A stretch of DNA of 63,986 nucleotides, counting the filler, from Dimargaris cristalligena (taxonomy: Eukaryota), in the NCBI GenBank assembly GCA_003614675.1. It is 9 parts of 9 records of this genome, joined end to end, with 100 filler letters (N's around TTAATTAATTAA, not from the genome) between each part and the next. Parts side by side here need not be neighbours in the genome. Positions count along the whole stretch, not along the records: positions 57,899 to 63,986 come from ML003555.1; 8 more parts are not named here. One strand, 5' to 3'. The translations under genes were made by a program, and so were the position numbers. The first letter of the stretch is position 1. Every line of letters starts with the position of its first letter. Shown one piece after another: positions 1 through 63,986 of the stretch. The notes beneath the pieces are model-generated. The model was given only the letters and a program-made list of their open reading frames with translations. It was not told the DNA's origin and did no database searches.

Positions 1-2031
1 AAGAGACTGGCAATACACCTCAAACATTTTCGAGTTGAATTCCTCTGCCCCGTCCATCCTAATGGACTTGACTCGCTTATCAGGGATTTGATTCTGGAGG
101 CAAATGATGATCTGCATGAGTTGCGTAAACACACCAGCCCTTCTGGACAGCAGACAGACATGCGACTACTTCCTCGATGCAAAAATAAGCACCATACAGC
201 AACAAAGGGGCTGGATGGGACCACAAACGTCCCCTTGAATCTACTCCAAGTAGCCCGGCGCTTCTCTCTTGACCATAGTCAGAGAAGGGCGGATAATGAG
301 CTTACTTTTCTCGCACAATGCGCATTGCGATTTCTCATGGCTCATTATCAATGATGTGGTTCGGCGATACCCCACAGTGCGCAGTGAGATCTTTCGCACT
401 ATGGACGAACCTGGGTGTCCTCATCTGTCATGCAAGGGCTCAAACTCTTCCTATCTCCCCCTGAGCGTGACAGCGCATGACTCTCAGCATGGTAGTGAGA
501 AATAGGCCAAAGATAAAAGCCGAAATAGTGAAGGGGTAATGATTCTTTGTTTCTGTGCTCCCACCGAATATATAAGTTACCAATAAATCTTCCTCCTCTC
601 CCTGCTCCTGTTTCTCAATATGAAAACCATTTTAACATATGTCCCTCGATCTAATAAGGGAGCAATGAGAGGATTGGGCGTACAAACCATTGGGGATATC
701 AAATAGCGTCCCCTTGGGGAGCTGTACCTGTGCCTGCCCAAAGCCTCCTACAATGGAGGGTGGTCCAGATATTTTCCTACCAATCATCTGGATGGCTTCA
801 AGTCGGTAAGAAATCCCCAATCCCTCAAAACTGTGTGCGTCGAGCCATAATCATTGAGACATACCTCATGGCCAGAACCGATTGCCTCGAAATCATAAGC
901 AGAGGGGAGGGATTCCGACCCAGCGGGAATCCGTTCATCCAAGATATTCACTTCTGGAGGCGCCAGAAACGTCAATGAGATCAAAGCTTGGCTGCCGAAG
1001 AAGTCCCAGACTTCCATGAAGGGGGTGCTGAGGATCGGGGTCACAACAGTGGCCGCCAAAGTGCTGCCGTGCAGCTGCGCAAGATTGGCCTCAGCCATGT
1101 TGATGCCAGCCTTAGTTCCGCAGTGGCCGTGCTCTTGTAGCCCCTTCCAATATGCGCAGTAGGTGTACTGCAGGATTTTTGGGGCAGAGCACTTCCTAGT
1201 CCAGTGACCATTGATGCCGCACCAAAGACACATATTCGCCATGACAGTGCCTCCCCTGATGCCCATTGAACCCCTCCCAGTCCTGATGGTACCCGTGCTC
1301 AGGCCCCTGGCCTTGCAACTATTCAAATAACAACCACTGACACAATGGAAGCCGCCAGTACCCCTCCAGCTGCGGCGCCACTTCGTTGTGAGTGAGTGGG
1401 CGAAGGTATGGGTGCTGCATTGGCCTCTGGAACTGGGGCATCCCCTGCAAGCCTGGCTGGTTGGTTCTTGCACAGAAGCTGGTTTTTCTTTTTGGGAACA
1501 AGAAGTGCGGTAATGAGGTTGCTGTACCTTGTATAGTTCTTTGCGTGGTAAAGCCTCTAGAGGACGATATTAGATGCGTAGAAGGTGCTGAGGGTGTGTT
1601 TGATGAGGGTGGTTTTCTCAACTTCTTGCTTGCAGAATCGGAGGGTGGCGATGATGCTGTAGAGGTTGCAGTTGTAGGCCGCGACCGGAGTGTAGTCTTG
1701 GAAGCAGATGTTGGCCTGTTCACAGCAAGCATCAGAGAGCAGGACCTCTGCCTGGTGCTGAAATCCATCCTTGAGGGTGTTACAGAGGTGAAGAGGGTCG
1801 GTTTTATTGGTTACTCAGTCTTGAGCAAATCCACAATGTGGTGGCAGTGAGAATGAGAGTTTTTTCGCGTTGTTTTGTGGTGATGGCGCAATCGGCTTGC
1901 ACAGGTCTGACAGTGTGCTCAAGTTCGGTGATGGTGAGATGGGGAGGAATGTCAAAGAACCAAGTCATGTATTTCCAGCCGTGGAGATTGTGTACTGCAA
2001 ACTCGTCCTTGGTGAAGATGCCGTTGCACAA
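1..2031 (-). mobile_element. Decayed Ty1/copia retrotransposon, Bianca-like (gag, zinc knuckle, protease, GAG-pre-integrase, integrase N-terminus); runs off the contig end
   Basis: Manual minus-strand translation across stops and frameshifts gives gag IFTKDEFAVHNLHGWKYMTWFFD...DPLHLCNTLKDGFQHQ...TLSTFYASNIVL, knuckle CLWCGINGHWTRKC, protease VCLNDYGSTHTVL, LHDR*GHPGS, and integrase CEKSKLIIRPS...LE*IQGDVCGPI...SHVCLLSRR...IRMDGAEEF. Domain order is copia-type. Confidence 0.85.
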
Positions 2032-2496
2032 AACGGTGGTGATGGTGGACGTCCTAGACTAGTAGGGAGGTGTGGTGTTGAGCCTGGTATGGATGATGCA
2101 GTCAACGTACTATTGATTGTAGGTTCAGATACGTTCCTTTATTGGCGAGCAGAAAGTCTCCCTTTATACATGTGGGAGTAGGGGTCAAGGAACAGGAGCA
2201 ACCCAGAAATATCGAGCACATGAAACACTTCAAGGGCGCCGATTGCAACCAAGTAGGGTAAAGAAACTATTGGCCCTATTGAACATCATCAAATTTCTGA
2301 GGCTCTGAGCTGCAGAGCTCCAGATCCATCATCCCAATGGTACAGGGACTGCCCCTTTGAGAACAGAAAGGAGGACAGACATACAGAACAGGGGTCAGGG
2401 TGCCAACGGAGAGAGAATGTGAGGGAGGCGCTGATAAATCTGAAAGGAGACCCGACACTGTAGTAAATAGCATCCGCGCCGTGACTTGGGACCCCT

Positions 2497-3618
2497 GTTA
2501 CATTGCTCTATGGGGGCGGCCTTGGATGTATGACAGAGGGAGTGTCAGATTAAGCCTCGGCAAGTGATGACGCGTCGCGCCATATATTCACTTAGCCTGA
2601 TCCTGTATACATCCCCCCTGTATCCCAACATTATCTACATCGCGCCTGCATGCCGCATAGGGCCCGCCTTTAGGTTAGTTAGCTGTCGGAGGATTGCGTC
2701 ACTCCCCTCGGCTTACTAGCAATGTTGAAATTCAGATGCAGCACAGTGAGAGGAATCGAACACACTTGAGATCACCAAATTTAGTTGGGCGTAGCAGGAG
2801 GGGCAAGAGGAAAGCTGTGGGTCTGCCGGGTAGACGCGTAAGATTCAGTGAGCAATTTCGGAGTTTGAAATCAGACAGATCAGATCAGATCAAGTGGAAT
2901 CAGATCAGATCTGAAATTATTCCAAAAGTTGTGCTTTGTATGTACATAGTGGCGGGCGCGGTATGGGATTGGACTTCAGCGTCTTTATGCTGAAGTCAAA
3001 AGTCCCAAGAATTCCGAAGGAGCATCTGTGTAGACCCCGTGAAGGAGGGTGAAAGAGCTGAACAATACACACAGCGTCTTTGTGCTAAAGTCAACCGTCC
3101 AAACCTTTACACCTCGCGACAGGTTATGAGCCCAGCACAAACAGGATACACTTCAAAACGACATTAAAAGCACACAAAAAGCAAGCAGCATGCTCAAAAA
3201 CACCCCCACCTCACTCGCACATTTCAGCATCCAAAAGGGAGGCAGAAATAGAGGCGTCGGTGGAGAACGACAAGAGGGCGCACATGCTCAACTCTCTGTT
3301 GGTCAAAATGAGCCAGATAGAGGTAATTTGGAACACAAATCAGCGCAGGAAGCCTCGGATGCCTAGGGAAGGGTCCGCCACTCGCGCACTAGGGCGCACA
3401 CGAATCGCTGAAAGCCGAGTTGTATTTGCTAATAATAGAAGGCAGGATAGTGCAGAAACACGTCAGCTGCTTCCAGGAGCTTGCAGACGGGCTGCAGGGG
3501 GCCCAGGAGAAGGTGCCAGACAACGACAAGGTCTGGATCTTGCTCTGCAGCATCCCTGTGACCTGGAAGGTCTTCAGGGCCGTCCGCAAAGCTAACACCA
3601 AGCTCACCATTGACGAGT
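2497..3618 (+). mobile_element. Decayed Ty1/copia element: putative 5' LTR, half-tRNA(iMet) primer-binding site and gag fragment
   Basis: CA at 3120-3121 is followed by GGTTATGAGCCCAG (3122-3135). ORF 3420-3618 (EGRIVQKHVSCFQELADGL...DKVWILLCSIPVTW...LTIDEL) has the copia gag (UBN2-like) pattern. The LTR start is approximate. Confidence 0.7.
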
Positions 3619-6600
3619 TGTGGGTTCGCAATCCTCGCGGACGATTGCTTGTCGACGGAAAAAATCCCGATGGGGGACAGATCCTCCCTCATTGCATGTA
3701 AAGCGCTTTGTGAAGTGATACAGTTTCCTCTCTGGTTCCGCATCAGCAGCCCCACACTTTCCCCTTACCAGGAGAACAGACCACCTGAAGAACCCCACAA
3801 AGTCTCCCCTGCCGCAACCCAAGACGGTCCGGGACAAGCAGGAATCGAGACGACGAGGCCTCACCCTCACATTAATATTCATGGTGACCGCATCAGGGAA
3901 TCATCTTCTTCTTTACCCCGTCCCCAACAGCAAAGGAGATTTTAACATCTTCAACTCAATCCCAAGCCTAAAAGGCGTGAAGACCAACAGTATCCACTTT
4001 ACTACATGGTAGCACCGCCGGTTCTGACCTCCCAAAAGATGCCAAAGAGAAGTATTGCCAATCGGTGAAAACCTTGTTCAGTACCCCCCTTACATCCGAA
4101 GTTGTCCCCACGTTGTTGTACCCAAAAACCTACCCAAGAAAACCCCTCCTCACCTCCCCCACTAACCTGACTTCATGTCGCATGGACAAAGACGCAGATA
4201 AGGCCCAACCCGCCGGCCCAGCTTGACCAGCTTTTCGGGCCATCCAACCCATCACGCCTAGACCTTCTTCTCCACCCCTGGTAAACCTGCATGCCATGGA
4301 AGCCATCCAGTCCACAAGCGCCGTGCGCAAAGATCAGGTCCCCACGTTCACCGGTAACAAGAACAGCATAGAGAGAACGACCAACTTTGTTGACGCTGTC
4401 AAAGCCTACATCCTGACCTTCGACAGGGACGCACATCACTCTGAAGAGGACAAGTGCCAGCTCTTTCAGACATTCCTGTGCAGTGGTGAAAACACCTGGT
4501 TTTGTGTGTGCAAAAAGGAGAATGAGGATGATGGCGCCCTCCCAACAGTCAACAATGTCTACAAGCTGTTTCTGAATCAGTTCTACCTGAATAACATTGT
4601 AAACCCTACCTGCGGCGAGCTAAATAAGATTCGCCTCGATGGAAGCCTGAATGAGATCAACATCAAGTCAGAAGCTGAAGAGCACTGTGAACAAAGACCA
4701 CGACCAAAACAACCAAAAGAAGATCCCGGAGCTAGAAACCATTGAATTCTACAGGGTTGCGCATCATTATGGCGCCAACCCCATGGGCGTGAAGCTCTAC
4801 AAGTTGGTTATAGAGTACAAAAATTGGAATGAGGACGTGCTGGAGGTTAGCCTGGAGATGATATGCGACGTGGCTGTGCGCGCGTAAACCCACTTTGGTC
4901 ATGCTGATAGGAATAATCTCACAAAGGAGAAAATGAAAACGAAACTAGAGGAGGACAAGTTTGCGGAGAGGTTTTACCGGGCATCAAGGGTGGAACGACC
5001 AAAGCGGAGTACAAAGAATACAGAGCAGGCCATGGAATTGGATGATGCGCTCGAGGCAGCGGCTGCGGTAACCACCACCTGCAAGACAATCACAGTTCCC
5101 CCAAGCCGAACGCTGACAGGCATTGGTCCTACCTGTGCAGTACGGATGGTGGAAAGGGTGACGGGGGGGATTATTAAGGCCACTGGAGGAGACACCCATT
5201 CCCTCGGTGCCTTACCAAGGTTTTAGTGTGAACCGCTCAGACGACTACGCAGATTGCGAGAGAATACTGATCTTCTTCATAAAGCTCCCCCTAATTGTCA
5301 TTCTCCAGGTTGTCCATGGCCGCCTCAACAGGTCCTTAATGCAAATCCTCGTGGATTCTCTTGTGTACGTGAAGTGATACAGGATCTGGGAGGTCAAGTC
5401 CTCCGTCACCCTTACCGGCCTTGAACCCACATCAGCCTAAGGTACCCCCTAGCTGGGAACCTCCTTACCCTGTCGTCGCTACCTCTCATCATCACTCCAA
5501 TCCCCTTCAACCTCATACTTTTGCTTCCCCTTTCGAAATTCCTGGCTGTTCACTGCACTGTCTGGCAAAGGAGCTCCACTAGGCTGGCCCTTCAGCTCGT
5601 ACGCAAGGGAGGGCCCCTACCCACAGGATCCCAGTCCAGCGTAATCGAAGGGCCTGGGAGGCCAAGCACCATACCAAGAACACCAGCTGCTATGCAGTTC
5701 CCTGCGTCGACGCCATGGAAACTGAACTGGTGAAGTCATCACCACCACAATTCCAGCCCTTCAAAGCCTCGGAAATCATGAAACTGAACACTTTTATGAG
5801 AACTCCTCTCGAGAAGCAGTTCGAGTAAGTAATAATGCTGTACTTCTCCCCTGATCCAAGCGAACCTAATCGAATCCGGATCCATGCAACAAATGTCCTC
5901 CACGAGGACAATCTCTACAAGCAGAGAAAGGCCAGACATGACCTACCCCCCATCAACAACAGCCAGGAAGGGATCCTCCGCCTCGTGATCAAGAAGTACT
6001 ACGCCACCTGCCTCTACGAACCAAACAAGGGCCTGTCTCCTGACCATGGGGAACCTCAACTTCAAGATCGCATTCGAGGACAGCACCAAACCAAAGATCT
6101 GGCCCCTCTGACCAATGACTTAGACCGAATCGTACAAATTGGCAAGCCAGATCCATGAGTTCATCCACAAGGGTTGGCTTCGTCACGTGCGCACAAGCCA
6201 TGTTTGCGAAAGACAAAGACGGCGGTCTTCAGATGTGCCCCCAATACCTCAGACTCAACAGCGTTACAATATGCTACCAAACGCCTCTCTCAAGCCTAGT
6301 CCTTCATCCAAGTCCCCTTTCTGTCGAGTCCCCTCTTGCCCCCCTCCTCTCTCCTGTTGCTTGTACCTAGGCAAACCCCCTCCAAATCTTGTCATCAAGT
6401 CCACACCCTCCAAGTGCCCCCATCAAGTCTGCCGCCCATGACAGCATTGACAAATGCGTGATCAAAAGTTTTCCATCAATAGCTCCCCCGCTCCCCTTTC
6501 TTACCAAAGGAGGCTACGTCCCCCAGTTGCTCGAGTTCACTCTCCCCGACACTTTCATCAGGCCTACCAACGAAGCTGACCTTGCCAAACTCGACCACTA

Positions 6601-7148
6601 TGTTGCCGGCCAAGACGCGATCTGGAAGATCGTTGCTCAGAAGATGAACGATGCACGGAACCGCTTCACCCGCGAAGTCAACGTCAGCCTTGTCCACAAA
6701 AACTACTTGGTCGGCCACAAGTTTCTGCTCAACCTCTACAGAATCAAAATCCTCCTAAGGCTCATCCTACCCCGCAAGTTGGTGCCAAGCTGGAAGGGCC
6801 CCTTCACGGTCCTTGCACGAGGCACAACTCCTGATACATACATGCCTGATCTGGGCACATCGAGCATCGCTGAGCTATACACATTCCTTCATGTCAGCAT
6901 CCTGAAATTGTATCTCGACCCTACTACCTCCATGTACCGCAAAGACATGTAAGAATTCCTTCCCGAACCAGTTCTAATCCACCGCGAGGACCAATAGTAT
7001 GTTGAGTGTATTGTCAACGAAAGGAACCAGGGCAAACCTATGCAGAACGGGAAATACCGTCAAGAATACGAAGTCAAATTGCTAGGCTGGCGCGACAATG
7101 CAAATACCTGGGAGCCTCTCAGAACGATCAAGAACACCGCTGCCTATG
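3619..7148 (+). mobile_element. Decayed, internally deleted Ty3/gypsy chromovirus (LTR, PBS, gag, protease, RT N-terminus, integrase C-terminus, chromodomain)
   Basis: Putative LTR TG(3619)...CA(4006), then PBS TGGTAGCACCGC. Gag VPTFTG...FQTFL...TWF at 4296-4745, protease-like ILVDS near 5345, RT start AMFAKDKDGGLQMCPQYLRLNSVTI, integrase GPF motif KLVPSWKGPFTV...FLHVSILKLY, and chromodomain YEVKLLGWRDNANTWEP near 7067-7120. Confidence 0.85.
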
Positions 7149-7248
7149 NNNNNNNNNNNNNNNNNNNNNNNNNNNNNNNNNNNNNNNNNNNNTTAATTAA
7201 TTAANNNNNNNNNNNNNNNNNNNNNNNNNNNNNNNNNNNNNNNNNNNN
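7149..7248. other. Artificial contig linker (N run, TTAATTAATTAA, N run); also at 14397-14496, 21643-21742, 28885-28984, 36125-36224, 43353-43452, 50577-50676, 57799-57898
   Basis: Identical 100-nt spacer with stops in all six frames; contig lengths are non-increasing (7148, 7148, 7146, 7142, 7140, 7128, 7124, 7122). Confidence 0.98.
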
Positions 7249-10200
7249 CCTTGGGGACTTGATCCTGGGCTTGTGTAGACTTCAGCGATCAATGTTTGGT
7301 ATAGTTGCATGCAGCCACTCTGCAAATTCTGGAATACCTCGTAGACCTGGCTGATATCGGGTCGGATGCCAGGGTAGTTCGACAAGGAGGAACACAGGGA
7401 ATCCCTGTTGGCAAAACCCTTGGTTCGCACGAGGAGATAGAACAAGTGAGTGGTGGCGGCTAACCCAGTAATCAAATTGGTGAAATGGCTCTCGTTGCTC
7501 AGAGTTTCCGCCAGCGGGGCCTTCGCTAGGATCTGAAGACCCTCCAGGCAGTGGTCCCGTAGTTTAACCACCGTCGGGTGATTGGGCCGCATGTGTTCAA
7601 ACCCTTCGATAATGGCCAAGTAGATAAACGGGTCGAGGTGCTCGGCATATTGGGCAGCGATGTAGTCAAACCACTGGTTGGTGAGCAGGCGTCGGTCGGA
7701 ATTATCGACTATTTCGTTAAAGGTAACTCGCGGGCGGCGCTTCGTTTCATCCTTGGATGGCGCTACTTTCACCAGCGGTAGAGTAGACATCGAAGCGGCT
7801 GGATCAACCATGGTTGGTAGCTCCATGGCTTCATCGTTGACAAAGCGCCATAGAGCGGTGAGGGAGCGAAGATGGAAGTGGGAGAACTGGTAGTGGTATG
7901 CTAATACCATGGAGAACGACAGAGTACTAAGTTCATTTTCGGGGGTCAGGATCTGGTTGTAATGGATATCCGCGGCCGCCTTATGCATAAACTCAAACAT
8001 CTGTTCGGCTTTCAAGTCGGACAGCGTAATCAACTGAGCGCCCTGGGGAGTGTTAAACACGCACGATCGGAGCATAATTTTGAGGAACTCCCGAATTAGA
8101 CCGGCTAGGGTGGAGGTCCAATTAATGTCCTCGGGGAAATGGCGCTGGGGGCCCGGAAGATCCAGCTCCTCCTCTTGGTTAACGACCCAGCCCAGGACCC
8201 AAGCATGAATCATCCACGTGCGAGCCGGTAACAGAGTGTAGACGGTGTCAGAAGGAGCAACGGATGGATCATCCAGGTTGGGGTCAACCACAGGTTGGAA
8301 AAAGAGGGACGGGATGGTGAACCGTTTAGCCAATTCGACAGTGACGACTACCAGCCGGACCCACAGGAAATAGTCGGCGGTCGATTCGGCAGTGGAAGGG
8401 GTCGAAACACTACCGGAGTCTCCCGAGGGCTGGAGGCGCTGGATGGCTTCAGGGGAAAGCAACGAGGGCTGCGCGCATAGGTAACTGTTGGTACAAGCCA
8501 TGGGACAAATTTCGATGCCCACATTGGGGGGCTGGGTGAATGCAGTCCGGAGGATTCGCTGCCAGGTCTCCGGGTTGGTCAAAACGGTCTGCCAGCACCA
8601 CTGTCGTTCGGCTAAGCCCGCCTCTCCGTCGGGACAGAATTGGGTTAGAAGGGCTGCGATGCGGTCACTCAGGTCAAATGAACTCATGGACTGGTTGGAG
8701 TCCCAAATCAGTTGGTGGAGGTGGTGGGTGGTTAGATTACGCAACTGGCGAAACAGGCTGATGTTTGACTTGGACGGGGTATCCAGGGCCTCTTCCGAGC
8801 CAACTTCGACAGTGGAACGGGAGTGATTACGACAGGTCTCGATGAATTGGTCGGCACAGCGCTTGGCCCTCTGCGCGGTAGCCCTTAGTAGCCGGTGGCA
8901 GTCGGGATAGGCCATTCCCCAGCGGGAGGCCAGTACGGCCAGGGTTTGGTCAAGCCCCGCGATATCCATCAGGTCCGTTACCAGAGGGCAGTAGGTAGCC
9001 CCCGCCGAGGCCAGCAGCCCCTGACATAAGCGATAATCGGCCAATAAATTAGGAAGGGTATCTAAAAGGGGGTCTAGCAATATCACATCCGGCGGAGTCC
9101 AGTCATCACTTGCTGAGTGATTATCATTTCGGATAACACCCAGACGAAATGCTCGGACTTCCTGAGCCAACATCTTAATAATTGGGTCAAAGTACGAGAC
9201 AGGTAAAAGAGCCGAACCCAACAGTAGACAGTTCACCAGGGCCCGGTAGATGGTTTGGGGCAAAGTAGGTTTAAAGTCAGCGACACCATAATCTAACACA
9301 TCTTTGATGAATTTCTCCAGAGCGGGGCAAATGAGAGCTGGTGCCTTTTTGATAGATTGCCGGTAGCCAACGACCAAATTCTGAAGAAGCATATCCAGTA
9401 GTTCGATGAAATAATCGGACCTTTGCAGGACCGTTCCCAGGGCATTGGTCATGAAGTCCGAGCCCTCGGGTCCAGCCACGGCAGTGTTATCCGATATCAT
9501 GGATCCCGAAGCCGACCTGGATTGGCCGTCCTTCGGCCGCAAAGAAAGGTCGTCCAACGAAACATCGGGGGAACCCTTTAGTTCATCCGACTTCCACTTA
9601 GCGACCCCGTAGGTAGTCGCCAAGTCAACCAGGGGTTCGAGTGAATCAACGGCGGTGGGATAGCCGTTAACCTCCGCAAGGTTCTGCAGTAAAAATAGCT
9701 CAGTCTGCTCTACGAATTCCGGGTATTGTAGCAAAACGAGGGACTGGGCCCGTACCAGGTCATTCAAAAGCACCAAAAGATCCGCCTGCGGCTGGCTCGA
9801 GGACTGGCAGTTCCGGTAAGCCTCTATAAGGGCCAAGCCAAGCTGCACCCAGGTACTCGGAATCGGTTGACTGAACTTACTATCCATGTGGCGAATGCGT
9901 AAGTGGTCCGAATATCGCAGATAATGGCCCAAGAATGCCCGACGGTCGACGAGAGTGTAGTCACCTGCAGAGGGTGAAAGCAGGGGGGCCTCCACGGCCC
10001 GGAAAGCGTGGGTGGCGGTCATTTCCTCGAGGTTGGAAGGGAACACACTCCCGTGATGGAGAGTCTCACTAAGGGCAATTAGTTCTCGCACAGTGGCATC
10101 CGAGGGGTGGTCAACAAGGCAAGCACGGGCCAGAATCTTTACTTGGGTGACCAATATAGTACTCGCCTTGAGTCCTTCGCCCTCCCGGTGCAGGGCACCG

Positions 10201-12484
10201 ACGAAATAGAGGAGACAGTCAATCCAGCATTTGATGAACCCGGGTAATTCGGTGGGCCGCTGGGCAACGTTGGGTAGGCCGCGGCTGAATGACATTAGCA
10301 GCTCCTCCGCAACAGTAGGTAGTTGGTCTTGGGTCATTTCGACGGGCCACATACGAATAAGCAAGGCCAGGGCCTGGGTAAGGGCGATTGTTGACCCATA
10401 GCCGCCATGGGCAATCACTTCATAGAGCTTAGGGAGAGTGGGTTTCTTCTCCGAGGCATAGTTCCAGGTTTGCGGGTAGTGTTTCGTGGTCAACAGGAGG
10501 GTATCGTATAGGTCGGAGTAAACAGCGGGCTCTCTATCCATAAGGGCTTTCCGAACAAAGGCGTGACCGATTAGTTTTTGGCGGGGTTCGAGGATTACTG
10601 GGGAGTGGAGAAATAGACGGAAATATCAATGAAGATGCGCGAATGAAGTAGTGAGTAAATTGCCGAATAGAAATAGAGTAAAAATTACAAGTGAACTAGA
10701 CTGAGTACCAAAGGATGGAATGAAACCCAGATATGCCAGATAGGGGAAATCGGGCGAGGGTTCCGGTATTTAAGTCGGGACGATGGGAAAGCACTTCCCG
10801 ATGGAAAATCCCTTTCAAGGAGGATGGGAACAATGATGATTTTTGGCCACTCACCGCCCTTTCCGTATCATGGGGTTATCACCGCCGATTACGGCAAGGG
10901 AAACCGCCCCATGCAGGCGTGACCTGCCTACAAAGGGGATTCCTTCCTCCCCAATAGATATATCTGTCTAGGTATTTATATCTATTCACCAATGCTGGCC
11001 CACGTAATTCTAATACCGACGTAGAATAAAGGGCGTATTATAATAGATGGCCGCTGCAAATACAACTCATGTAAAAACACGTGGCACCTAGGATCTGGAT
11101 CCACGGACAAAGGTATAAGCAGAACTAAATTATAATACCATTAATATGAATCGAAGTCACTTACCAGGCCATGTTTGCAGGAATTGCGTCAGGGTTTGGT
11201 ACGCCGTCCGTCGGATGGTGGGCGAGGTGTGCTGAAACTTGGCCCACAGTTGGGGGTCATCCAGTAGTGTACACCACACCTCCCCCTCATTATCTAATTC
11301 GGAGATTGGGACATGTTCTATCGCAACAAGGAAGATAAGGTAATACGAATGGTAAGTGTAAGTGGGGGAGTTAGAATAGCGTTGGCGTCAAGAAACGGAC
11401 CATCTCAATAGCAGTAACCGCACCAGGACCAGTGATAATATCGGCATGCAAGTGCAGGTGATTGGTGCCAGGTGGTCTGCACTATGCCACCGGGTATGGT
11501 ATACGCGGAGTTTCAAGTTAGGGACTTACGTAACAGATACCCCAGGGAACGAAACGACGAGCCCAACACCAGTTCGTAAATGATTAGGCGTTCCTCGGGG
11601 TCGGTGATTTGCTTATCAGCCAGGGTTTCGGGGGTGTGCCGGCGCAGATTATGGCTCAAAAAGCCCACGATAGTACTCTGGTATTTGGCCAAAGCCTTTG
11701 GTCGCTTATCGGGCTTAAACAGTGTATTGAAGGCTTCCTGGGCACAAAGGGCGGACTCTTTGGACGGGTCGAAGAAGGCCAGCACCCAGTAGGGCATGAG
11801 TTCCCGCAGCACTGGGGCAATCTTTTTGTCCATGCGCTGTACCAGGTGGACTTGGACTTGGTTGGTCATGAGCCGCAAACGGTGGCTGACGTCAATGGAG
11901 TACTTGCTATACAGCCGAGGCTGTGGAAGTGATCACCCCATTGAGAATATGATAGAATATCCATAATATCAACAGAGAGCAGATACAGTCATATAGAAAT
12001 ATGTAGCGGGTGTATTAGTGCTTAGTAATTTGGGGGGGGGAGGGTGCTGACAAGGTGCTGGTATCCAATTATATAGGTCCCCCAAAATAAGGCAATGTGG
12101 TGGGTTTTAAAGTATACGAAGGGCCCTTACCCAGGCTGTAAGTAACTGTTGGAGCTGTGAATCGTCTGCCCGTCCGATGTATTCTTTCAGTTCCTCGAGA
12201 GCATTGATGCGAGACTGGGTATGGCGCTTTTTAAACTTCTTCAGCAAAAGAACTAGCTCGGAGTCCATGGTGCTGCCATTTAACAGACCGGAAAACCCGG
12301 CACCCGATGCATCAGGCGCTGAGGGTCGCGTGGAGCGAGAGGAGCTATCGGAAACATTGGATACCGTGCGCTGGATTGCAGGTGACGAAGCCTGGTTAAC
12401 GGACCCAGATGGTTGGCTAAGGAGTTGACTGAAGGCCAACGATGGGTTGGCACGAAACAGATTGACAGCGTTGGGGTCGGTCAT
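7249..12484 (-). CDS. LTN1: E3 ubiquitin ligase listerin (ribosome quality control), 5' part; exons 12484-12131, 11920-11530, 11317-11165, 10597-7249; C-terminal RING lies beyond the contig
   Basis: N-terminal signature MDSELVLLLKKFKKRHTQSRINALEEL, W/PRLYSKYSID, LRELMPYWVLAFFDPSKESALCAQEAFNTLF. GT-AG introns join in frame to the 1100-aa helical ORF. Confidence 0.9.
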
Positions 12485-14254
12485 GTCGACAGCTCGGCTG
12501 TGAATGTAAAAAAAAATGGAACGGCAAGCAGCAGCAGCATTGGAAGGGCAGTAAGTCATTTACAAATTAGTAGTTAGTATATTGGATTGGTTAAAATAAA
12601 CTTGTCGGGGATACGGGCAGGCCATAGTCCGCGAGTGCCTCCAGTCTCTCTAAAAGCTTGCATAATTGACAGGGAAGTGTGCTACTCAGATGGACATAGG
12701 GTGATTATATATATCTGTGGATTCTAAACACAGCAATATTGACCCACAACAACTAGCGGTATGGGACTTGTTAGAGTAGTATAGTCTCTTTGCAGCTACT
12801 TGGTGTTAGCTGTGGGCCGGAGGGGTGTAAATTGCTAGGCAAATGCGACAGGTGCTTTCATATCAAAGTAATAGAGCAGTATTTTTTGCATTGGGCCGAG
12901 TACTTGCGCTCCCAGGGACCGAGCCTCCTAATGAGGTGCGCATGGGGGGTGGTAGTGGTTTGTGGCGCACTCGGGGATGTTAACCTACCTGCCGCTGTTA
13001 AAGGATTGGGGGGCACGAGTGGACCGAGATTTGGAGGATTTGGGATTTCCCATGGCTATTTAATTCGGCAACAGTAGAAAGTGCAAATGGAGTAAAGTGT
13101 GGAACACTAAGGTAGCAAATACCTAACAAAATGAAGAAGAAACCGAAATGAAGTGGAGAAAGTCTACTGGGCTTCGGGATTCGGGTGAGCCTTGATGGCC
13201 AAGACAGGATTTTCGGAATTACAGCAAGGAATGAACTAAGGAATTGAGCTGGGAGAACCAGGGTTGGAGTAGCCTATACGATAAACTCTATGGGCATACG
13301 ATCCATTGGAGATTCCCAAGGCAGCACTGTGGATATTCGGTCCCCACAAACCAGCTTGGGGCATTCCGAAGATGCGTCAGGCCTTGGGGACTTTGGCCTC
13401 ATACCACCTAACATTAAAAGTCAGCAGAGGGTTACTTCTTTGGCTGTTCTTCTTGGCCGGGATGACCTGTAATAAGGCACCAAACCAGAATTTGCCACAA
13501 CATTGAATAACAAAAATGCGGTAGTTTTTTTATGGCCCACTAAGACCATTAAATGTTCTTTACCAAGGGCCCTCACAGTCATTTAGGTTAGGAGGTGCGT
13601 TATCCCCCATGTCTCAGACCAAGCGGTAATTTTATACTGCTTCTATTATTCCTTGAAACTGCGTTCAAGTAAGTGAGCCGACTCAGCCAATAACCAAGGG
13701 ACAAGTGTTAAAAGCATGCACTTCCTCAAGATCACCCTTCCTAAATATCCAACTCTAAAGTTTTTTCTCCCTTGACACTCTGAATGAGTGCGACGTGACT
13801 AAATAATACCTGGCTGATTACCAGCCCGCAGCAACTTAAAGCCACTCTAAGTATCCTATAGTTGGGATTTGGAAGATGACCTTTGGGGCGCATTTGGACT
13901 TTTATTAACGTCTAAATTATTATTTTCCGTACCAGGTTAGATGCCCCCATAATTAACATGTTTCAAGCTGTATACCTTCGTACGGTGAAACAAATGTACA
14001 TTAGCGCTCAAATTTATTGAGCCTTATTACTACATAAGTCATTTAATATGAACTTTGCCCAATTATGATGTATTTTTAAAATGACCAGTCAGCCTTCTAG
14101 ACAGCCATCGGATTGTGTACTAGTAGTCCACGTCCACTTCGACCAGGCTGTGCTTAGCCCGTGTAAAGAAGGCTATACAAAATGTCCTACTGAATTAGTC
14201 CCCAGAAAACATTATCGGTTTAGATCACAATACACGATGGTATCAAGGGGGTAA

Positions 14255-14396
14255 ATATGGGTGAAATTCAGCCCAGCTATATAAGGGTTTACATTATTCG
14301 TTTTTAAAAACTCATTATGTTAATAGAGGGGAAAGAAAAAATTTTCCGTAAAAATATTACTTTCCCCGAAGTAGAAAGGAAAAATTTTCTAGCGAA
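14255..14396 (+). mobile_element. Left end (terminal inverted repeat) of a TIR DNA-transposon family
   Basis: ATATGGGTGAAATTCAGCCCAGCTATATAAGG recurs inverted at 36673-36704 and 41191-41222. Confidence 0.6.
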
Positions 14397-14496
14397 NNNN
14401 NNNNNNNNNNNNNNNNNNNNNNNNNNNNNNNNNNNNNNNNTTAATTAATTAANNNNNNNNNNNNNNNNNNNNNNNNNNNNNNNNNNNNNNNNNNNN

Positions 14497-14745
14497 TTCA
14501 AATGTGGGCAAGCCTGGCCTCCACTTGCCCATTGGACATTCCCATTCAAATTTGGGAATCTCCATCTCCCATTTCCTAATTTAAATTCCCATTCGAATTA
14601 GGATTCCCATTGGCCTACATTTGCCATACTAAAAAGGGAATCTCCATCTCCCATTTTGCCAATTGGCTACTCCCATTCGAATTTAGAAGCCTCTGGCTCT
14701 CATTTTCTAATTGGCATTCCCTTTTTGCCAATTGGTGACACCTTT
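14497..14745. repeat. Degenerate tandem repeats of CCCATT / GGGAATCTCCATCTCCCATTT / CCAATTGG motifs
   Basis: GGGAATCTCCATCTCCCATTT occurs twice, CCCATTC(G/A)AATT three times and TTGCCAATTGG twice. Confidence 0.55.
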
Positions 14746-14859
14746 TAGTGCCCCTTCTTTTTATTTAAAACAGCTAGCTAAAGAGCTAGTTAAAACAAAC
14801 AGGGTAGAGCTTAAAAGGACAGGGCTTATAATTGTATTATGGGGCTAGTACAATTATAA

Positions 14860-15087
14860 GCATAAATATAACCCCACTTACCATGCTGGTACTCAATTGA
14901 GTACCAGCACTGCCCCTGCCCTTTCTGGGCATACCCCCTCCCCATCACAATATAGGCTAAGTCTCCTTGGCTTATGTTGGTGGCAATGGATGGGTGGATA
15001 ATATAGGGGGGGGGAAGGTTATGTCCATCTTCTAAAGGTCATGTGACCTAAATATGATGGCCCCCCTATATGGATTTTACCCATATA
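14860..15087 (+). mobile_element. Right end of the TIR DNA-transposon family, shared with about 36455-36704
   Basis: About 220 bp nearly identical to contig F, including the 24-bp palindrome GCTGGTACTCAATTGAGTACCAGC; differences are mainly transitions at CpG. Confidence 0.75.
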
Positions 15088-15672
15088 CATTGCCTAATAA
15101 CTATATTAGTAGTGTTAGGACCCAAGGGGTGGGGAGGATTCAGCATACTCCCATTAGGTTAAGGAGAACCTATTAAAATGTTTGAATGAATTATAACTGC
15201 AAGCTTTATTATATAAGTATATAATCACTAGTAAAAATAGTAATGAATAAGGGAGAAAGCCACAAAGAGAAAATAACTCCAGTTGAGTTGTTTTATTGAA
15301 TAGAGGATGCACCCATAAGAATAAAGGGGACACAGCCATTATAAAGTGAATAAAATAGTGCTCACAAGAGCTAAACAAGAATCATAATAGATCAGGTGAT
15401 TTCTAACAGAACCTGGCCTAGGTAGGGTAATCAGGCCAAAGTACCAGTCTATTGGGGATGGAAGCCAGAGAGGTGGGGATAATATCAATAATGATTCTTT
15501 AGGAGTAAGCAAACAGTAATAGGTATAATGAAGTATTATGGATTAAATGAGTAGTAGATTATATATAAAATATATTAGGCAAGTCTATAACATTAAATCA
15601 ATAATATTAAACTTAAAGACTCTAGGCTATCTTTATTATTTGCCCCTGTAGATCCCATCTCTGATAAATGAA

Positions 15673-16200
15673 TGTCACTTGGGTTAACCACTCTTAGTCT
15701 ATTAAGAGTCCCGAGGATAGGCTTCTAATAGTAGGTGGGGCTAATACTTGTCTAAGTAGGCTATTAGTATTAGGTATAGGGCATGGTACTAAATAAATAA
15801 GGCTACACAGTAGGGATAGGTAAGGGATATACAGTAGGCATACTTACTAGTTAGTATGGGGGGGGTTGAGTGTATATAGAGTTTATTGAGAGTAAACCAG
15901 GGGGTAGGAATAAGCTAAGGAGTCTAACCAGTCCCAACAGGGCCCACTTATATATACACAGGGACAACTCCAGAGGGAGGCCCCAGGGGAAGAATACTAC
16001 TAAGACTAGGGTAAGGTAAAATAGGCCAACTGGATGGCTGTTAGGGCCTGGAAGACTCTGATGGTAACCAGAAGAGTCTTTGGATCAGCACTTGAGTGAT
16101 TAGTGTGAAGAGGTAGAGTCTGGAAGGGGAATAGTTATATAAGGCCTAATAGGGATGAACACTAATGTGTCTGGATTAGGGAAGATTAGATAGTCTGACA
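15673..16200 (+). mobile_element. Solo LTR, family copy 1 (strand is relative to the other copies)
   Basis: TGTCAC...TCTGACA ends; aligns with 20760-21339, 42594-43178 and 45530-46094. Confidence 0.85.
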
Positions 16201-16492
16201 CCCCATTAGGACCAGTTAGATTCCTTAGCTTATTCTTACCCCCCATTTATCTAATAACCTCTATATATGCTCACCCTCTTAGACTTAACTAGCAAGTATA
16301 CCTACTGTATATTCCTTACATATAGTTGTTGCTTATCCTCTCTTATATATACTTGCTGCTTAGCCTCTATTAGCTAGTACCATACCCCATACCTGAAACT
16401 AGTAGCCTGCTTAGCCAAGCCCAAGCCCCACCTATTGTTAGAAGTCTATCCTCGGGATTCTTAACAGTTTAAGAGTAGTGAACCTGAGCAAT
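16201..16492 (-). mobile_element. Half LTR of the same family in inverted orientation
   Basis: Reverse complement of the first ~290 bp of the LTR. Confidence 0.8.
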
Positions 16493-18999
16493 ATTTGCCC
16501 TTAATTAATGGAAGCATATACAGTATTGCCACTGTTGAAGAGCAATTGTAACCCAAGGGCTTATTCCTACTATCTTCAGCCTACACCATTTGCTCATTTT
16601 TTGTGCTTTTTATTATAACAATATTTCATTGATAAATACATGTCTAATTGATGCTACCACAGTGATCCTAATCCTAATCCTATTTCTGTATTTCCCCCCT
16701 TTCTTCCAATCTTGACTATTCACTATAGCTTCCCAGTTCTATGGCCATCAAGGAAATTAATGGCCAGTCACAACAATAAGTACTCATTATTGCTCACTAA
16801 TCCCAACAGCAGTTTATATGGTAGTTTTAGGCAGGTATCCAGATGCTCTGCAAGTAAAGAGGTGGGCTATCTAACCCTTCATAATGCACTTTTACATTAA
16901 TTTCATCATAAGTGTTTTATGTGTCACCAGCTGTGTTCACTGCCTCTTTATGATATGTACTACATGGTCAACCCAAATATACTATTGTCTCCCAAGTTAA
17001 TATGGCGGGCATTGCCAAATCTGGCATTTCCCAAACCCCACCCTACATTCCCTGTCAGTTGTTTCCTGGATTTAGTACACAGTGGCTACTTCCCAGCATA
17101 AAATATTATTACAACAGCTATTTCATCTTGTTGGAATTTGAATAGCATACTCATAAGATAGCGGCATCTGTATTCTAATACAATTTCTCCAAGCAATTCT
17201 TAATTAAGTTCGTACACTAGACTAATTAGAACTGTATCCATCAATACCTCTTTATAAATTGACAGTCTGGACATATTGACCTCAATAGTATTGTTCAACC
17301 ACCGACTACCTGATTTCCACAAACGTAAATTTATATCTACCACAATGGCCCAATTCATAATTCTCCACTACAATTGTTGATTGTGGTCCTACACTATGGT
17401 AAATTTAGAATAAATTACGGGAATGGTAGGGTGTCTATGCTGAAGCCGTCATAAAAGTATTATCAGACTACTGTTCCCCATTGCAAACTACTGTGCAGTT
17501 GCTGAATAAATCCAATCCATCTTGTATAGCACCAATGAGGATACCATTGGAACCTCCTATTTATTGTGTATTGAAACGTAGAAGTATACTGCGTAATGAA
17601 GGCCTACCGATCCACAAGCCTACAAAGAGATAATTCGCAGTTGACTTCTTTATACCATACTTCATTGATTCTTTTGTTGGTAGACGTGCCTGGTGGTAAG
17701 GAGGGGAGATGGAAGTATTCCAACACTGACCACAATTATACTAGAAGATCCTATTGCTAGCATGTCATGGATGGATAGCAGCAGTGTTTCACCAAAAATT
17801 TGTGGTGTCCGGGTCTCTGAATATAAAAAGCAACCCTGCTTTCCTTCAAGCCATTCAATAATAATTTCTATCGTTTTTGTCAAGACTTGACTATTATCAT
17901 CAACAGCGATGGCATTTATAAGCAAAGTCCCCCCAACCACCCAACATGGCTTGGCTACTGCCAACAACTCTTCCGCTGGTCATTATAATCAATTGGATGA
18001 CCAGGCCGCTGCAGAAATGCAAAAGGAAAAATCTCTAGGCCGTCCTTCTCAGGACGGTGCTTTTACTCCCGATACAGTACCGTGTCGGGATTATGATACC
18101 CGCCAACCCACGGCGCCGATTAACCCCAGGCCGCCGGGCCCAATCACTGCAAACCGGGATTGAGCTGTCCTTAGGTATCAGTTTAGTAACTGGCTATTGA
18201 TTTTGGCCGGTTATTTTACTGATAAATTTGTGGTATTTTGGTGTTTTGGATGAGGTACAACTGCCCCCAAGTGATGCCAGTCTATTTATAATGGATATCA
18301 ACCGTAGACAAACTATAAAATGCTTCTTGGAATGCAGCACGGATTGAGCAATGAAAGCAAGTGACACCCATTGAATATCATCTTTTGTTCCAGAGTTGGC
18401 TGACTTGTGGCCGGTATACAAACAAAGAGGTGGCGGCGGTATTTTACTATTTATAATTCCTCGGTGGAAATATTATTTCGATTTATATCATGTTAGTTGG
18501 CTTTTTACTACACGTTAATGAAGTTCATTATTAATAAACCCATATTTTGTATACGTAGAAATTGCCATAATGGTGTATGTATGCTACCACTCATTTACAA
18601 GGTAATTTACACCTCCATCAACAGATTAGTTGTGCATTTTTATCTTGTTGAGTCCGATGCAATTAGATAACCTCTTTAATAAATAACCTACACATATTAA
18701 ACATACTACAGTACCACATAGACACTAACTGGATGCACTCTGACAAACTACCAGGCATACAAACCTTGCCTTTATTCAGATGTTAGGTTAAGGAAATATT
18801 TTTAACTTGTCTGTTAGTGTAAAAAAATAACCACACAAATGTGAATAGTGCAAGTAGCCAAAAGATAGTGTAAGCAACGGGGTGGGAGGATGAAGCACAA
18901 TAATGTTGGAGATGTTCAATGAGGCTGTATGCTGGAAAAATAAATTAGATATGGCAAATAATACTGGTTAACAATGATGCACCCACCTATTTTCCCATA

Positions 19000-20543
19000 C
19001 ATAAATCATTAGATGTCTTATACAGCTGGTCTGAAATCCTCCAGCTGCTGTAGTTTGGTTTGCTGACATTCAATTTGTTGCCAGGTATTGCGCAATTAGG
19101 ACATGGTGTCCTGCTACTGGCCCTGTAGCTCATCGACTTGGCTCTGCATACCTCACAGTTGCCGTCCGAGCTCAATCATTTAGCGCATAAGGCCTGCCAT
19201 AAGATCCTCAGGGGTAGAGCGATGTTGCGTTGGAGCAGCTCAATCCCCTATTTGAGTTCGGCCATTTAGCGCTGTGGCTTTCCCCGCAGTTCTAAATCTC
19301 GCCCAATTGGTTGCATTGATTGTCCCACTCAGTGTCAGTTTTTTCAGTCTTGGTCATTTTTGTTTCAAACTAATAGTTGAACCGCCAACTGGTGTCATCC
19401 ATGGAGTTCTTGCGCCTCTCGGTCACCTCAATATTGTGGGCCACACTCACCTTGAGCCCTAGGTGGGGTTGGTGCTGCCGCTGTAGTTGTACATAATTCT
19501 GATAAATGGTTCTATATTCCTCTTTGATGTTGTCAGAGCGGTCCTTGACGTCGGCATACTGCACAAAGGGAATCTGGGATTCAGTGATTTTGATTTGCTG
19601 GGGGATAGTCTCCTGTTCCTGGAAACAGGGCATCCTGCTCCAAAACGGCGCTACGCTTAACCAGACTGTCAATAATTTACCATTCATCCCTGATGAAAGC
19701 CTGCAGTGACTTTTCCTGGTTGCACAGATAGGTAAGTTACAAGTGCCACTCGACTAGCTGGCCCTCCTGTAGCAGCCCGGCAGAATTCATCTGGGCAAAT
19801 TCGCACACTTTGTTCTGGGGTAAAAACTGGCGCAGGCCGTCCACTTGGATACGAAAGGACCACGTTGTTTCCTGGACCTCCTTAAAAGTAGAGACATAGC
19901 CGTTGAGTTTCCGGGTGGAGGAGTTGCTACTACACTGAATGTGCTGCTTGATGATAGGATTGCAATGGCCGAAGTGGCCTTTGAGTTCAATTATTATGGA
20001 TGCCTGGTCATAGCCATACAGGACAAACTCGGGAATGCACTTGGTGTGGCCTAAAATGGAAGTGGAGCCCCCCCAAGCCCAATGCGATGGTGCTCTTGCC
20101 CATGCAGTTGGGACTGATAATTGTGTTCAGGTGCGGCCCAGGGGGGAACTGGCAGGCATCATATGTACCGATATAACACAGGGCCACATAAACACTGGAA
20201 CCGGGGGGACTTTCGTAAGAAGGGCAGTGGATTGGCATTGTTTTTTTTAAAAATAGATAATCAAATGGCCAGCAGTGAGTTAATAAAGAAAGTGCATGGA
20301 AAGACAAAATAAGGCATTGATGAATATAGGTATATAAGATGCATGGCAGTTAACCAGTGCATTCAGAGGGGATTTATGAAAATTAAACTAAATACTTACC
20401 ATCACATTCATGTAAGTATTTAGAAGCTGACTTAGCCTGAGCAGAGTCACTTACCCAGTTGGCATATTGGTAGTTGGGGCCTGCATGCATTTATCATGGG
20501 TTTTCACAACAATAGTAGTGGTGACCATAGTTAAGGGAGACAT
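19000..20543 (-). pseudogene. SMC5: SMC5 pseudogene (N-terminal ATPase head and part of the coiled coil); boundaries approximate
   Basis: TYDACQFPPGPHLNTIISPNCMGKSTIALGLGG (broken Walker A), LGHTKCIPEFV, IQVDGLRQFLPQNKVCEFAQM; frameshifts, stops and intron donor remnants. Confidence 0.85.
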
Positions 20544-20759
20544 GACCAGCCAACTTAGACAGCAAGCTTACTAATGGGAATAAATAGAAATGTATGAGAT
20601 TGTTGGAGTTAAAGTATCAGCTCAGGGAAAAGTTTAATTAGAAGGAGTGGAAGGGGTAGGGACAATGAGAGTAGGACATGGCCTAAATCTCAAATATAGT
20701 ATGGATGATGGCTCATTCACACTGGTAGTCTGAACTGACAATAATTTGTTTAAGGAAGT

Positions 20760-21339
20760 TATCACCTGGGCTAACTACTCTTAGTCTGTCAAGAGTCCTA
20801 AGGGTAGGCTTTTTATAGCAGGTGGGGCTTAGGTTTAGCTAAGTGGTTCACTAATATTAGGTAAAGGGTACAGTACTAACTAATTAAGGCTATGGCAGGT
20901 ATATGTAAGGGATATGCAGTAGGTATACTTACTAGTCAGAATGAGGGGATGAGCATATAGAGTTTATTGGAATAAGCTAGGGGGTAAGAATAAGCTAAGG
21001 AATCTAACCAGTCCTAATGAGGGCCAGTTATATATATGTAGGGATAGCTCCAGAGGGAGGTCCCAAGGAAAGGATACTACTAAGACTAAGGTATATATAA
21101 ATAGGCTAGCCAGATGGTTGTGGGTATCTGGAAGACTCTAAGGGTAACTGGAAGAGTCTTTAGATCAGCACTTAAGTAATTAGTGTGAAGGGGCAGAGTC
21201 CAGAAGGGGGAGGGTTATATAATATAGGATAATCCCATAGTACTGGGGGGTGACTATGGGAAGGTTAGTATGGTGCTATAAGGCCTAATAGGGACAGATA
21301 CTAAATTGTCTGGATTAAGGAGGGTTAGATAGTCTGACA
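20760..21339 (+). mobile_element. Solo LTR, family copy
   Basis: TATCACC (TG mutated to TA)...TCTGACA; aligns along its length with the other copies. Confidence 0.85.
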
Positions 21340-22019
21340 ATACCTTTGATGGGCTTATATATTACCTTATTTATAATATAACTTTTACAGTTCAGTAGCT
21401 ATTGCATAGATACCAGATCTATATTAGTGTAGTAAACTTACTACATTTTTACCTAACTTTACTTTTTACCTATTTTTTACACTTGTAAAGAACTGAACTC
21501 AAATCCTTAAAAACTAAACTTTATTTAAAAAGATAGATAATAAAAGGGAAAGGTGATAATAGACTTGCTGATCCAAAAGGTGGCAGCAAGGGGGAGTATT
21601 TATACTCGAAAGAGGAAGCCTAAATGAAAAGATAGATGAATANNNNNNNNNNNNNNNNNNNNNNNNNNNNNNNNNNNNNNNNNNNNTTAATTAATTAANN
21701 NNNNNNNNNNNNNNNNNNNNNNNNNNNNNNNNNNNNNNNNNNTAATTTATAAAGTTTATTTTATATTTTTTTTTATTTTTAATATATTATTATTAGTCGT
21801 TTTCCCATTAAACTAACCCGACCTTTCCATTTTCTTACCTTTCTTTTATTTTACTTTTTTTTTCTTTCACTTTCTTCTATTTGTAACTACCGCCTTAAGG
21901 CGATAGCCCAGAATACTCCACGTATGTGGTGTGTGGTCGACCCAGGAGGAGGGATTTTGTAATCAGGGGGGAACTAATAAAAATCAACGAAAGATTGATT
22001 CTCCTATATATATTACTTT

Positions 22020-22075
22020 CCCCAACCTAAAGGTTGGGGTCCTCCCTCTTCTAAAAGAGGATGTCCTTATGAAGG
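22020..22075. repeat. Mitochondrial double-hairpin-element-like GC-rich structure
   Basis: Adjacent hairpins CCCCAACCT-AA-AGGTTGGGG and CCTCTT-CTAA-AAGAGG, plus CCTT-ATG-AAGG. Confidence 0.5.
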
Positions 22076-22208
22076 TATGTAGTGAGGAATCAAGGGTAAA
22101 GGGAAAATCTTTGATTCCTAGAACAGAAATTCCCCGGAGGGGGGGGGGAAGGGGGAGGGAAGGGAGTTTGAAGGGATTTTTCGGGTGAGGAAGAATTGAA
22201 CTTCCACA

Positions 22209-23075
22209 TTATGATCCCAATTCATAAATTCTACCTATTAAATTATCACCCGAAAAAGAAAAGGGGAGGGGGGAATTATGATTCTGAATAGGTCCTAAGA
22301 AAAATACGATCCAGATGAAAAGAAGTATTAATTTAGAATCTAATTCAAATAAAATAAAGAAGATTAAAAAGATAAAACTAATAACAATATATAATAAATA
22401 ATGAGGAACATAACCAGTATCTAAAGAAGTAACTTTTTTTGAAAAAAAAAATAAAGTATATGTAATTCCAGAAGGACCAATAAGTTCAATAATACCTTTA
22501 TCTAACGTCTTAAATGAGATGAAACCAAAATTAAGTAATCCACCTACGGTAGCAGTAGAAATTCTATCAAAGTACCACTTATTACTTAAAAATTTATAAA
22601 AATTACGACTAAATTTATTAAATAAAAAATAAGCATCAAAAAGAACATTAATTGAATATTGATAAAAAAAATAAGCAGAAATAATACCAAAAATAGTTCC
22701 AAACATAGGTAATAATTTAAAAAAAACTGGTAATCCAAATTCAGTATCTACTAATACGGAGTGTTGTGGATGTATAAATAAACTATTACCCCAAAATGAA
22801 GAACCTAAACCAATAAATAAGTCTTTAAAAATATAACCAAAAAATATACTAAATAATGCTAATATAATTAAAGGAAATGACATAATAAAAGATGGTTCAT
22901 GAATTAATTCATAAATTTTTTTTTGTCCATTTGGTCTACCAAAAAAAGTTAAAAATAATAATCTAGAAGAATAAAAAGCTGTTAAAAGAGCTGTAAAAGT
23001 ACCAAAAAAAAAAGCAATAGAACCATGAAAAATAAAAGTACTACCAGCTAATTCAATAATTAAATCTTTAGAATA
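22209..23075 (-). CDS. nad5: Mitochondrial NADH dehydrogenase subunit 5, C-terminal portion only (288 codons from YSKD)
   Basis: YSKDLIIELAG...TAFYSSRLLFLTF...HEP...PLIILALFSIFFGY...KWYFD...KTLDKGIIELIGPSG; in-frame TAA at 23087-23085 just upstream. Confidence 0.95.
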   Translation of the reverse strand, partial: YSKDLIIELAGSTFIFHGSIAFFFGTFTALLTAFYSSRLLFLTFFGRPNGQKKIYELIHEPSFIMSFPLIILALFSIFFGYIFKDLFIGLGSSFWGNSLFIHPQHSVLVDTEFGLPVFFKLLPMFGTIFGIISAYFFYQYSINVLFDAYFLFNKFSRNFYKFLSNKWYFDRISTATVGGLLNFGFISFKTLDKGIIELIGPSGITYTLFFFSKKVTSLDTGYVPHYLLYIVISFIFLIFFILFELDSKLILLFIWIVFFLGPIQNHNSPLPFSFSGDNLIGRIYELGS

Positions 23076-23113
23076 AATTAAAATTTAAATAAAAATAATT
23101 TCTTTCGCCTCGT

Positions 23114-23182
23114 TGGTTGGTTTGTGAGATTTGAACTCACTTAAACGAGTAAATAACTCGCATTGATTTAACCCATAATCAA
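23114..23182 (-). pseudogene. tRNA-like element or degenerate tRNA
   Basis: Perfect T arm GTGAG-TTCAAAT-CTCAC, stem-loop GCGAG-TTATTTA-CTCGT, imperfect acceptor TTGATTA/AAACCAA, weak D arm. Confidence 0.45.
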
Positions 23183-23543
23183 AAACCTTTTCTTATTCTG
23201 ATGCTGAATTCACAATTTTACTAAACTTTATAAATGCGAAAGTCCAAAATAGTTTAATATTATTATATAAAACTCATTATTTATTTTATTTTATTATATT
23301 AAATCAAAAAGGGATTCAGATTCATACTGAATCTTAAGTTTCACACTAATTAGTGCTATTTATTACGCACATCACGTAAAAATAATTGAATATTGTACAT
23401 CTAAATATAATAAGAGAAACGTGTTCTACATATTTAACAATCCAGTTTCAGAATTACTGAGACATCAATAAAATAAATTAATGTAAAATATATAATAAAA
23501 GTTCATTAAATAAAAAATACTATACTAATAAAAAAAAGTATTA

Positions 23544-24460
23544 TTAAATTTTATAAAGCATTAAAGGATACATATAAAAAAGAACTATTGATCATAATAA
23601 AAACATTAAATTAACTCAAATATATATTCTAGGGCTTCCAGAACTATGAAATCTCAAAGTACAATTTAATCTATATCTAATAATAAAAATATTAATAAAT
23701 ATAACTACCTCTTCAACCTTATAAGAATAAGTACAAAGAATTAAACCATTATCATCTTTCATACCATCGTCCATAATCCAATGAATTAAAATAAGTAGTG
23801 TAAGTAAATTATAGATATCAAAAGGTATAATTTTAACACAATTAACATAAAATAAAATATGAAGTTAAGTAAAACAAGATAAAGAACGAATACTTAGATC
23901 AAACCCATATGTTGGTTTTTCAAAAAGATATTTAGTTATAAATTGAGGATAAGAAGAATAATAAAGGGAAAGAATTAAAAAGACATACCAAAGATATTCA
24001 AAATGGGCAAGTGACTGAGTAAATCATAATCTTGCATTTTTATTTTTAAAACTTAAGATTTGGATTCATGCATCACTTAAAATTAATCCAACAACAACCC
24101 TCAGAATATATGGAGGTAATTGGATTAAAGATTTAATTTTGAGAGAGAATTTACCTAATCCAACCGAAGAACCTAAAGAACCATAAGATCCCCAAAGGAC
24201 TAATATTGTACAATTAACCTTGGGTTGAAGCTCACTAAAGTGAATGTAAGAAGATTTTTTTTTATAAAAAAAAATTTTTTCTGATTCAAATGGGGTAACA
24301 GAGAAGAAAAAATTTTTATAAAACTGATAAAAAAAATTGCTCTCTGAATAGTTACTCTAGACACCCCTAATGCTTTACTACATTCAACAAAAAAAGAAAA
24401 TTGAAAAAAATTACCAGTTTTAGTATAAACAAAAACTTTAATACGACGTTTTGTAGTTAA
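23544..24460 (-). pseudogene. Homing endonuclease pseudogene: NUMOD1 plus double-motif LAGLIDADG (I-SceI type)
   Basis: KVFVYTK...ECSKALGVSRVTIQRAI (NUMOD1), VVGLILSDA and LIHWIMDDG motifs, ending MLYKI*; four TGA and one TAA in frame. Confidence 0.85.
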
Positions 24461-24732
24461 AGTTTAAAATGTAATGAACCAAAGATTAAAATTGAAAGTA
24501 AATAATGGTTTAGGAATTTAAAAAAAAGGAAAAGAATTTTTAATATAATTTATAGTAATCATAATTTAAATAAATAATCAGTAATACTAGCTCATTAATA
24601 TAAATACAAGGCCTATAAATAGATAATAATATTTTAAATGAAAACATTTTTTTTAATTCAAGCTCACTCTAAAAAAATATATAAAAAACTAATTAAAAAT
24701 AGAATTTAAAAAAGAGGGAGGGGGGGGAATTT

Positions 24733-26285
24733 AGAAAGGAGAAAATAATTCAGCGACAGTTTCCACTACCGCTACTGGTTACGACTTCGATCAAGTTATG
24801 AATGAATAATCATTAAAGTATAATTAAAAAAAAACACATTATGAAAAGACTTAAGTAACATGAAATTCATGGCTTAAGACCCTCACTGCAAAGCAGTTCG
24901 TGATAATGAGAATAAATTAACAATAACTTTAATTTCTTGCATCATTCATTTCCCGACCGTGACGGGCGATTAGTACATCTTCCAGATAAAATTTCACCGT
25001 AGCATTGTGATCTACGATTACTAGCAATTCCAACTTCAGGAACCCGAGTTTCAGAGTTCCATTAGTACAAAGTTGAATTTAAAGATTAACTTAGATTTAC
25101 ACCTTTGTATCTTTTTGTATCAACTAATGTGGCACGTCTGTAGCCCAATTCATTAGGGTCATGAGGACTTGTCTTAGTCCCTAAAACACCAATTTATAAT
25201 TGATGACGTATAGAATAATATAACAATACGTAGGGGTTTTGTTCGTTAGCGGACTTAACCTAAAATTTCACAACAAGAACTGAGGACAGCCATGCAACGC
25301 CTGTAAATAAAAAAATTTATTCAAGAATTGGTAAGATTATTTGGGGATCATCAAATTAAACAACATGCTTCACTGCTGGTATGAAAGACCGTCTATTCTT
25401 TTGGGTTTTAATCTTGCGATCGTACTTCCCAGGTGGAGTGTGAACCCCCATAGGGGATTTACAAAGTAAATCATTTACACTCATAGTTTAGGGTGTGGAC
25501 TACAAGGGTATCTAATCCTTTTTGCTACCCACACTTTCGTATCTTAGCGTCAGTAATTGAAAAAAAAATTCAATTCAGAAAGAAGCCTTCGCATTTGGAG
25601 TTCCTTCAAATATCTTTAGATATCATCCTTCCATTTGAAATTCCTCTTTCTTGTATATTACTCTAGTCTTGTAACCAACGAATAATTTATCCAGATATTA
25701 TATACCTGTTCATTTATTCTTTAAATAAAGACCGCCTACATACCCTTTACACCCATTAAAGATGAATGACGCTTATCCTTCTCGTATTACCGCGACTGCT
25801 GGCACGAAATTAGTCAGGATTAATAGAAAAGTAATGTCATTATCTTCCTTTTCTTTAGAGTTATATAACATTTTGCCTTCTCACTCTTCTATTTAGCTGG
25901 ATCAACCTTTCGGTCATTGTCCAAGATTCCTCACTGCTGACCAAGTACAAAAGACTGGTATGGCCATTCTTTCATGACCATTGTGGCCGATCATTCTCTC
26001 AAACCGGCTATAGATTATTGGCTACGTAAGCCATTACCTTACGCATAACCTAATCTAATGTAAGCACATCCATAGGCGGAATTAATAATATGAAACCAAA
26101 ACTTTGTTCCGGCTTTTTTATAATCCTTTTTTTTTTATAAGCTATTTTATAACTTTCCTATGGGTTGCATTCTTACTTATCCTCACCCGTTCGCCATGAA
26201 GGATTATTTACCTCATTCGACTTGCATGTGTAAAGCTAATAGAAAGCGTCCACTCGGAGCCAAGATTAAACTCTTATAATAAAAA
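24733..26285 (-). rRNA. rns: Mitochondrial small-subunit rRNA
   Basis: AGAGTTTAATCTTGGCTC at the 5' end, GTGCCAGCAGTCGCGGTAATAC, ATTAGATACCC, AAGTCGTAAC and the terminal GGAA helix; ends approximate. Confidence 0.97.
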
Positions 26286-27088
26286 ATTAAAAAAAAGTTT
26301 TTAACTTTAAATAATTAAATTTTATTTTCAATCTCATAATAAACGATATTATCGTTTTTTTTTATTAACATTTTAAAATACTTATAAAATATTTAAAAAT
26401 TCATACTAAAGCGTTATATTAAAATTTTTTTCATTTAATTTCTAGCTTATAGCGTTAAATTTGATATTTTAAAAAATACATTAAAAATATGTTTTAATTT
26501 AATTTATATTCAAATTTTTTTTTAATATAAAGTAATAAAAATTAACGTTTTATTAAATAAAAATTATTAAAATAATTTTCACAAAGTAAATAAATAAACA
26601 TAAAATAAACACATCTTTAATATAATATCTATAAAACATCTAAAGATGTGAACTTATAAATTTTTTTATTTATAAAACTTAAATAACTTATCAAACATCA
26701 GCAAATTTTAATATTTAGGCTGAACCTTTATAAAAGATTTAAAAAATTGATAAATATATAATTAAGGTTCTCAACTTTTAGATACTAGATAGCTTTTTCA
26801 TTTTAACTCTTATCTTATAAGAGTGAAACTTTATAATATTTTTCACAAAATTTCCACATCTAGCCTATCAAACCAATAATCTATTGGTTGTTTATAAGGA
26901 ATAGTTTATAATTAGGTTTCCTACTTTAGATGCTTTCAGTAGTTATCCTGTCCTAACGTGGCTTTTCTGCCATGCTTTTTAAGAAAACAACAGATAAACT
27001 ATAGGTTAGTACAATTCATTCCTCTCGTACAAGAATCATCTATTATTCCTATTCCTATTCCATTAGTAGATAGGGTCCGTACTGACTT

Positions 27089-28479
27089 CAAATATACCTC
27101 ACCTTTACAGGTAGGTTTGGACTTTATCTTTTTATAATTACATAAAGCCTCTGAGAAATACATTTTAAAAATATATTGTATTCCTGCTAATTACCGGATA
27201 AAAAAATTTAATCACAAGTATTTAAGCATAGAGTAATTTTACGACGCCAGTCAAATACGGAATATCTATAATGGGAGCCCTTAAAGAGCTTCGTTTAACG
27301 AGGGATTATAAAGCAGAAAGATAAGAGGGGGAAGAATAACGAAAAAAAAAAAATTAATTAATTTTATTTCTGCTAAATAATAAGTTATTAAAAGGAATAT
27401 TATGCTTTAAACAACGACCCATCGTAGTCTTAGAGACATTATATTTATTACGAGCATCAATAACTCGATCCAATTTTTCAATAAATTCTAAAGATTTAGC
27501 ATTATAAATCCATACTTCTGTATTTTTAGATTTTTTTACAGAAGGATTAACAATAGAAACAGGTGACCATTTTTTTTGTAATTCAATGGTTAATGAAGAT
27601 TTAAAAAATAAATATTTATTTTTATAAAGTTGACCAGAATTAAGATGAGCTTGAAGATCTGCGAGATAAATATTCAATTGACGAGCTGTTTCTTTAATAC
27701 CTAAAATTATTAATTCAGAACCAATGACAATTTTATTGTTTTCAACAGTATAAACATATACTATCGAACTTTTAGCTTGTCGTTGATCTTCTGAAATAGG
27801 TCCTCTTGAAGGACTACCAACAACTAAACTTCTATTATATGTAGGAATTAAAAGCATCCAAAATTGCTCACGACTTTTTAAAAAATTTAAATCAAAAGGC
27901 TCTTCACAGATTTCAAGGATAATAAGATTCCAATATTGTTTAGAATATTGCAACATATCAGAAGCTACATCCATACTAACTTTAAAACTAGAAAGTTCTT
28001 TATTTAATCGACTTGATTGATAATAATCAACTAATCGACTATCTTTACCACCTGAAAAATTTTTAGCAGAACCGATATAAAATTTACCAGTTTTTTTACA
28101 CCACCATAAATAAATACCTCCAATATTCTTCAATTCTTTACGTAATAATTTTTCATTTAAATCACAATTTTTATAAATTTTGAATATTGGTTTTAAATTA
28201 TATTGATTAATTAAAGTATTTATTCGGTTAATTAAAATATCAAAAGAAATAGGAAATTTAATTCTATTGCTAATCGGAAATAATTGATAAATTTTAGAAC
28301 TATTTTTAGGAATATATTGAGTTACTAAAGCTGTAATTTCATTTTTGTTAAAATTCATTATAATAAATGAAAAATATAATATAGAGGAAACTAAAAACAC
28401 TCTATTGAATGTCTAGTAATAAAAATATAAATAAAAATTTATATAGAATTGAGATTAAGTAAATAATTAAAATATATAG
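27089..28479 (-). mobile_element. Group I intron in rnl at the position equivalent to E. coli L2596
   Basis: 5' exon ends GACGT, intron ends G, 3' exon starts AAGTCAG. Core elements P ATGCTTAAA, Q ATTAGCAGG, R CTCAGAGGCTTTA, S AAGATAAAGTCC. Confidence 0.9.
27354..28358 (-). CDS. Intron-encoded GIY-YIG homing endonuclease with NUMOD1-like C-terminus
   Basis: GGIYLWWCKKTGKFYIGSA...RL..Y...REQFW...YN; ORF intact, first ATG at 28358. Confidence 0.92.
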   Translation of the reverse strand: MNFNKNEITALVTQYIPKNSSKIYQLFPISNRIKFPISFDILINRINTLINQYNLKPIFKIYKNCDLNEKLLRKELKNIGGIYLWWCKKTGKFYIGSAKNFSGGKDSRLVDYYQSSRLNKELSSFKVSMDVASDMLQYSKQYWNLIILEICEEPFDLNFLKSREQFWMLLIPTYNRSLVVGSPSRGPISEDQRQAKSSIVYVYTVENNKIVIGSELIILGIKETARQLNIYLADLQAHLNSGQLYKNKYLFFKSSLTIELQKKWSPVSIVNPSVKKSKNTEVWIYNAKSLEFIEKLDRVIDARNKYNVSKTTMGRCLKHNIPFNNLLFSRNKIN

Positions 28480-28575
28480 ACGTCGTACTTAACCCAACTC
28501 ACGTACCTTTTTACTCGGCGAACAGCCGAACCCTTCGCACCTACTACAGCACGAGGATAAGATGAGTCGACATCG

Positions 28576-28884
28576 TTCTTATGTTAACCATACTTTTAGA
28601 GTATGGGACAGATCATATAATAGTCTTTATAAATAATTAGACTTAGACGTATGATCGTTGAGGTAACTTAATAAATAAGTTCCTGCTGATCAATATAAAA
28701 GAAATAGATTAATAACTTTCATAAAGATTTCAGCATAAAGTCTGTTGAAAAGATACTTTTCAATATCTTTACCCCGATTTGTAAATTAAATTTTATTACA
28801 ATTTAAAACCAATTTATTAAAATATAATATAGTTATGTTTGAAATTTTTTAATGATTTATCATAAAAATACGAAATATTTTCCC
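28576..28884 (-). mobile_element. 3' part of a group I (IA-like) intron in rnl near L2500; 5' end off contig
   Basis: P ATGCTGAAA, Q TCAGCAGGA, R CTCAACGATCATA, S TATATGATC, and P9 hairpin CCATACT...AGTATGG. Confidence 0.85.
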
Positions 28885-30814
28885 NNNNNNNNNNNNNNNN
28901 NNNNNNNNNNNNNNNNNNNNNNNNNNNNTTAATTAATTAANNNNNNNNNNNNNNNNNNNNNNNNNNNNNNNNNNNNNNNNNNNNCTTTGAACAGGGGTGC
29001 AGTCGGGCCAGGGGCAGTATGAATGCAGGGGTATCATCCGGTCAGGGGCAGGGGCTCATTTACTCATCAGGGGCATACTTCCAATAAGTGCGAAAAATGG
29101 ATTAAAAATAAAAGTAGGTAAAAAATGTGGTAGGTTCACCACACTCCCCATTCCCTTTCCAAAGTACCAGAGGCTTTAAACAGATAATGAGCTAGTACTC
29201 TGGGTAACATACTTCAATACTAATGTGATTCTGTGTTATTAATGAAATGTTCACTTAGTATCAATGGCTTAGTTTTCAGTTTTGTGAATGAGGCCCTTTA
29301 AGTCAGGTCAGTAAAGTTAGTGATTGAGCATTTAAACATTTAGTCCTAAACTAAGTTAATCATACAGATATTAGCCATACTTATTACAGACTTAAAAGTA
29401 AAAGTAGAAGTAGAAGTAAAAGCAATAGAAATAGAAATATAACCTAAGGATTAGACCAAGAGTGTCCTGCAGAGATATTTGAGTGCTTTACTAAAACAAT
29501 CACCTTAGTGCAATTCTTGGTTTATCTGTCCTTATAATTTACACAGTTGGCCAGCAGCCAACATTAGCATTGTATTTTACACTTTGTTCAGTTACTAATG
29601 TGAATATAAAAGCTCTTAGTACTTCCCCATTTATTTGTCACTTGGCAACCTATTCTGGATGGTCAGTTAATTTGGCCAGTAGCCCTGGTCTGCACCTGTA
29701 CACAAATCACTTACCCATAATATGGCAAGAAATAAGTGTATATATCTATTATAATAATAAACTATTAGCCTATGGGTGTTAACAGACACCAATTCATGAT
29801 GAGCTGGTTTATCAAACCATACAGTTAGAGGAATACATTTAACACAGCAAAGTCTGAGTCTATTGAGAGAAAACAAAAGATATGGAATGCTGGGTTGCCT
29901 TTCTGGCTCCAAAAGAATGTATATTTAACCAATGTACACAAGTCTATAATGTGCCCGAACCTCCTCCCAGTGGGAGTAGTCGGGCTTGGGCAGGTTGAAC
30001 AAGCCCCTGAACTTTCTCTTGGGCATTGTTCTTCGAGTTTCCATGTAGTCTGCCTGGCAATTCTTGCTTGTTCAGTAGGTGCTGGTAGGTTTCTCTTGTA
30101 AAACGGTACATTCGGCCAGCAGCAGGGCCGGTACGATGTACAGCAGGATGGAGGATGCCCCCCGTCATTGGCTATCAATTTGGCATTTTACGTTACAACA
30201 CACCATAATTACATCTCGGTCTCAACAACCACCCCGACTCTTTTTAAAGAACGTCCTCGGTGGACGCGGAATAATAACAATCATCATCACCCACAACAAC
30301 ACACACCATACTCACAATTCCTTTACTTGTTTACTTACTTTTATCTATCTTATTTACACACCTCGAATAAACCTTCGTCTTAACACCAACATTGCTGTTG
30401 AAGGAAGTAAGGTTTCCTCTTAACTCCTATATCGTTACAACCAAACTCAGTCGCCTTGCCCCCTCTTGCTCTAGGAGACTCTTTCCCACTCTTACGTCTT
30501 TTATAATCAACCATTCATATACTTATATATTTATATCCCCAATTCAATATAGCGATACGTAACACTCTCTTGGACGCATGCCTTCAGCCGGACCAACCAG
30601 ACCTCCTCTAGCCCACTACTCATCCGCCATTCCCTAGTCGGACCGAAAGTCCAGGAGGGGTGGGTAGTGAATCAGCCCAACAGCGAGATCAGCCGGGGCA
30701 GATGTTACCCAGTGTTAGAGTACTAACCAATAGAAATCCCACTATGGGAGATATATAGCGAATCAATAGCTAATCAATAAAGGTTGGTCTTTTTCTTCTC
30801 TCTTAATTGATTTA

Positions 30815-32242
30815 ATGCTAACACCCAGCCTTGAGTCTGAGAATGCCCTTCCAGGGCCCTCAGTTCCCAGCTCCCATTCACCCCAATCCACACCAGGATT
30901 AGGGCTTTTGCGCTGGCTGTTCCACCCCGCGCAGGAGCCCTTGGCCCGGCGAATTGTGAGGCAGCTTTCTAACCGAGACCAGCTCAGCTTGGCTGCTACA
31001 TGCCACTCACTCCGCTGTTTAGTGGAATTTGTCTACCGGCTGGACGTATCCCTCGATTATTTAACCAGCGACGACGAGTTTCCCGGCTTGTCTCGCGTTA
31101 TAAAGCATAGAGGTGATACGATTCGATCCTTACGTGCCAATATATACGACTATCCGGAATACGCTACATTTCAAAACGACTGGAAAAGAGTCGTTGGCTT
31201 AGCCCCGCGCCTGGACTCCATATCCCTAAGCGGAGGGACCATCGACGATTGGCCTCGTATAGCCCGGAGTTTAACCGATTTTCCCCGCACGCCTCGAAGT
31301 CTGAACCTTGATTTTACATTTGCCACATTTTTTGATGATGACGACTATATCGCATCGCTCATCAACGACGGTATGCCAGACCTAACATGTCATCAGCTGG
31401 GTGGTATTCGGAGCCTGTATCTTATTACCAATAGCCAGACCAATACGGCGGAAATCCTTGCTATAATCTCACCGCTGTTACCCGGACTCCGGAGGTTGGA
31501 GATTACCACAGATATACCCGACCCCCATTTGTACCGTGAGCTGGTGACCCAGTTCCCCCGAGTGACTCACTTGAGCATTTCCCCCATCAAGTGCGACTGC
31601 AGTATTTTATTCCCCCCGAATCAGCCTATATTCCGTAATCTGGTCTGTCTAGAGCTCCGCTGTGTATATGAGCATTCTAGCCTGGGCGCCTTGGCCTCCT
31701 TGAAAGCAACCGACTAACCTAATTTAACACACTTCGACTTGAACATCGGCGATTATTTATTTAGTACTGACAGTTGGGGGGGGGGGGGAGCCTATGCCAT
31801 GAATATGGTGAGCCGGCCCTGGCCGCGACTGACTTCCCTCACGCTTCGTTTTTGTGACCTCAGTGACGATTTCGGGACACTTATTGTTGAAAACCTGCCC
31901 AAGCTAAACTATCTTAGGCTCTCGGCATGTCCTACCACCGCGAAGGCTCTCCATGATATTATCAATGGCTGCCCGAATCTATATACCTTTGCTTCATCCG
32001 TGGACAGGGAAGGCCGGCAGCTGCTTACCTCCGGCAGGATTGGCAGCGAGGTGCTGATGCGCTTGGAACTTAGTGCGGGGTTTAGTTGGTGTGATATACA
32101 ATCGATTGTTAACCACTACCCCAATCCCCGAGAACTGTACGCTGGTGCTGGCGGGGTGGATTGGCGCGACAGTTTTTGCCGAAAATATCCCGGTATTCAT
32201 CTGTTTAATGGTGCAGATACTTACTGCGGAATGGATATCTAG
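30815..32242 (+). pseudogene. F-box / RNI-like leucine-rich-repeat protein with one in-frame TAA (31715-31717)
   Basis: F-box-like EPLARRIVRQLSNRDQLSLAATCHSLR and repeats LPGLRRLEI, FPRVTHLSI, FRNLVCLEL, WPRLTSLTL, LPKLNYLRL, CPNLYTF; the two ORFs share a frame. Confidence 0.8.
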
Positions 32243-33265
32243 TAGTTTGGGCCTTTAAAATATGGTATGGTTGAGGTATTTCAAGGGTTAAAATTGCTGG
32301 GCGTTTGACGCTTTACAGTTGCATTGCCATTTATATATAGACCAATGTCTTACCTATACCTTATTTACACCTGCACTCCCTCTTCCTCGAGCTGTTTCGG
32401 CTATTTTATCATACCCACCCTGGTGCAATCTAGCATTGTCGATTTCTGTAACGTCGACATCTTGTCACTTGTCATAATAGGGTTTAGCATGGCTATCAGT
32501 TCCATTGGTTTCTCGCATTTACTATTCCCACTAAGCATACGGCATCCTATACTGTATACTTCATTACTGCTTTTCTATGGTATACTTGAGTAATACTATT
32601 ATATATCATTATTAAACCAGTACGTAATTTGATGTCGCACCGTCAAGCCAACATATAAAGCCAGGGTGCAGGTTGCACCATCATAAGCATACCAACTTGG
32701 ATATCCACATACGGCCACTATAGGTGTACAATTGGACGGCAGACCAGAATCACAGAATCATTGAGCTACACTACTATGTCAGCCCCTATAATCCAAAGAT
32801 GGTTAAAATTGGAGGAGGCTAGATTCGAGAACACCTATATATATATATATATCAGTTTAGCCCCCCCTCTCCCCCGTTTCCTTCGCATACACCTATCTAT
32901 TTTGGCAACATAATCCCAATTTATATCCCCCCAGTTATTGTACATCCAAACGTGGAACCTCAGCTAGTCTTAATTGGACTGCATTTACCTATTCTTCCCT
33001 TCGTGTTTTTTTAAAAAAAATTATCGTTTGTACTAGTCAGCAATATAATTATTCCATTTGGATATTCGCTGCCAGTATTCAGTTAGGAGTCCTTTTCTAG
33101 GCGGCTATCTGATAATTATATTTCCATTTACTTCACCCTCTCACCATATTAACTTAAAGTAAAGGACCGACTGCCCTCAGTTAACCCCAACGCCACACCA
33201 ACGTGAATAAGCAGCGAATCCCTCATTAATTTTATACAATTTTATTACTATTTTAGCTGTTCACC

Positions 33266-34650
33266 ATGTTTTACTTTCGAGTAATTTTTCTACTATGCAT
33301 AGTGGCTAATTTAGCCATTGCCCGTCCCACAGTCATTGAGCAGGAAAGCCCACTCCAACCATTTGCACAAGCTATGGAGATGACTTACCGAATGCTTGAG
33401 CAGTTCTTTAGCGTAAAGTTCTATAATAGTGCCGCCGAACCTAAGCCACTGACACTGGGTGACCTTGAAAAGCTTTGCTTGACTTCGGTAAGTGGTTAGT
33501 CAATTACAGATATCCGACATTCACTACCCCTAACTACCAGTATAGCGTATTATACGCGACGCCCTCTACAGCCGTCATCTATTTACAAACTGTATTATGT
33601 AACTTACACTTGCCTTTTATTGACTATTTACCGATATTTTAACCACCGAATTGGCATTTACAGAGCTCCCCGTCCCACGGTACACCGTCCGAGGGAAAAC
33701 AGCTAAACTGTGCCCTAGTGGAGATTTCGAAACGGGGGGGCACCTACCAGGTGGAGGACTATTTTCGCCGACACGTTCGCACCGCCAACATCGTGCAAAT
33801 GCGCCATTTCCTAAGTCCGTACTTTGAGTCCGCGTTTCGGCGGTACTACCAGGTAGTTCCCACTGTACCTAACCTCTTCGGGAACGACGACGGCTCATCG
33901 CTCGGCCTCGACTACGATTACGACGAGCGGGACCAATTTGATGCCCACCCGCTGCTCAGCGCACTGAAAAATGGGGGCCTCGTCCAGGTGCAAAACATCT
34001 GGCTGGCCCTGGACGATTTATTGAACCGCAAGTCCCGGTCCATTACGCCAGCTCAACTCCAATTACTCTACGAGCGCCCGTCCCTGTATTTCCGCCCCAC
34101 GGGCCAACAACAGTTAATTGCGGGAAACAACGCCCCGATGGTAGACGGACAGCCATCACCACCACCGCTGGCCGCAGGTAGGACGAACCAGGTCAACCTA
34201 GACTTTCTGCGGGCGGTCTGGCAACGCACCCAGAAACACATTATCCAATGCGCCCTCGAACTCGACCTGGCCGATGCCGTGGAGGAATTCGCGGATTTAC
34301 TGGAGGAGTCCTACGGCATTTTGGAACCCTTTCGGCTCCGCCTCATTGTGCGGGCCTTTGAACTCAACCGGACGCGCACCCAAGCACTCGCCCTACAATA
34401 CTGGCGGGACTTGAGCCCCGACCGACGGGCGTTATTGGAACTCTGCGCGGAGGTGAAAAACTACCGTACTACTTGGACCCGGCTGCGCAGCGAAGCCCAA
34501 ACCTGGGGGAGTAAACTGGCTTCCCGGGCAATGGGGCTGCTCTATACCACGCCTCCGGCGGTTCCGCGGTCGTTTGGGCAGGCTGAGCACCAGCGCTGTG
34601 ACGCACTCTTCAATCCTCCTAGCATCGCTAGTAGTGCTCAGCGTTCATAG
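33266..34650 (+). CDS. Secreted protein of unknown function with a possible degenerate F-box; exons 33266-33487 and 33664-34650
   Basis: Signal peptide MFYFRVIFLLCIVANLAIA; phase-0 intron GTAAGT...TACAG joins in frame to the 310-aa ORF. Confidence 0.75.
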
Positions 34651-35536
34651 AATGAGGGAGGTTGTCCTACATGGCGGATATAATGACCAACCAGAATGGC
34701 AATATCCCCCCCCTCTCCCCCCACTCTTTCCACCTATCGGCCAAGAGATACCGGATGGCTGCTCATTGTCCACCCTCCCTTGTCGAGTTATTCCAAGAAT
34801 GGAGGGTTTCGGAATAGAGGGAATTGCCGTGACCAATGGCCCCGATTCCCGTTTAAAGCCACTATCCCCTCTCACACACACACATACACACCCACTCCTT
34901 CTCTTTCTCTCTCGTATGTTCCCCCTTTTAGTATGATGCGTTTCAGGCCGTACGGCTGATTAGTTTTTAGGCCACTTTCTATCGCCCGAATTTTCCACAC
35001 CAAAATAATAGTTAATTTTATAGTATAATTATGTACAGAGCTTCCTGTTTAATTATAGCGAAATACCTGTTCATTAAGTGTCTTGCATAATATATTTATT
35101 AGCAAATAAACTTACTCAATTAGCCGTTTTAGTTGGTTGACTGGCCCTAGTCTCATCAAGAAACCCTAAACCCGACGAGGCTCAACATAAAAAATCCCAG
35201 AAAGGCCCATATGAAACATCATATCGATCAAGAGCATCACTACATAGAATATTATGAAGGTGAACTCATCAAGCTGATACTACTGCAGTAGCAATAATTA
35301 GAAACTCGCATAAAATTAGAGAACTGAACCTAATATAAATTATTTAAAAAAAGTCAAGCCAAAGGCCCGACCGGTAATAAATTAGACAGGCCATTATACA
35401 GAGCATTGTCACTGAATATCTCAGGCAAGAAATAAAAATTGAAACACCTCGAAAGCTAAAACTGGGAATTAGTGTAGCGCTTGTTGAGTACACACACAAA
35501 AAAAAAACAATGAACCTCCCATGGTATCAACAATCA

Positions 35537-36124
35537 TCATTCAAAATACTGCCGTAGCACTTCGTCACGGTACAGAGTCTCGTGGCGACATACAAAATAA
35601 TATACATGGAGAAAGAACCGGGGGAATTTGCCGGCAAAATACTGGTAATAGCCATCGGGGTACGACCCGTAGATTTGTTTGACTTGGTAAGCCGCCTCAC
35701 TGTAGTGGACGCCCTTATTCCGGATGGCGGTGAGGAGAGTTTGGACCCGTTGGGTATCAAAGCCGCGCTTCTCCTTGATGGACCGTTGGATGGGGGGGCT
35801 CGAGGGGGGTGAACCAGTCGCCCCCGATAATGTCGCGGCCCCGCGCAGATTCCTCCAGGTCCAAGGCCAGGGGAGAGTCCCGATCCTTGGCCTTGATCCG
35901 CAGGCAGTCGGACACCTTGTACAGGAATTCGAGCCGTTGTTCCGGGGTCCAGAAGAACGGATGTCGGAGGATTTGGGCCGTGGAGGGTCGTTCCCGGGAG
36001 TCAGGACTGATCATCCAGCGCACTAAATCGACCGCCTCTTCACAGCCCCCCGCCCCGGCGGCGGTCTCTTGGATGGCCTCCACGGTGACTTCCGGTCGGT
36101 TCTCCAGGATATTCAGGTCCCGCG
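35537..36124 (-). CDS. IRE1-like kinase C-lobe plus KEN endoribonuclease domain (3' fragment; 1-nt frameshift in the homopolymer at 35792-35798)
   Basis: EAVDLVRWMISPDSRERPSTAQILRHPFFWTPEQRLEFLYKVSD; after removing one base, LLTAIRNKGVHY...PDGYYQYFAGKFPRFFLHVY...RQYFE*. Confidence 0.85.
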
Positions 36125-36224
36125 NNNNNNNNNNNNNNNNNNNNNNNNNNNNNNNNNNNNNNNNNNNNTTAATTAATTAANNNNNNNNNNNNNNNNNNNN
36201 NNNNNNNNNNNNNNNNNNNNNNNN

Positions 36225-36704
36225 TTTCTAGCGAAAATTTGTTTCTCTATCTTTCTCCTTCTTTTATTCCTTCCTACCATCCGACCCTATTAGGTTATTC
36301 TATTTTTACTATCAAAATTTGTCTCTGCCGTGTTCTTTACACATGTGCACGACGACCTTTCGGTTATTATAGACCGTGGACTTGTCCATTGTGCGAAATA
36401 AGTATCGCCAATAAATAACAAAACGTCGACGGCATCTATTAACGATAATTATAAGCATAAATATAACCCCACCTACTATACTGGTACTCAATTGAGTACC
36501 AGCACTGCCCCTGCCCTTTCTGGGCGTACCCCCTCCCCATCGCAATATAGGCCAAGTCTCCTTGGCTTATGTTGGCAGCGATGGATGGGTGGATAATATA
36601 GGGGGGGAAGGTTATGTCCGTCCCCTAAAGGTCACGTAACCTAAATATAATGGCCCCCCTATGTGGATTTTACCTTATATAGTTGGGTTGAACTTCACCC
36701 ATAT
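36225..36704 (+). mobile_element. Right part of a TIR DNA transposon ending in the TIR
   Basis: Homologous to 14860-15087; ends CCTTATATAGTTGGGTTGAACTTCACCCATAT. Confidence 0.7.
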
Positions 36705-37451
36705 TCACTAAATCAGGATTATTGAAATAATTGGGAGCTACTAGCCAATCAATATGCCAAGAGATGCATAAATTAGTCCCAGGATCAAGTTATTTTAGTG
36801 GAATTTACCCAACTATTATCATTTTTCTATGCATTGTATATCAGATGGCTGGCACGGTGGAGAAATGATATACCAGAAAAGCTCATAGTGTAGGTGCTCA
36901 AATCATTGGGGCGCTGCTGGGTACACAAAAGCCGTACATCGGGATAACTCATTTATTTCCAACAGGACTTACCTCAATTACCCGAACAAGGTAAAGGAGT
37001 GGCCTGCAGGACTTTTACAGTTTTCGTGGGAGATGCTTATAAAATGGCATGGGTTTTCAGTGGGGTATACCTGAAGAAGTGTAGGACTACACTCTGCCCA
37101 ATAGCCAAATCTTTTGAAACACTCGTCTACTACATACTTTATTTAAATATGGGCGAAATTAGATGTATACTTCAATAATAATAAGGGCTATATGCATACA
37201 GCTGGCAAAAGTTGGTGAATAGGGCAATGCGAGTTGAATTAGACAGAGTTTATCCACAGAAGTAACCCAAATAAATAATAGGGAATTGTAATTACCCTCC
37301 GCCAAGCCATTGCCTTGCTTATACAGTATAAATATAGAGTATTGCTACACAAACCCTCAGCCATACTTAAGGCCAGCTACTCATAAATAATACTGGCCAA
37401 TTATATAGGCCATTGAGCCAGAGCCACATTAGACCGATCTAGTACACGTCG

Positions 37452-40397
37452 TTACTGGTGGTCATTGAGTTTCATGAATACTTCTTCCAAAGTGGTCATG
37501 GACAGGCCAACCGCCACAATACCCAATGTCCGCTGGGGAACGCTCGCTTCCAGCTGATTAAAAAGCGCTGGAAACGTGGAGGTATCCGTCTGCAGGGGCA
37601 ACAGGTACGTTAAGTCCTGCTCCGTTTCGGCGTACACTATAGATCCCGGGACGGCTGCGGTAACTAGGTTATGCAGACGCTCCAGGCGGTCCGAACTACG
37701 CCGCGACATGGGATCACGGGGGTCCGATCTGGGCATGGTCAAATCGACGGAGGAGACGGCCGGTTGGTCCGATTGAATGCTGGTGGTGGCCGAATACTGG
37801 CCGAGGAAGGAGCCGGCGGCCGGGCCTCGGTTGGTCCAGCTGTTCGCCTGGGACTGGAATTGGGACTGGTCCTTGGTTAGGTGAAGCTGGTAGCCGGAAC
37901 CAAACCGATTCTTCAAAAACAGTGAAGTACCATAGGCCTGGAGCTTACCCTTGGCCATAATGGCGATGCGGTCGCCCAGGACATCGGCTTCCTCCATACT
38001 GTGCGATGTCAAAATCATGGCTCGGTCGTGCTGCTTGGCGGCTTGGATAAACTCCCAGGTGTACTTGCGGGAATACACGTCCATGCCGGTCGTGGGTTCG
38101 TCCAATAGCACTAGTTTAGGATCGCCCATGAGGGCAAAGGCAACACTCAGGCGACGTTTCATACCACCCGAGTAAGTTGAAACAAGTCGATCGGCCTTTT
38201 CAAGCAATTTGACCTTGTCCAGCAGTCCGCGAAGGTAATCGCGGTGGCGGAGAACTTGCTCCTTAGAATCGGAGGAGGGGGACCCAATGATAATACCCCG
38301 TACCTCCATGAATAGTTCCAGGTGCTCGTACCCAGTCAGCCAATCGAGGAAAATGTTAAATTGCGGGCAAATGGAGGTTTCGGATTGAAGTTTCTTGAGC
38401 AAATGGTTGGTGTCGGTGGGGTCGGAGTCAGCGGTGGGTAAAGTGCGGTCAAAGATGGTCACTTCACCACCAGTTGGCAGCAGGGAAGTGGCCAGGATGC
38501 TCACAGTCGTTGTTTTTCCCGCACCATTGTGGCCCAATAGGGCCATAATCTGGTTACGGTGCAAGTTAAGGTTGAGGTCATCCACAGCCCGAAAGGGCTC
38601 TGCCGAGGTGTTGTTCAATCGCCGGCGGATCAGATGGATTAGTGCGGCGATGGGAGTGCGGGGTGACTTGGCGGAAGTAGCGTAGACTTTAGTTAGGTGA
38701 CGAATTTCTACCGCGTTGCGGGTGGCCTCCGGGATATCATTCACCTCGTCCTTTTCGATCATATCGGGGGTGAGCCCCGAGGCGGAGATAGCCGTCCCCA
38801 TGTGACGCATGGGTATCGAGGCTTCGTCCACTGACGCGGATGACCGCGGATACATGAGGCCCTGCACGCCCGCTTCTGATACGCTAAAATCGTGCTCTTC
38901 CCTGGATTGAACCAGGACCGGTGCACTTGATCTCCAGTAACTGCTCTTGAACAAAAAGTTCCAGCCGAGAGGTCGATTGGACGAAGTGGCCGAAATGGAA
39001 TGGGCATACCACGCAATGAACAGGTAGAGCACGATGTCGACGGCCAACATACCGAAGCAACGCGGGAGTGGATCCGAGTACTGTAGGGTACTATAATTGA
39101 TGGGCGTTTGGGTGCTCTCGGCCTTGAGCATGGTTTGGATGGCACTGGCGAAGGCGGTATGCGAGATGAGATATATCAACCATTCGCCGGCTTCACTGAT
39201 GCCCACGACGTAGATGTTAGCTACGATGGCCAAGAACATGCCGATAATGACCCCAATCTGGGTCACGTTGGAAGCCCGACTCCGTTCGCTGATGAAACAG
39301 CCAATAAATAACCCTAGGCCGATATTGGTCATTTGGAATAAGAAGATGGCCAGAAAGACCAGAAACCAGTGGGTCTGGGTGAAGAACTGTCCGGCACACG
39401 TGATGATCGTGGCGATGACTGAAGTCAAGAAGTACATACCGGTTTGAAAGACCGCAATCGAGCCCATATATGTGGCCTCGTTGAGTCCCATCATCAACAA
39501 GACCTGTTTAATCTGGGTTTCCTTCTCGTGAACGACCAGAACGACAATGTGGATGACGGACAGGCCGAGACCGAGGACCATGAGATATGGGCCTACCGCT
39601 ACGATGTAGGTGTTGCTATAATCGTCACCGGCGAATTTAGAGATACTTATGGCTGGGCTTTCGAGATCGACCGAGCGTCGCGCTAATCCGCTCTCGGAAG
39701 AGCGCGGATTGATGGCCGATAGCGGTGACGGCAATCGGGGCAGACTACGCCCGTCGCGGTAGACATTCTGAATGGCGCGTTCCACGTAGACCTGGGCAGT
39801 TAAGCACAGAGTGTCGATGAACCCGACGGTCCCGATGGCCGTGTGGTTACAGTGGAGCGAAAAGGAGGGGGAGTTTTCGAGCGAGCCCAGGTCGGCCCGG
39901 ACGGACCGGGAGTTGTTGGCCGTCGTGGACGAGGTCAGGTCGGGCAGAGTTACCCCCACCAGAGTTCCGGCGGGGTCGCGCTCATATTGGTCGAACAGGT
40001 CCTGGCGTGAAGCAAAATACTGGGTGCGAATGGGGTGGGGCTCGGACTGGTCGAATAGCTCCTGAAGGGCCGTCAACAAGGGCTCCTGACTCGTGGTGTT
40101 GGTGTAGGCAAAGTGAAGGCATGAGGTACAATTGGCGGACAGGGGCGGGAGAGCATCGACCTGGCTGGAGCCAATGGTTCGACGAGCGCTAAAATTGAGG
40201 GCGACCAGAAGGACTAGAAAGTAGATGCTCATGAGAAACTCAAAAGCCAAGATAGGACGGTTGCGAATGCGCGATACGAAGATCTTTTTGAGCAGAATGC
40301 GGAGGGAGCGGTGCCAGCTGGGCTGAAGGGTGACCGCGTGCGAGCCCGCATAGGAGGGGGCGGCTCCCTCTTTAACGGGGTCGGCAGAGAAGGACAT
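37452..40397 (-). CDS. Half-size ABCA-subfamily transporter (TMD then NBD), intronless, 981 aa
   Basis: VHEKETQIKQVLLMMGL, Walker A GHNGAGKTT, signature YSGGMKRRL, Walker B LLDEPTTG, LTSHSMEEAD, FLKNRFGSGY, TTLEEVF. Confidence 0.93.
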   Translation of the reverse strand: MSFSADPVKEGAAPSYAGSHAVTLQPSWHRSLRILLKKIFVSRIRNRPILAFEFLMSIYFLVLLVALNFSARRTIGSSQVDALPPLSANCTSCLHFAYTNTTSQEPLLTALQELFDQSEPHPIRTQYFASRQDLFDQYERDPAGTLVGVTLPDLTSSTTANNSRSVRADLGSLENSPSFSLHCNHTAIGTVGFIDTLCLTAQVYVERAIQNVYRDGRSLPRLPSPLSAINPRSSESGLARRSVDLESPAISISKFAGDDYSNTYIVAVGPYLMVLGLGLSVIHIVVLVVHEKETQIKQVLLMMGLNEATYMGSIAVFQTGMYFLTSVIATIITCAGQFFTQTHWFLVFLAIFLFQMTNIGLGLFIGCFISERSRASNVTQIGVIIGMFLAIVANIYVVGISEAGEWLIYLISHTAFASAIQTMLKAESTQTPINYSTLQYSDPLPRCFGMLAVDIVLYLFIAWYAHSISATSSNRPLGWNFLFKSSYWRSSAPVLVQSREEHDFSVSEAGVQGLMYPRSSASVDEASIPMRHMGTAISASGLTPDMIEKDEVNDIPEATRNAVEIRHLTKVYATSAKSPRTPIAALIHLIRRRLNNTSAEPFRAVDDLNLNLHRNQIMALLGHNGAGKTTTVSILATSLLPTGGEVTIFDRTLPTADSDPTDTNHLLKKLQSETSICPQFNIFLDWLTGYEHLELFMEVRGIIIGSPSSDSKEQVLRHRDYLRGLLDKVKLLEKADRLVSTYSGGMKRRLSVAFALMGDPKLVLLDEPTTGMDVYSRKYTWEFIQAAKQHDRAMILTSHSMEEADVLGDRIAIMAKGKLQAYGTSLFLKNRFGSGYQLHLTKDQSQFQSQANSWTNRGPAAGSFLGQYSATTSIQSDQPAVSSVDLTMPRSDPRDPMSRRSSDRLERLHNLVTAAVPGSIVYAETEQDLTYLLPLQTDTSTFPALFNQLEASVPQRTLGIVAVGLSMTTLEEVFMKLNDHQ

Positions 40398-41078
40398 GTT
40401 AAAAGTACACTCGTGCAGCAGGAGGTAGACAGAATATACGAATTCCTGAGCAATGAGACCCAATGGGCTAGTATTAAATAGTATAGGACCCGAGAAAGTG
40501 AAATGAGATATATGTTAAATAGGGGGACAAGTTGGATAAAGAGAAGCGGCAAGGCTTAACTATATATTCCCTGGACTTGAGGAATTATCGAAGTTCAGAG
40601 CAGAGGACATAGGGACGCTCGTCACAGGGACCGATAGGTGCGGGGTTCTATGCCCACCAGGTCCGTGTGCCAAGACCTGTTATTACACATCGTTTGTTCG
40701 TTGCTTCTCCCAAGAAACTCCAAAATCTTTTCACAGTTCAGCCTATTTATAGGGAAAAGTAATACTACTATCCTCTCAGGATCTTCCTTTTCCTCCGCCC
40801 TCTCCGTCCATTGGTGGAAAAAAAAGGACAAACAGTGCTGATCATTTCCTAACCCAAATGAAGGCATTTCGTTGTTAGTGGATCTCGGCGACCTAACGAA
40901 TACCATTTGGGCCTGGCGCACTTGGCGCCGACATGATTCGCCTTTAAAGATAGTTATTGTCGCCGACTATTCGCTACTGCGGGCCATGCGCACTATATAT
41001 AACGCAACAATTAAGCCCAGGTCATTTGACCTACTTCCCTGATAGAGTTCTAAAAAGGTTCATACAGCCTACTGTTCT

Positions 41079-41222
41079 ATATGGGAGAAGTTCATTCAGG
41101 CTGTATAATGAAATATCCATTGGATGAGGCCAATATTACTGGTTAAAAGATATTCTTACATATATTTGTCCATACACGTATTATGTAAAACCTTATACAG
41201 CTGGTTTGAATTTCACCCATAT
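41079..41222. mobile_element. MITE of about 144 bp from the same TIR family
   Basis: Imperfect 32-bp inverted repeats ATATGGGAGAAGTTCATTCAGGCTGTATAATG and CCTTATACAGCTGGTTTGAATTTCACCCATAT, with TA at both ends. Confidence 0.6.
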
Positions 41223-42593
41223 GCTACATAATGCTTCCAAATCCGGATCTCTAAAAAAACCCCCGCACATTGACTAGACGCAACGCTTGTAAATGTTTAT
41301 CCAACAAACCAACGTCATAATTGCTATGCCAAGCAACCGCCCCTTTCATTCGAACATGAAAGGCCTAGCTCAGGACTTCCGTGTAAAACACACTTACAGG
41401 CTTGGCCTTTTTTACCCGCCAAACAGCATTACACCAATATTTTCAACTACATTCCAACTCACCCGAGACCTTCTTACCCAGTTGGACCTTATTTTCCCAT
41501 AATACGCCAATAGTGAACATTAGCTAGGCTACCTTTCCACTGGGGGCTATTATACTCTAAAGTACTTATTGACTGCCACAAGGTGGATGCCTGGCATCCC
41601 GTAGTTGGGAACCCATTGCCGCTGTACCAGCGACGTCCCTTGGCCTTTTTCGGACAAATCAAATCCCCAATGGAGTTTCCGTGTGAATTAAAAGAGGGGA
41701 TACAGCAAACAGTGCATTTGCGGCCCCTTACTAGTTTATGACCAAGTAACAACGGTACACTCAGGGCAGCCAGGTGGTCGGTTATCACTACCACTTCTCT
41801 ACAGGTAACCATTGTAGTAGCCACATATATTTACCCTTCTAAAAAGAAGTTCCCATTCCCTCACAAGGGTTCTAGAAACGAGATTGGAAGATGTCGGTCT
41901 TTCTGTCCTGCTTCGATGGATGGTCTATCCATAAAACCACTCTTACTATTTAACTTGGAGCATTGGTTGATAGGTCTATATAGCATGGTTGGGTTGCCGA
42001 TTGCCTAAGTCTTGGGATGCCAAGGCTGAACCCGATTCATAAAGGCGACCCTTGAAGATAGTGACATCACAGGCGGTGTTCGAAAAAACTGCTGCTTAAA
42101 ATAAGGCATGTCCAGCAAAAATAGTTTTATACAATATAATCGGACTCGTAAACCTTATTTTTCTAACATGAATGGACTGGGTCTCTTCCTTTTACACATT
42201 TCTCTCGTTATAAGCTATTTTGCAGTAACCTAGCCAGCCGGAGTAAGCGCCATTACGTTTACATGATAACACAAATACATTGATATAACTGTGATTCCAG
42301 GGTTCTATCAGTTTAGTCGAAATGTAATGAGATTTATTCACTTGGCAGCCAGCTGCCTTGTGTCAACCCTAGCTTTGCAGGGTGAAGTAAAGGACTCTCA
42401 ATACCAAATAACACCCTCAGGTTAACAGATTTCCACTTAATTATACTGCTGCATTTCCCCTGAAAGCCTGGTGTATATATTTTTAGCCTGGATCACATAT
42501 CATCATAGGGTAAAATCCAAATAAACATTAGAATGCCTACACCTATGTAGAATAAGCCTCAAAGGACACTTAAAATATGGTTATCAGGGGGGT

Positions 42594-43178
42594 TGTCACC
42601 CGGGTTACCCACTCTTAGTCCATCAAGAGTCCCAGGGATAGGCTTCTAATGGTAGGTGGGGCTTAGACTCAGCCAAGTGGGCTATTAGCATCAGGTATGG
42701 GGCACAGTACTAACTAATAAAGGCTTAGATGATTGGTTATGCAAGGGATGTGCAGTGGGCACACTTACTGGTCAGTACAAAGGGGTGTGAGCATATATAG
42801 AGTTTATTGGGGGTAAACTAAGGGGGTAAGAATAAGCTGAGGAATTGAACTGGTCCTAATGGGGGCCCAGTTATATATATACAGGGACAACTCCAGAGGG
42901 AGGTCCCAAGGGAAATGCTACTTAGACTAAGGTATACTAAATAGGCTAACTGGATGGTTGTGAGGGTCTAGAAGACTTGGGTGGTAACCAGAAGAGTTGT
43001 CAGGTCAGTACTGGAGTGAGTGGTATGAGCCTAAGAGTCTGGAAGGGGGATGGTTATATAATATAGAATGATCCCATAGTACCGGGGGTGACCATGGGAA
43101 GGTTAATATGGTGTTATCAGGCCTAACAAGGGCAGATGATCATTAAGTCCAGATTAAGTCAGATTAGGAGGGCCAGCA
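42594..43178 (+). mobile_element. Solo LTR, less-mutated family copy
   Basis: TGTCACCCGGG...GGGCCAGCA; aligns with the other copies. Confidence 0.85.
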
Positions 43179-43452
43179 GTAATAGTAATAATGAAATTGC
43201 TAAGGTTTAAACCTGGTTTAGGCCAGTGTGATATTTGTCATTGACTAGGCTGATTGTACTCTTAGCTTTATATCTTGAAATAGCTATAGGAAATTGGCAA
43301 TGTTCCATAAATCTACTGACTACCTATCGCACACAATGGCCTAGGGTGCCTTNNNNNNNNNNNNNNNNNNNNNNNNNNNNNNNNNNNNNNNNNNNNTTAA
43401 TTAATTAANNNNNNNNNNNNNNNNNNNNNNNNNNNNNNNNNNNNNNNNNNNN

Positions 43453-43577
43453 GTTATATGATATAGGGTGATCCCATAGTACTGGGGGTGACCATGGGAA
43501 GGTTAATGTGGTGCTATAAGGCCTAATAAGGGTAGACAGCATGGTGTTTGGATTAAGGTGGATTAGAAGGGCTGACA
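43453..43577 (+). mobile_element. End of an LTR of the same family at the contig edge
   Basis: Matches the last ~125 bp of the LTR, ending GGGCTGACA. Confidence 0.8.
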
Positions 43578-45529
43578 TATCCTACAAGTAGAATTTATAA
43601 TATATATCCAGTCTGAATTTCATCCACATTATTATAGTTTATAAATAAAATATGATTTACTGACCTTTTATAAAATCATCATGCTAAGGACCTGCTACTG
43701 CATTAGTCATAAAAACAATACCACTATTCACTTTCCTGCATTGGCAACCAGTCAAAGTGAAGTGGAAAAATCCAAAATAAAAAAAAAACATAACTAATGG
43801 AACTTGTAGAACAAGGTGAAGGGTAAGTGCTCCATTTAATAACTGCGGCTTATTTTTTAAACATTTTTTAAGACTTACAAGTCAGAATCAGCTGAATATA
43901 CCCACTCATCTGTATGATACAGAGGCAACAATTAGATTAAGGCACTAATAAATAAGACAGTGCAAGATAAAAGACCATAGCCCATTTGACCTCAAAAAAT
44001 TTGATATTAGTACTTGAAAACAAGACTAAAAAAGGCAGGTCATTGAAATAGCTAAGTGAACAAGTGCCAAATCATTACAGAAGCCTACAGTAGTAGCACT
44101 TCAGTAACTAATAATAACATATTGCTATAGTGACGGCCCAAAAATGGAATGTTAGTATTGTATGGCCATGTACTTACAGGGATGATGGGCTGAAAAGAGT
44201 AGTTGTATAATCGAGAATGTAGTAGATTAGAAAATTTGGGACTACTGATAGTTTCTTGAACTAACACAATAGTCTTTGTCTAAAAACACAGGATTCCCCC
44301 TGGTACAATACTATGGAAGGAGTACATGAAGCCTTCTGGTTATAGATTCAATGTGACTGATTCTTGGCAAGGATTTCAAGTGGTATTCATCACTGCCATC
44401 AACATTACTGAAATTATCAAGACTATGTGATTTACTAATTCACAGACAAGGCATGTAAAACATGGATAATGTCCCATAAAGGACAGGCCGCAGTCTCCAA
44501 AAGAATTGTGGACTTGCCAGGAATTAACTTCCTTTTTGAAAACTTCTCAATTTCAATCCCAATAGTTAACAAAGGGTATGGTGAAGATATATGCCTCTTT
44601 TGGACCTGTTCAGACTATCCATTATGAGTCCACTTATTGTTCTCCTGCCCTTTTTTTGTTAAGCAAAACTTCCCTAACCCATTTGGGTTGCATGGTTGCC
44701 ATTTCCAATAGTATACTACTAGTGATTTTTTCATAATAAAAGTGTGTATAAAAGGCATTAGTTTTCCCCACATTTATCAGTCAATTTTCTTTCATACAAG
44801 CACTTTAATACAATGCCCATGTTAAAGACGGTTTTTCTATCAAACATTCCTTGTGGCCCCATATGCAACCAGGGGCCACATTCTGCAGTATTGCAGAAAT
44901 CCAATCATAGTACTCCCCTTTGTAAGAAAAAGGGGTATAGGCCCAATAAGAGATCATGGAGGGATTTCCCTAATTTTATATGGTCAGCCCCCCCTCTACC
45001 CCAAGAGGATGGCACCCCCCCTCCCCCATCCAACCCATAGTGAAATACCAGGGATCACTTGTGATGGTGGGGGGTTTCTATTCTTTGGAATATATGTAGT
45101 ATGTTATTAGTATTATATGTATTTTGATTAATAGATTTTTCTAATGAGGATCTTTGACCTTTTTATACTAATTTGGTATTTTTTAGTGGAATGTTCCTTA
45201 TTTGTCTGGTTTATACCAATTAATTTTATGTGGTATTGGAAATCAAAGATTAGTTGTTGATTTTACACCAGTCATCCAATCAACAGACAAAGGCTTGGTG
45301 GCTGAGTTCATCAATTAATTCATGGCCATGGAAATAGGCTTGGTTTTATTCACAGGTAATTTTGACTCTTGAATAGATGACAGTATCTGGTTCTGGTCAA
45401 ATTAAAAATTAGTTTGGAACTACCAGTGTACTCATTTTTACCTATCCACTTCAATATTATCTCTACATCCCAATGTTAATTGAAATCACAATCCACGGTT
45501 TATTGTAAACAACTTGAATTTTTTCTAAC

Positions 45530-46094
45530 TATCACCCCTCCTAATCCGACCTAATCCATCCACTAATGATTGCTGTCATAGCAGGCCATATAGCGACATA
45601 GTGTACCCCCAGTCCTAATGGGGCCGGACATCCAATATATATCATCTTACTAGCCGGACCCCCCCCGGAGTTTGCACTACTCACTCCTAGGTGATCCTAG
45701 TGTCTTCCAGTTCCCATGGAAGCCTCCACTCATACGAGGACCACCCAGCCCTCCCTATTGTTATCTTAGTTATGTAGTTTCCCCTCGGGACCTCCCTTGG
45801 AGTAGTCCCCCATGTATATATAACCGGGCCCCCCATGGGGACTGGTTAATACCTTAGCTTATTCCGACCCCTTAGTTTACCTCAAATAAACCCTATATAT
45901 ACTTACCCCCATACTGACTAGTAAGTGTGCATTGGTGCACATCCCCCACATACATAGTGACACTTGCTTTATTCAGTTAGTATCAGCCCTACCTAATGCT
46001 AGCAGCCCACTTGGCCATGCCCAATGCCCTGCCTCCCATTAGAAGCCTATCCCCGAGACTCTTGACAGACTAAGAGTGGTTAACTCGGGTGACA
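45530..46094 (-). mobile_element. Solo LTR (divergent subfamily) with 5-bp target-site duplication CTAAC
   Basis: CTAAC at 45525-45529 and 46095-46099 flanks an inverted copy of the LTR. Confidence 0.88.
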
Positions 46095-48674
46095 CTAACT
46101 AACCCAAAACAATATTTCTTTCCCTTTTACTAATAAAATTCCGTTTATTAAACCTATACTTCGATATTTATATCAACTGGATATCAAGCACACACCTAAT
46201 TTACTGGATATCAGTATATATTTTTGCACTTTTATTGTAGTTTTTTATTTTGAGATCAAATATGGCAACACGGAACAGAGCCTGTTGTATAGGGTTCTTA
46301 TCAGTTCGGTTGGGTAGGCCATGGAAAATATGGTGCTGCTATTGATATCTTCAGACAGGACACAAATGGTCCCAAAAACAAATTTATTACGTGTTCATAT
46401 GCACCAACGTCCCAGGATATTTGTTATACCAGCTATATCCATGATATGGCCATGGGGTTGGGTCGTGTTCATCTTAAGCCCATTGAATAGCTCTTCCCAG
46501 GAAGGAAACTGCCAACCCCTGGGGTCGTTTAGTATGACAAAGCCACCAGAATATAATCCAATATCAAGCAATCAATTATTTAGTCCAGTAGCATAGTACC
46601 CGAATTATTATTACTCTCGGCAATAACCCACTTGCTCCGATTGAATCAAAGCCCAAGTTTATTAGTAGGGCCCTGAGTCGTAATGGTCAGTTGTTAGTGA
46701 AAACTCCCAAGGCACTGCGCAGTTGGGAATAATGTAAGGGCCCTTACTTCCGGTTATCCCGTCGGATGTTCAATATCTCTGAGCAAATGCCTATCTTGGA
46801 CCACCCATGAGATAACCTGAAATAGAGATCGCTGCCCTGCCTGGACAGCCTTTCCGTTACCCGGGGTCACATACATATAGGTGAGATTCAGCCAGGCTGT
46901 ATAACGAAGAATCCATTGGATAAGGCACATGCTGCTGGTTGAAAATGAATCTCCCGCATGGTTTCCCATCCACATATCATTTGAAATATTATACGGCTGG
47001 GTCGCATTTAACCGATATTGTGGCTTTCGCCCATAGTGTAACACCTTTCAATTAGGAGTTTGTGTCTTCCTTCAGTCATTAAATCAAATTTCATAACTTA
47101 TTTCTGAAGAATTTAATGATTCACCGGTGGTCTGTAAACAGGGGGGTAGCTTAATGATTAACCCCTTTATTTACCATCATCAGGGAATGGTCCTTGGGCA
47201 TATGTCGTCGGTATATTAAGGGCCTAAAGTCGCATCATAGTCAATTCCTTGTGGGTGCCTTGGTCATACTTTTATGCAACTGCTGTCGTTATCCTTTTTA
47301 TTAATGCAGCCCTTCTAGGGCAATCCAAAACGTTGATAAGTGTTAATGTAATCAGTATCGTCTGAGTAACTGGTGCTTCAATTTCTCCCTCGCCCATAAT
47401 GTTTATCTAGGGCGGTACATGACACGAATAAGCCTGTCAAAGACCAGTCGATACTTATTTACTATCATAGATGATATTTAAAACCTCTCTCCCCCTATCT
47501 CTGACTACTTCCCACCCCTTCATTTATTTTTTATAAAAAAGTCTAGGTTACTGGCTCGGGTTGCTAATATGGGATGCCTCAACGAAAGGAATGAAAGGAT
47601 ATCCTCGATTAGGGAAACACAATGAGCCCAATTATAAAAACATTTCCATTCCAAGGGAAGAGCCATTAGTCGCCATGCATATGTATGCATATTTCTATAT
47701 ATAGAAGGGATGGAACGGAGAACCCCCCGGTGGGGTGATGAGGGCGGGCTAGAAATGACCAGGTGGGGGAGGATTATTTCGCCATACTGGTAAATTAAGT
47801 GCCAATCGGATATATTTTGATCTAATGAATGTAAAATTGGTCGGCCAGGCCATTGTAGTGACCATATGGGGCTGTATGGAGATACCAATAGGAAACCGTA
47901 TATTTAGAGCTTCCCCACCCAATTCTATTATCGCACAGTAGCTTAAGCATTCTGATCCTACCCATCAGTGTATATTAACCAATACTTCTAATTTTTAATA
48001 AAACACCATCGAGTATCATTCAGGCATTTTTGGATATGGGGATTAGTGAGTGATCTAATGATACCAGTGAATAATAGCAAAAGATAAGAAAAGGCAAGAA
48101 ATATCCCCCCAAACAGGGCTATTAAAAAGCAACTTCCACTTTGGGAAGACGCGCCGACGCGACGCGTACAATTGCCACAATGAGCCATATGAATTAGGGT
48201 AATATACGACTGAGGCAGTGCCATTCTGCCCAGAATTTCTCCTCCTGTAGAGGCCGAGGAGCGGACCTGATAGAGGAAGCCACCTGTATCATTGCTTCCC
48301 ATTAATCCCGTAGTACTCCCCTGCATAACTATCCCGGCGTATACAACTCTTTTCCTTCAGGGGGAAGCACCGTGCTCTCACAGCAACCAACAACTCGGTC
48401 GATATGGGTCCATTCCGCCTGGCTTTGTGGAGCAAAATCAAAACAACAAAAAAAGGATATATTTTACCAAACCCCAGCGACTCGGGCCACACTCCCCTAT
48501 ATGGGCCATTCTCCATATAAATACAGATACCGCCCAGCCCGTAGCACCCTATCCACTTCTCACCTCTTCACCGTTCCAGAAGCCATAACAGCTGGCACCT
48601 ACCACTTTCAATTACCTATCAACCGTCACCCTCCCTTTCTTATTATCTCCTCCTCTCAACCCAAACACACCATC

Positions 48675-49622
48675 ATGTTGTCCTCCAAGCGTTTCACGAA
48701 GTTCTTTACTAAGGCCAACCCCATTCATGCCCTGAAGAAACTCGGCAATAAGTTGCGTCCTTCGACCTCTCGCCAGCCCACCACCCCGCCCCCCAATCCC
48801 ACTCCCGTCGCTGCCGGCTTAGGCTCCAGTCAACCTATCGCCGCTATGTGCTGGGATGATATTACTCTGGATGCCATTTCTGTCACTGATGAATCATCGG
48901 ACATTGCCTCCGACAATAGTGCCACCACTAACACCAGCACCGCCGCTACTGACGCCACTACCGCCGCCGTCGTCGTTTGGTCCGACTCTTGCCCAGTCGC
49001 TCCTACCCTCACCACCCCGCTCTCCAATCCCACTTCCGCCGCTGCCGGTTTAGGCTCCACTCAACCTATCGCCGCTATGTCCTGGGAACATATTAATCTG
49101 GATGTCATTTCTGTCCCCGATGAATCATCGGACGCCGCCTCCGACACCACCGCCACTGCCGCCGTCGTTTGGTCCCGCTCTAGTCCAGTCGCTCCTACCC
49201 CCGACCCTCCGAAACGCTCCACGGGCTCGCAAGCCCCTTCAAATAGGTTCTCCGGGGCCTGGAACCAACTGGTAACTAAGGTTCGCTCAGCCGCCACCCA
49301 CGTTGTCGCTACCTACGATACCCCCGTCGAGACCGAACCACTCCCCCCGCTGTCCAGCTGGACCGGGAACCCGGCCCCACTCCCCGTACCCGCCGCCGAT
49401 GCCGAATTCCATGCCAAGCACTACTTGCTGACGGCCGCCGCCGAGGAACTGGGGACCTCCATCTTCGCCAACTATACCACCGGCAAACTGGACAAAGAGC
49501 AGTGTATCGAACTGCTCTACCACATGCGCGATATCGAAGACCAAAAGACCCTGTTGGAGGAATTTATCTCTCCGTCCCAGTATGGCAACGGAATGTATTC
49601 TACTTATGCCACCTACGCTTAG
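48675..49622 (+). CDS. Hypothetical Ser/Thr/Pro/Ala-rich protein with an internal duplication
   Basis: TATAAA at 48516, ATG in CATCATG context, GC-rich coding-like sequence, two copies of AAGLGSxQPIAAMxWxxIxLDxISVxDESSDxASD. Confidence 0.7.
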   Translation: MLSSKRFTKFFTKANPIHALKKLGNKLRPSTSRQPTTPPPNPTPVAAGLGSSQPIAAMCWDDITLDAISVTDESSDIASDNSATTNTSTAATDATTAAVVVWSDSCPVAPTLTTPLSNPTSAAAGLGSTQPIAAMSWEHINLDVISVPDESSDAASDTTATAAVVWSRSSPVAPTPDPPKRSTGSQAPSNRFSGAWNQLVTKVRSAATHVVATYDTPVETEPLPPLSSWTGNPAPLPVPAADAEFHAKHYLLTAAAEELGTSIFANYTTGKLDKEQCIELLYHMRDIEDQKTLLEEFISPSQYGNGMYSTYATYA

Positions 49623-52248
49623 TAACTTCTTAAGTTTCACCTTTGTATAGTCATTGTACTGGCTTTCACATTGTTTTTATTGCCCTTTATTTGTCTTGAT
49701 TATATTACATATTCCTTAATTGGTAACCAAAAAAACAAAAAACTCCCTGCATCATACTGTTTCAAAGCTGCATTACACTCTCCACTTTTAAAATCCAAAT
49801 CATCTTCTCTGTTCCTGGGCCACTATACCATATCCATACTCGCATTTTTATGACACTCATCATTAATAAATCCTCATCCTTTTCATTTTTTTAGCCACTC
49901 GAGATAGTATGTCTTTATTATATTCATTAATTCGGTTTACCTTATAGCTTCAGCCTAGTATCAGTATCAGGATATTTTTTACCCCATGCCTCCCAGAGTG
50001 TAACTTCCGCTATATTAGTATTCTGGGACGTCTGTTACACATACAAGGTTACGCAAATAGTAATGTTCTGTAGTAAAACGCCGTTACATTAAACACAATA
50101 CTAATTTGCTAATATTCCAAGTAACACGTGGTAGCAAAGAAAAAGTTTCTAGTCAAAAAAGGGATTAAATTCTTAATAAAACACACAAAGCTAGTTGGGG
50201 TGGGGAGTCGGGCCAGGTCGATTTCAAAGTGGGGGCACGGATGCTCCCAAGGTTTCTATTAATAAATACCGATTTATACTATGTCAGCCCTATTCCCGGT
50301 TGGCGGTAAGTTAACAACCATGTTTAGGTTGAATTGAGGACTCATCTAGGGGACAGCCTCGCTTTCCAGTAACCTTTAAGCAATGCAAAGATGTCAGCCG
50401 CCCCGACCTTATCCTTACATCTAACCTATCCCTGGTTAGTAAACAACAGCTGGACCAATTCTGCGACCCAGAGAGTGGGAGGTGTCCCTAGCGATAACAT
50501 ACAAGTATCCCTCCCCTTTCCAAGCACAAGGGCTACTATTTAGAGGTTACGTATATTATAATAGTAGCATGGCATTNNNNNNNNNNNNNNNNNNNNNNNN
50601 NNNNNNNNNNNNNNNNNNNNTTAATTAATTAANNNNNNNNNNNNNNNNNNNNNNNNNNNNNNNNNNNNNNNNNNNNAACCTACCGCGGGCATCTAGCCTT
50701 GCCCCTTGCGGTTCTTTCTCTCTTCTTTAAATTGTTTTAGTTGTATCTGAAGGCACTTGCGTTTACCATCAAACTTATATTTCCAACAGATTGCGATTAT
50801 CACTGGTTGTAGTATATACATACATGTAGGATGGCTACCTTGAAGCTGCCGTGACTAGGGCTATACAGGGGTGTCGGGTCAGGGTAATACAAAAAAACAC
50901 ACAGCCCCGTCCAAACAATTGGGATGGTTAAATTCCCATCCAACACATTATTTTAGTGATAGAGAGCGGAGGTGTTATTGCCAACTAAATAAAAGCAGAA
51001 TATGCACTGGTGAATATATCTAAGAATGTATTTGTAATATAGGGGTTATCCCATATATAAGCCTAGTGCTTTCGACAAGATGCAATGATTGAAACGAAAA
51101 ATATGAACACTGATGGAACATTTATATGTTGGTGGTGAAATGGACATTGAACAAGAATATAATGGAAGCATTGCCCATAACCCCATGAACACTGTCACTA
51201 GAAAAGTTTGAATCAAGAGGTCAGTCACGGTATCCAATTGCTCCAATACCATGCCAAAGCTCCGACAGGAGACATCCTAGTCAATACAGTACTGGGGGTT
51301 GTCTCTACTGATGCTTATCAAGGGGAAATGAGGAGGGGGGGCATTATCGCTGTTATGATTAAGCGAAGAGTTTTAGCCATACAATTAATTGTATCGTTTT
51401 ATTAGGACACGGAGAGCCCGAATTAGCGGATTATCCCCTGCCCTATACCCTGGATTTGCTGGTGGAGTTAGCTGGGTTTATAACTGGCTACTGCCTCTGC
51501 CCTGGTGGGCCATTATCGTTGAAGGAGGATCAGGTAACGGCCACCTAGTTTCAGGGAAATCGACCCCGCTCTGCGGGTTGCACCACAACCAGGTCTAAAA
51601 GTCCCCGTTAGCAACTCCATGATTAGCTTGATTAAGGATCTACCGTTAGGGCCAGATATTTACTCTGCCTTAATCGGCTGCCATCTCATACGCTGTAGCA
51701 CATGTAGTATGCTGTAGTCCATGGCACCCAACCGGCTCGCAGGATTAAAAACGTGGTAATCACTATCAAGGTATTATTAGGGTAGAGCAAGTCCGAAAGG
51801 AAATCATTAAAGCATATTCTTGGAAACCAGCTGCAGGGTGACCCGATAAACAAATTTAATTTACACGCCTACTTAGATAATACATATGGGTAACATGCCC
51901 CTAAATGCCCTAATTGATACAGTATGTTTAAAAATATTATTAAAAATAACGAGAACACAGACCAACTAAAATAATGGTAATGTTATCTATTGGACCATTA
52001 AAACAAAAATAAAATTTAACTAATAGGAGTCATTACTGGGCGGCTAACTATGCTTACTATTATATTTGAAATAGAACAGTGATAATGTAATACTAAATAG
52101 ATCATTAGGGGTGATGCGTCTGAGGAAATTGATTTAGTTAGGCGGGCATGCGATGGAATACAATGGTGGCTTTTCGTTTTAAACGGGGTATACTACAGAA
52201 GCTAGGCGTTCGCTCCCCGCCCTTAGAATTTGGCGGGGAATGTAGGTT

Positions 52249-54963
52249 TTAGGCGGGTTCGTTTCGCACCATGGTCCAGAGGTCCGTAAAATTAGTTGGG
52301 ATAATTCGGGTCGGTGCACCGGGTAAATAGTCCCTCTGCAGGATACTACCCGAGCGGGCCCGCCGGTCCGGTAGCCAATAAGTCAGCATATGCTGGTGGG
52401 CCAGTTCGGTCTGTTGGAATTGGCGCAGTTGATCGGGGTGAAGGACAAACTCAGAGGGTACGCTAGGGCCTGGGTTTACCGTTGGGTTAGTGGTATGAGG
52501 GTCCGACGTATAGAGTGATCCCGTTGGTTGGCGCGGATTCGCGGAGGGCCCCCGAAGCGGATGTGGCGAAGGCAGCGGAGTAGTGATTTGATTGGGCTCG
52601 GCTTTACCCTTCGGACCAGATAAGGTTTCGACGCCGTGACTTGCCACTCCCTTGCGGAATTGAATACGGTTTTTAATGTTGGGGGACGACTTGTGGGTGC
52701 GCAGAAAATTGGAAAACCGATCGGTGATTCTGGCCAGAGAAGAGATGGGCTTGGGTGTGGCGGAGGAAGGGGAGTCCGAAGCAGATTCTTGATCAGTGCT
52801 TTGTAGAGAGTGATAAGGACTGGTCTCGCTAAACTGAGGAAACGGTACAGTGGCCGGAGAGCGACCCAGGGAGGCGGATCGCCGCTGGGTAGCAGCAGTC
52901 GCCGGGTTACTGCTGGGGTTACTGCGGATAGTACCTAGGTCAAAACCGTCGGCGACCTCCAAGTCGTTGATGCCGGCGAATACGTCCTCCTCCTCTTCCC
53001 CGTGGGGATTCGTACTGATCCAGCGCATATGAATAGGGTCGAAAACCATGCCTTCGGGGGTTGGCTGGTCGGATAGGTGGGGGGAGAAGCTTCGGTCGTA
53101 ACTAACAATGCGCTGCATACGACGGTGCTGGGGATCCCGATCATCTGGCTCTTTAATACCTAATCCGGGAAACCGCTCACTTAACGTTTGGCTAAGGCTC
53201 AAGCGACTCAAGGCACGGGAGCGGGACAGAGGCGGATTATTCCGGCTTTGGGTAGACGAAGCGTACGAATGGGATGAGCGAGTGGACGAGAAGGAAGTGC
53301 GGGCCGGGGGTTCTTTAGCAAGGGGGGCGTCCGGTCGGAAAATATGAAGAGCGTTCTCGTTCCCCACCCAGACCTGGTGCTCGGGATGGTAGACCATGTT
53401 ACCAATTGTTTTGGCTATTTTGTGGGAGTTTAGATTTCGGATGAGGAGGGGCCGCCGTTTCCCAGTGACCGTCGGGCTACAGTGTTTAGTCGAAGATGGG
53501 TTAGTCAGATGATTTGAAGGGGTAGGTTTGCGGGCCATCGGTTGGTCAAGAAAAAGACCCCGACGGGATGGTAAACGCAGGTTTGGGGGTTTGGGTGGAG
53601 ATGTTGGAGAGGGATTGGTAGATGATGATGTCAACTGAGGGAACGCGGAAGGTTTGGCCAACGGAGCTGGGGTCGCAGTATTTAGGTTTGAGATATTAGC
53701 CAGTGGGGCGGGTTCCACCGTTTGGCGTTTCGCTTGGGCCAGGGGTTTAATGTTTGAACTGGTGGAAGTCTGACCGGCCATCCCAGCAGGCTTCTGATAC
53801 AGGTCGGGAAATTGGAATTCGAGTCGCTGTTTAAGAGGCGTCCCGAGCCCTAACAACTGAAAAGCTGGATCGTGCCGTGGCGATGGAGTAAGTGGGGTCT
53901 CCCGGGTCGTATCATGGGCATCTCCCCACACCAGAAACTGGTGGCCGCGCTGCTGTTTATGGCGAGGGGTGGCTTCAAAGTCGGACCAGTCGAGTTCACT
54001 TTCGATGCCTTCGGGAGTGGCCGAGGGGTCGGATACCGATGGTGGCAGCGGGGACGCGAGTGGAGAGGATTCGGGTGACGGCGGGCGGTGTAGCCGACTA
54101 TAGTCCGTCTGCTTGAGTTTCAATTGGGTAGGCGAGGAGGGGAAATCCACTCCCGCCCAGTCATCATCATTGTCATCATCGTCATCATCATTATCGTTGA
54201 GGCCTTTGATGGCTGCTAGTTGCTTTAAATTAGCATTACCGCTGGTTGACATCCGGAAGCGCTCTAGGGTGGACTGTGCGGGAGTTTTGATGTCGGAAGA
54301 GGAGCCATCGGAGGCCGTGTGGCCCGACGCACCTACACCAGCTGGTACGTGATCCGGCTTGATCAGCCCGAGTCCTTTGGATACACCAAGTCGTCGAGAA
54401 GCTATATCGGTTTAAGAGTTAAATTCGGGTATAACAATATGGAACAGATAGATAGATAGCTTACTTAAGTTAGATATCAGCAAGTGATTTCGGAGAAGCG
54501 ATCAATTACATTTCGGCTAAGTAGCCGTGAAGGGGATTGGCTTAAGGGGGATGTATGTATCAATCCAGGGTGATAAACCTATAGACTACTGAAACAATGA
54601 CTGACCAACTAGGGTATCCGGGGTAAACAGCGTCATACGCTGCGGTGGGGTGGAATGGGCTCCGGTACCCACAATCGAAGGCCGAATAGGCTGGGGTTTG
54701 GTTACGGTCCGGGTATTGGGCGACCACGAATTCTCCGTGTCAGTATCGTCCACCTCAAAATCGCTCAGGCCGCTTAAGTCGTCGACATAGTTTATGTTCG
54801 AGCGAAGGCCAGGAAACGCCTTGGTATCGAAGGCGTCGGGAGTTAAGGTGGGGGGAGGTGGGGCCCGAACGACTTGGTCGCAGTCGTTGTCCAAGTCAAA
54901 GTCGGAGTCTTCCCACTTTTCCAGAGTGGGCTGTGGCGTGATGAATTGGCCGGTATGGAACAT
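52249..54963 (-). CDS. BFA1: Byr4/Bfa1-family mitotic exit / septation GAP scaffold; exons 54963-54606 and 54401-52249
   Basis: RPLLIRNLN, GNMVYHPEHQVWVGNE, GMVFDPIHMRWI...EEEEDVFAGINDL, EFVL...FQQTELAH...W; GTCAGT...ATAG intron restores the frame. Confidence 0.85.
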
Positions 54964-55192
54964 GGTTGGGGAGCGGTTTTGCCTATAGAAGGCGGTTGAG
55001 AGTACTTGCAGACGGGCGGGAAGACAACTAACTTATACGAAGGTGGGAATGGTTCTAAATATAAATGGGAATAGCAAATAAGAGACAAGGTCAACTCGTC
55101 ACTGGGGGAACTCGGGAGAAGTAAGGAGGTTAAACGGGCGCCAGGATAAGTAAGTAGTGAATGCACAGCGTGGAACTGGCTCGTGGGGGAGT

Positions 55193-55513
55193 TGTTTACT
55201 TAATACCTGGGTGGTATATAGTCCGATTGTCTGTGGAGGAATGCGAAGAGCAGGAGAGGCACACAAGAACAGAGGCGCGGGGGGTGGTGAGGCCCTTGTA
55301 AAAGAGACTTGGCAGCTTCAGGAGAACACGGACAGGCCTTAGTTCTTTGCTAAAAGGTAGTGGTGGGGCGGGCGGTATTCGGTAAGGCAGCTTTCCCCAA
55401 CAGCCCCCGTTCAAAAGGTAAACAAAGTACTATTAGCCCCCTTCCCACTTCACCACCAGTGATCCGGGCGCGCCCCTGACGTGGCTCTGCTATAGCCCCC
55501 ACCAAAGTAAACA
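55193..55513. promoter_or_regulatory. Three forkhead-type GTAAACA sites in the divergent BFA1/MED9 promoter
   Basis: TGTTTAC 55193-55199, GTAAACA 55418-55424 and 55507-55513. Confidence 0.45.
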
Positions 55514-55895
55514 ACACTGCACTGCGTGCACTCTTTCTCTATCTTCACAACTAGTGCTGCTCCCTCTCTGCCCCTATTTCCTTCTTAGTTCTCAGCCACA
55601 GTTTGGCTCTTTTGCGGGGGGAAAAACAGAGAGCTACACACCAATCAATGGTTACCTCTATACTATACTCAGGCCTATTTGAGGTCACGTTATAGCCATT
55701 ATGTTATCCATGAAATGCTGGAGGAAGCTTCCCACTCGTTCATGCTCACCGTGTTCCAGACTAGTCTGTGACACCACCACCCAGGCGAGGAAGGCTACAT
55801 GCTGTTATTGGTAGTTTGCTCTAGAGTCCATTTCTTGTCCACCCCTCCTCATTTTCCCTGTCTATTCCCCCCTACTCAACCGTCTTCTGCCTCGC

Positions 55896-56899
55896 ATGGA
55901 CCACCACCCTAACCGCAATCCCAATGGCTCCGGGGGTGCCGAGTCCACCAACGACGCCAGCTTCTTTGATTTCTTCATCGATGCGGATTCCCCTGGTCTC
56001 GCCGACGCCCCACAGGGTGGCGGCTTCAGCGGGGGTTTGAGTCCGACCACCCAACAACCCCTACCCGCCAGCTCCGCCCAGTCCAGCGTCAAACCTACCG
56101 CCGCCCCGACCCCTGCTCCTCCAGCAAGCACGCCTATACCTACTGCTGCCGTTGCCACCAGTACTACCACAGTCACCAGCATCCCATCTACGAACATGCC
56201 TTCACTACCACCATCCCTCCCAACGGGTTCAGAGGACTCCCCGCTTCCCAACTTCAATTTCTTGGCCCAGATTTCTCATATCATGCAACTCATATCGAAG
56301 GGCGACGATCGGTCCGAAATTGCCCGTCAGGTAACGTCCTCGTAACATTAGAATAAGCAACAGGCCCGCTTGCCTCAACTATATCTACATATCTATGCTT
56401 CCGGCGGACTGCCGGGTTCACCTTGTCATGACCGAATATCTGGATCACGGAGACACTTTCATTTTCTGCACCCGTATCCCGAGTCCCTCCTAATAACCAT
56501 GCCAAATATGACCTTGTCCGGGATCTGATTACCCAACCGTTTCCTCCATTCTAGGTAGCTAAACTGATGGACCAGTTCGACCAATGTGAGATGATTGTCA
56601 ACCAACTTCCCAGGGCGGATCGCTCTACTACCCAGCAGGAAGAACGCTTGCAGCACGCTAAAGCCTTTCTACAAAAGAGAACGTAAGTATCCTGTTTAAT
56701 TCTAGTGTATAAATGATCCCGGATCCTACCCCCAGTTACCTATCACCGATTTGTCCATCTGGATCTAACCCGCCCCCACCTTTTCCCCCAAATACACATT
56801 CGCCCCCCTAACTTTGTTTATCTATTTAACAGAAACCAGGTCGAACACTATTTGACCCTCCCCATATTCAATTGCTCTGAGCAGCCCAATGGACAGTAG
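55896..56899 (+). CDS. MED9: Mediator subunit 9-like protein; exons 55896-56330, 56555-56682, 56833-56899
   Basis: Spliced product FNFLAQISHIMQLI...EIARQVAKLMDQFDQCEMIVNQLPRADRSTTQQEERLQ fits the Med9 pattern; canonical GT-AG introns. Confidence 0.7.
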
Positions 56900-58272
56900 T
56901 TGATGTGTACCCCGTCCAAAACCCCGGTATTGTTTTTTTTGTGTTAGCTAGATCACTCTTACCTGCTATCCCCGGTGCTTGTATTATTATTAAACTATTT
57001 GTGAGGCGTGTGGTCCATGATAACTAGGCTAGTGGTAAAATAATGCCGTGAATATTATATTTATAATGCTGAAAATATTAAAGAAGTGTCAATAAAAATT
57101 TGGGTGAAAGGGAAGGGAGCAACTAGAGGACGCTAGGTGCCTCTAGGTGGTTAGATTTACTGAATAATGTAGTCGGCAGGGGGCATTTCAGGTGGGTGAA
57201 ATGATAGGACATCGAAAAGCTAAATAAACTAACATATTTGGTCAGAAACAGGAGATGATAATAGATACTTCAGGACATATGTTTCAACAGTGTTTGTATC
57301 CTGTAGTATTATTCGCACCACCGTAGCCACTATAAGTCCCCAGAATAATCCTATCGGTTTTGGTTCACAGATAAACATGCGTGGGTTGCTGTTGTTGGAC
57401 AAGTGCCCCCACCCCTTTGGTGTGGCCTAGCATTGCCCTCTTCCTAGGCAATGTGGTGTATAGCAATAAAAATACTAACATCATAGAATAATTGTTTGTA
57501 AATTTTCCCGGATAGCCCAGTTAACGTCCATCTAGAAGTGCACCATTACAGGCTGCTTAATATGCAATTTTTTTATTGCCATTATTATACAGTTGAAACT
57601 AAGCCCAATGTCATATAGTGATAAAGGATATGTGGATGGTTAATTGGGGGGCATATGTCTTTTACAATTAATGACGCCTGCTGTACTGCCATAGGCTCAG
57701 ACAAATTTCCCTTCCCATGAGACAACCTAGGTGTATTCCCTCGCCACATAATGACTGCACATTCAATATCCACAGTTACACTCTTTGAGCAAACACTTNN
57801 NNNNNNNNNNNNNNNNNNNNNNNNNNNNNNNNNNNNNNNNNNTTAATTAATTAANNNNNNNNNNNNNNNNNNNNNNNNNNNNNNNNNNNNNNNNNNNNGA
57901 AAGTAGGATGAGTTAGGAATGGACCATCGCATTAGTAGGTAATGAACAAAGCTGTCCCTTCTGGAGCTGCGCAACAACCAAGACACATGGGCTGACCAAA
58001 CTTTTGAGGGATTGGTTTTCTTAGGATGAGCCTCTCCCTCCACCCTGACTTTACTGGGTAGTGTATAATAATGGGGTTTTCATTTGCCAATACTTAATAT
58101 GTTAGCCCCCTAGATATAGGGAATGCCTAATGTATACACCCGAGATGGTGGCGGTATATTGGTCTCAGTGTCCGTTGAAATCGCTTGGGTGGTATACAAT
58201 TCCGCCCTGGGTAAATAGTACTCGCTTTATTTCATTAACATTCGTACTTGAGGTGTTCAGCTGCCATTGCAC

Positions 58273-59947
58273 CTATAAATTCAACCACCACGCTGTCAAC
58301 CACCCCGCAAGCCCCATCGATGCAGGCTCAGCGCGGTCCCTGGCCAGGTCTTGCCGGTCGCGCGCCAGTTGTTCGGAATCATATGGGGGCAAAGCCGCTG
58401 AGGGCACTGTCATAAAGGCATATCCCTGATGTTCGGTATCCCAGAGTCGGGTGCGTGGTACGTATTGGCCTAAATCGGCCGAGCCTTCGCGTAGGTACAG
58501 CACCGAATAATTGTAGAGATATTTGGTACACTGACCGCCCAGGGGCTGTTTATCCGCTGTACTTTCCGCATTCTCTTCGGACAGGCTCCAGTGGGCGGAC
58601 AAATATTTGGCGGTCTTTTGATACTCCAATTGGGCTAAACATTGCACCATCCATGTCCGCAGTTGGAGGTGGCTGGGACCTTTCCAAACAAATTCCCTCC
58701 ACTCCAAATGGGAATCGAACACGGATATTAAGTCGGGGTTGCCGGTTATAGCACCCAGCATAATTCCGAATCGGGCCCACTCCATAGCCAACTCGTGAGT
58801 CTTGAATTGCTCTGGCATCAGTGTATTTAACCCTTTACGCATGTAGTGGTAGAAGACTCGGAGGTCCTCCCAACGGTTGGTCCGGAATAGTCGCCACATA
58901 ATGGTGAGAATAAGGCGTTGTACAACGGCGTAATGGACCTCGACCTGCTGGGTGGGGCGAGGGTCACCCAGGCCGGGAAATATTGCATCGAAGCGACGTG
59001 GATTTAAGAGACGTAAACCTTCTCGCATTCCCTTATGGCAATTATAGTCGAACAGTTGCACTAGGAGGGACCCTAGTTTATCCATTGGCCAGGTATCGGC
59101 GAGAGATACAAAGGGGAAATTGCGCGCGAACTGTTCTTGGGTGAGCTGGCTCATATCGACCAGGACCCGGTTTTTAACATTAAACAGAAGGGGTTCCTCG
59201 AGGTTCTTTTTGAGGTATTTTCGATAAGCTAGACGAATCGCCTCCCTTTCCTGGTTTGTGATCTTGTCCACCATAACCTCAGTAGTACCGTCGTCCGCGG
59301 AATACATTAGTGGGGGAGATGGCTGAGGATTGAGCTCCTGCAGGATCTCTGACCAACGGGAAGAGACTGAGTTATCGATTTGGTCGGAGGTTTCCAGATT
59401 GGCCAATCGATACCAGCTCTGCACAAGTTGCTTCAATTCGATATCGGATAGACTTGTAGGACTATATAGCAGACTGCTTAGTTTTTGGACGCATTCCTGG
59501 ATCTAGGATTGGATGGACATGTATGGAAGGGTATATAGGTCAAGGTGGGGAAGGAGATGAGCGCTGATGGTTGGAGGAACCGCGGAGGAAAGACTTAGGT
59601 CTAATCAGACCTCTAAAATAGGCCAACCTACTCGGTGGCCGCCGCGCGTTTGGTTAACTGCCACCCGTTTTAGCTGGAATAAAGTCTACAGAATAACCGC
59701 AAAATCTACCCGCGACAGCACCTACCGCAGGTAAATGGAGCAGTTTGAATCGGTGGCGCAGTCCCCCAGTAAGGTTTTCAACGTTCGCAAAGTCTTCGAA
59801 GCCCAAATGACTGTGAATAACGCCTAGCAACTCATTGGGTAGACGCTCAAATAGGGAGGGTCCCCCAAGTTGACCATACGTCGCAGGACTGGAACTGCCA
59901 CCTGTCAGCTGAGCGGTAATTAAAAACGGAACAATCCAAATACGCAT
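58273..59947 (-). CDS. Secreted protein with N-terminal F-box-like motif; exons 59947-59726 and 59502-58273
   Basis: Signal-like MRIWIVPFLITAQLTGGSSS, then LFERLPNELLGVIHSHLGFEDFANV; phase-0 intron GTAGGT...CTAG joins in frame to the 387-aa ORF. Confidence 0.78.
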
Positions 59948-60784
59948 AATGGATAAAGGGAACGATTCTAAATATTATGAACAACGTGCAAAGGTCAGAT
60001 GTGTGGCGGAAATTAGAGAATATATGTCGTTAACGAACTACAAATTAATCCGCGAACTAGGACCACCGTAGTAGTGATTTAAATATGGAGTACTGGTCTG
60101 ATCAACCTTGTTTTGAAATCGCCTTTATCCGCCTGCGATCACTCGTCAGGTCGTTTGGAGATAGTGGTGGGGTTGGAGGTGATTTTGGGCCAGTTGATAC
60201 AAGCTAGCTTCTAACCCATGTACCACCACTGCGCCACCAGGGCAATTAACCTGTCCCCCCTCTTTGTAAAGGGGATATCGATGTCCTGTGCACCTCGGCA
60301 CACAGCCACAAGCCAACAAGCCAATAGCCCAAAACACCTTCAGGACTGTTCATCGTATATCCGAGTCGGGCGAACCACACGAACCGCATGCCTGGGGAGG
60401 ATATATAGGCAGAATCGGTCATTGCCCATGCCTAAACGGCTCAGAGGCCATCTGGACAGCGGGTCTGCTGCGCCTAGTAGGAGGCCTGGGCAATTTGCAG
60501 CTGCGGCACTTGCATGCATGGCAAAAAGGGCCGACCACCCCCCCCTCCTTCTACATCAACAGGCCAAAGATGAAACTACATGTTGTGACGTAGCTCCTTC
60601 ACCCTTCAGCCAAGTCTGGAAGTGCCCCCCCCGCTCTATTTAAATGCTACATTGGCCTTCACAGCCTCCCCCATCTCGGCATATATATAACCTTTTAGAG
60701 TCAATTGTCCTCCCAGCTACTAAACTAAACCCTGATATAGATTCCATTTACCAGCCGTGTAACCCTTCAATCTATTTACCTTCC

Positions 60785-63445
60785 ATGAGTTCCCCGCTAG
60801 CCCCAGCCCCGGCCACCAAGCGTCCCCACGTATGCCGTTTTTTCATCCGAGGATTCTGCCGAGCCGGCGAGGAATGCCGTTTTCGACATGACCCAACTGT
60901 CACCGAAAACCCAGCCCCATTAGAGCCCATCCTCCCAGAGGAGGAGGCCGCTGCGACGTCCAAACCTAAAGCAAAGCGCCGTCCCCGCACTAGGCCAGTG
61001 CATATGCGCTGGCCCCCGGCCTACCGCGCCTGCTTCAGTGAGTTGACCCAACACCCCGTTTGGCGAACCGACATTCAGGTCCAACCCGACGATCGAACCT
61101 GTCTGGTCTCGGTTGCCTTCCCCCCCGCCGACCCTGAATTGCCCTATGAGCTTCCCTACTTGCATTTGGACATTCTACTACCCCCCACCTCCAGCCAACG
61201 GCAGCGCCAGCAACGGCGACCCCCAACCCGACCGGGAGACGAACCCCCACCCGATGTACCGCCTACCTTTACTATTCGTAATGATGATATTCCCCTGGGA
61301 ATCCGGACGAACCTCGAAAAGGCCGCCCTGAAATTCTACCAACACCCATCGCCCACGCCTGGGTCATTGGTCAATGTAATTAATTATTTGAGTCTTAATT
61401 TGGAATCGTTATTGAAGGCCCCACCGGCTACTACGGTGCGATTTGTTAGCCACCAACAAATCGATCCCCGGCCACCTTTAGTTCGGCCGGGCCTAACGAA
61501 TGATCCAGCCACTGGTCCAGCTAACCCCACGGTATCCCGCCGGGAATTAGAATTAGGCCAGCTTCAGCGACGGTTCCGCTCTAGCTTCCAGTCTTTTGAC
61601 GCAGAGCCCAATGACCCAGCGGAGCTAATGACTATGCAATTGACCGCCACGGACCCGGATTTCCCCGAACCCCACCGGGATTTTTACCTGACGCTCTGCT
61701 TACCACGCAAATATCCGGCTGCCAGAGCCCAATGGACTTTGGAACCTGTCCACCCTGACCTCCACCTCACCGCGGCCAATCGGCGCACAATCGAAGTGGA
61801 ATTGGCCCGGCATGTCCGAGAATACCCTGGCAAGCCATTGCTTCAATTTGTCAACTGGATTGATCGGCAACTTATCAACTGGGTAAAGGAAACCTCCCCA
61901 CCCGAACCCTCTGATCTAGTCACCCAAGCGATGGAAAACTTGACCATCGAGCCATCCAGTGTGACCGCAGATGAAAGCTCCGCTATCGAGGAGGAGGTTA
62001 CTTCGGAGGAAATCACTGACACTAATCCAGCCTCCGAATCGGATGCGGTGTCGGACGAGGAGGCCGTGGCCACTCCGGACTCTACTGTGGCGTTATTCCC
62101 GGCCCCCACTTCTCGGGGCTTTGCCATCCAGGCCAGTAAAATCGATATGCAGGGGGTGGACCTATTTTTCGCCATCCAAATCGAACTGTCTGTGGTTTGC
62201 CGTCGCTGTCAAAACACCATTACCGTCAGCAATCTCAATGGTTCATACGAAATGCCCAACCTCAGCCGGCACTTTTCTGGCGGTGGCGGTGGCGGTGGCG
62301 GTGGCGGTGGCGGTGGCGGTGGCGGTGGCGATGGCGATGGCGATGGCGGTGATGCTGGGTCCAATATCGACCCAACCCGACTACCTTTGGCCAGTCTGTT
62401 CCGCGTAAATCAACCCCAGTGGCAGACCTGTGAAAGCTGTAAATTCGGTATAGGCGTGCGTTTCCGCCCTGGCTACCTTCATGCGGCTTCCCGTGTATTA
62501 GGCTACCTCGATTGCCACGGTTGCCAGCCTTTGGATTTGCTCCCCGGTACGTTCAACCTGCTGTGCGAAACCTGTCACATCTCCAGCCCTGAAACAACCG
62601 ATAGTCCCCTTCCCTCCCCCCCCGATACCCTTACCACCCCGCCTGAACAACTGCGTACTAAGATCAAGGATCCCAATTATATTATTGTCGAGAAGGCTCC
62701 CTATGATACGATAAATTCAACCCGGTGTAAACGTTGCCACCAGAAAATTACGTTCAACATTCAGGGAGTCCGGTTTCAGCACAATCTTCCGGGATGGCCC
62801 CTCTCCGTTCCTGCCAAATACCAGGGGGCTCCCCTAAAACCTACGCGGAAAGTGACGGATAAACAGCTGGGAATCGTGCCTGGCCAGGTAAGTTGATTTT
62901 CCTTTTGTTATCGATTTCATTGGTATCCCCATATGTACTGGTTATTTGAGTTTTATGTATTTGCTGGTCAGAGGAGTTCGTGGATATATTGCAGAACTGG
63001 TTCAAATTCCGTCTAAAATACTCCAAACTAACTTATATAATCTGTTACATTCTAAATCCAACGTGCAATCCTACTCGGGAATGGCAATTGAAATATCTAG
63101 CCACTCCCCAAGAAAGGTACATGTAAACATTATGGCAAGTCCTACCGGTGGTTCCGCTTCCCGTGCTGTGGCAAATTGTACCCCTGCGACACGTGTCATG
63201 ACGCACAAGAGACTGGCCATCCCGCCCAAATGGCCCGTCGGGTGATGTGCGGTTTGTGTTCTGAGGAACAGCCCTATCGCGGTGATGTGGAGATTTGCCG
63301 GTCCTGCGGGGGCACCTTTGCCAAGGGGTCAGACGGTCGGCCGTATTGGGAGGGCGGTAAAGGAATGCGTGATAAATCCAAGATGAGCCGAAAAGATGCC
63401 CACAAGTACCGGGGTCTTAACAAAACCGTGGCCAAGAAAGGCTAA
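60785..63445 (+). CDS. CCCH plus CHY zinc-finger protein (similar to S. pombe SPBC18H10.09 family); exons 60785-62887 and 63101-63445
   Basis: CRFFIRGFCRAGEECRFRH; C-terminal GTCKHYGKSYRWFRFPCCGKLYPCDTCHD...CGLC...CRSC...WEGGKGMRDKSKMSRKDAHKY. Confidence 0.88.
62279..62352 (+). repeat. (GGCGGT)n(GGCGAT)n coding microsatellite giving poly-Gly and Gly-Asp
   Basis: Hexamer repeat seen directly in frame. Confidence 0.95.
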
Positions 63446-63986
63446 TCGGTTGCTATACATCACTTCCGCTCTGACAAAACCTAGCCTCTCGCCCTGCTTA
63501 CGCATGCCCTGAATATTTAACTGGATTGGCCACATCTTCGCCAGACCATCTAACATCTGGTTAATGGAGACTATGGGCAGACCAATAAATATACCGATTT
63601 TGGAAAACAATGACAGATATACGCACAGCTATATATTGGATATGGGCATTATTGAAATGCAATCAATTAATAAAGATCGATTGGTCAAGCGTGTCGAGCT
63701 TTGAATTGTATATCAGGTTGGCGGAGATGGTTTGTTCAAATATTATCCGCCAATGTAAGGGAATAAACATACGACGAACTTGGACTGGATCAGGTATTGG
63801 TAAATACATAAACCAATTCCAGAAAATAGTCGAGTATCCAGGACTCGGTATTTGTAAGATGTAGTTGGGGAATTCGAAGTAGTCTAGGATTATATCTATA
63901 TCTAATCAAGAAAATTCACCAGGTAGTCGGGATTGGAGTCTTCGCAAATGTCCGAAGGTCCGCTTGGCTTTTATGAAAAGTCCCTC

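Follow-up and report, generated by a model that had tools for sequence, protein, structure and literature searches.

A detached 3' half of mitochondrial nad5 in a Dimargaris cristalligena assembly is probably a recent truncated copy beside an intact gene

Is a mitochondrial nad5 that starts abruptly inside a conserved motif, behind ribosomal RNA genes, one part of a gene expressed in pieces or a partial copy of a gene that is whole elsewhere? The locus lies in a window (the whole stretch of DNA analysed, 63,986 nucleotides with filler) from the D. cristalligena assembly GCA_003614675.1, and the first-pass annotation offered four options for it: unusual trans-splicing, a giant intron containing rRNA genes, a two-piece Nad5 or a recent displaced duplicate. 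The window is concatenated from contigs of about 7.1 kb, with paired 44-N runs every ~7.2 kb, and the context of the nad5 fragment therefore stops at 21743 and 28884, the ends of contig C1243 (Table 1). The minus strand of this contig carries part of rnl with a GIY-YIG intron, rns, a broken LAGLIDADG_2 gene, a tRNA-like cloverleaf, the nad5 3' half and trnP, so that all the same-strand upstream elements named at the outset (tRNA-like element, dead endonuclease gene, rns and rnl) were recovered.

The minus-strand frame is open from 23084 to 22209 and similarity to nad5 sets in at YSKD (23075), three codons past an in-frame TAA, as first described; Pfam NADH5_C matches the fragment with an E value of 1.5e-19. 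The frame runs open for 288 codons from the Tyr at 23075, compared to 134 codons for the longest open stretch in 2000 shuffles. The count of 288 intact codons thus stands for the open frame, but a 45-nt overlap places the last 15 of them in trnP, and about 273 codons are nad5 proper. Directly before YSKD the in-frame codons read ATT-TTA-ATT, and the fragment runs for 64 codons before its first ATG, at 22883. GF stands before YSKD in 117 of 120 homologs, and the protein is uninterrupted across GF/YSKD in the closest relative, P0001 (76% identical), as well as in P0249. Decay of the fragment found no support in a relative-rate test (23 versus 13 changes, not significant, p 0.13); the fragment retains 69 of the 79 columns that are conserved in at least 90% of 119 homologs, versus 70 of 79 for P0001.

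Table 1. Coordinates of features on and around the nad5 fragment, counted along the window.
Feature	Position	Strand	Remarks
Mitochondrial contig G000:C1243	21743..28884	no strand	7,142 bp between N spacers
Exact overlap with the end of C1319 (nad5 exons 1-2)	21743..21797	+	55 nt, opposite gene orientation
5' half of tRNA-Thr(TGT), cut in anticodon stem (window form)	21792..21822	-	by eye
Segment common to the alternative DNA forms: nad5 3' half, trnP, 5' half of trnT	21792..23077	-	at least 1,286 bp, as suggested by contig tables
tRNA-Pro (TGG)	22180..22253	-	
nad5 3' half, Tyr390 onward (Umbelopsis numbering)	22209..23075	-	open frame, similarity; last 15 codons and stop inside trnP
Graph branch node	23048..23077	no strand	X6 contig end 23077, X7 start 23048, X13 relative end 23077
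Degenerate tRNA-like cloverleaf	23119..23187	-	5-bp acceptor stem, no clear anticodon
Broken free-standing LAGLIDADG_2 endonuclease gene	23544..24356	-	domain match; 1 TAA and 4 TGA
rns	24738..26281	-	
rnl intron with open 352-codon GIY-YIG frame (27354-28412)	27085..28479	-	X6 and X13 joints skip to 28480

The assembly contains two mitogenomes, one on contigs C182 and C55 and a second on C1243, C1319, C1020 and C2106, of which these four contigs have been found so far (25,531 bp in total). The C182/C55 mitogenome reads TGA as Trp and has its own complete nad5, with cob exons on both sides of it, while the second uses the standard code, with zero in-frame TGA in the nad5 exons read. The C182 nad5 was rejected as the missing partner of the fragment, given its 33% identity, its other code and 4 mismatches in the 30 letters of the branch node described below. 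The genes nad1, cob, nad2, nad4 and the 5' part of cox1 of the second mitogenome are absent from the assembly, which was cut at 2,000 bp (the last contig is exactly 2,000 bp long); with so many genes missing and such a cut-off, the absence of a piece is weak evidence. The best named identities of the second mitogenome are to Umbelopsis (nad5 half, 49%; a cox1 exon, 62%), and in a 30-row tree the fragment forms a 100/100 clade with P0001 and P0249, the deeper forks being open. Its owner may be a host or a contaminant. A search for related loci returned a single distant locus at 39% in a metagenome scan, none in viral contigs and, in GTDB, prokaryote-genome matches at the level of nuoL only (best segments 38-52%, among the best 80 of 558 matches). 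The worry that the locus is a nuclear copy (NUMT) was not borne out: the would-be nuclear flanks are other contigs, the ends of C1243 overlap a mitochondrial contig and the frames are open. Since the neighbouring parts of the window are unrelated contigs, a NUMT is not indicated.

The first-pass annotation saw no nad5 5' half upstream of the fragment; exons 1 and 2 are present in the assembly on C1319, off the window contig. There, exon 1 (417 nt, ending in VG) is followed by an intron, exon 2 (293 nt) and a second intron, which carries what we take to be group I core motifs. Exon 2 is identical to P0001 at 89 of 97 residues, tying C1319 and C1243 to one lineage; P0121 and P0122 read into the same second intron and P0241 and P0124 pass the site in frame. 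The first-pass annotation asked whether the 5' half ends at TG(F); exon 2 ends instead in the Met237 codon at nt 710. The middle part that is missing starts at nt 711, includes the first base of Phe389 as its last and measures 455 nt. This middle exon had no match in the assembly when the other mitogenome's exon served as query, and residues 111-259 of P0001 were unmatched in the second mitogenome.

Other sequencing runs bear on whether the 3' half occurs in more than one DNA context. Contigs of 4 of the 22 listed public runs were aligned to the window (X6 and X7 are presumed to be DNA, and X16 is RNA), and in two of the four a contig ends exactly at 23077/23078, with a chance of about 0.002 per run that a listed contig ends at any particular base. 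In X6, a 1,310-nt contig spans 21768-23077 from end to end with 0 differences at a depth of 53.4. In X7, a contig of depth 1029 runs from 23048 to 24283 and so extends 30 letters to the nad5 side, one below the bridging threshold. Other contig pairs likewise overlap by 30 letters (24254-24283 in X7 and 26683-26712 in X6), as expected for assembly with 31-letter words. A contig of a relative in X13 (1,819 nt, 94% identical over 22268-23077, with 49 differences in 810 nt) also stops aligning at 23077, leaving 741 unaligned letters upstream; the distance from the start of exon 2 (Trp140) to the break would be 748 nt versus these 741 letters, which is a weak hint only. The RNA run X16 covered only rRNA, with no cover on nad5, and the RNA runs have word shares of 0.10-0.13.

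The 30-letter node in which these contigs end is unique in the assembly, and in a graph test with k=31 the window contig alone yielded no branch node, the node arising only with a second molecule that shares the sequence downstream from 23077. We tried four boundaries (23075-23078), one of which reproduced the node, and this boundary, 23077, is the one predicted for an intact gene, in which TTT (Phe) would stand against the ATT of the window with two letters in common. The C182 nad5, differing at 4 of the 30 node letters, cannot produce the branch. As splicing creates no branch in DNA, the simplest reading is that one 3' half exists in two DNA contexts, one of them the intact gene. The branch thereby points to a contiguous nad5 elsewhere, the finding that the first-pass annotation had held to speak against a split gene; such a gene can be inferred for the second mitogenome, and the complete C182 nad5 is that of a different one. 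Read depth is less uniform: in X6 the listed contigs from 23753-28473 have a depth of 5-8, with 7.8 in the two bins next to the junction on its upstream side, whereas in X7 the listed pieces of the shared segment have 700-900 versus 1029 for the contig of window form. For a repeat present 1:1, the shared segment would be expected to reach roughly twice the depth of that contig. The shared segment is thus about eightfold in excess in X6 with no excess evident in X7, in terms of contig depth, which is no measure of copy number. This mismatch could come from uneven amplification of two distant loci or from shifting isoform ratios.

The junction reads TTAAT/TTAT and, as originally described, there is no terminal G before the exon; the AT that precedes the exon is compatible with a group II intron end. 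The suggestion of a group II AY end holds as far as this AT is concerned, but the group II domain V motif was not found within 2 mismatches and no Rfam group II match was found at E values up to 10 (a search that had no group II positive control). Among eight group I and group II motifs, 6 were unmatched at up to 2 mismatches in 23078-24737 and the other 2 matched only at 2, the group I R and S motifs having no match within 2 mismatches in the same interval. Each of three control introns showed two or three motifs at 0-1 mismatch, three of the eight motifs having been written after reading one control intron. Rfam intron families gave no hit upstream of the junction, but missed the two C1319 control introns as well.

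Between the junction and rns lie two degenerate elements. The cloverleaf folds with a z of -2.87, 0 of 200 shuffles being as stable, and is called by neither ARAGORN nor Rfam. The LAGLIDADG_2 gene, with five stops in its frame under code 11, is situated about 470 nt upstream of the nad5 fragment on the same strand, with the pseudo-tRNA between them.

At the other end of the contig, the overlap with C1319 had initially hinted that the nad5 halves lie on opposite strands; the join cuts tRNA-Thr, and X7 shows another form. The loose end in X7 completes the tRNA-Thr anticodon arm and the start of the T arm (by eye) and has 0 matches in the assembly, while X6 has the window form. The join at 21792 is inverted with 6 nt of microhomology. 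Its appearance is that of an inversion chimera or of a second recombination, and it is no proof of the gene layout; if formed within one molecule, it would put the end of C1319 near the 3' half, as in an intact gene. In multiple displacement amplification, more than 85% of chimeras are inverted, with 2-21 nt of complementarity (PMC1855051), and the sample-specific join at 21792 fits this description, unlike the 23077 junction, which recurs in a separate sample.

We consider it probable (about 0.7) that the nad5 fragment is a recent truncated duplicate, or a recombined copy, lying behind rns beside an intact, cis-spliced nad5. The working gene would consist of exon 1, a group I intron after nt 417, exon 2, a group I intron after nt 710, and the middle and 3' part. 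A recent mitochondrial DNA rearrangement in the second fungus of the assembly would have given rise to the truncated second copy, through a break inside the Phe389 codon. The 3' half, taking trnP and half or more of trnT along with it, would thereby have become attached to the AT-rich spacer that follows rns, the dead endonuclease gene and the pseudo-tRNA. The copy would either mark the border of a repeat no shorter than 1.3 kb or belong to one of two genome isoforms that coexist, and we propose that its frame stays open and conserved because its sequence has not yet diverged at all from that of the working gene. The second branch of the graph would correspond to the nad5 middle exon, which was presumably dropped as a contig of less than 2 kb or left uncovered, and the orphan copy probably makes no needed protein. 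Of the four options, the displaced duplicate therefore has the best fit, although the classical endonuclease route is probably not how it arose, while trans-splicing, a giant intron and a two-piece Nad5 all predict no DNA branch.

Even taken jointly, trans-splicing and a two-piece protein are unlikely. Joining of a discontinuous nad5 at the RNA level, be it by trans-splicing or by removal of a giant intron that holds the rRNA genes, would account for the open and conserved frame, the AT at the junction, the seeming dominance of the window form in X7 and the absence of the middle exon from the assembly; the cob exons on both sides of nad5 in the other mitogenome, and the trans-spliced group I introns in cox1 and rns of Gigaspora (PMC7315562), also speak for it. 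Yet two presumed DNA runs break at the same base where this explanation predicts no branch, the terminal G is lacking, 6 of the 8 intron motifs went unmatched upstream of the junction (a weak test, Rfam having missed the controls) and the relatives are continuous at GF/YSKD, so that we regard it as improbable. That the 3' half is translated on its own, with ATT or TTA as start codon and from an RNA freed at the pseudo-tRNA, is more doubtful still, hardly to be expected: ATT-TTA-ATT does precede YSKD in frame and a stable cloverleaf lies 40 nt upstream, but the first ATG comes late, the break splits a nearly invariant motif and the DNA branch is left unexplained. Also unlikely is that the fungus maintains two mitochondrial isoforms, with the nad5 3' half belonging to the intact gene in one and to the rns transcription unit in the other. 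In samples dominated by the split form (X7, to judge by its depths), transcripts of the rRNA unit might then supply the 3' half, which would be freed at the pseudo-tRNA and put to use through intron-less RNA joining or as a separate polypeptide.

That the junction is an amplification or assembly chimera absent from cells is just as improbable as RNA-level joining. In its favour, the assembly is fragmented, its contigs overlap by 55 nt and depth varies; close by, the join at 21792 resembles amplification chimeras (PMC1855051) in its inversion, its microhomology and the cut through trnT, and X7 has another form there. But the window form, starting in the node and with its 30 letters on the nad5 side, is found at high depth in X7, a separate sample that is not flagged as a possible source and differs from the window at 24491, 24720 and 27075. 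Base-exact recurrence in separate samples makes a chimera unlikely. We give a little less credence to endonuclease-driven 3' replacement, by which a LAGLIDADG element would have inserted at GF/YSKD together with a foreign 3' half and displaced the resident one, as documented for atp6, atp9, cox2 and nad3 in Glomus, Allomyces, Rhizopus and Mortierella (PMC3630166). The dead LAGLIDADG gene on the same strand is in keeping with this model, but rns rather than a completed nad5 lies upstream of it and the pseudo-tRNA intervenes. The model also expects differing 3' halves (64-81% identity, PMC3630166), whereas the branches in X6 merge with 0 differences, and no second 3' half of the second-mitogenome lineage is found in the (incomplete) assembly.

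Several known systems resemble the locus in part, as far as the accessible text of the cited papers describes them. Fungal mitogenomes harbour truncated copies of atp9, atp6, nad2 and nad3, and partial duplicates of atp6 and cox1 beside free LAGLIDADG genes in Pyronema and Phlebia (PMC7315562, PMC7487136); as at our locus, part of a core gene recurs there at high similarity close to a free-standing endonuclease gene, but here 0.87 kb of nad5 and tRNA genes lie behind rns and a pseudo-tRNA, outside introns, and the intact copy is deduced from a graph branch. C-terminal duplications brought by mobile ORFs, as for atp6 in Allomyces and for atp6, atp9, cox2 and nad3 in Glomus sp. DAOM-229456 (PMC3630166), likewise have, downstream of a LAGLIDADG gene, a 3' gene part that looks intact; they differ in that here no completed gene lies upstream of the endonuclease gene and the two copies seem to be the same sequence instead of a foreign one and a resident one. 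Trans-spliced group I introns, known from Gigaspora cox1 and rns, Isoetes and Trichoplax (PMC7315562, PMC8393795), also leave gene pieces at separate places, but in those systems the breaks are flanked by intron halves, a terminal G is present and the DNA does not branch; here neither of the first two was found and a branch is present. A partial nad5 at the border of an oomycete inverted repeat was considered for comparison and set aside, as the available text of PMC5093560 has the whole nad5 inside the repeat. Literature listings, drawn mostly from openly accessible papers, showed no trans-spliced or two-piece fungal Nad5 and no published rearrangement of a nad5 3' half behind rns.

If the fragment is a duplicate, the event is an ordinary rearrangement, and the locus illustrates that an orphan exon which is open and conserved can look like trans-splicing when a short-read assembly omits contigs below 2 kb, the contig ends of other runs being what discriminates. 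The locus also flags a second mitogenome, without a close named relative, inside the assembly. If instead the split form is used, nad5 of this fungus would be a trans-joined or two-piece fungal Nad5, a gene caught splitting.

In X6, a public sequencing run, depth stood at 53 over positions 21768-23077 and at 5-8 over the remainder of the mitochondrial contig C1243, while the pieces of the other mitogenome in the same run lay at 37-57, near the value of this segment. The depth of the segment may be coincidental, or it may reflect biased amplification or a sub-molecule that was itself amplified. The second mitogenome, comprising C1243, C1319, C1020 and C2106, has relatives in public collections at 76-97% protein identity. 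Comparison of run contigs with the window at the tRNA-Thr(TGT) site, where an inverted join to C1319 interrupts the anticodon stem, revealed the cut form in X6 and the completing sequence in X7.

Features of the second mitogenome (window positions, or locus coordinates where a handle is given) and of the other mitogenome
Position	Feature	Observation
21792-21822	tRNA-Thr(TGT)	anticodon stem interrupted
22209-22270	nad5 3' end and trnP	minus strand
23119-23189	cloverleaf	loop TTATTTA, no clear anticodon
23544-24356	endonuclease gene	broken frame
near 24710-24729	C-rich run	after rns; resembles run at nad5 3' end
27354-28412	GIY-YIG frame	open, 352 codons; within rnl intron
L011:4941-5430	5' of nad5 exon 1	degenerate AT-rich repeats, period ~196-199 nt
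L022:1411-2010	AT-rich contig C2106	two short open frames
G000:C182:19710-25238	nad5 region of other mitogenome	flanked on either side by cob exons

TGA accounts for four of the five stops in the broken endonuclease gene, and reading it under table 4 leaves one TAA as the sole stop; since only this TAA remains, the gene may originate from a donor in which TGA encodes Trp. X6 and X13 contain contigs from other organisms, and these lack the rnl intron that harbours the GIY-YIG frame.

The cloverleaf upstream of the nad5 half is mismatched at its first two acceptor pairs, and in this it resembles the tRNAs of chytrids that undergo 5' editing. Acceptor mismatches of this kind are absent from trnP. 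No nad5 stop precedes trnP, and the nad5 frame instead crosses a C-rich run to terminate 45 nt within the tRNA. Processing of the tRNA would yield a nad5 mRNA that lacks a stop codon, unless the stop is supplied otherwise.

Follow-up and report, generated by a model that had tools for sequence, protein, structure and literature searches.

A candidate SCF-adaptor mimic with a signal-like start and an F-box-like stretch in the mycoparasite Dimargaris cristalligena

A two-exon gene on the minus strand, at positions 58273-59947 of the DNA analysed here, raises the question of where its product acts. The first exon carries both a signal-like peptide and a stretch that resembles the F-box. An F-box normally does its work in the cytosol or the nucleus, and we know of no job for an F-box in the ER lumen or outside a cell. 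Could the protein be exported and its F-box-like stretch work inside a host? The preliminary description of the locus had proposed just this, for a parasitic fungus that delivers F-box adaptors into host cells. The parasitic habit agrees with the database name, Dimargaris cristalligena, since the Dimargaritales are described in the available part of PMC9866270 as haustorial mycoparasites, which form an appressorium and a haustorium on fungal hosts.

Structure and surroundings of the gene

The window, which here means the whole analysed stretch of 63,986 nucleotides (filler included), contains 16 runs of N. These make up eight spacers, each of the form N44-TTAATTAATTAA-N44, at 7149-7248, 14397-14496, 21643-21742, 28885-28984, 36125-36224, 43353-43452, 50577-50676 and 57799-57898. 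The window is thus made of nine separate contigs, from 7,148 down to 6,088 bases long, laid end to end, so that features on different pieces are not genomic neighbours. The gene under study (gene A) lies on the last piece, the 6,088-base contig at 57899-63986. Its sole large neighbour on this contig is an open reading frame (ORF) of 750 codons at 60644-62893 on the plus strand. This ORF runs divergently from gene A; close to its beginning lies a CCCH zinc finger (zf_CCCH_4, with an E value of 2.5e-05, below the cut-off). Rfam and tRNA scans of the contig gave 0 matches each.

Several features of the other pieces were recorded. The piece at 21743-28884 has a G+C content of 27%, against 40.5% for the preceding piece (14497-21642). 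On the minus strand it carries an ORF at 22212-23084 that matches the C-terminus of NADH dehydrogenase subunit 5 (E 1.5e-19), and another at 27357-28412 that matches a GIY-YIG endonuclease (E 2.9e-05). This piece looks like mitochondrial DNA with an ORF of the homing-endonuclease type. An ORF of 1,020 codons at 37455-40514 on the minus strand matches an ABC transporter ATPase (E 1.5e-25) and an ABC-2 membrane domain (E 8.9e-22). No Pfam family was found at E<=0.001 for the ORFs at 7249-10625 (minus strand, 1,125 codons), 52252-54411 (minus strand, 720 codons) and 48306-49619 (plus strand, 438 codons). The first of these begins directly at a spacer and is thus cut by the end of its contig.

Gene A was confirmed as a real gene of two exons on the minus strand. 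The start codon (ATG) is at 59947-59945. Exon 1 (59947-59726) has 74 codons, ends in phase 0 and encodes the signal-like peptide and the F-box-like stretch. The intron (59725-59503, 223 nt, GTAGGT...CTAG) is of the GT-AG class and also in phase 0. Exon 2 (59502-58276) runs for 409 uninterrupted codons, which encode a predicted all-helical body, up to the stop codon (TAG) at 58275-58273. Splicing is needed because the exons lie in different frames and reading through the intron meets a stop; the alignment with the paralogs described below, collinear across the exon junction, supports the same splice.

The spliced product of 483 amino acids is letter for letter identical to P0003, the hypothetical protein BJ085DRAFT_29471 of D. 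cristalligena (NCBI), with exon 1 supplying residues 1-74. Coordinates, a 74-codon first exon and a phase-0 intron had been given correctly in the preliminary description. The name of the product in UniRef is "F-box domain-containing protein". A second deposited annotation of the same protein, P0007, is also 483 residues long, has the same start and is identical at 481 of the 483 positions. The initiator methionine (M1) is encoded by the first ATG past an in-frame stop and is the sole methionine of exon 1.

The signal-like start and the F-box-like stretch

The signal peptides of gene A and of its paralogs were scored by a heuristic of our own, based on Kyte-Doolittle hydropathy and on small residues at -3 and -1. 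By this heuristic, residues 1-19 (59891..59947, minus strand) are signal-like, as had been proposed. A single positive charge (M-R) precedes the hydrophobic core at residues 3-14, the best hydrophobic window is IWIVPFLI (mean 2.7), and small residues compatible with cleavage follow after positions 16-19. Hydropathy revealed no other membrane-like window in the 483 residues of gene A, nor in either paralog. The same kind of start is found in all three members of the family (gene A, P0004 and P0005): by the same heuristic the core spans 8-12 residues in the best window with a mean hydropathy of 2.7-3.0, a net charge of +1 lies ahead of it, and small -3/-1 sites lie after it. Windows of 19 residues above 1.6 occur in P0005 alone, at positions 1-3.

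The core of a signal peptide is some 7-15 residues long and a membrane span some 19 or longer; with its short core, the N-terminus of gene A fits a cleavable signal better than an anchor. In gene A the sole charge ahead of the first F-box residue is N-terminal to the core and the region past the core is neutral, while this region holds one arginine in P0004 and a strongly acidic run in P0005. By the positive-inside rule, translocation of the C-terminal part is thus favoured, at least for gene A and P0005. Since a signal-like start has been kept by three divergent paralogs, entry into the secretory pathway is likely, and judged from sequence features the members of the family are likely to be cleaved and secreted.

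The core motif of F-box helix 1 is LPxE(L/I)(L/I)xxI. The string LPNELLGVI, at residues 36-44 of gene A, has this form. When the fragment that follows the signal was compared with Pfam, it matched two models and no others, both below threshold. PF12937 (F-box-like) scored 12.8 bits where 24.3 are required (E 0.1) and was matched at profile positions 1-24 of 47; PF00646 (F-box) scored 12.4 bits where 20.5 are required (E 0.16) and was matched at positions 1-23 of 43. The matches cover residues 33-56 (59780..59851, minus strand) and no more than the first half of each profile. With exon 1 alone the E value was 0.2, and no F-box was listed when the whole protein was scanned with Pfam. By Pfam's own criterion the protein falls outside the F-box families, as the matches lie below both cut-offs and are of half length. 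The match is real, but it is a sub-threshold half match.

In the ESM Atlas, residues 22-95 gave an F-box cluster as the best feature match (0.93, with a low count of 131 of 256 features shared). All seven listed feature sets were named F-box or carried an F-box Pfam family. The ten structure rows were likewise all F-box-bearing clusters, with TM scores by query of 0.49-0.64, in a range where, by the Atlas's own caution, values >0.5 mean little for short stretches; the mean pLDDT of the Atlas model was 0.41. AlphaFold2, run on gene A with only 2-3 sequences as input, gave a pLDDT of about 30 for residues 1-76 of the full-length protein and modelled the isolated F-box fragment as a single long helix (H17-49, mean pLDDT 63.7), not as a three-helix bundle. 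A sequence search of the PDB with exon 1 and with a two-sequence N-terminal profile returned only dihydroorotate dehydrogenase chains, none of them significant (E 0.26-0.82). This likeness was rejected, as it comes from a chance FERL..ELLGV string.

The exon had been called clearly F-box-like. The LPNELLGVI motif and the Atlas agree with that description, but the Pfam matches stay below threshold and AlphaFold2 gave no F-box fold. We lean, with some reserve, towards these residues folding as a true F-box.

A small family with a conserved helical body

The full protein was searched with phmmer against 1,835,955,588 representatives. Three proteins were found at E<=0.001, all from D. cristalligena: the gene A product itself, P0004 (BJ085DRAFT_28507, 456 aa, E 4.7e-07, aligned to gene A residues 169-385) and P0005 (BJ085DRAFT_41432, also P0006; 484 aa, E 5.6e-06, aligned to residues 163-459). 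Identity between gene A and these paralogs is about 25%. The alignment of the three proteins is collinear, with 35 invariant columns, which include the block ...LLPIMWRL..T.RWEDL..F.... On their shared architecture and significant sequence similarity, the three proteins, of 456-484 residues, are classed as one family. Its core corresponds to residues 163-459 of gene A, a part of exon 2 (58348..59238, minus strand).

Other searches added no member. A word-indexed protein search returned only the query itself for exon 2 (1 of 2,376 candidates) and for residues 1-80 (1 of 38 candidates). When the family profile was used in the same kind of search, 8,000 candidates were scored and P0003 and P0005 alone came back, without P0004. 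A metagenome scan with this profile gave 279 pattern matches, 0 of which were confirmed.

The F-box-like element is distributed unevenly in the family. P0004 has LPLELRNIV at residues 37-45, where the motif of gene A starts at residue 36. Because no more than 0.089% of 100,000 shuffled versions of P0004 residues 23-90 contained LP.EL..[ILV], the motif appears to have been kept and not to be accidental; that two paralogs with just 25% identity carry it at matching positions suggests that it is under selection. P0005 has no LP.EL motif. Neither P0004 nor P0005 gave any Pfam F-box match, whether the whole protein or the N-terminal fragment was scanned. An F-box match in Pfam, even below threshold, is thus found in one member of the three, and LPxEL in two. 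The element is clear in gene A, reduced in P0004 and absent from P0005, and the trait that marks the family is therefore the signal-like start together with the conserved helical body.

It had been supposed that a fixed first exon is joined to variable second exons. The reverse was seen: the phmmer alignments fall at residues 163-459, and the N-terminal region is the least conserved part of the family while the C-terminal helical body is the conserved one. The idea of a wider family sharing the architecture held to the extent that two paralogs with signal-like starts exist, but not for the F-box-like element, which two of the three lack as a Pfam match and one lacks as a motif.

A second gene of the window, at 33266-34650 on the plus strand, had been placed in the same family. 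It lies on another contig (28985-36124) than gene A. Its first exon (33266-33487, GTAAGT donor) does have 74 codons and a phase-0 end, its second exon starts at 33664, and its start is strongly signal-like by our heuristic, so that the likeness in layout stands up to this point; but an F-box motif is missing. A six-frame scan of the window for the motif gave three matches, of which only that of gene A lies within an open frame; none belongs to the second gene, which has no Pfam F-box match either. BLASTP of the two first exons gave no alignment at E<=100, the best value for the second exons was E 0.82, and hhalign of the gene against the family alignment returned a probability of 0.25%. On these grounds it was rejected as a family member. 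The 74-codon exon is best read as a coincidence between unrelated genes on different contigs. The gene itself is a two-exon orphan, with a second exon of 328 codons without a Pfam family, and its product is a predicted secreted protein.

What is the helical body? With the three-sequence alignment, AlphaFold2 gave a mean pLDDT of 48.1 for full-length gene A, and only residues ~257-380 reached 60-80, as stacked helical hairpins. Comparison by VIA-align with 48,161 chains brought up eIF3/PCI-type, TPR-like and designed helical repeats, with a best Z of 8.6, which is rated unspecific for helical models. A PDB search with the family profile gave RPN5 as its best match, which was not significant (E 0.16). 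In the ESM Atlas the features of the whole protein tended weakly to ankyrin clusters (best match 0.92, with 148 features shared; structure TM <=0.33), and no LRR, ankyrin or other family was found when the whole protein was compared with Pfam. These models suggest that the body is probably an alpha-helical repeat or solenoid of no assignable family. The product has 4 cysteines in 483 residues, and it resembles an intracellular-type protein and not a small, cysteine-rich extracellular one.

Proposed function and comparison with known F-box mimics

A mechanism can be outlined from these features. A cleavable N-terminal signal peptide would bring the product of gene A into the secretory pathway. 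What remains after cleavage would begin with a short lead rich in Gly and Ser, followed by an F-box-like helical module (LPNELLGVIHSHL...) and then by an alpha-helical repeat of about 400 residues. D. cristalligena would release it at the haustorial interface, from where it would reach the cytosol of the host hypha. There the helical body may bind a host protein, while the F-box-like module may dock on Skp1 of the host, a highly conserved protein, and the host SCF ligase would then ubiquitinate the target. This reading is drawn from the likely entry into the secretory pathway, the lack of any job known to us for an F-box outside cells, the haustorial habit of the parasite and the precedents for binding of host Skp1. 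It makes the product of gene A a plausible, though unproven, candidate for delivery into the host fungus. For the whole chain, that is, gene A as a host-delivered mimic of an SCF adaptor, we estimate a probability of about 0.35-0.4. One point stands against it: a family built around docking on Skp1 should have kept its F-box best, but the N-terminal region is the least conserved. The wider statement, that D. cristalligena exports through its haustoria a small, fast-evolving family of SCF-adaptor mimics whose helical body selects host targets for destruction, must be considered rather unlikely at present.

Nearly as likely as the SCF-mimic reading is that the family is secreted, or resides in the secretory pathway, and that its F-box-like stretch does not bind Skp1. 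The stretch would then be left over from an F-box ancestor that worked in the cytosol, or be a short helical motif that serves some other purpose, and the proteins would act through the helical body outside the host cytosol, for example at the cell wall, in the haustorial matrix or within the endomembranes of the parasite itself. The pattern of conservation speaks for this: the signal-like start is kept in three of three members and the F-box likeness in one of three, with the motif absent in P0005, and the helical body is what the family conserves. The sub-threshold, half-length Pfam match and the absence of an F-box fold from the AlphaFold2 models point the same way. Yet LP.EL at matching positions in paralogs this divergent suggests selection, and the F-box is the one assignment that Pfam, the Atlas and the UniRef name suggest for this stretch. 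A large, cysteine-poor helical repeat would also be an unusual extracellular protein.

The product may instead stay in the cell as an ordinary F-box adaptor of the parasite's own SCF ligase, its hydrophobic start being a weak signal, a cytosol-facing tether or a start that depends on the annotation. This would suit the normal place of F-boxes in the cytosol or nucleus. Lineage-specific proteins that join an N-terminal F-box to a C-terminal domain of no known kind are also numerous in fungi, and ascomycete families of this sort are among the nearest Atlas clusters. Such a role is nevertheless improbable, as the recurrence of the signal-like start in three divergent paralogs argues against a one-off accident, the clearly hydrophobic cores of 8-12 residues are below the ~19 usually needed to span a membrane, and the charges are placed in a way that favours export of the C-terminal part. 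The position of M1, the first ATG past an in-frame stop and the only methionine of exon 1, and the agreement of two deposited annotations on the start argue against a misplaced start. An orphan family confined to one species, with low confidence in structure prediction, could finally reflect an artefact of the gene model or a non-functional young gene without a selected function. This is very improbable in view of the 409 uninterrupted codons of exon 2 and its clean GT-AG splice, the collinear conserved blocks in two paralogs at 25% identity, which indicate that the frame has been maintained for a long time, and the same 483-residue model in both annotations.

By sequence, gene A can be placed in no described family. 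It is like ordinary fungal F-box proteins (PF00646/PF12937, Dia2-like and ascomycete clusters) in having an N-terminal LPxELLxxI helix and a large, variable C-terminal domain, and it is to their clusters that residues 22-95 come closest in the Atlas. It differs from them in falling below both Pfam cut-offs and in a C-terminal domain shared only with its two D. cristalligena paralogs. To our knowledge, ordinary cytosolic F-box proteins of fungi have no signal peptide.

If the SCF-mimic reading is correct, the closest functional analogue of gene A is, by analogy, the SSGP-71 family of the Hessian fly (Mayetiola destructor). SSGP-71 proteins are said to have secretion signals, and the family is reportedly very large. 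According to the available part of PMC4617103, they have an N-terminal F-box followed by a repeat domain and bind host Skp proteins, and some members are without the F-box. In both cases, as far as that source goes, a family of a eukaryotic parasite has an N-terminal F-box or F-box-like element, then a body that is a repeat domain in SSGP-71 and probably of repeat type here, and the F-box is missing in some members. SSGP-71, however, has LRRs and a recognisable cyclin-like F-box, whereas gene A has an unclassified helical body and a sub-threshold F-box. The host is a plant for SSGP-71 and a fungus for the gene A family, which has three known members here; the two are likened in layout and proposed function.

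Bacterial F-box mimics are comparable in function. VirF of Agrobacterium is reportedly an F-box mimic that recruits the host SCF. RipG7, of the RipG/GALA group of Ralstonia solanacearum, is described in the available text of PMC4617103 as a type III F-box effector that recruits host Skp1/SCF, and AnkB and LegU1 of Legionella appear in the accessible literature as mimics of the same kind, which direct host Skp1/SCF to new targets. What RipG/GALA, AnkB, LegU1 and VirF would share with gene A is a parasite-encoded F-box mimic that recruits host Skp1/SCF, as is proposed here. They differ from it in being bacterial, in their delivery by type III or IV secretion and in their LRR or ankyrin substrate parts, whereas gene A has a eukaryotic signal-like peptide; the likeness is by function alone.

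Within the portions of the literature available, the F-box mimics found came from bacteria (Ralstonia, Legionella, Orientia, Agrobacterium) or from an insect, the Hessian fly. Judged by title, papers on secreted F-box proteins and F-box effectors dealt with bacteria or were general in subject, with the exception of PMC8146833, whose available part calls the role of F-box domains in eukaryotic pathogenicity unclear. In the literature search no paper was found that joins Dimargaris cristalligena with the F-box, and none that names the three proteins or their accessions. The terms for Dimargaris and the F-box had 0 occurrences in the main text of PMC13188720 and PMC9391592.

Effectors of biotrophic mycoparasites are almost unknown. 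If the proteins do not bind Skp1, the family would be a set of helical proteins, predicted to be secreted and specific to this species, in a parasite that forms haustoria, and so a modest entry among candidate effectors. If they do bind host Skp1, fungi would also use F-box mimicry, and would use it against other fungi, in a three-gene family that is easily tested. This would be the first described case of F-box mimicry by a fungus, and the first in parasitism of fungus on fungus, and the helical body would be a new substrate-recognition domain.
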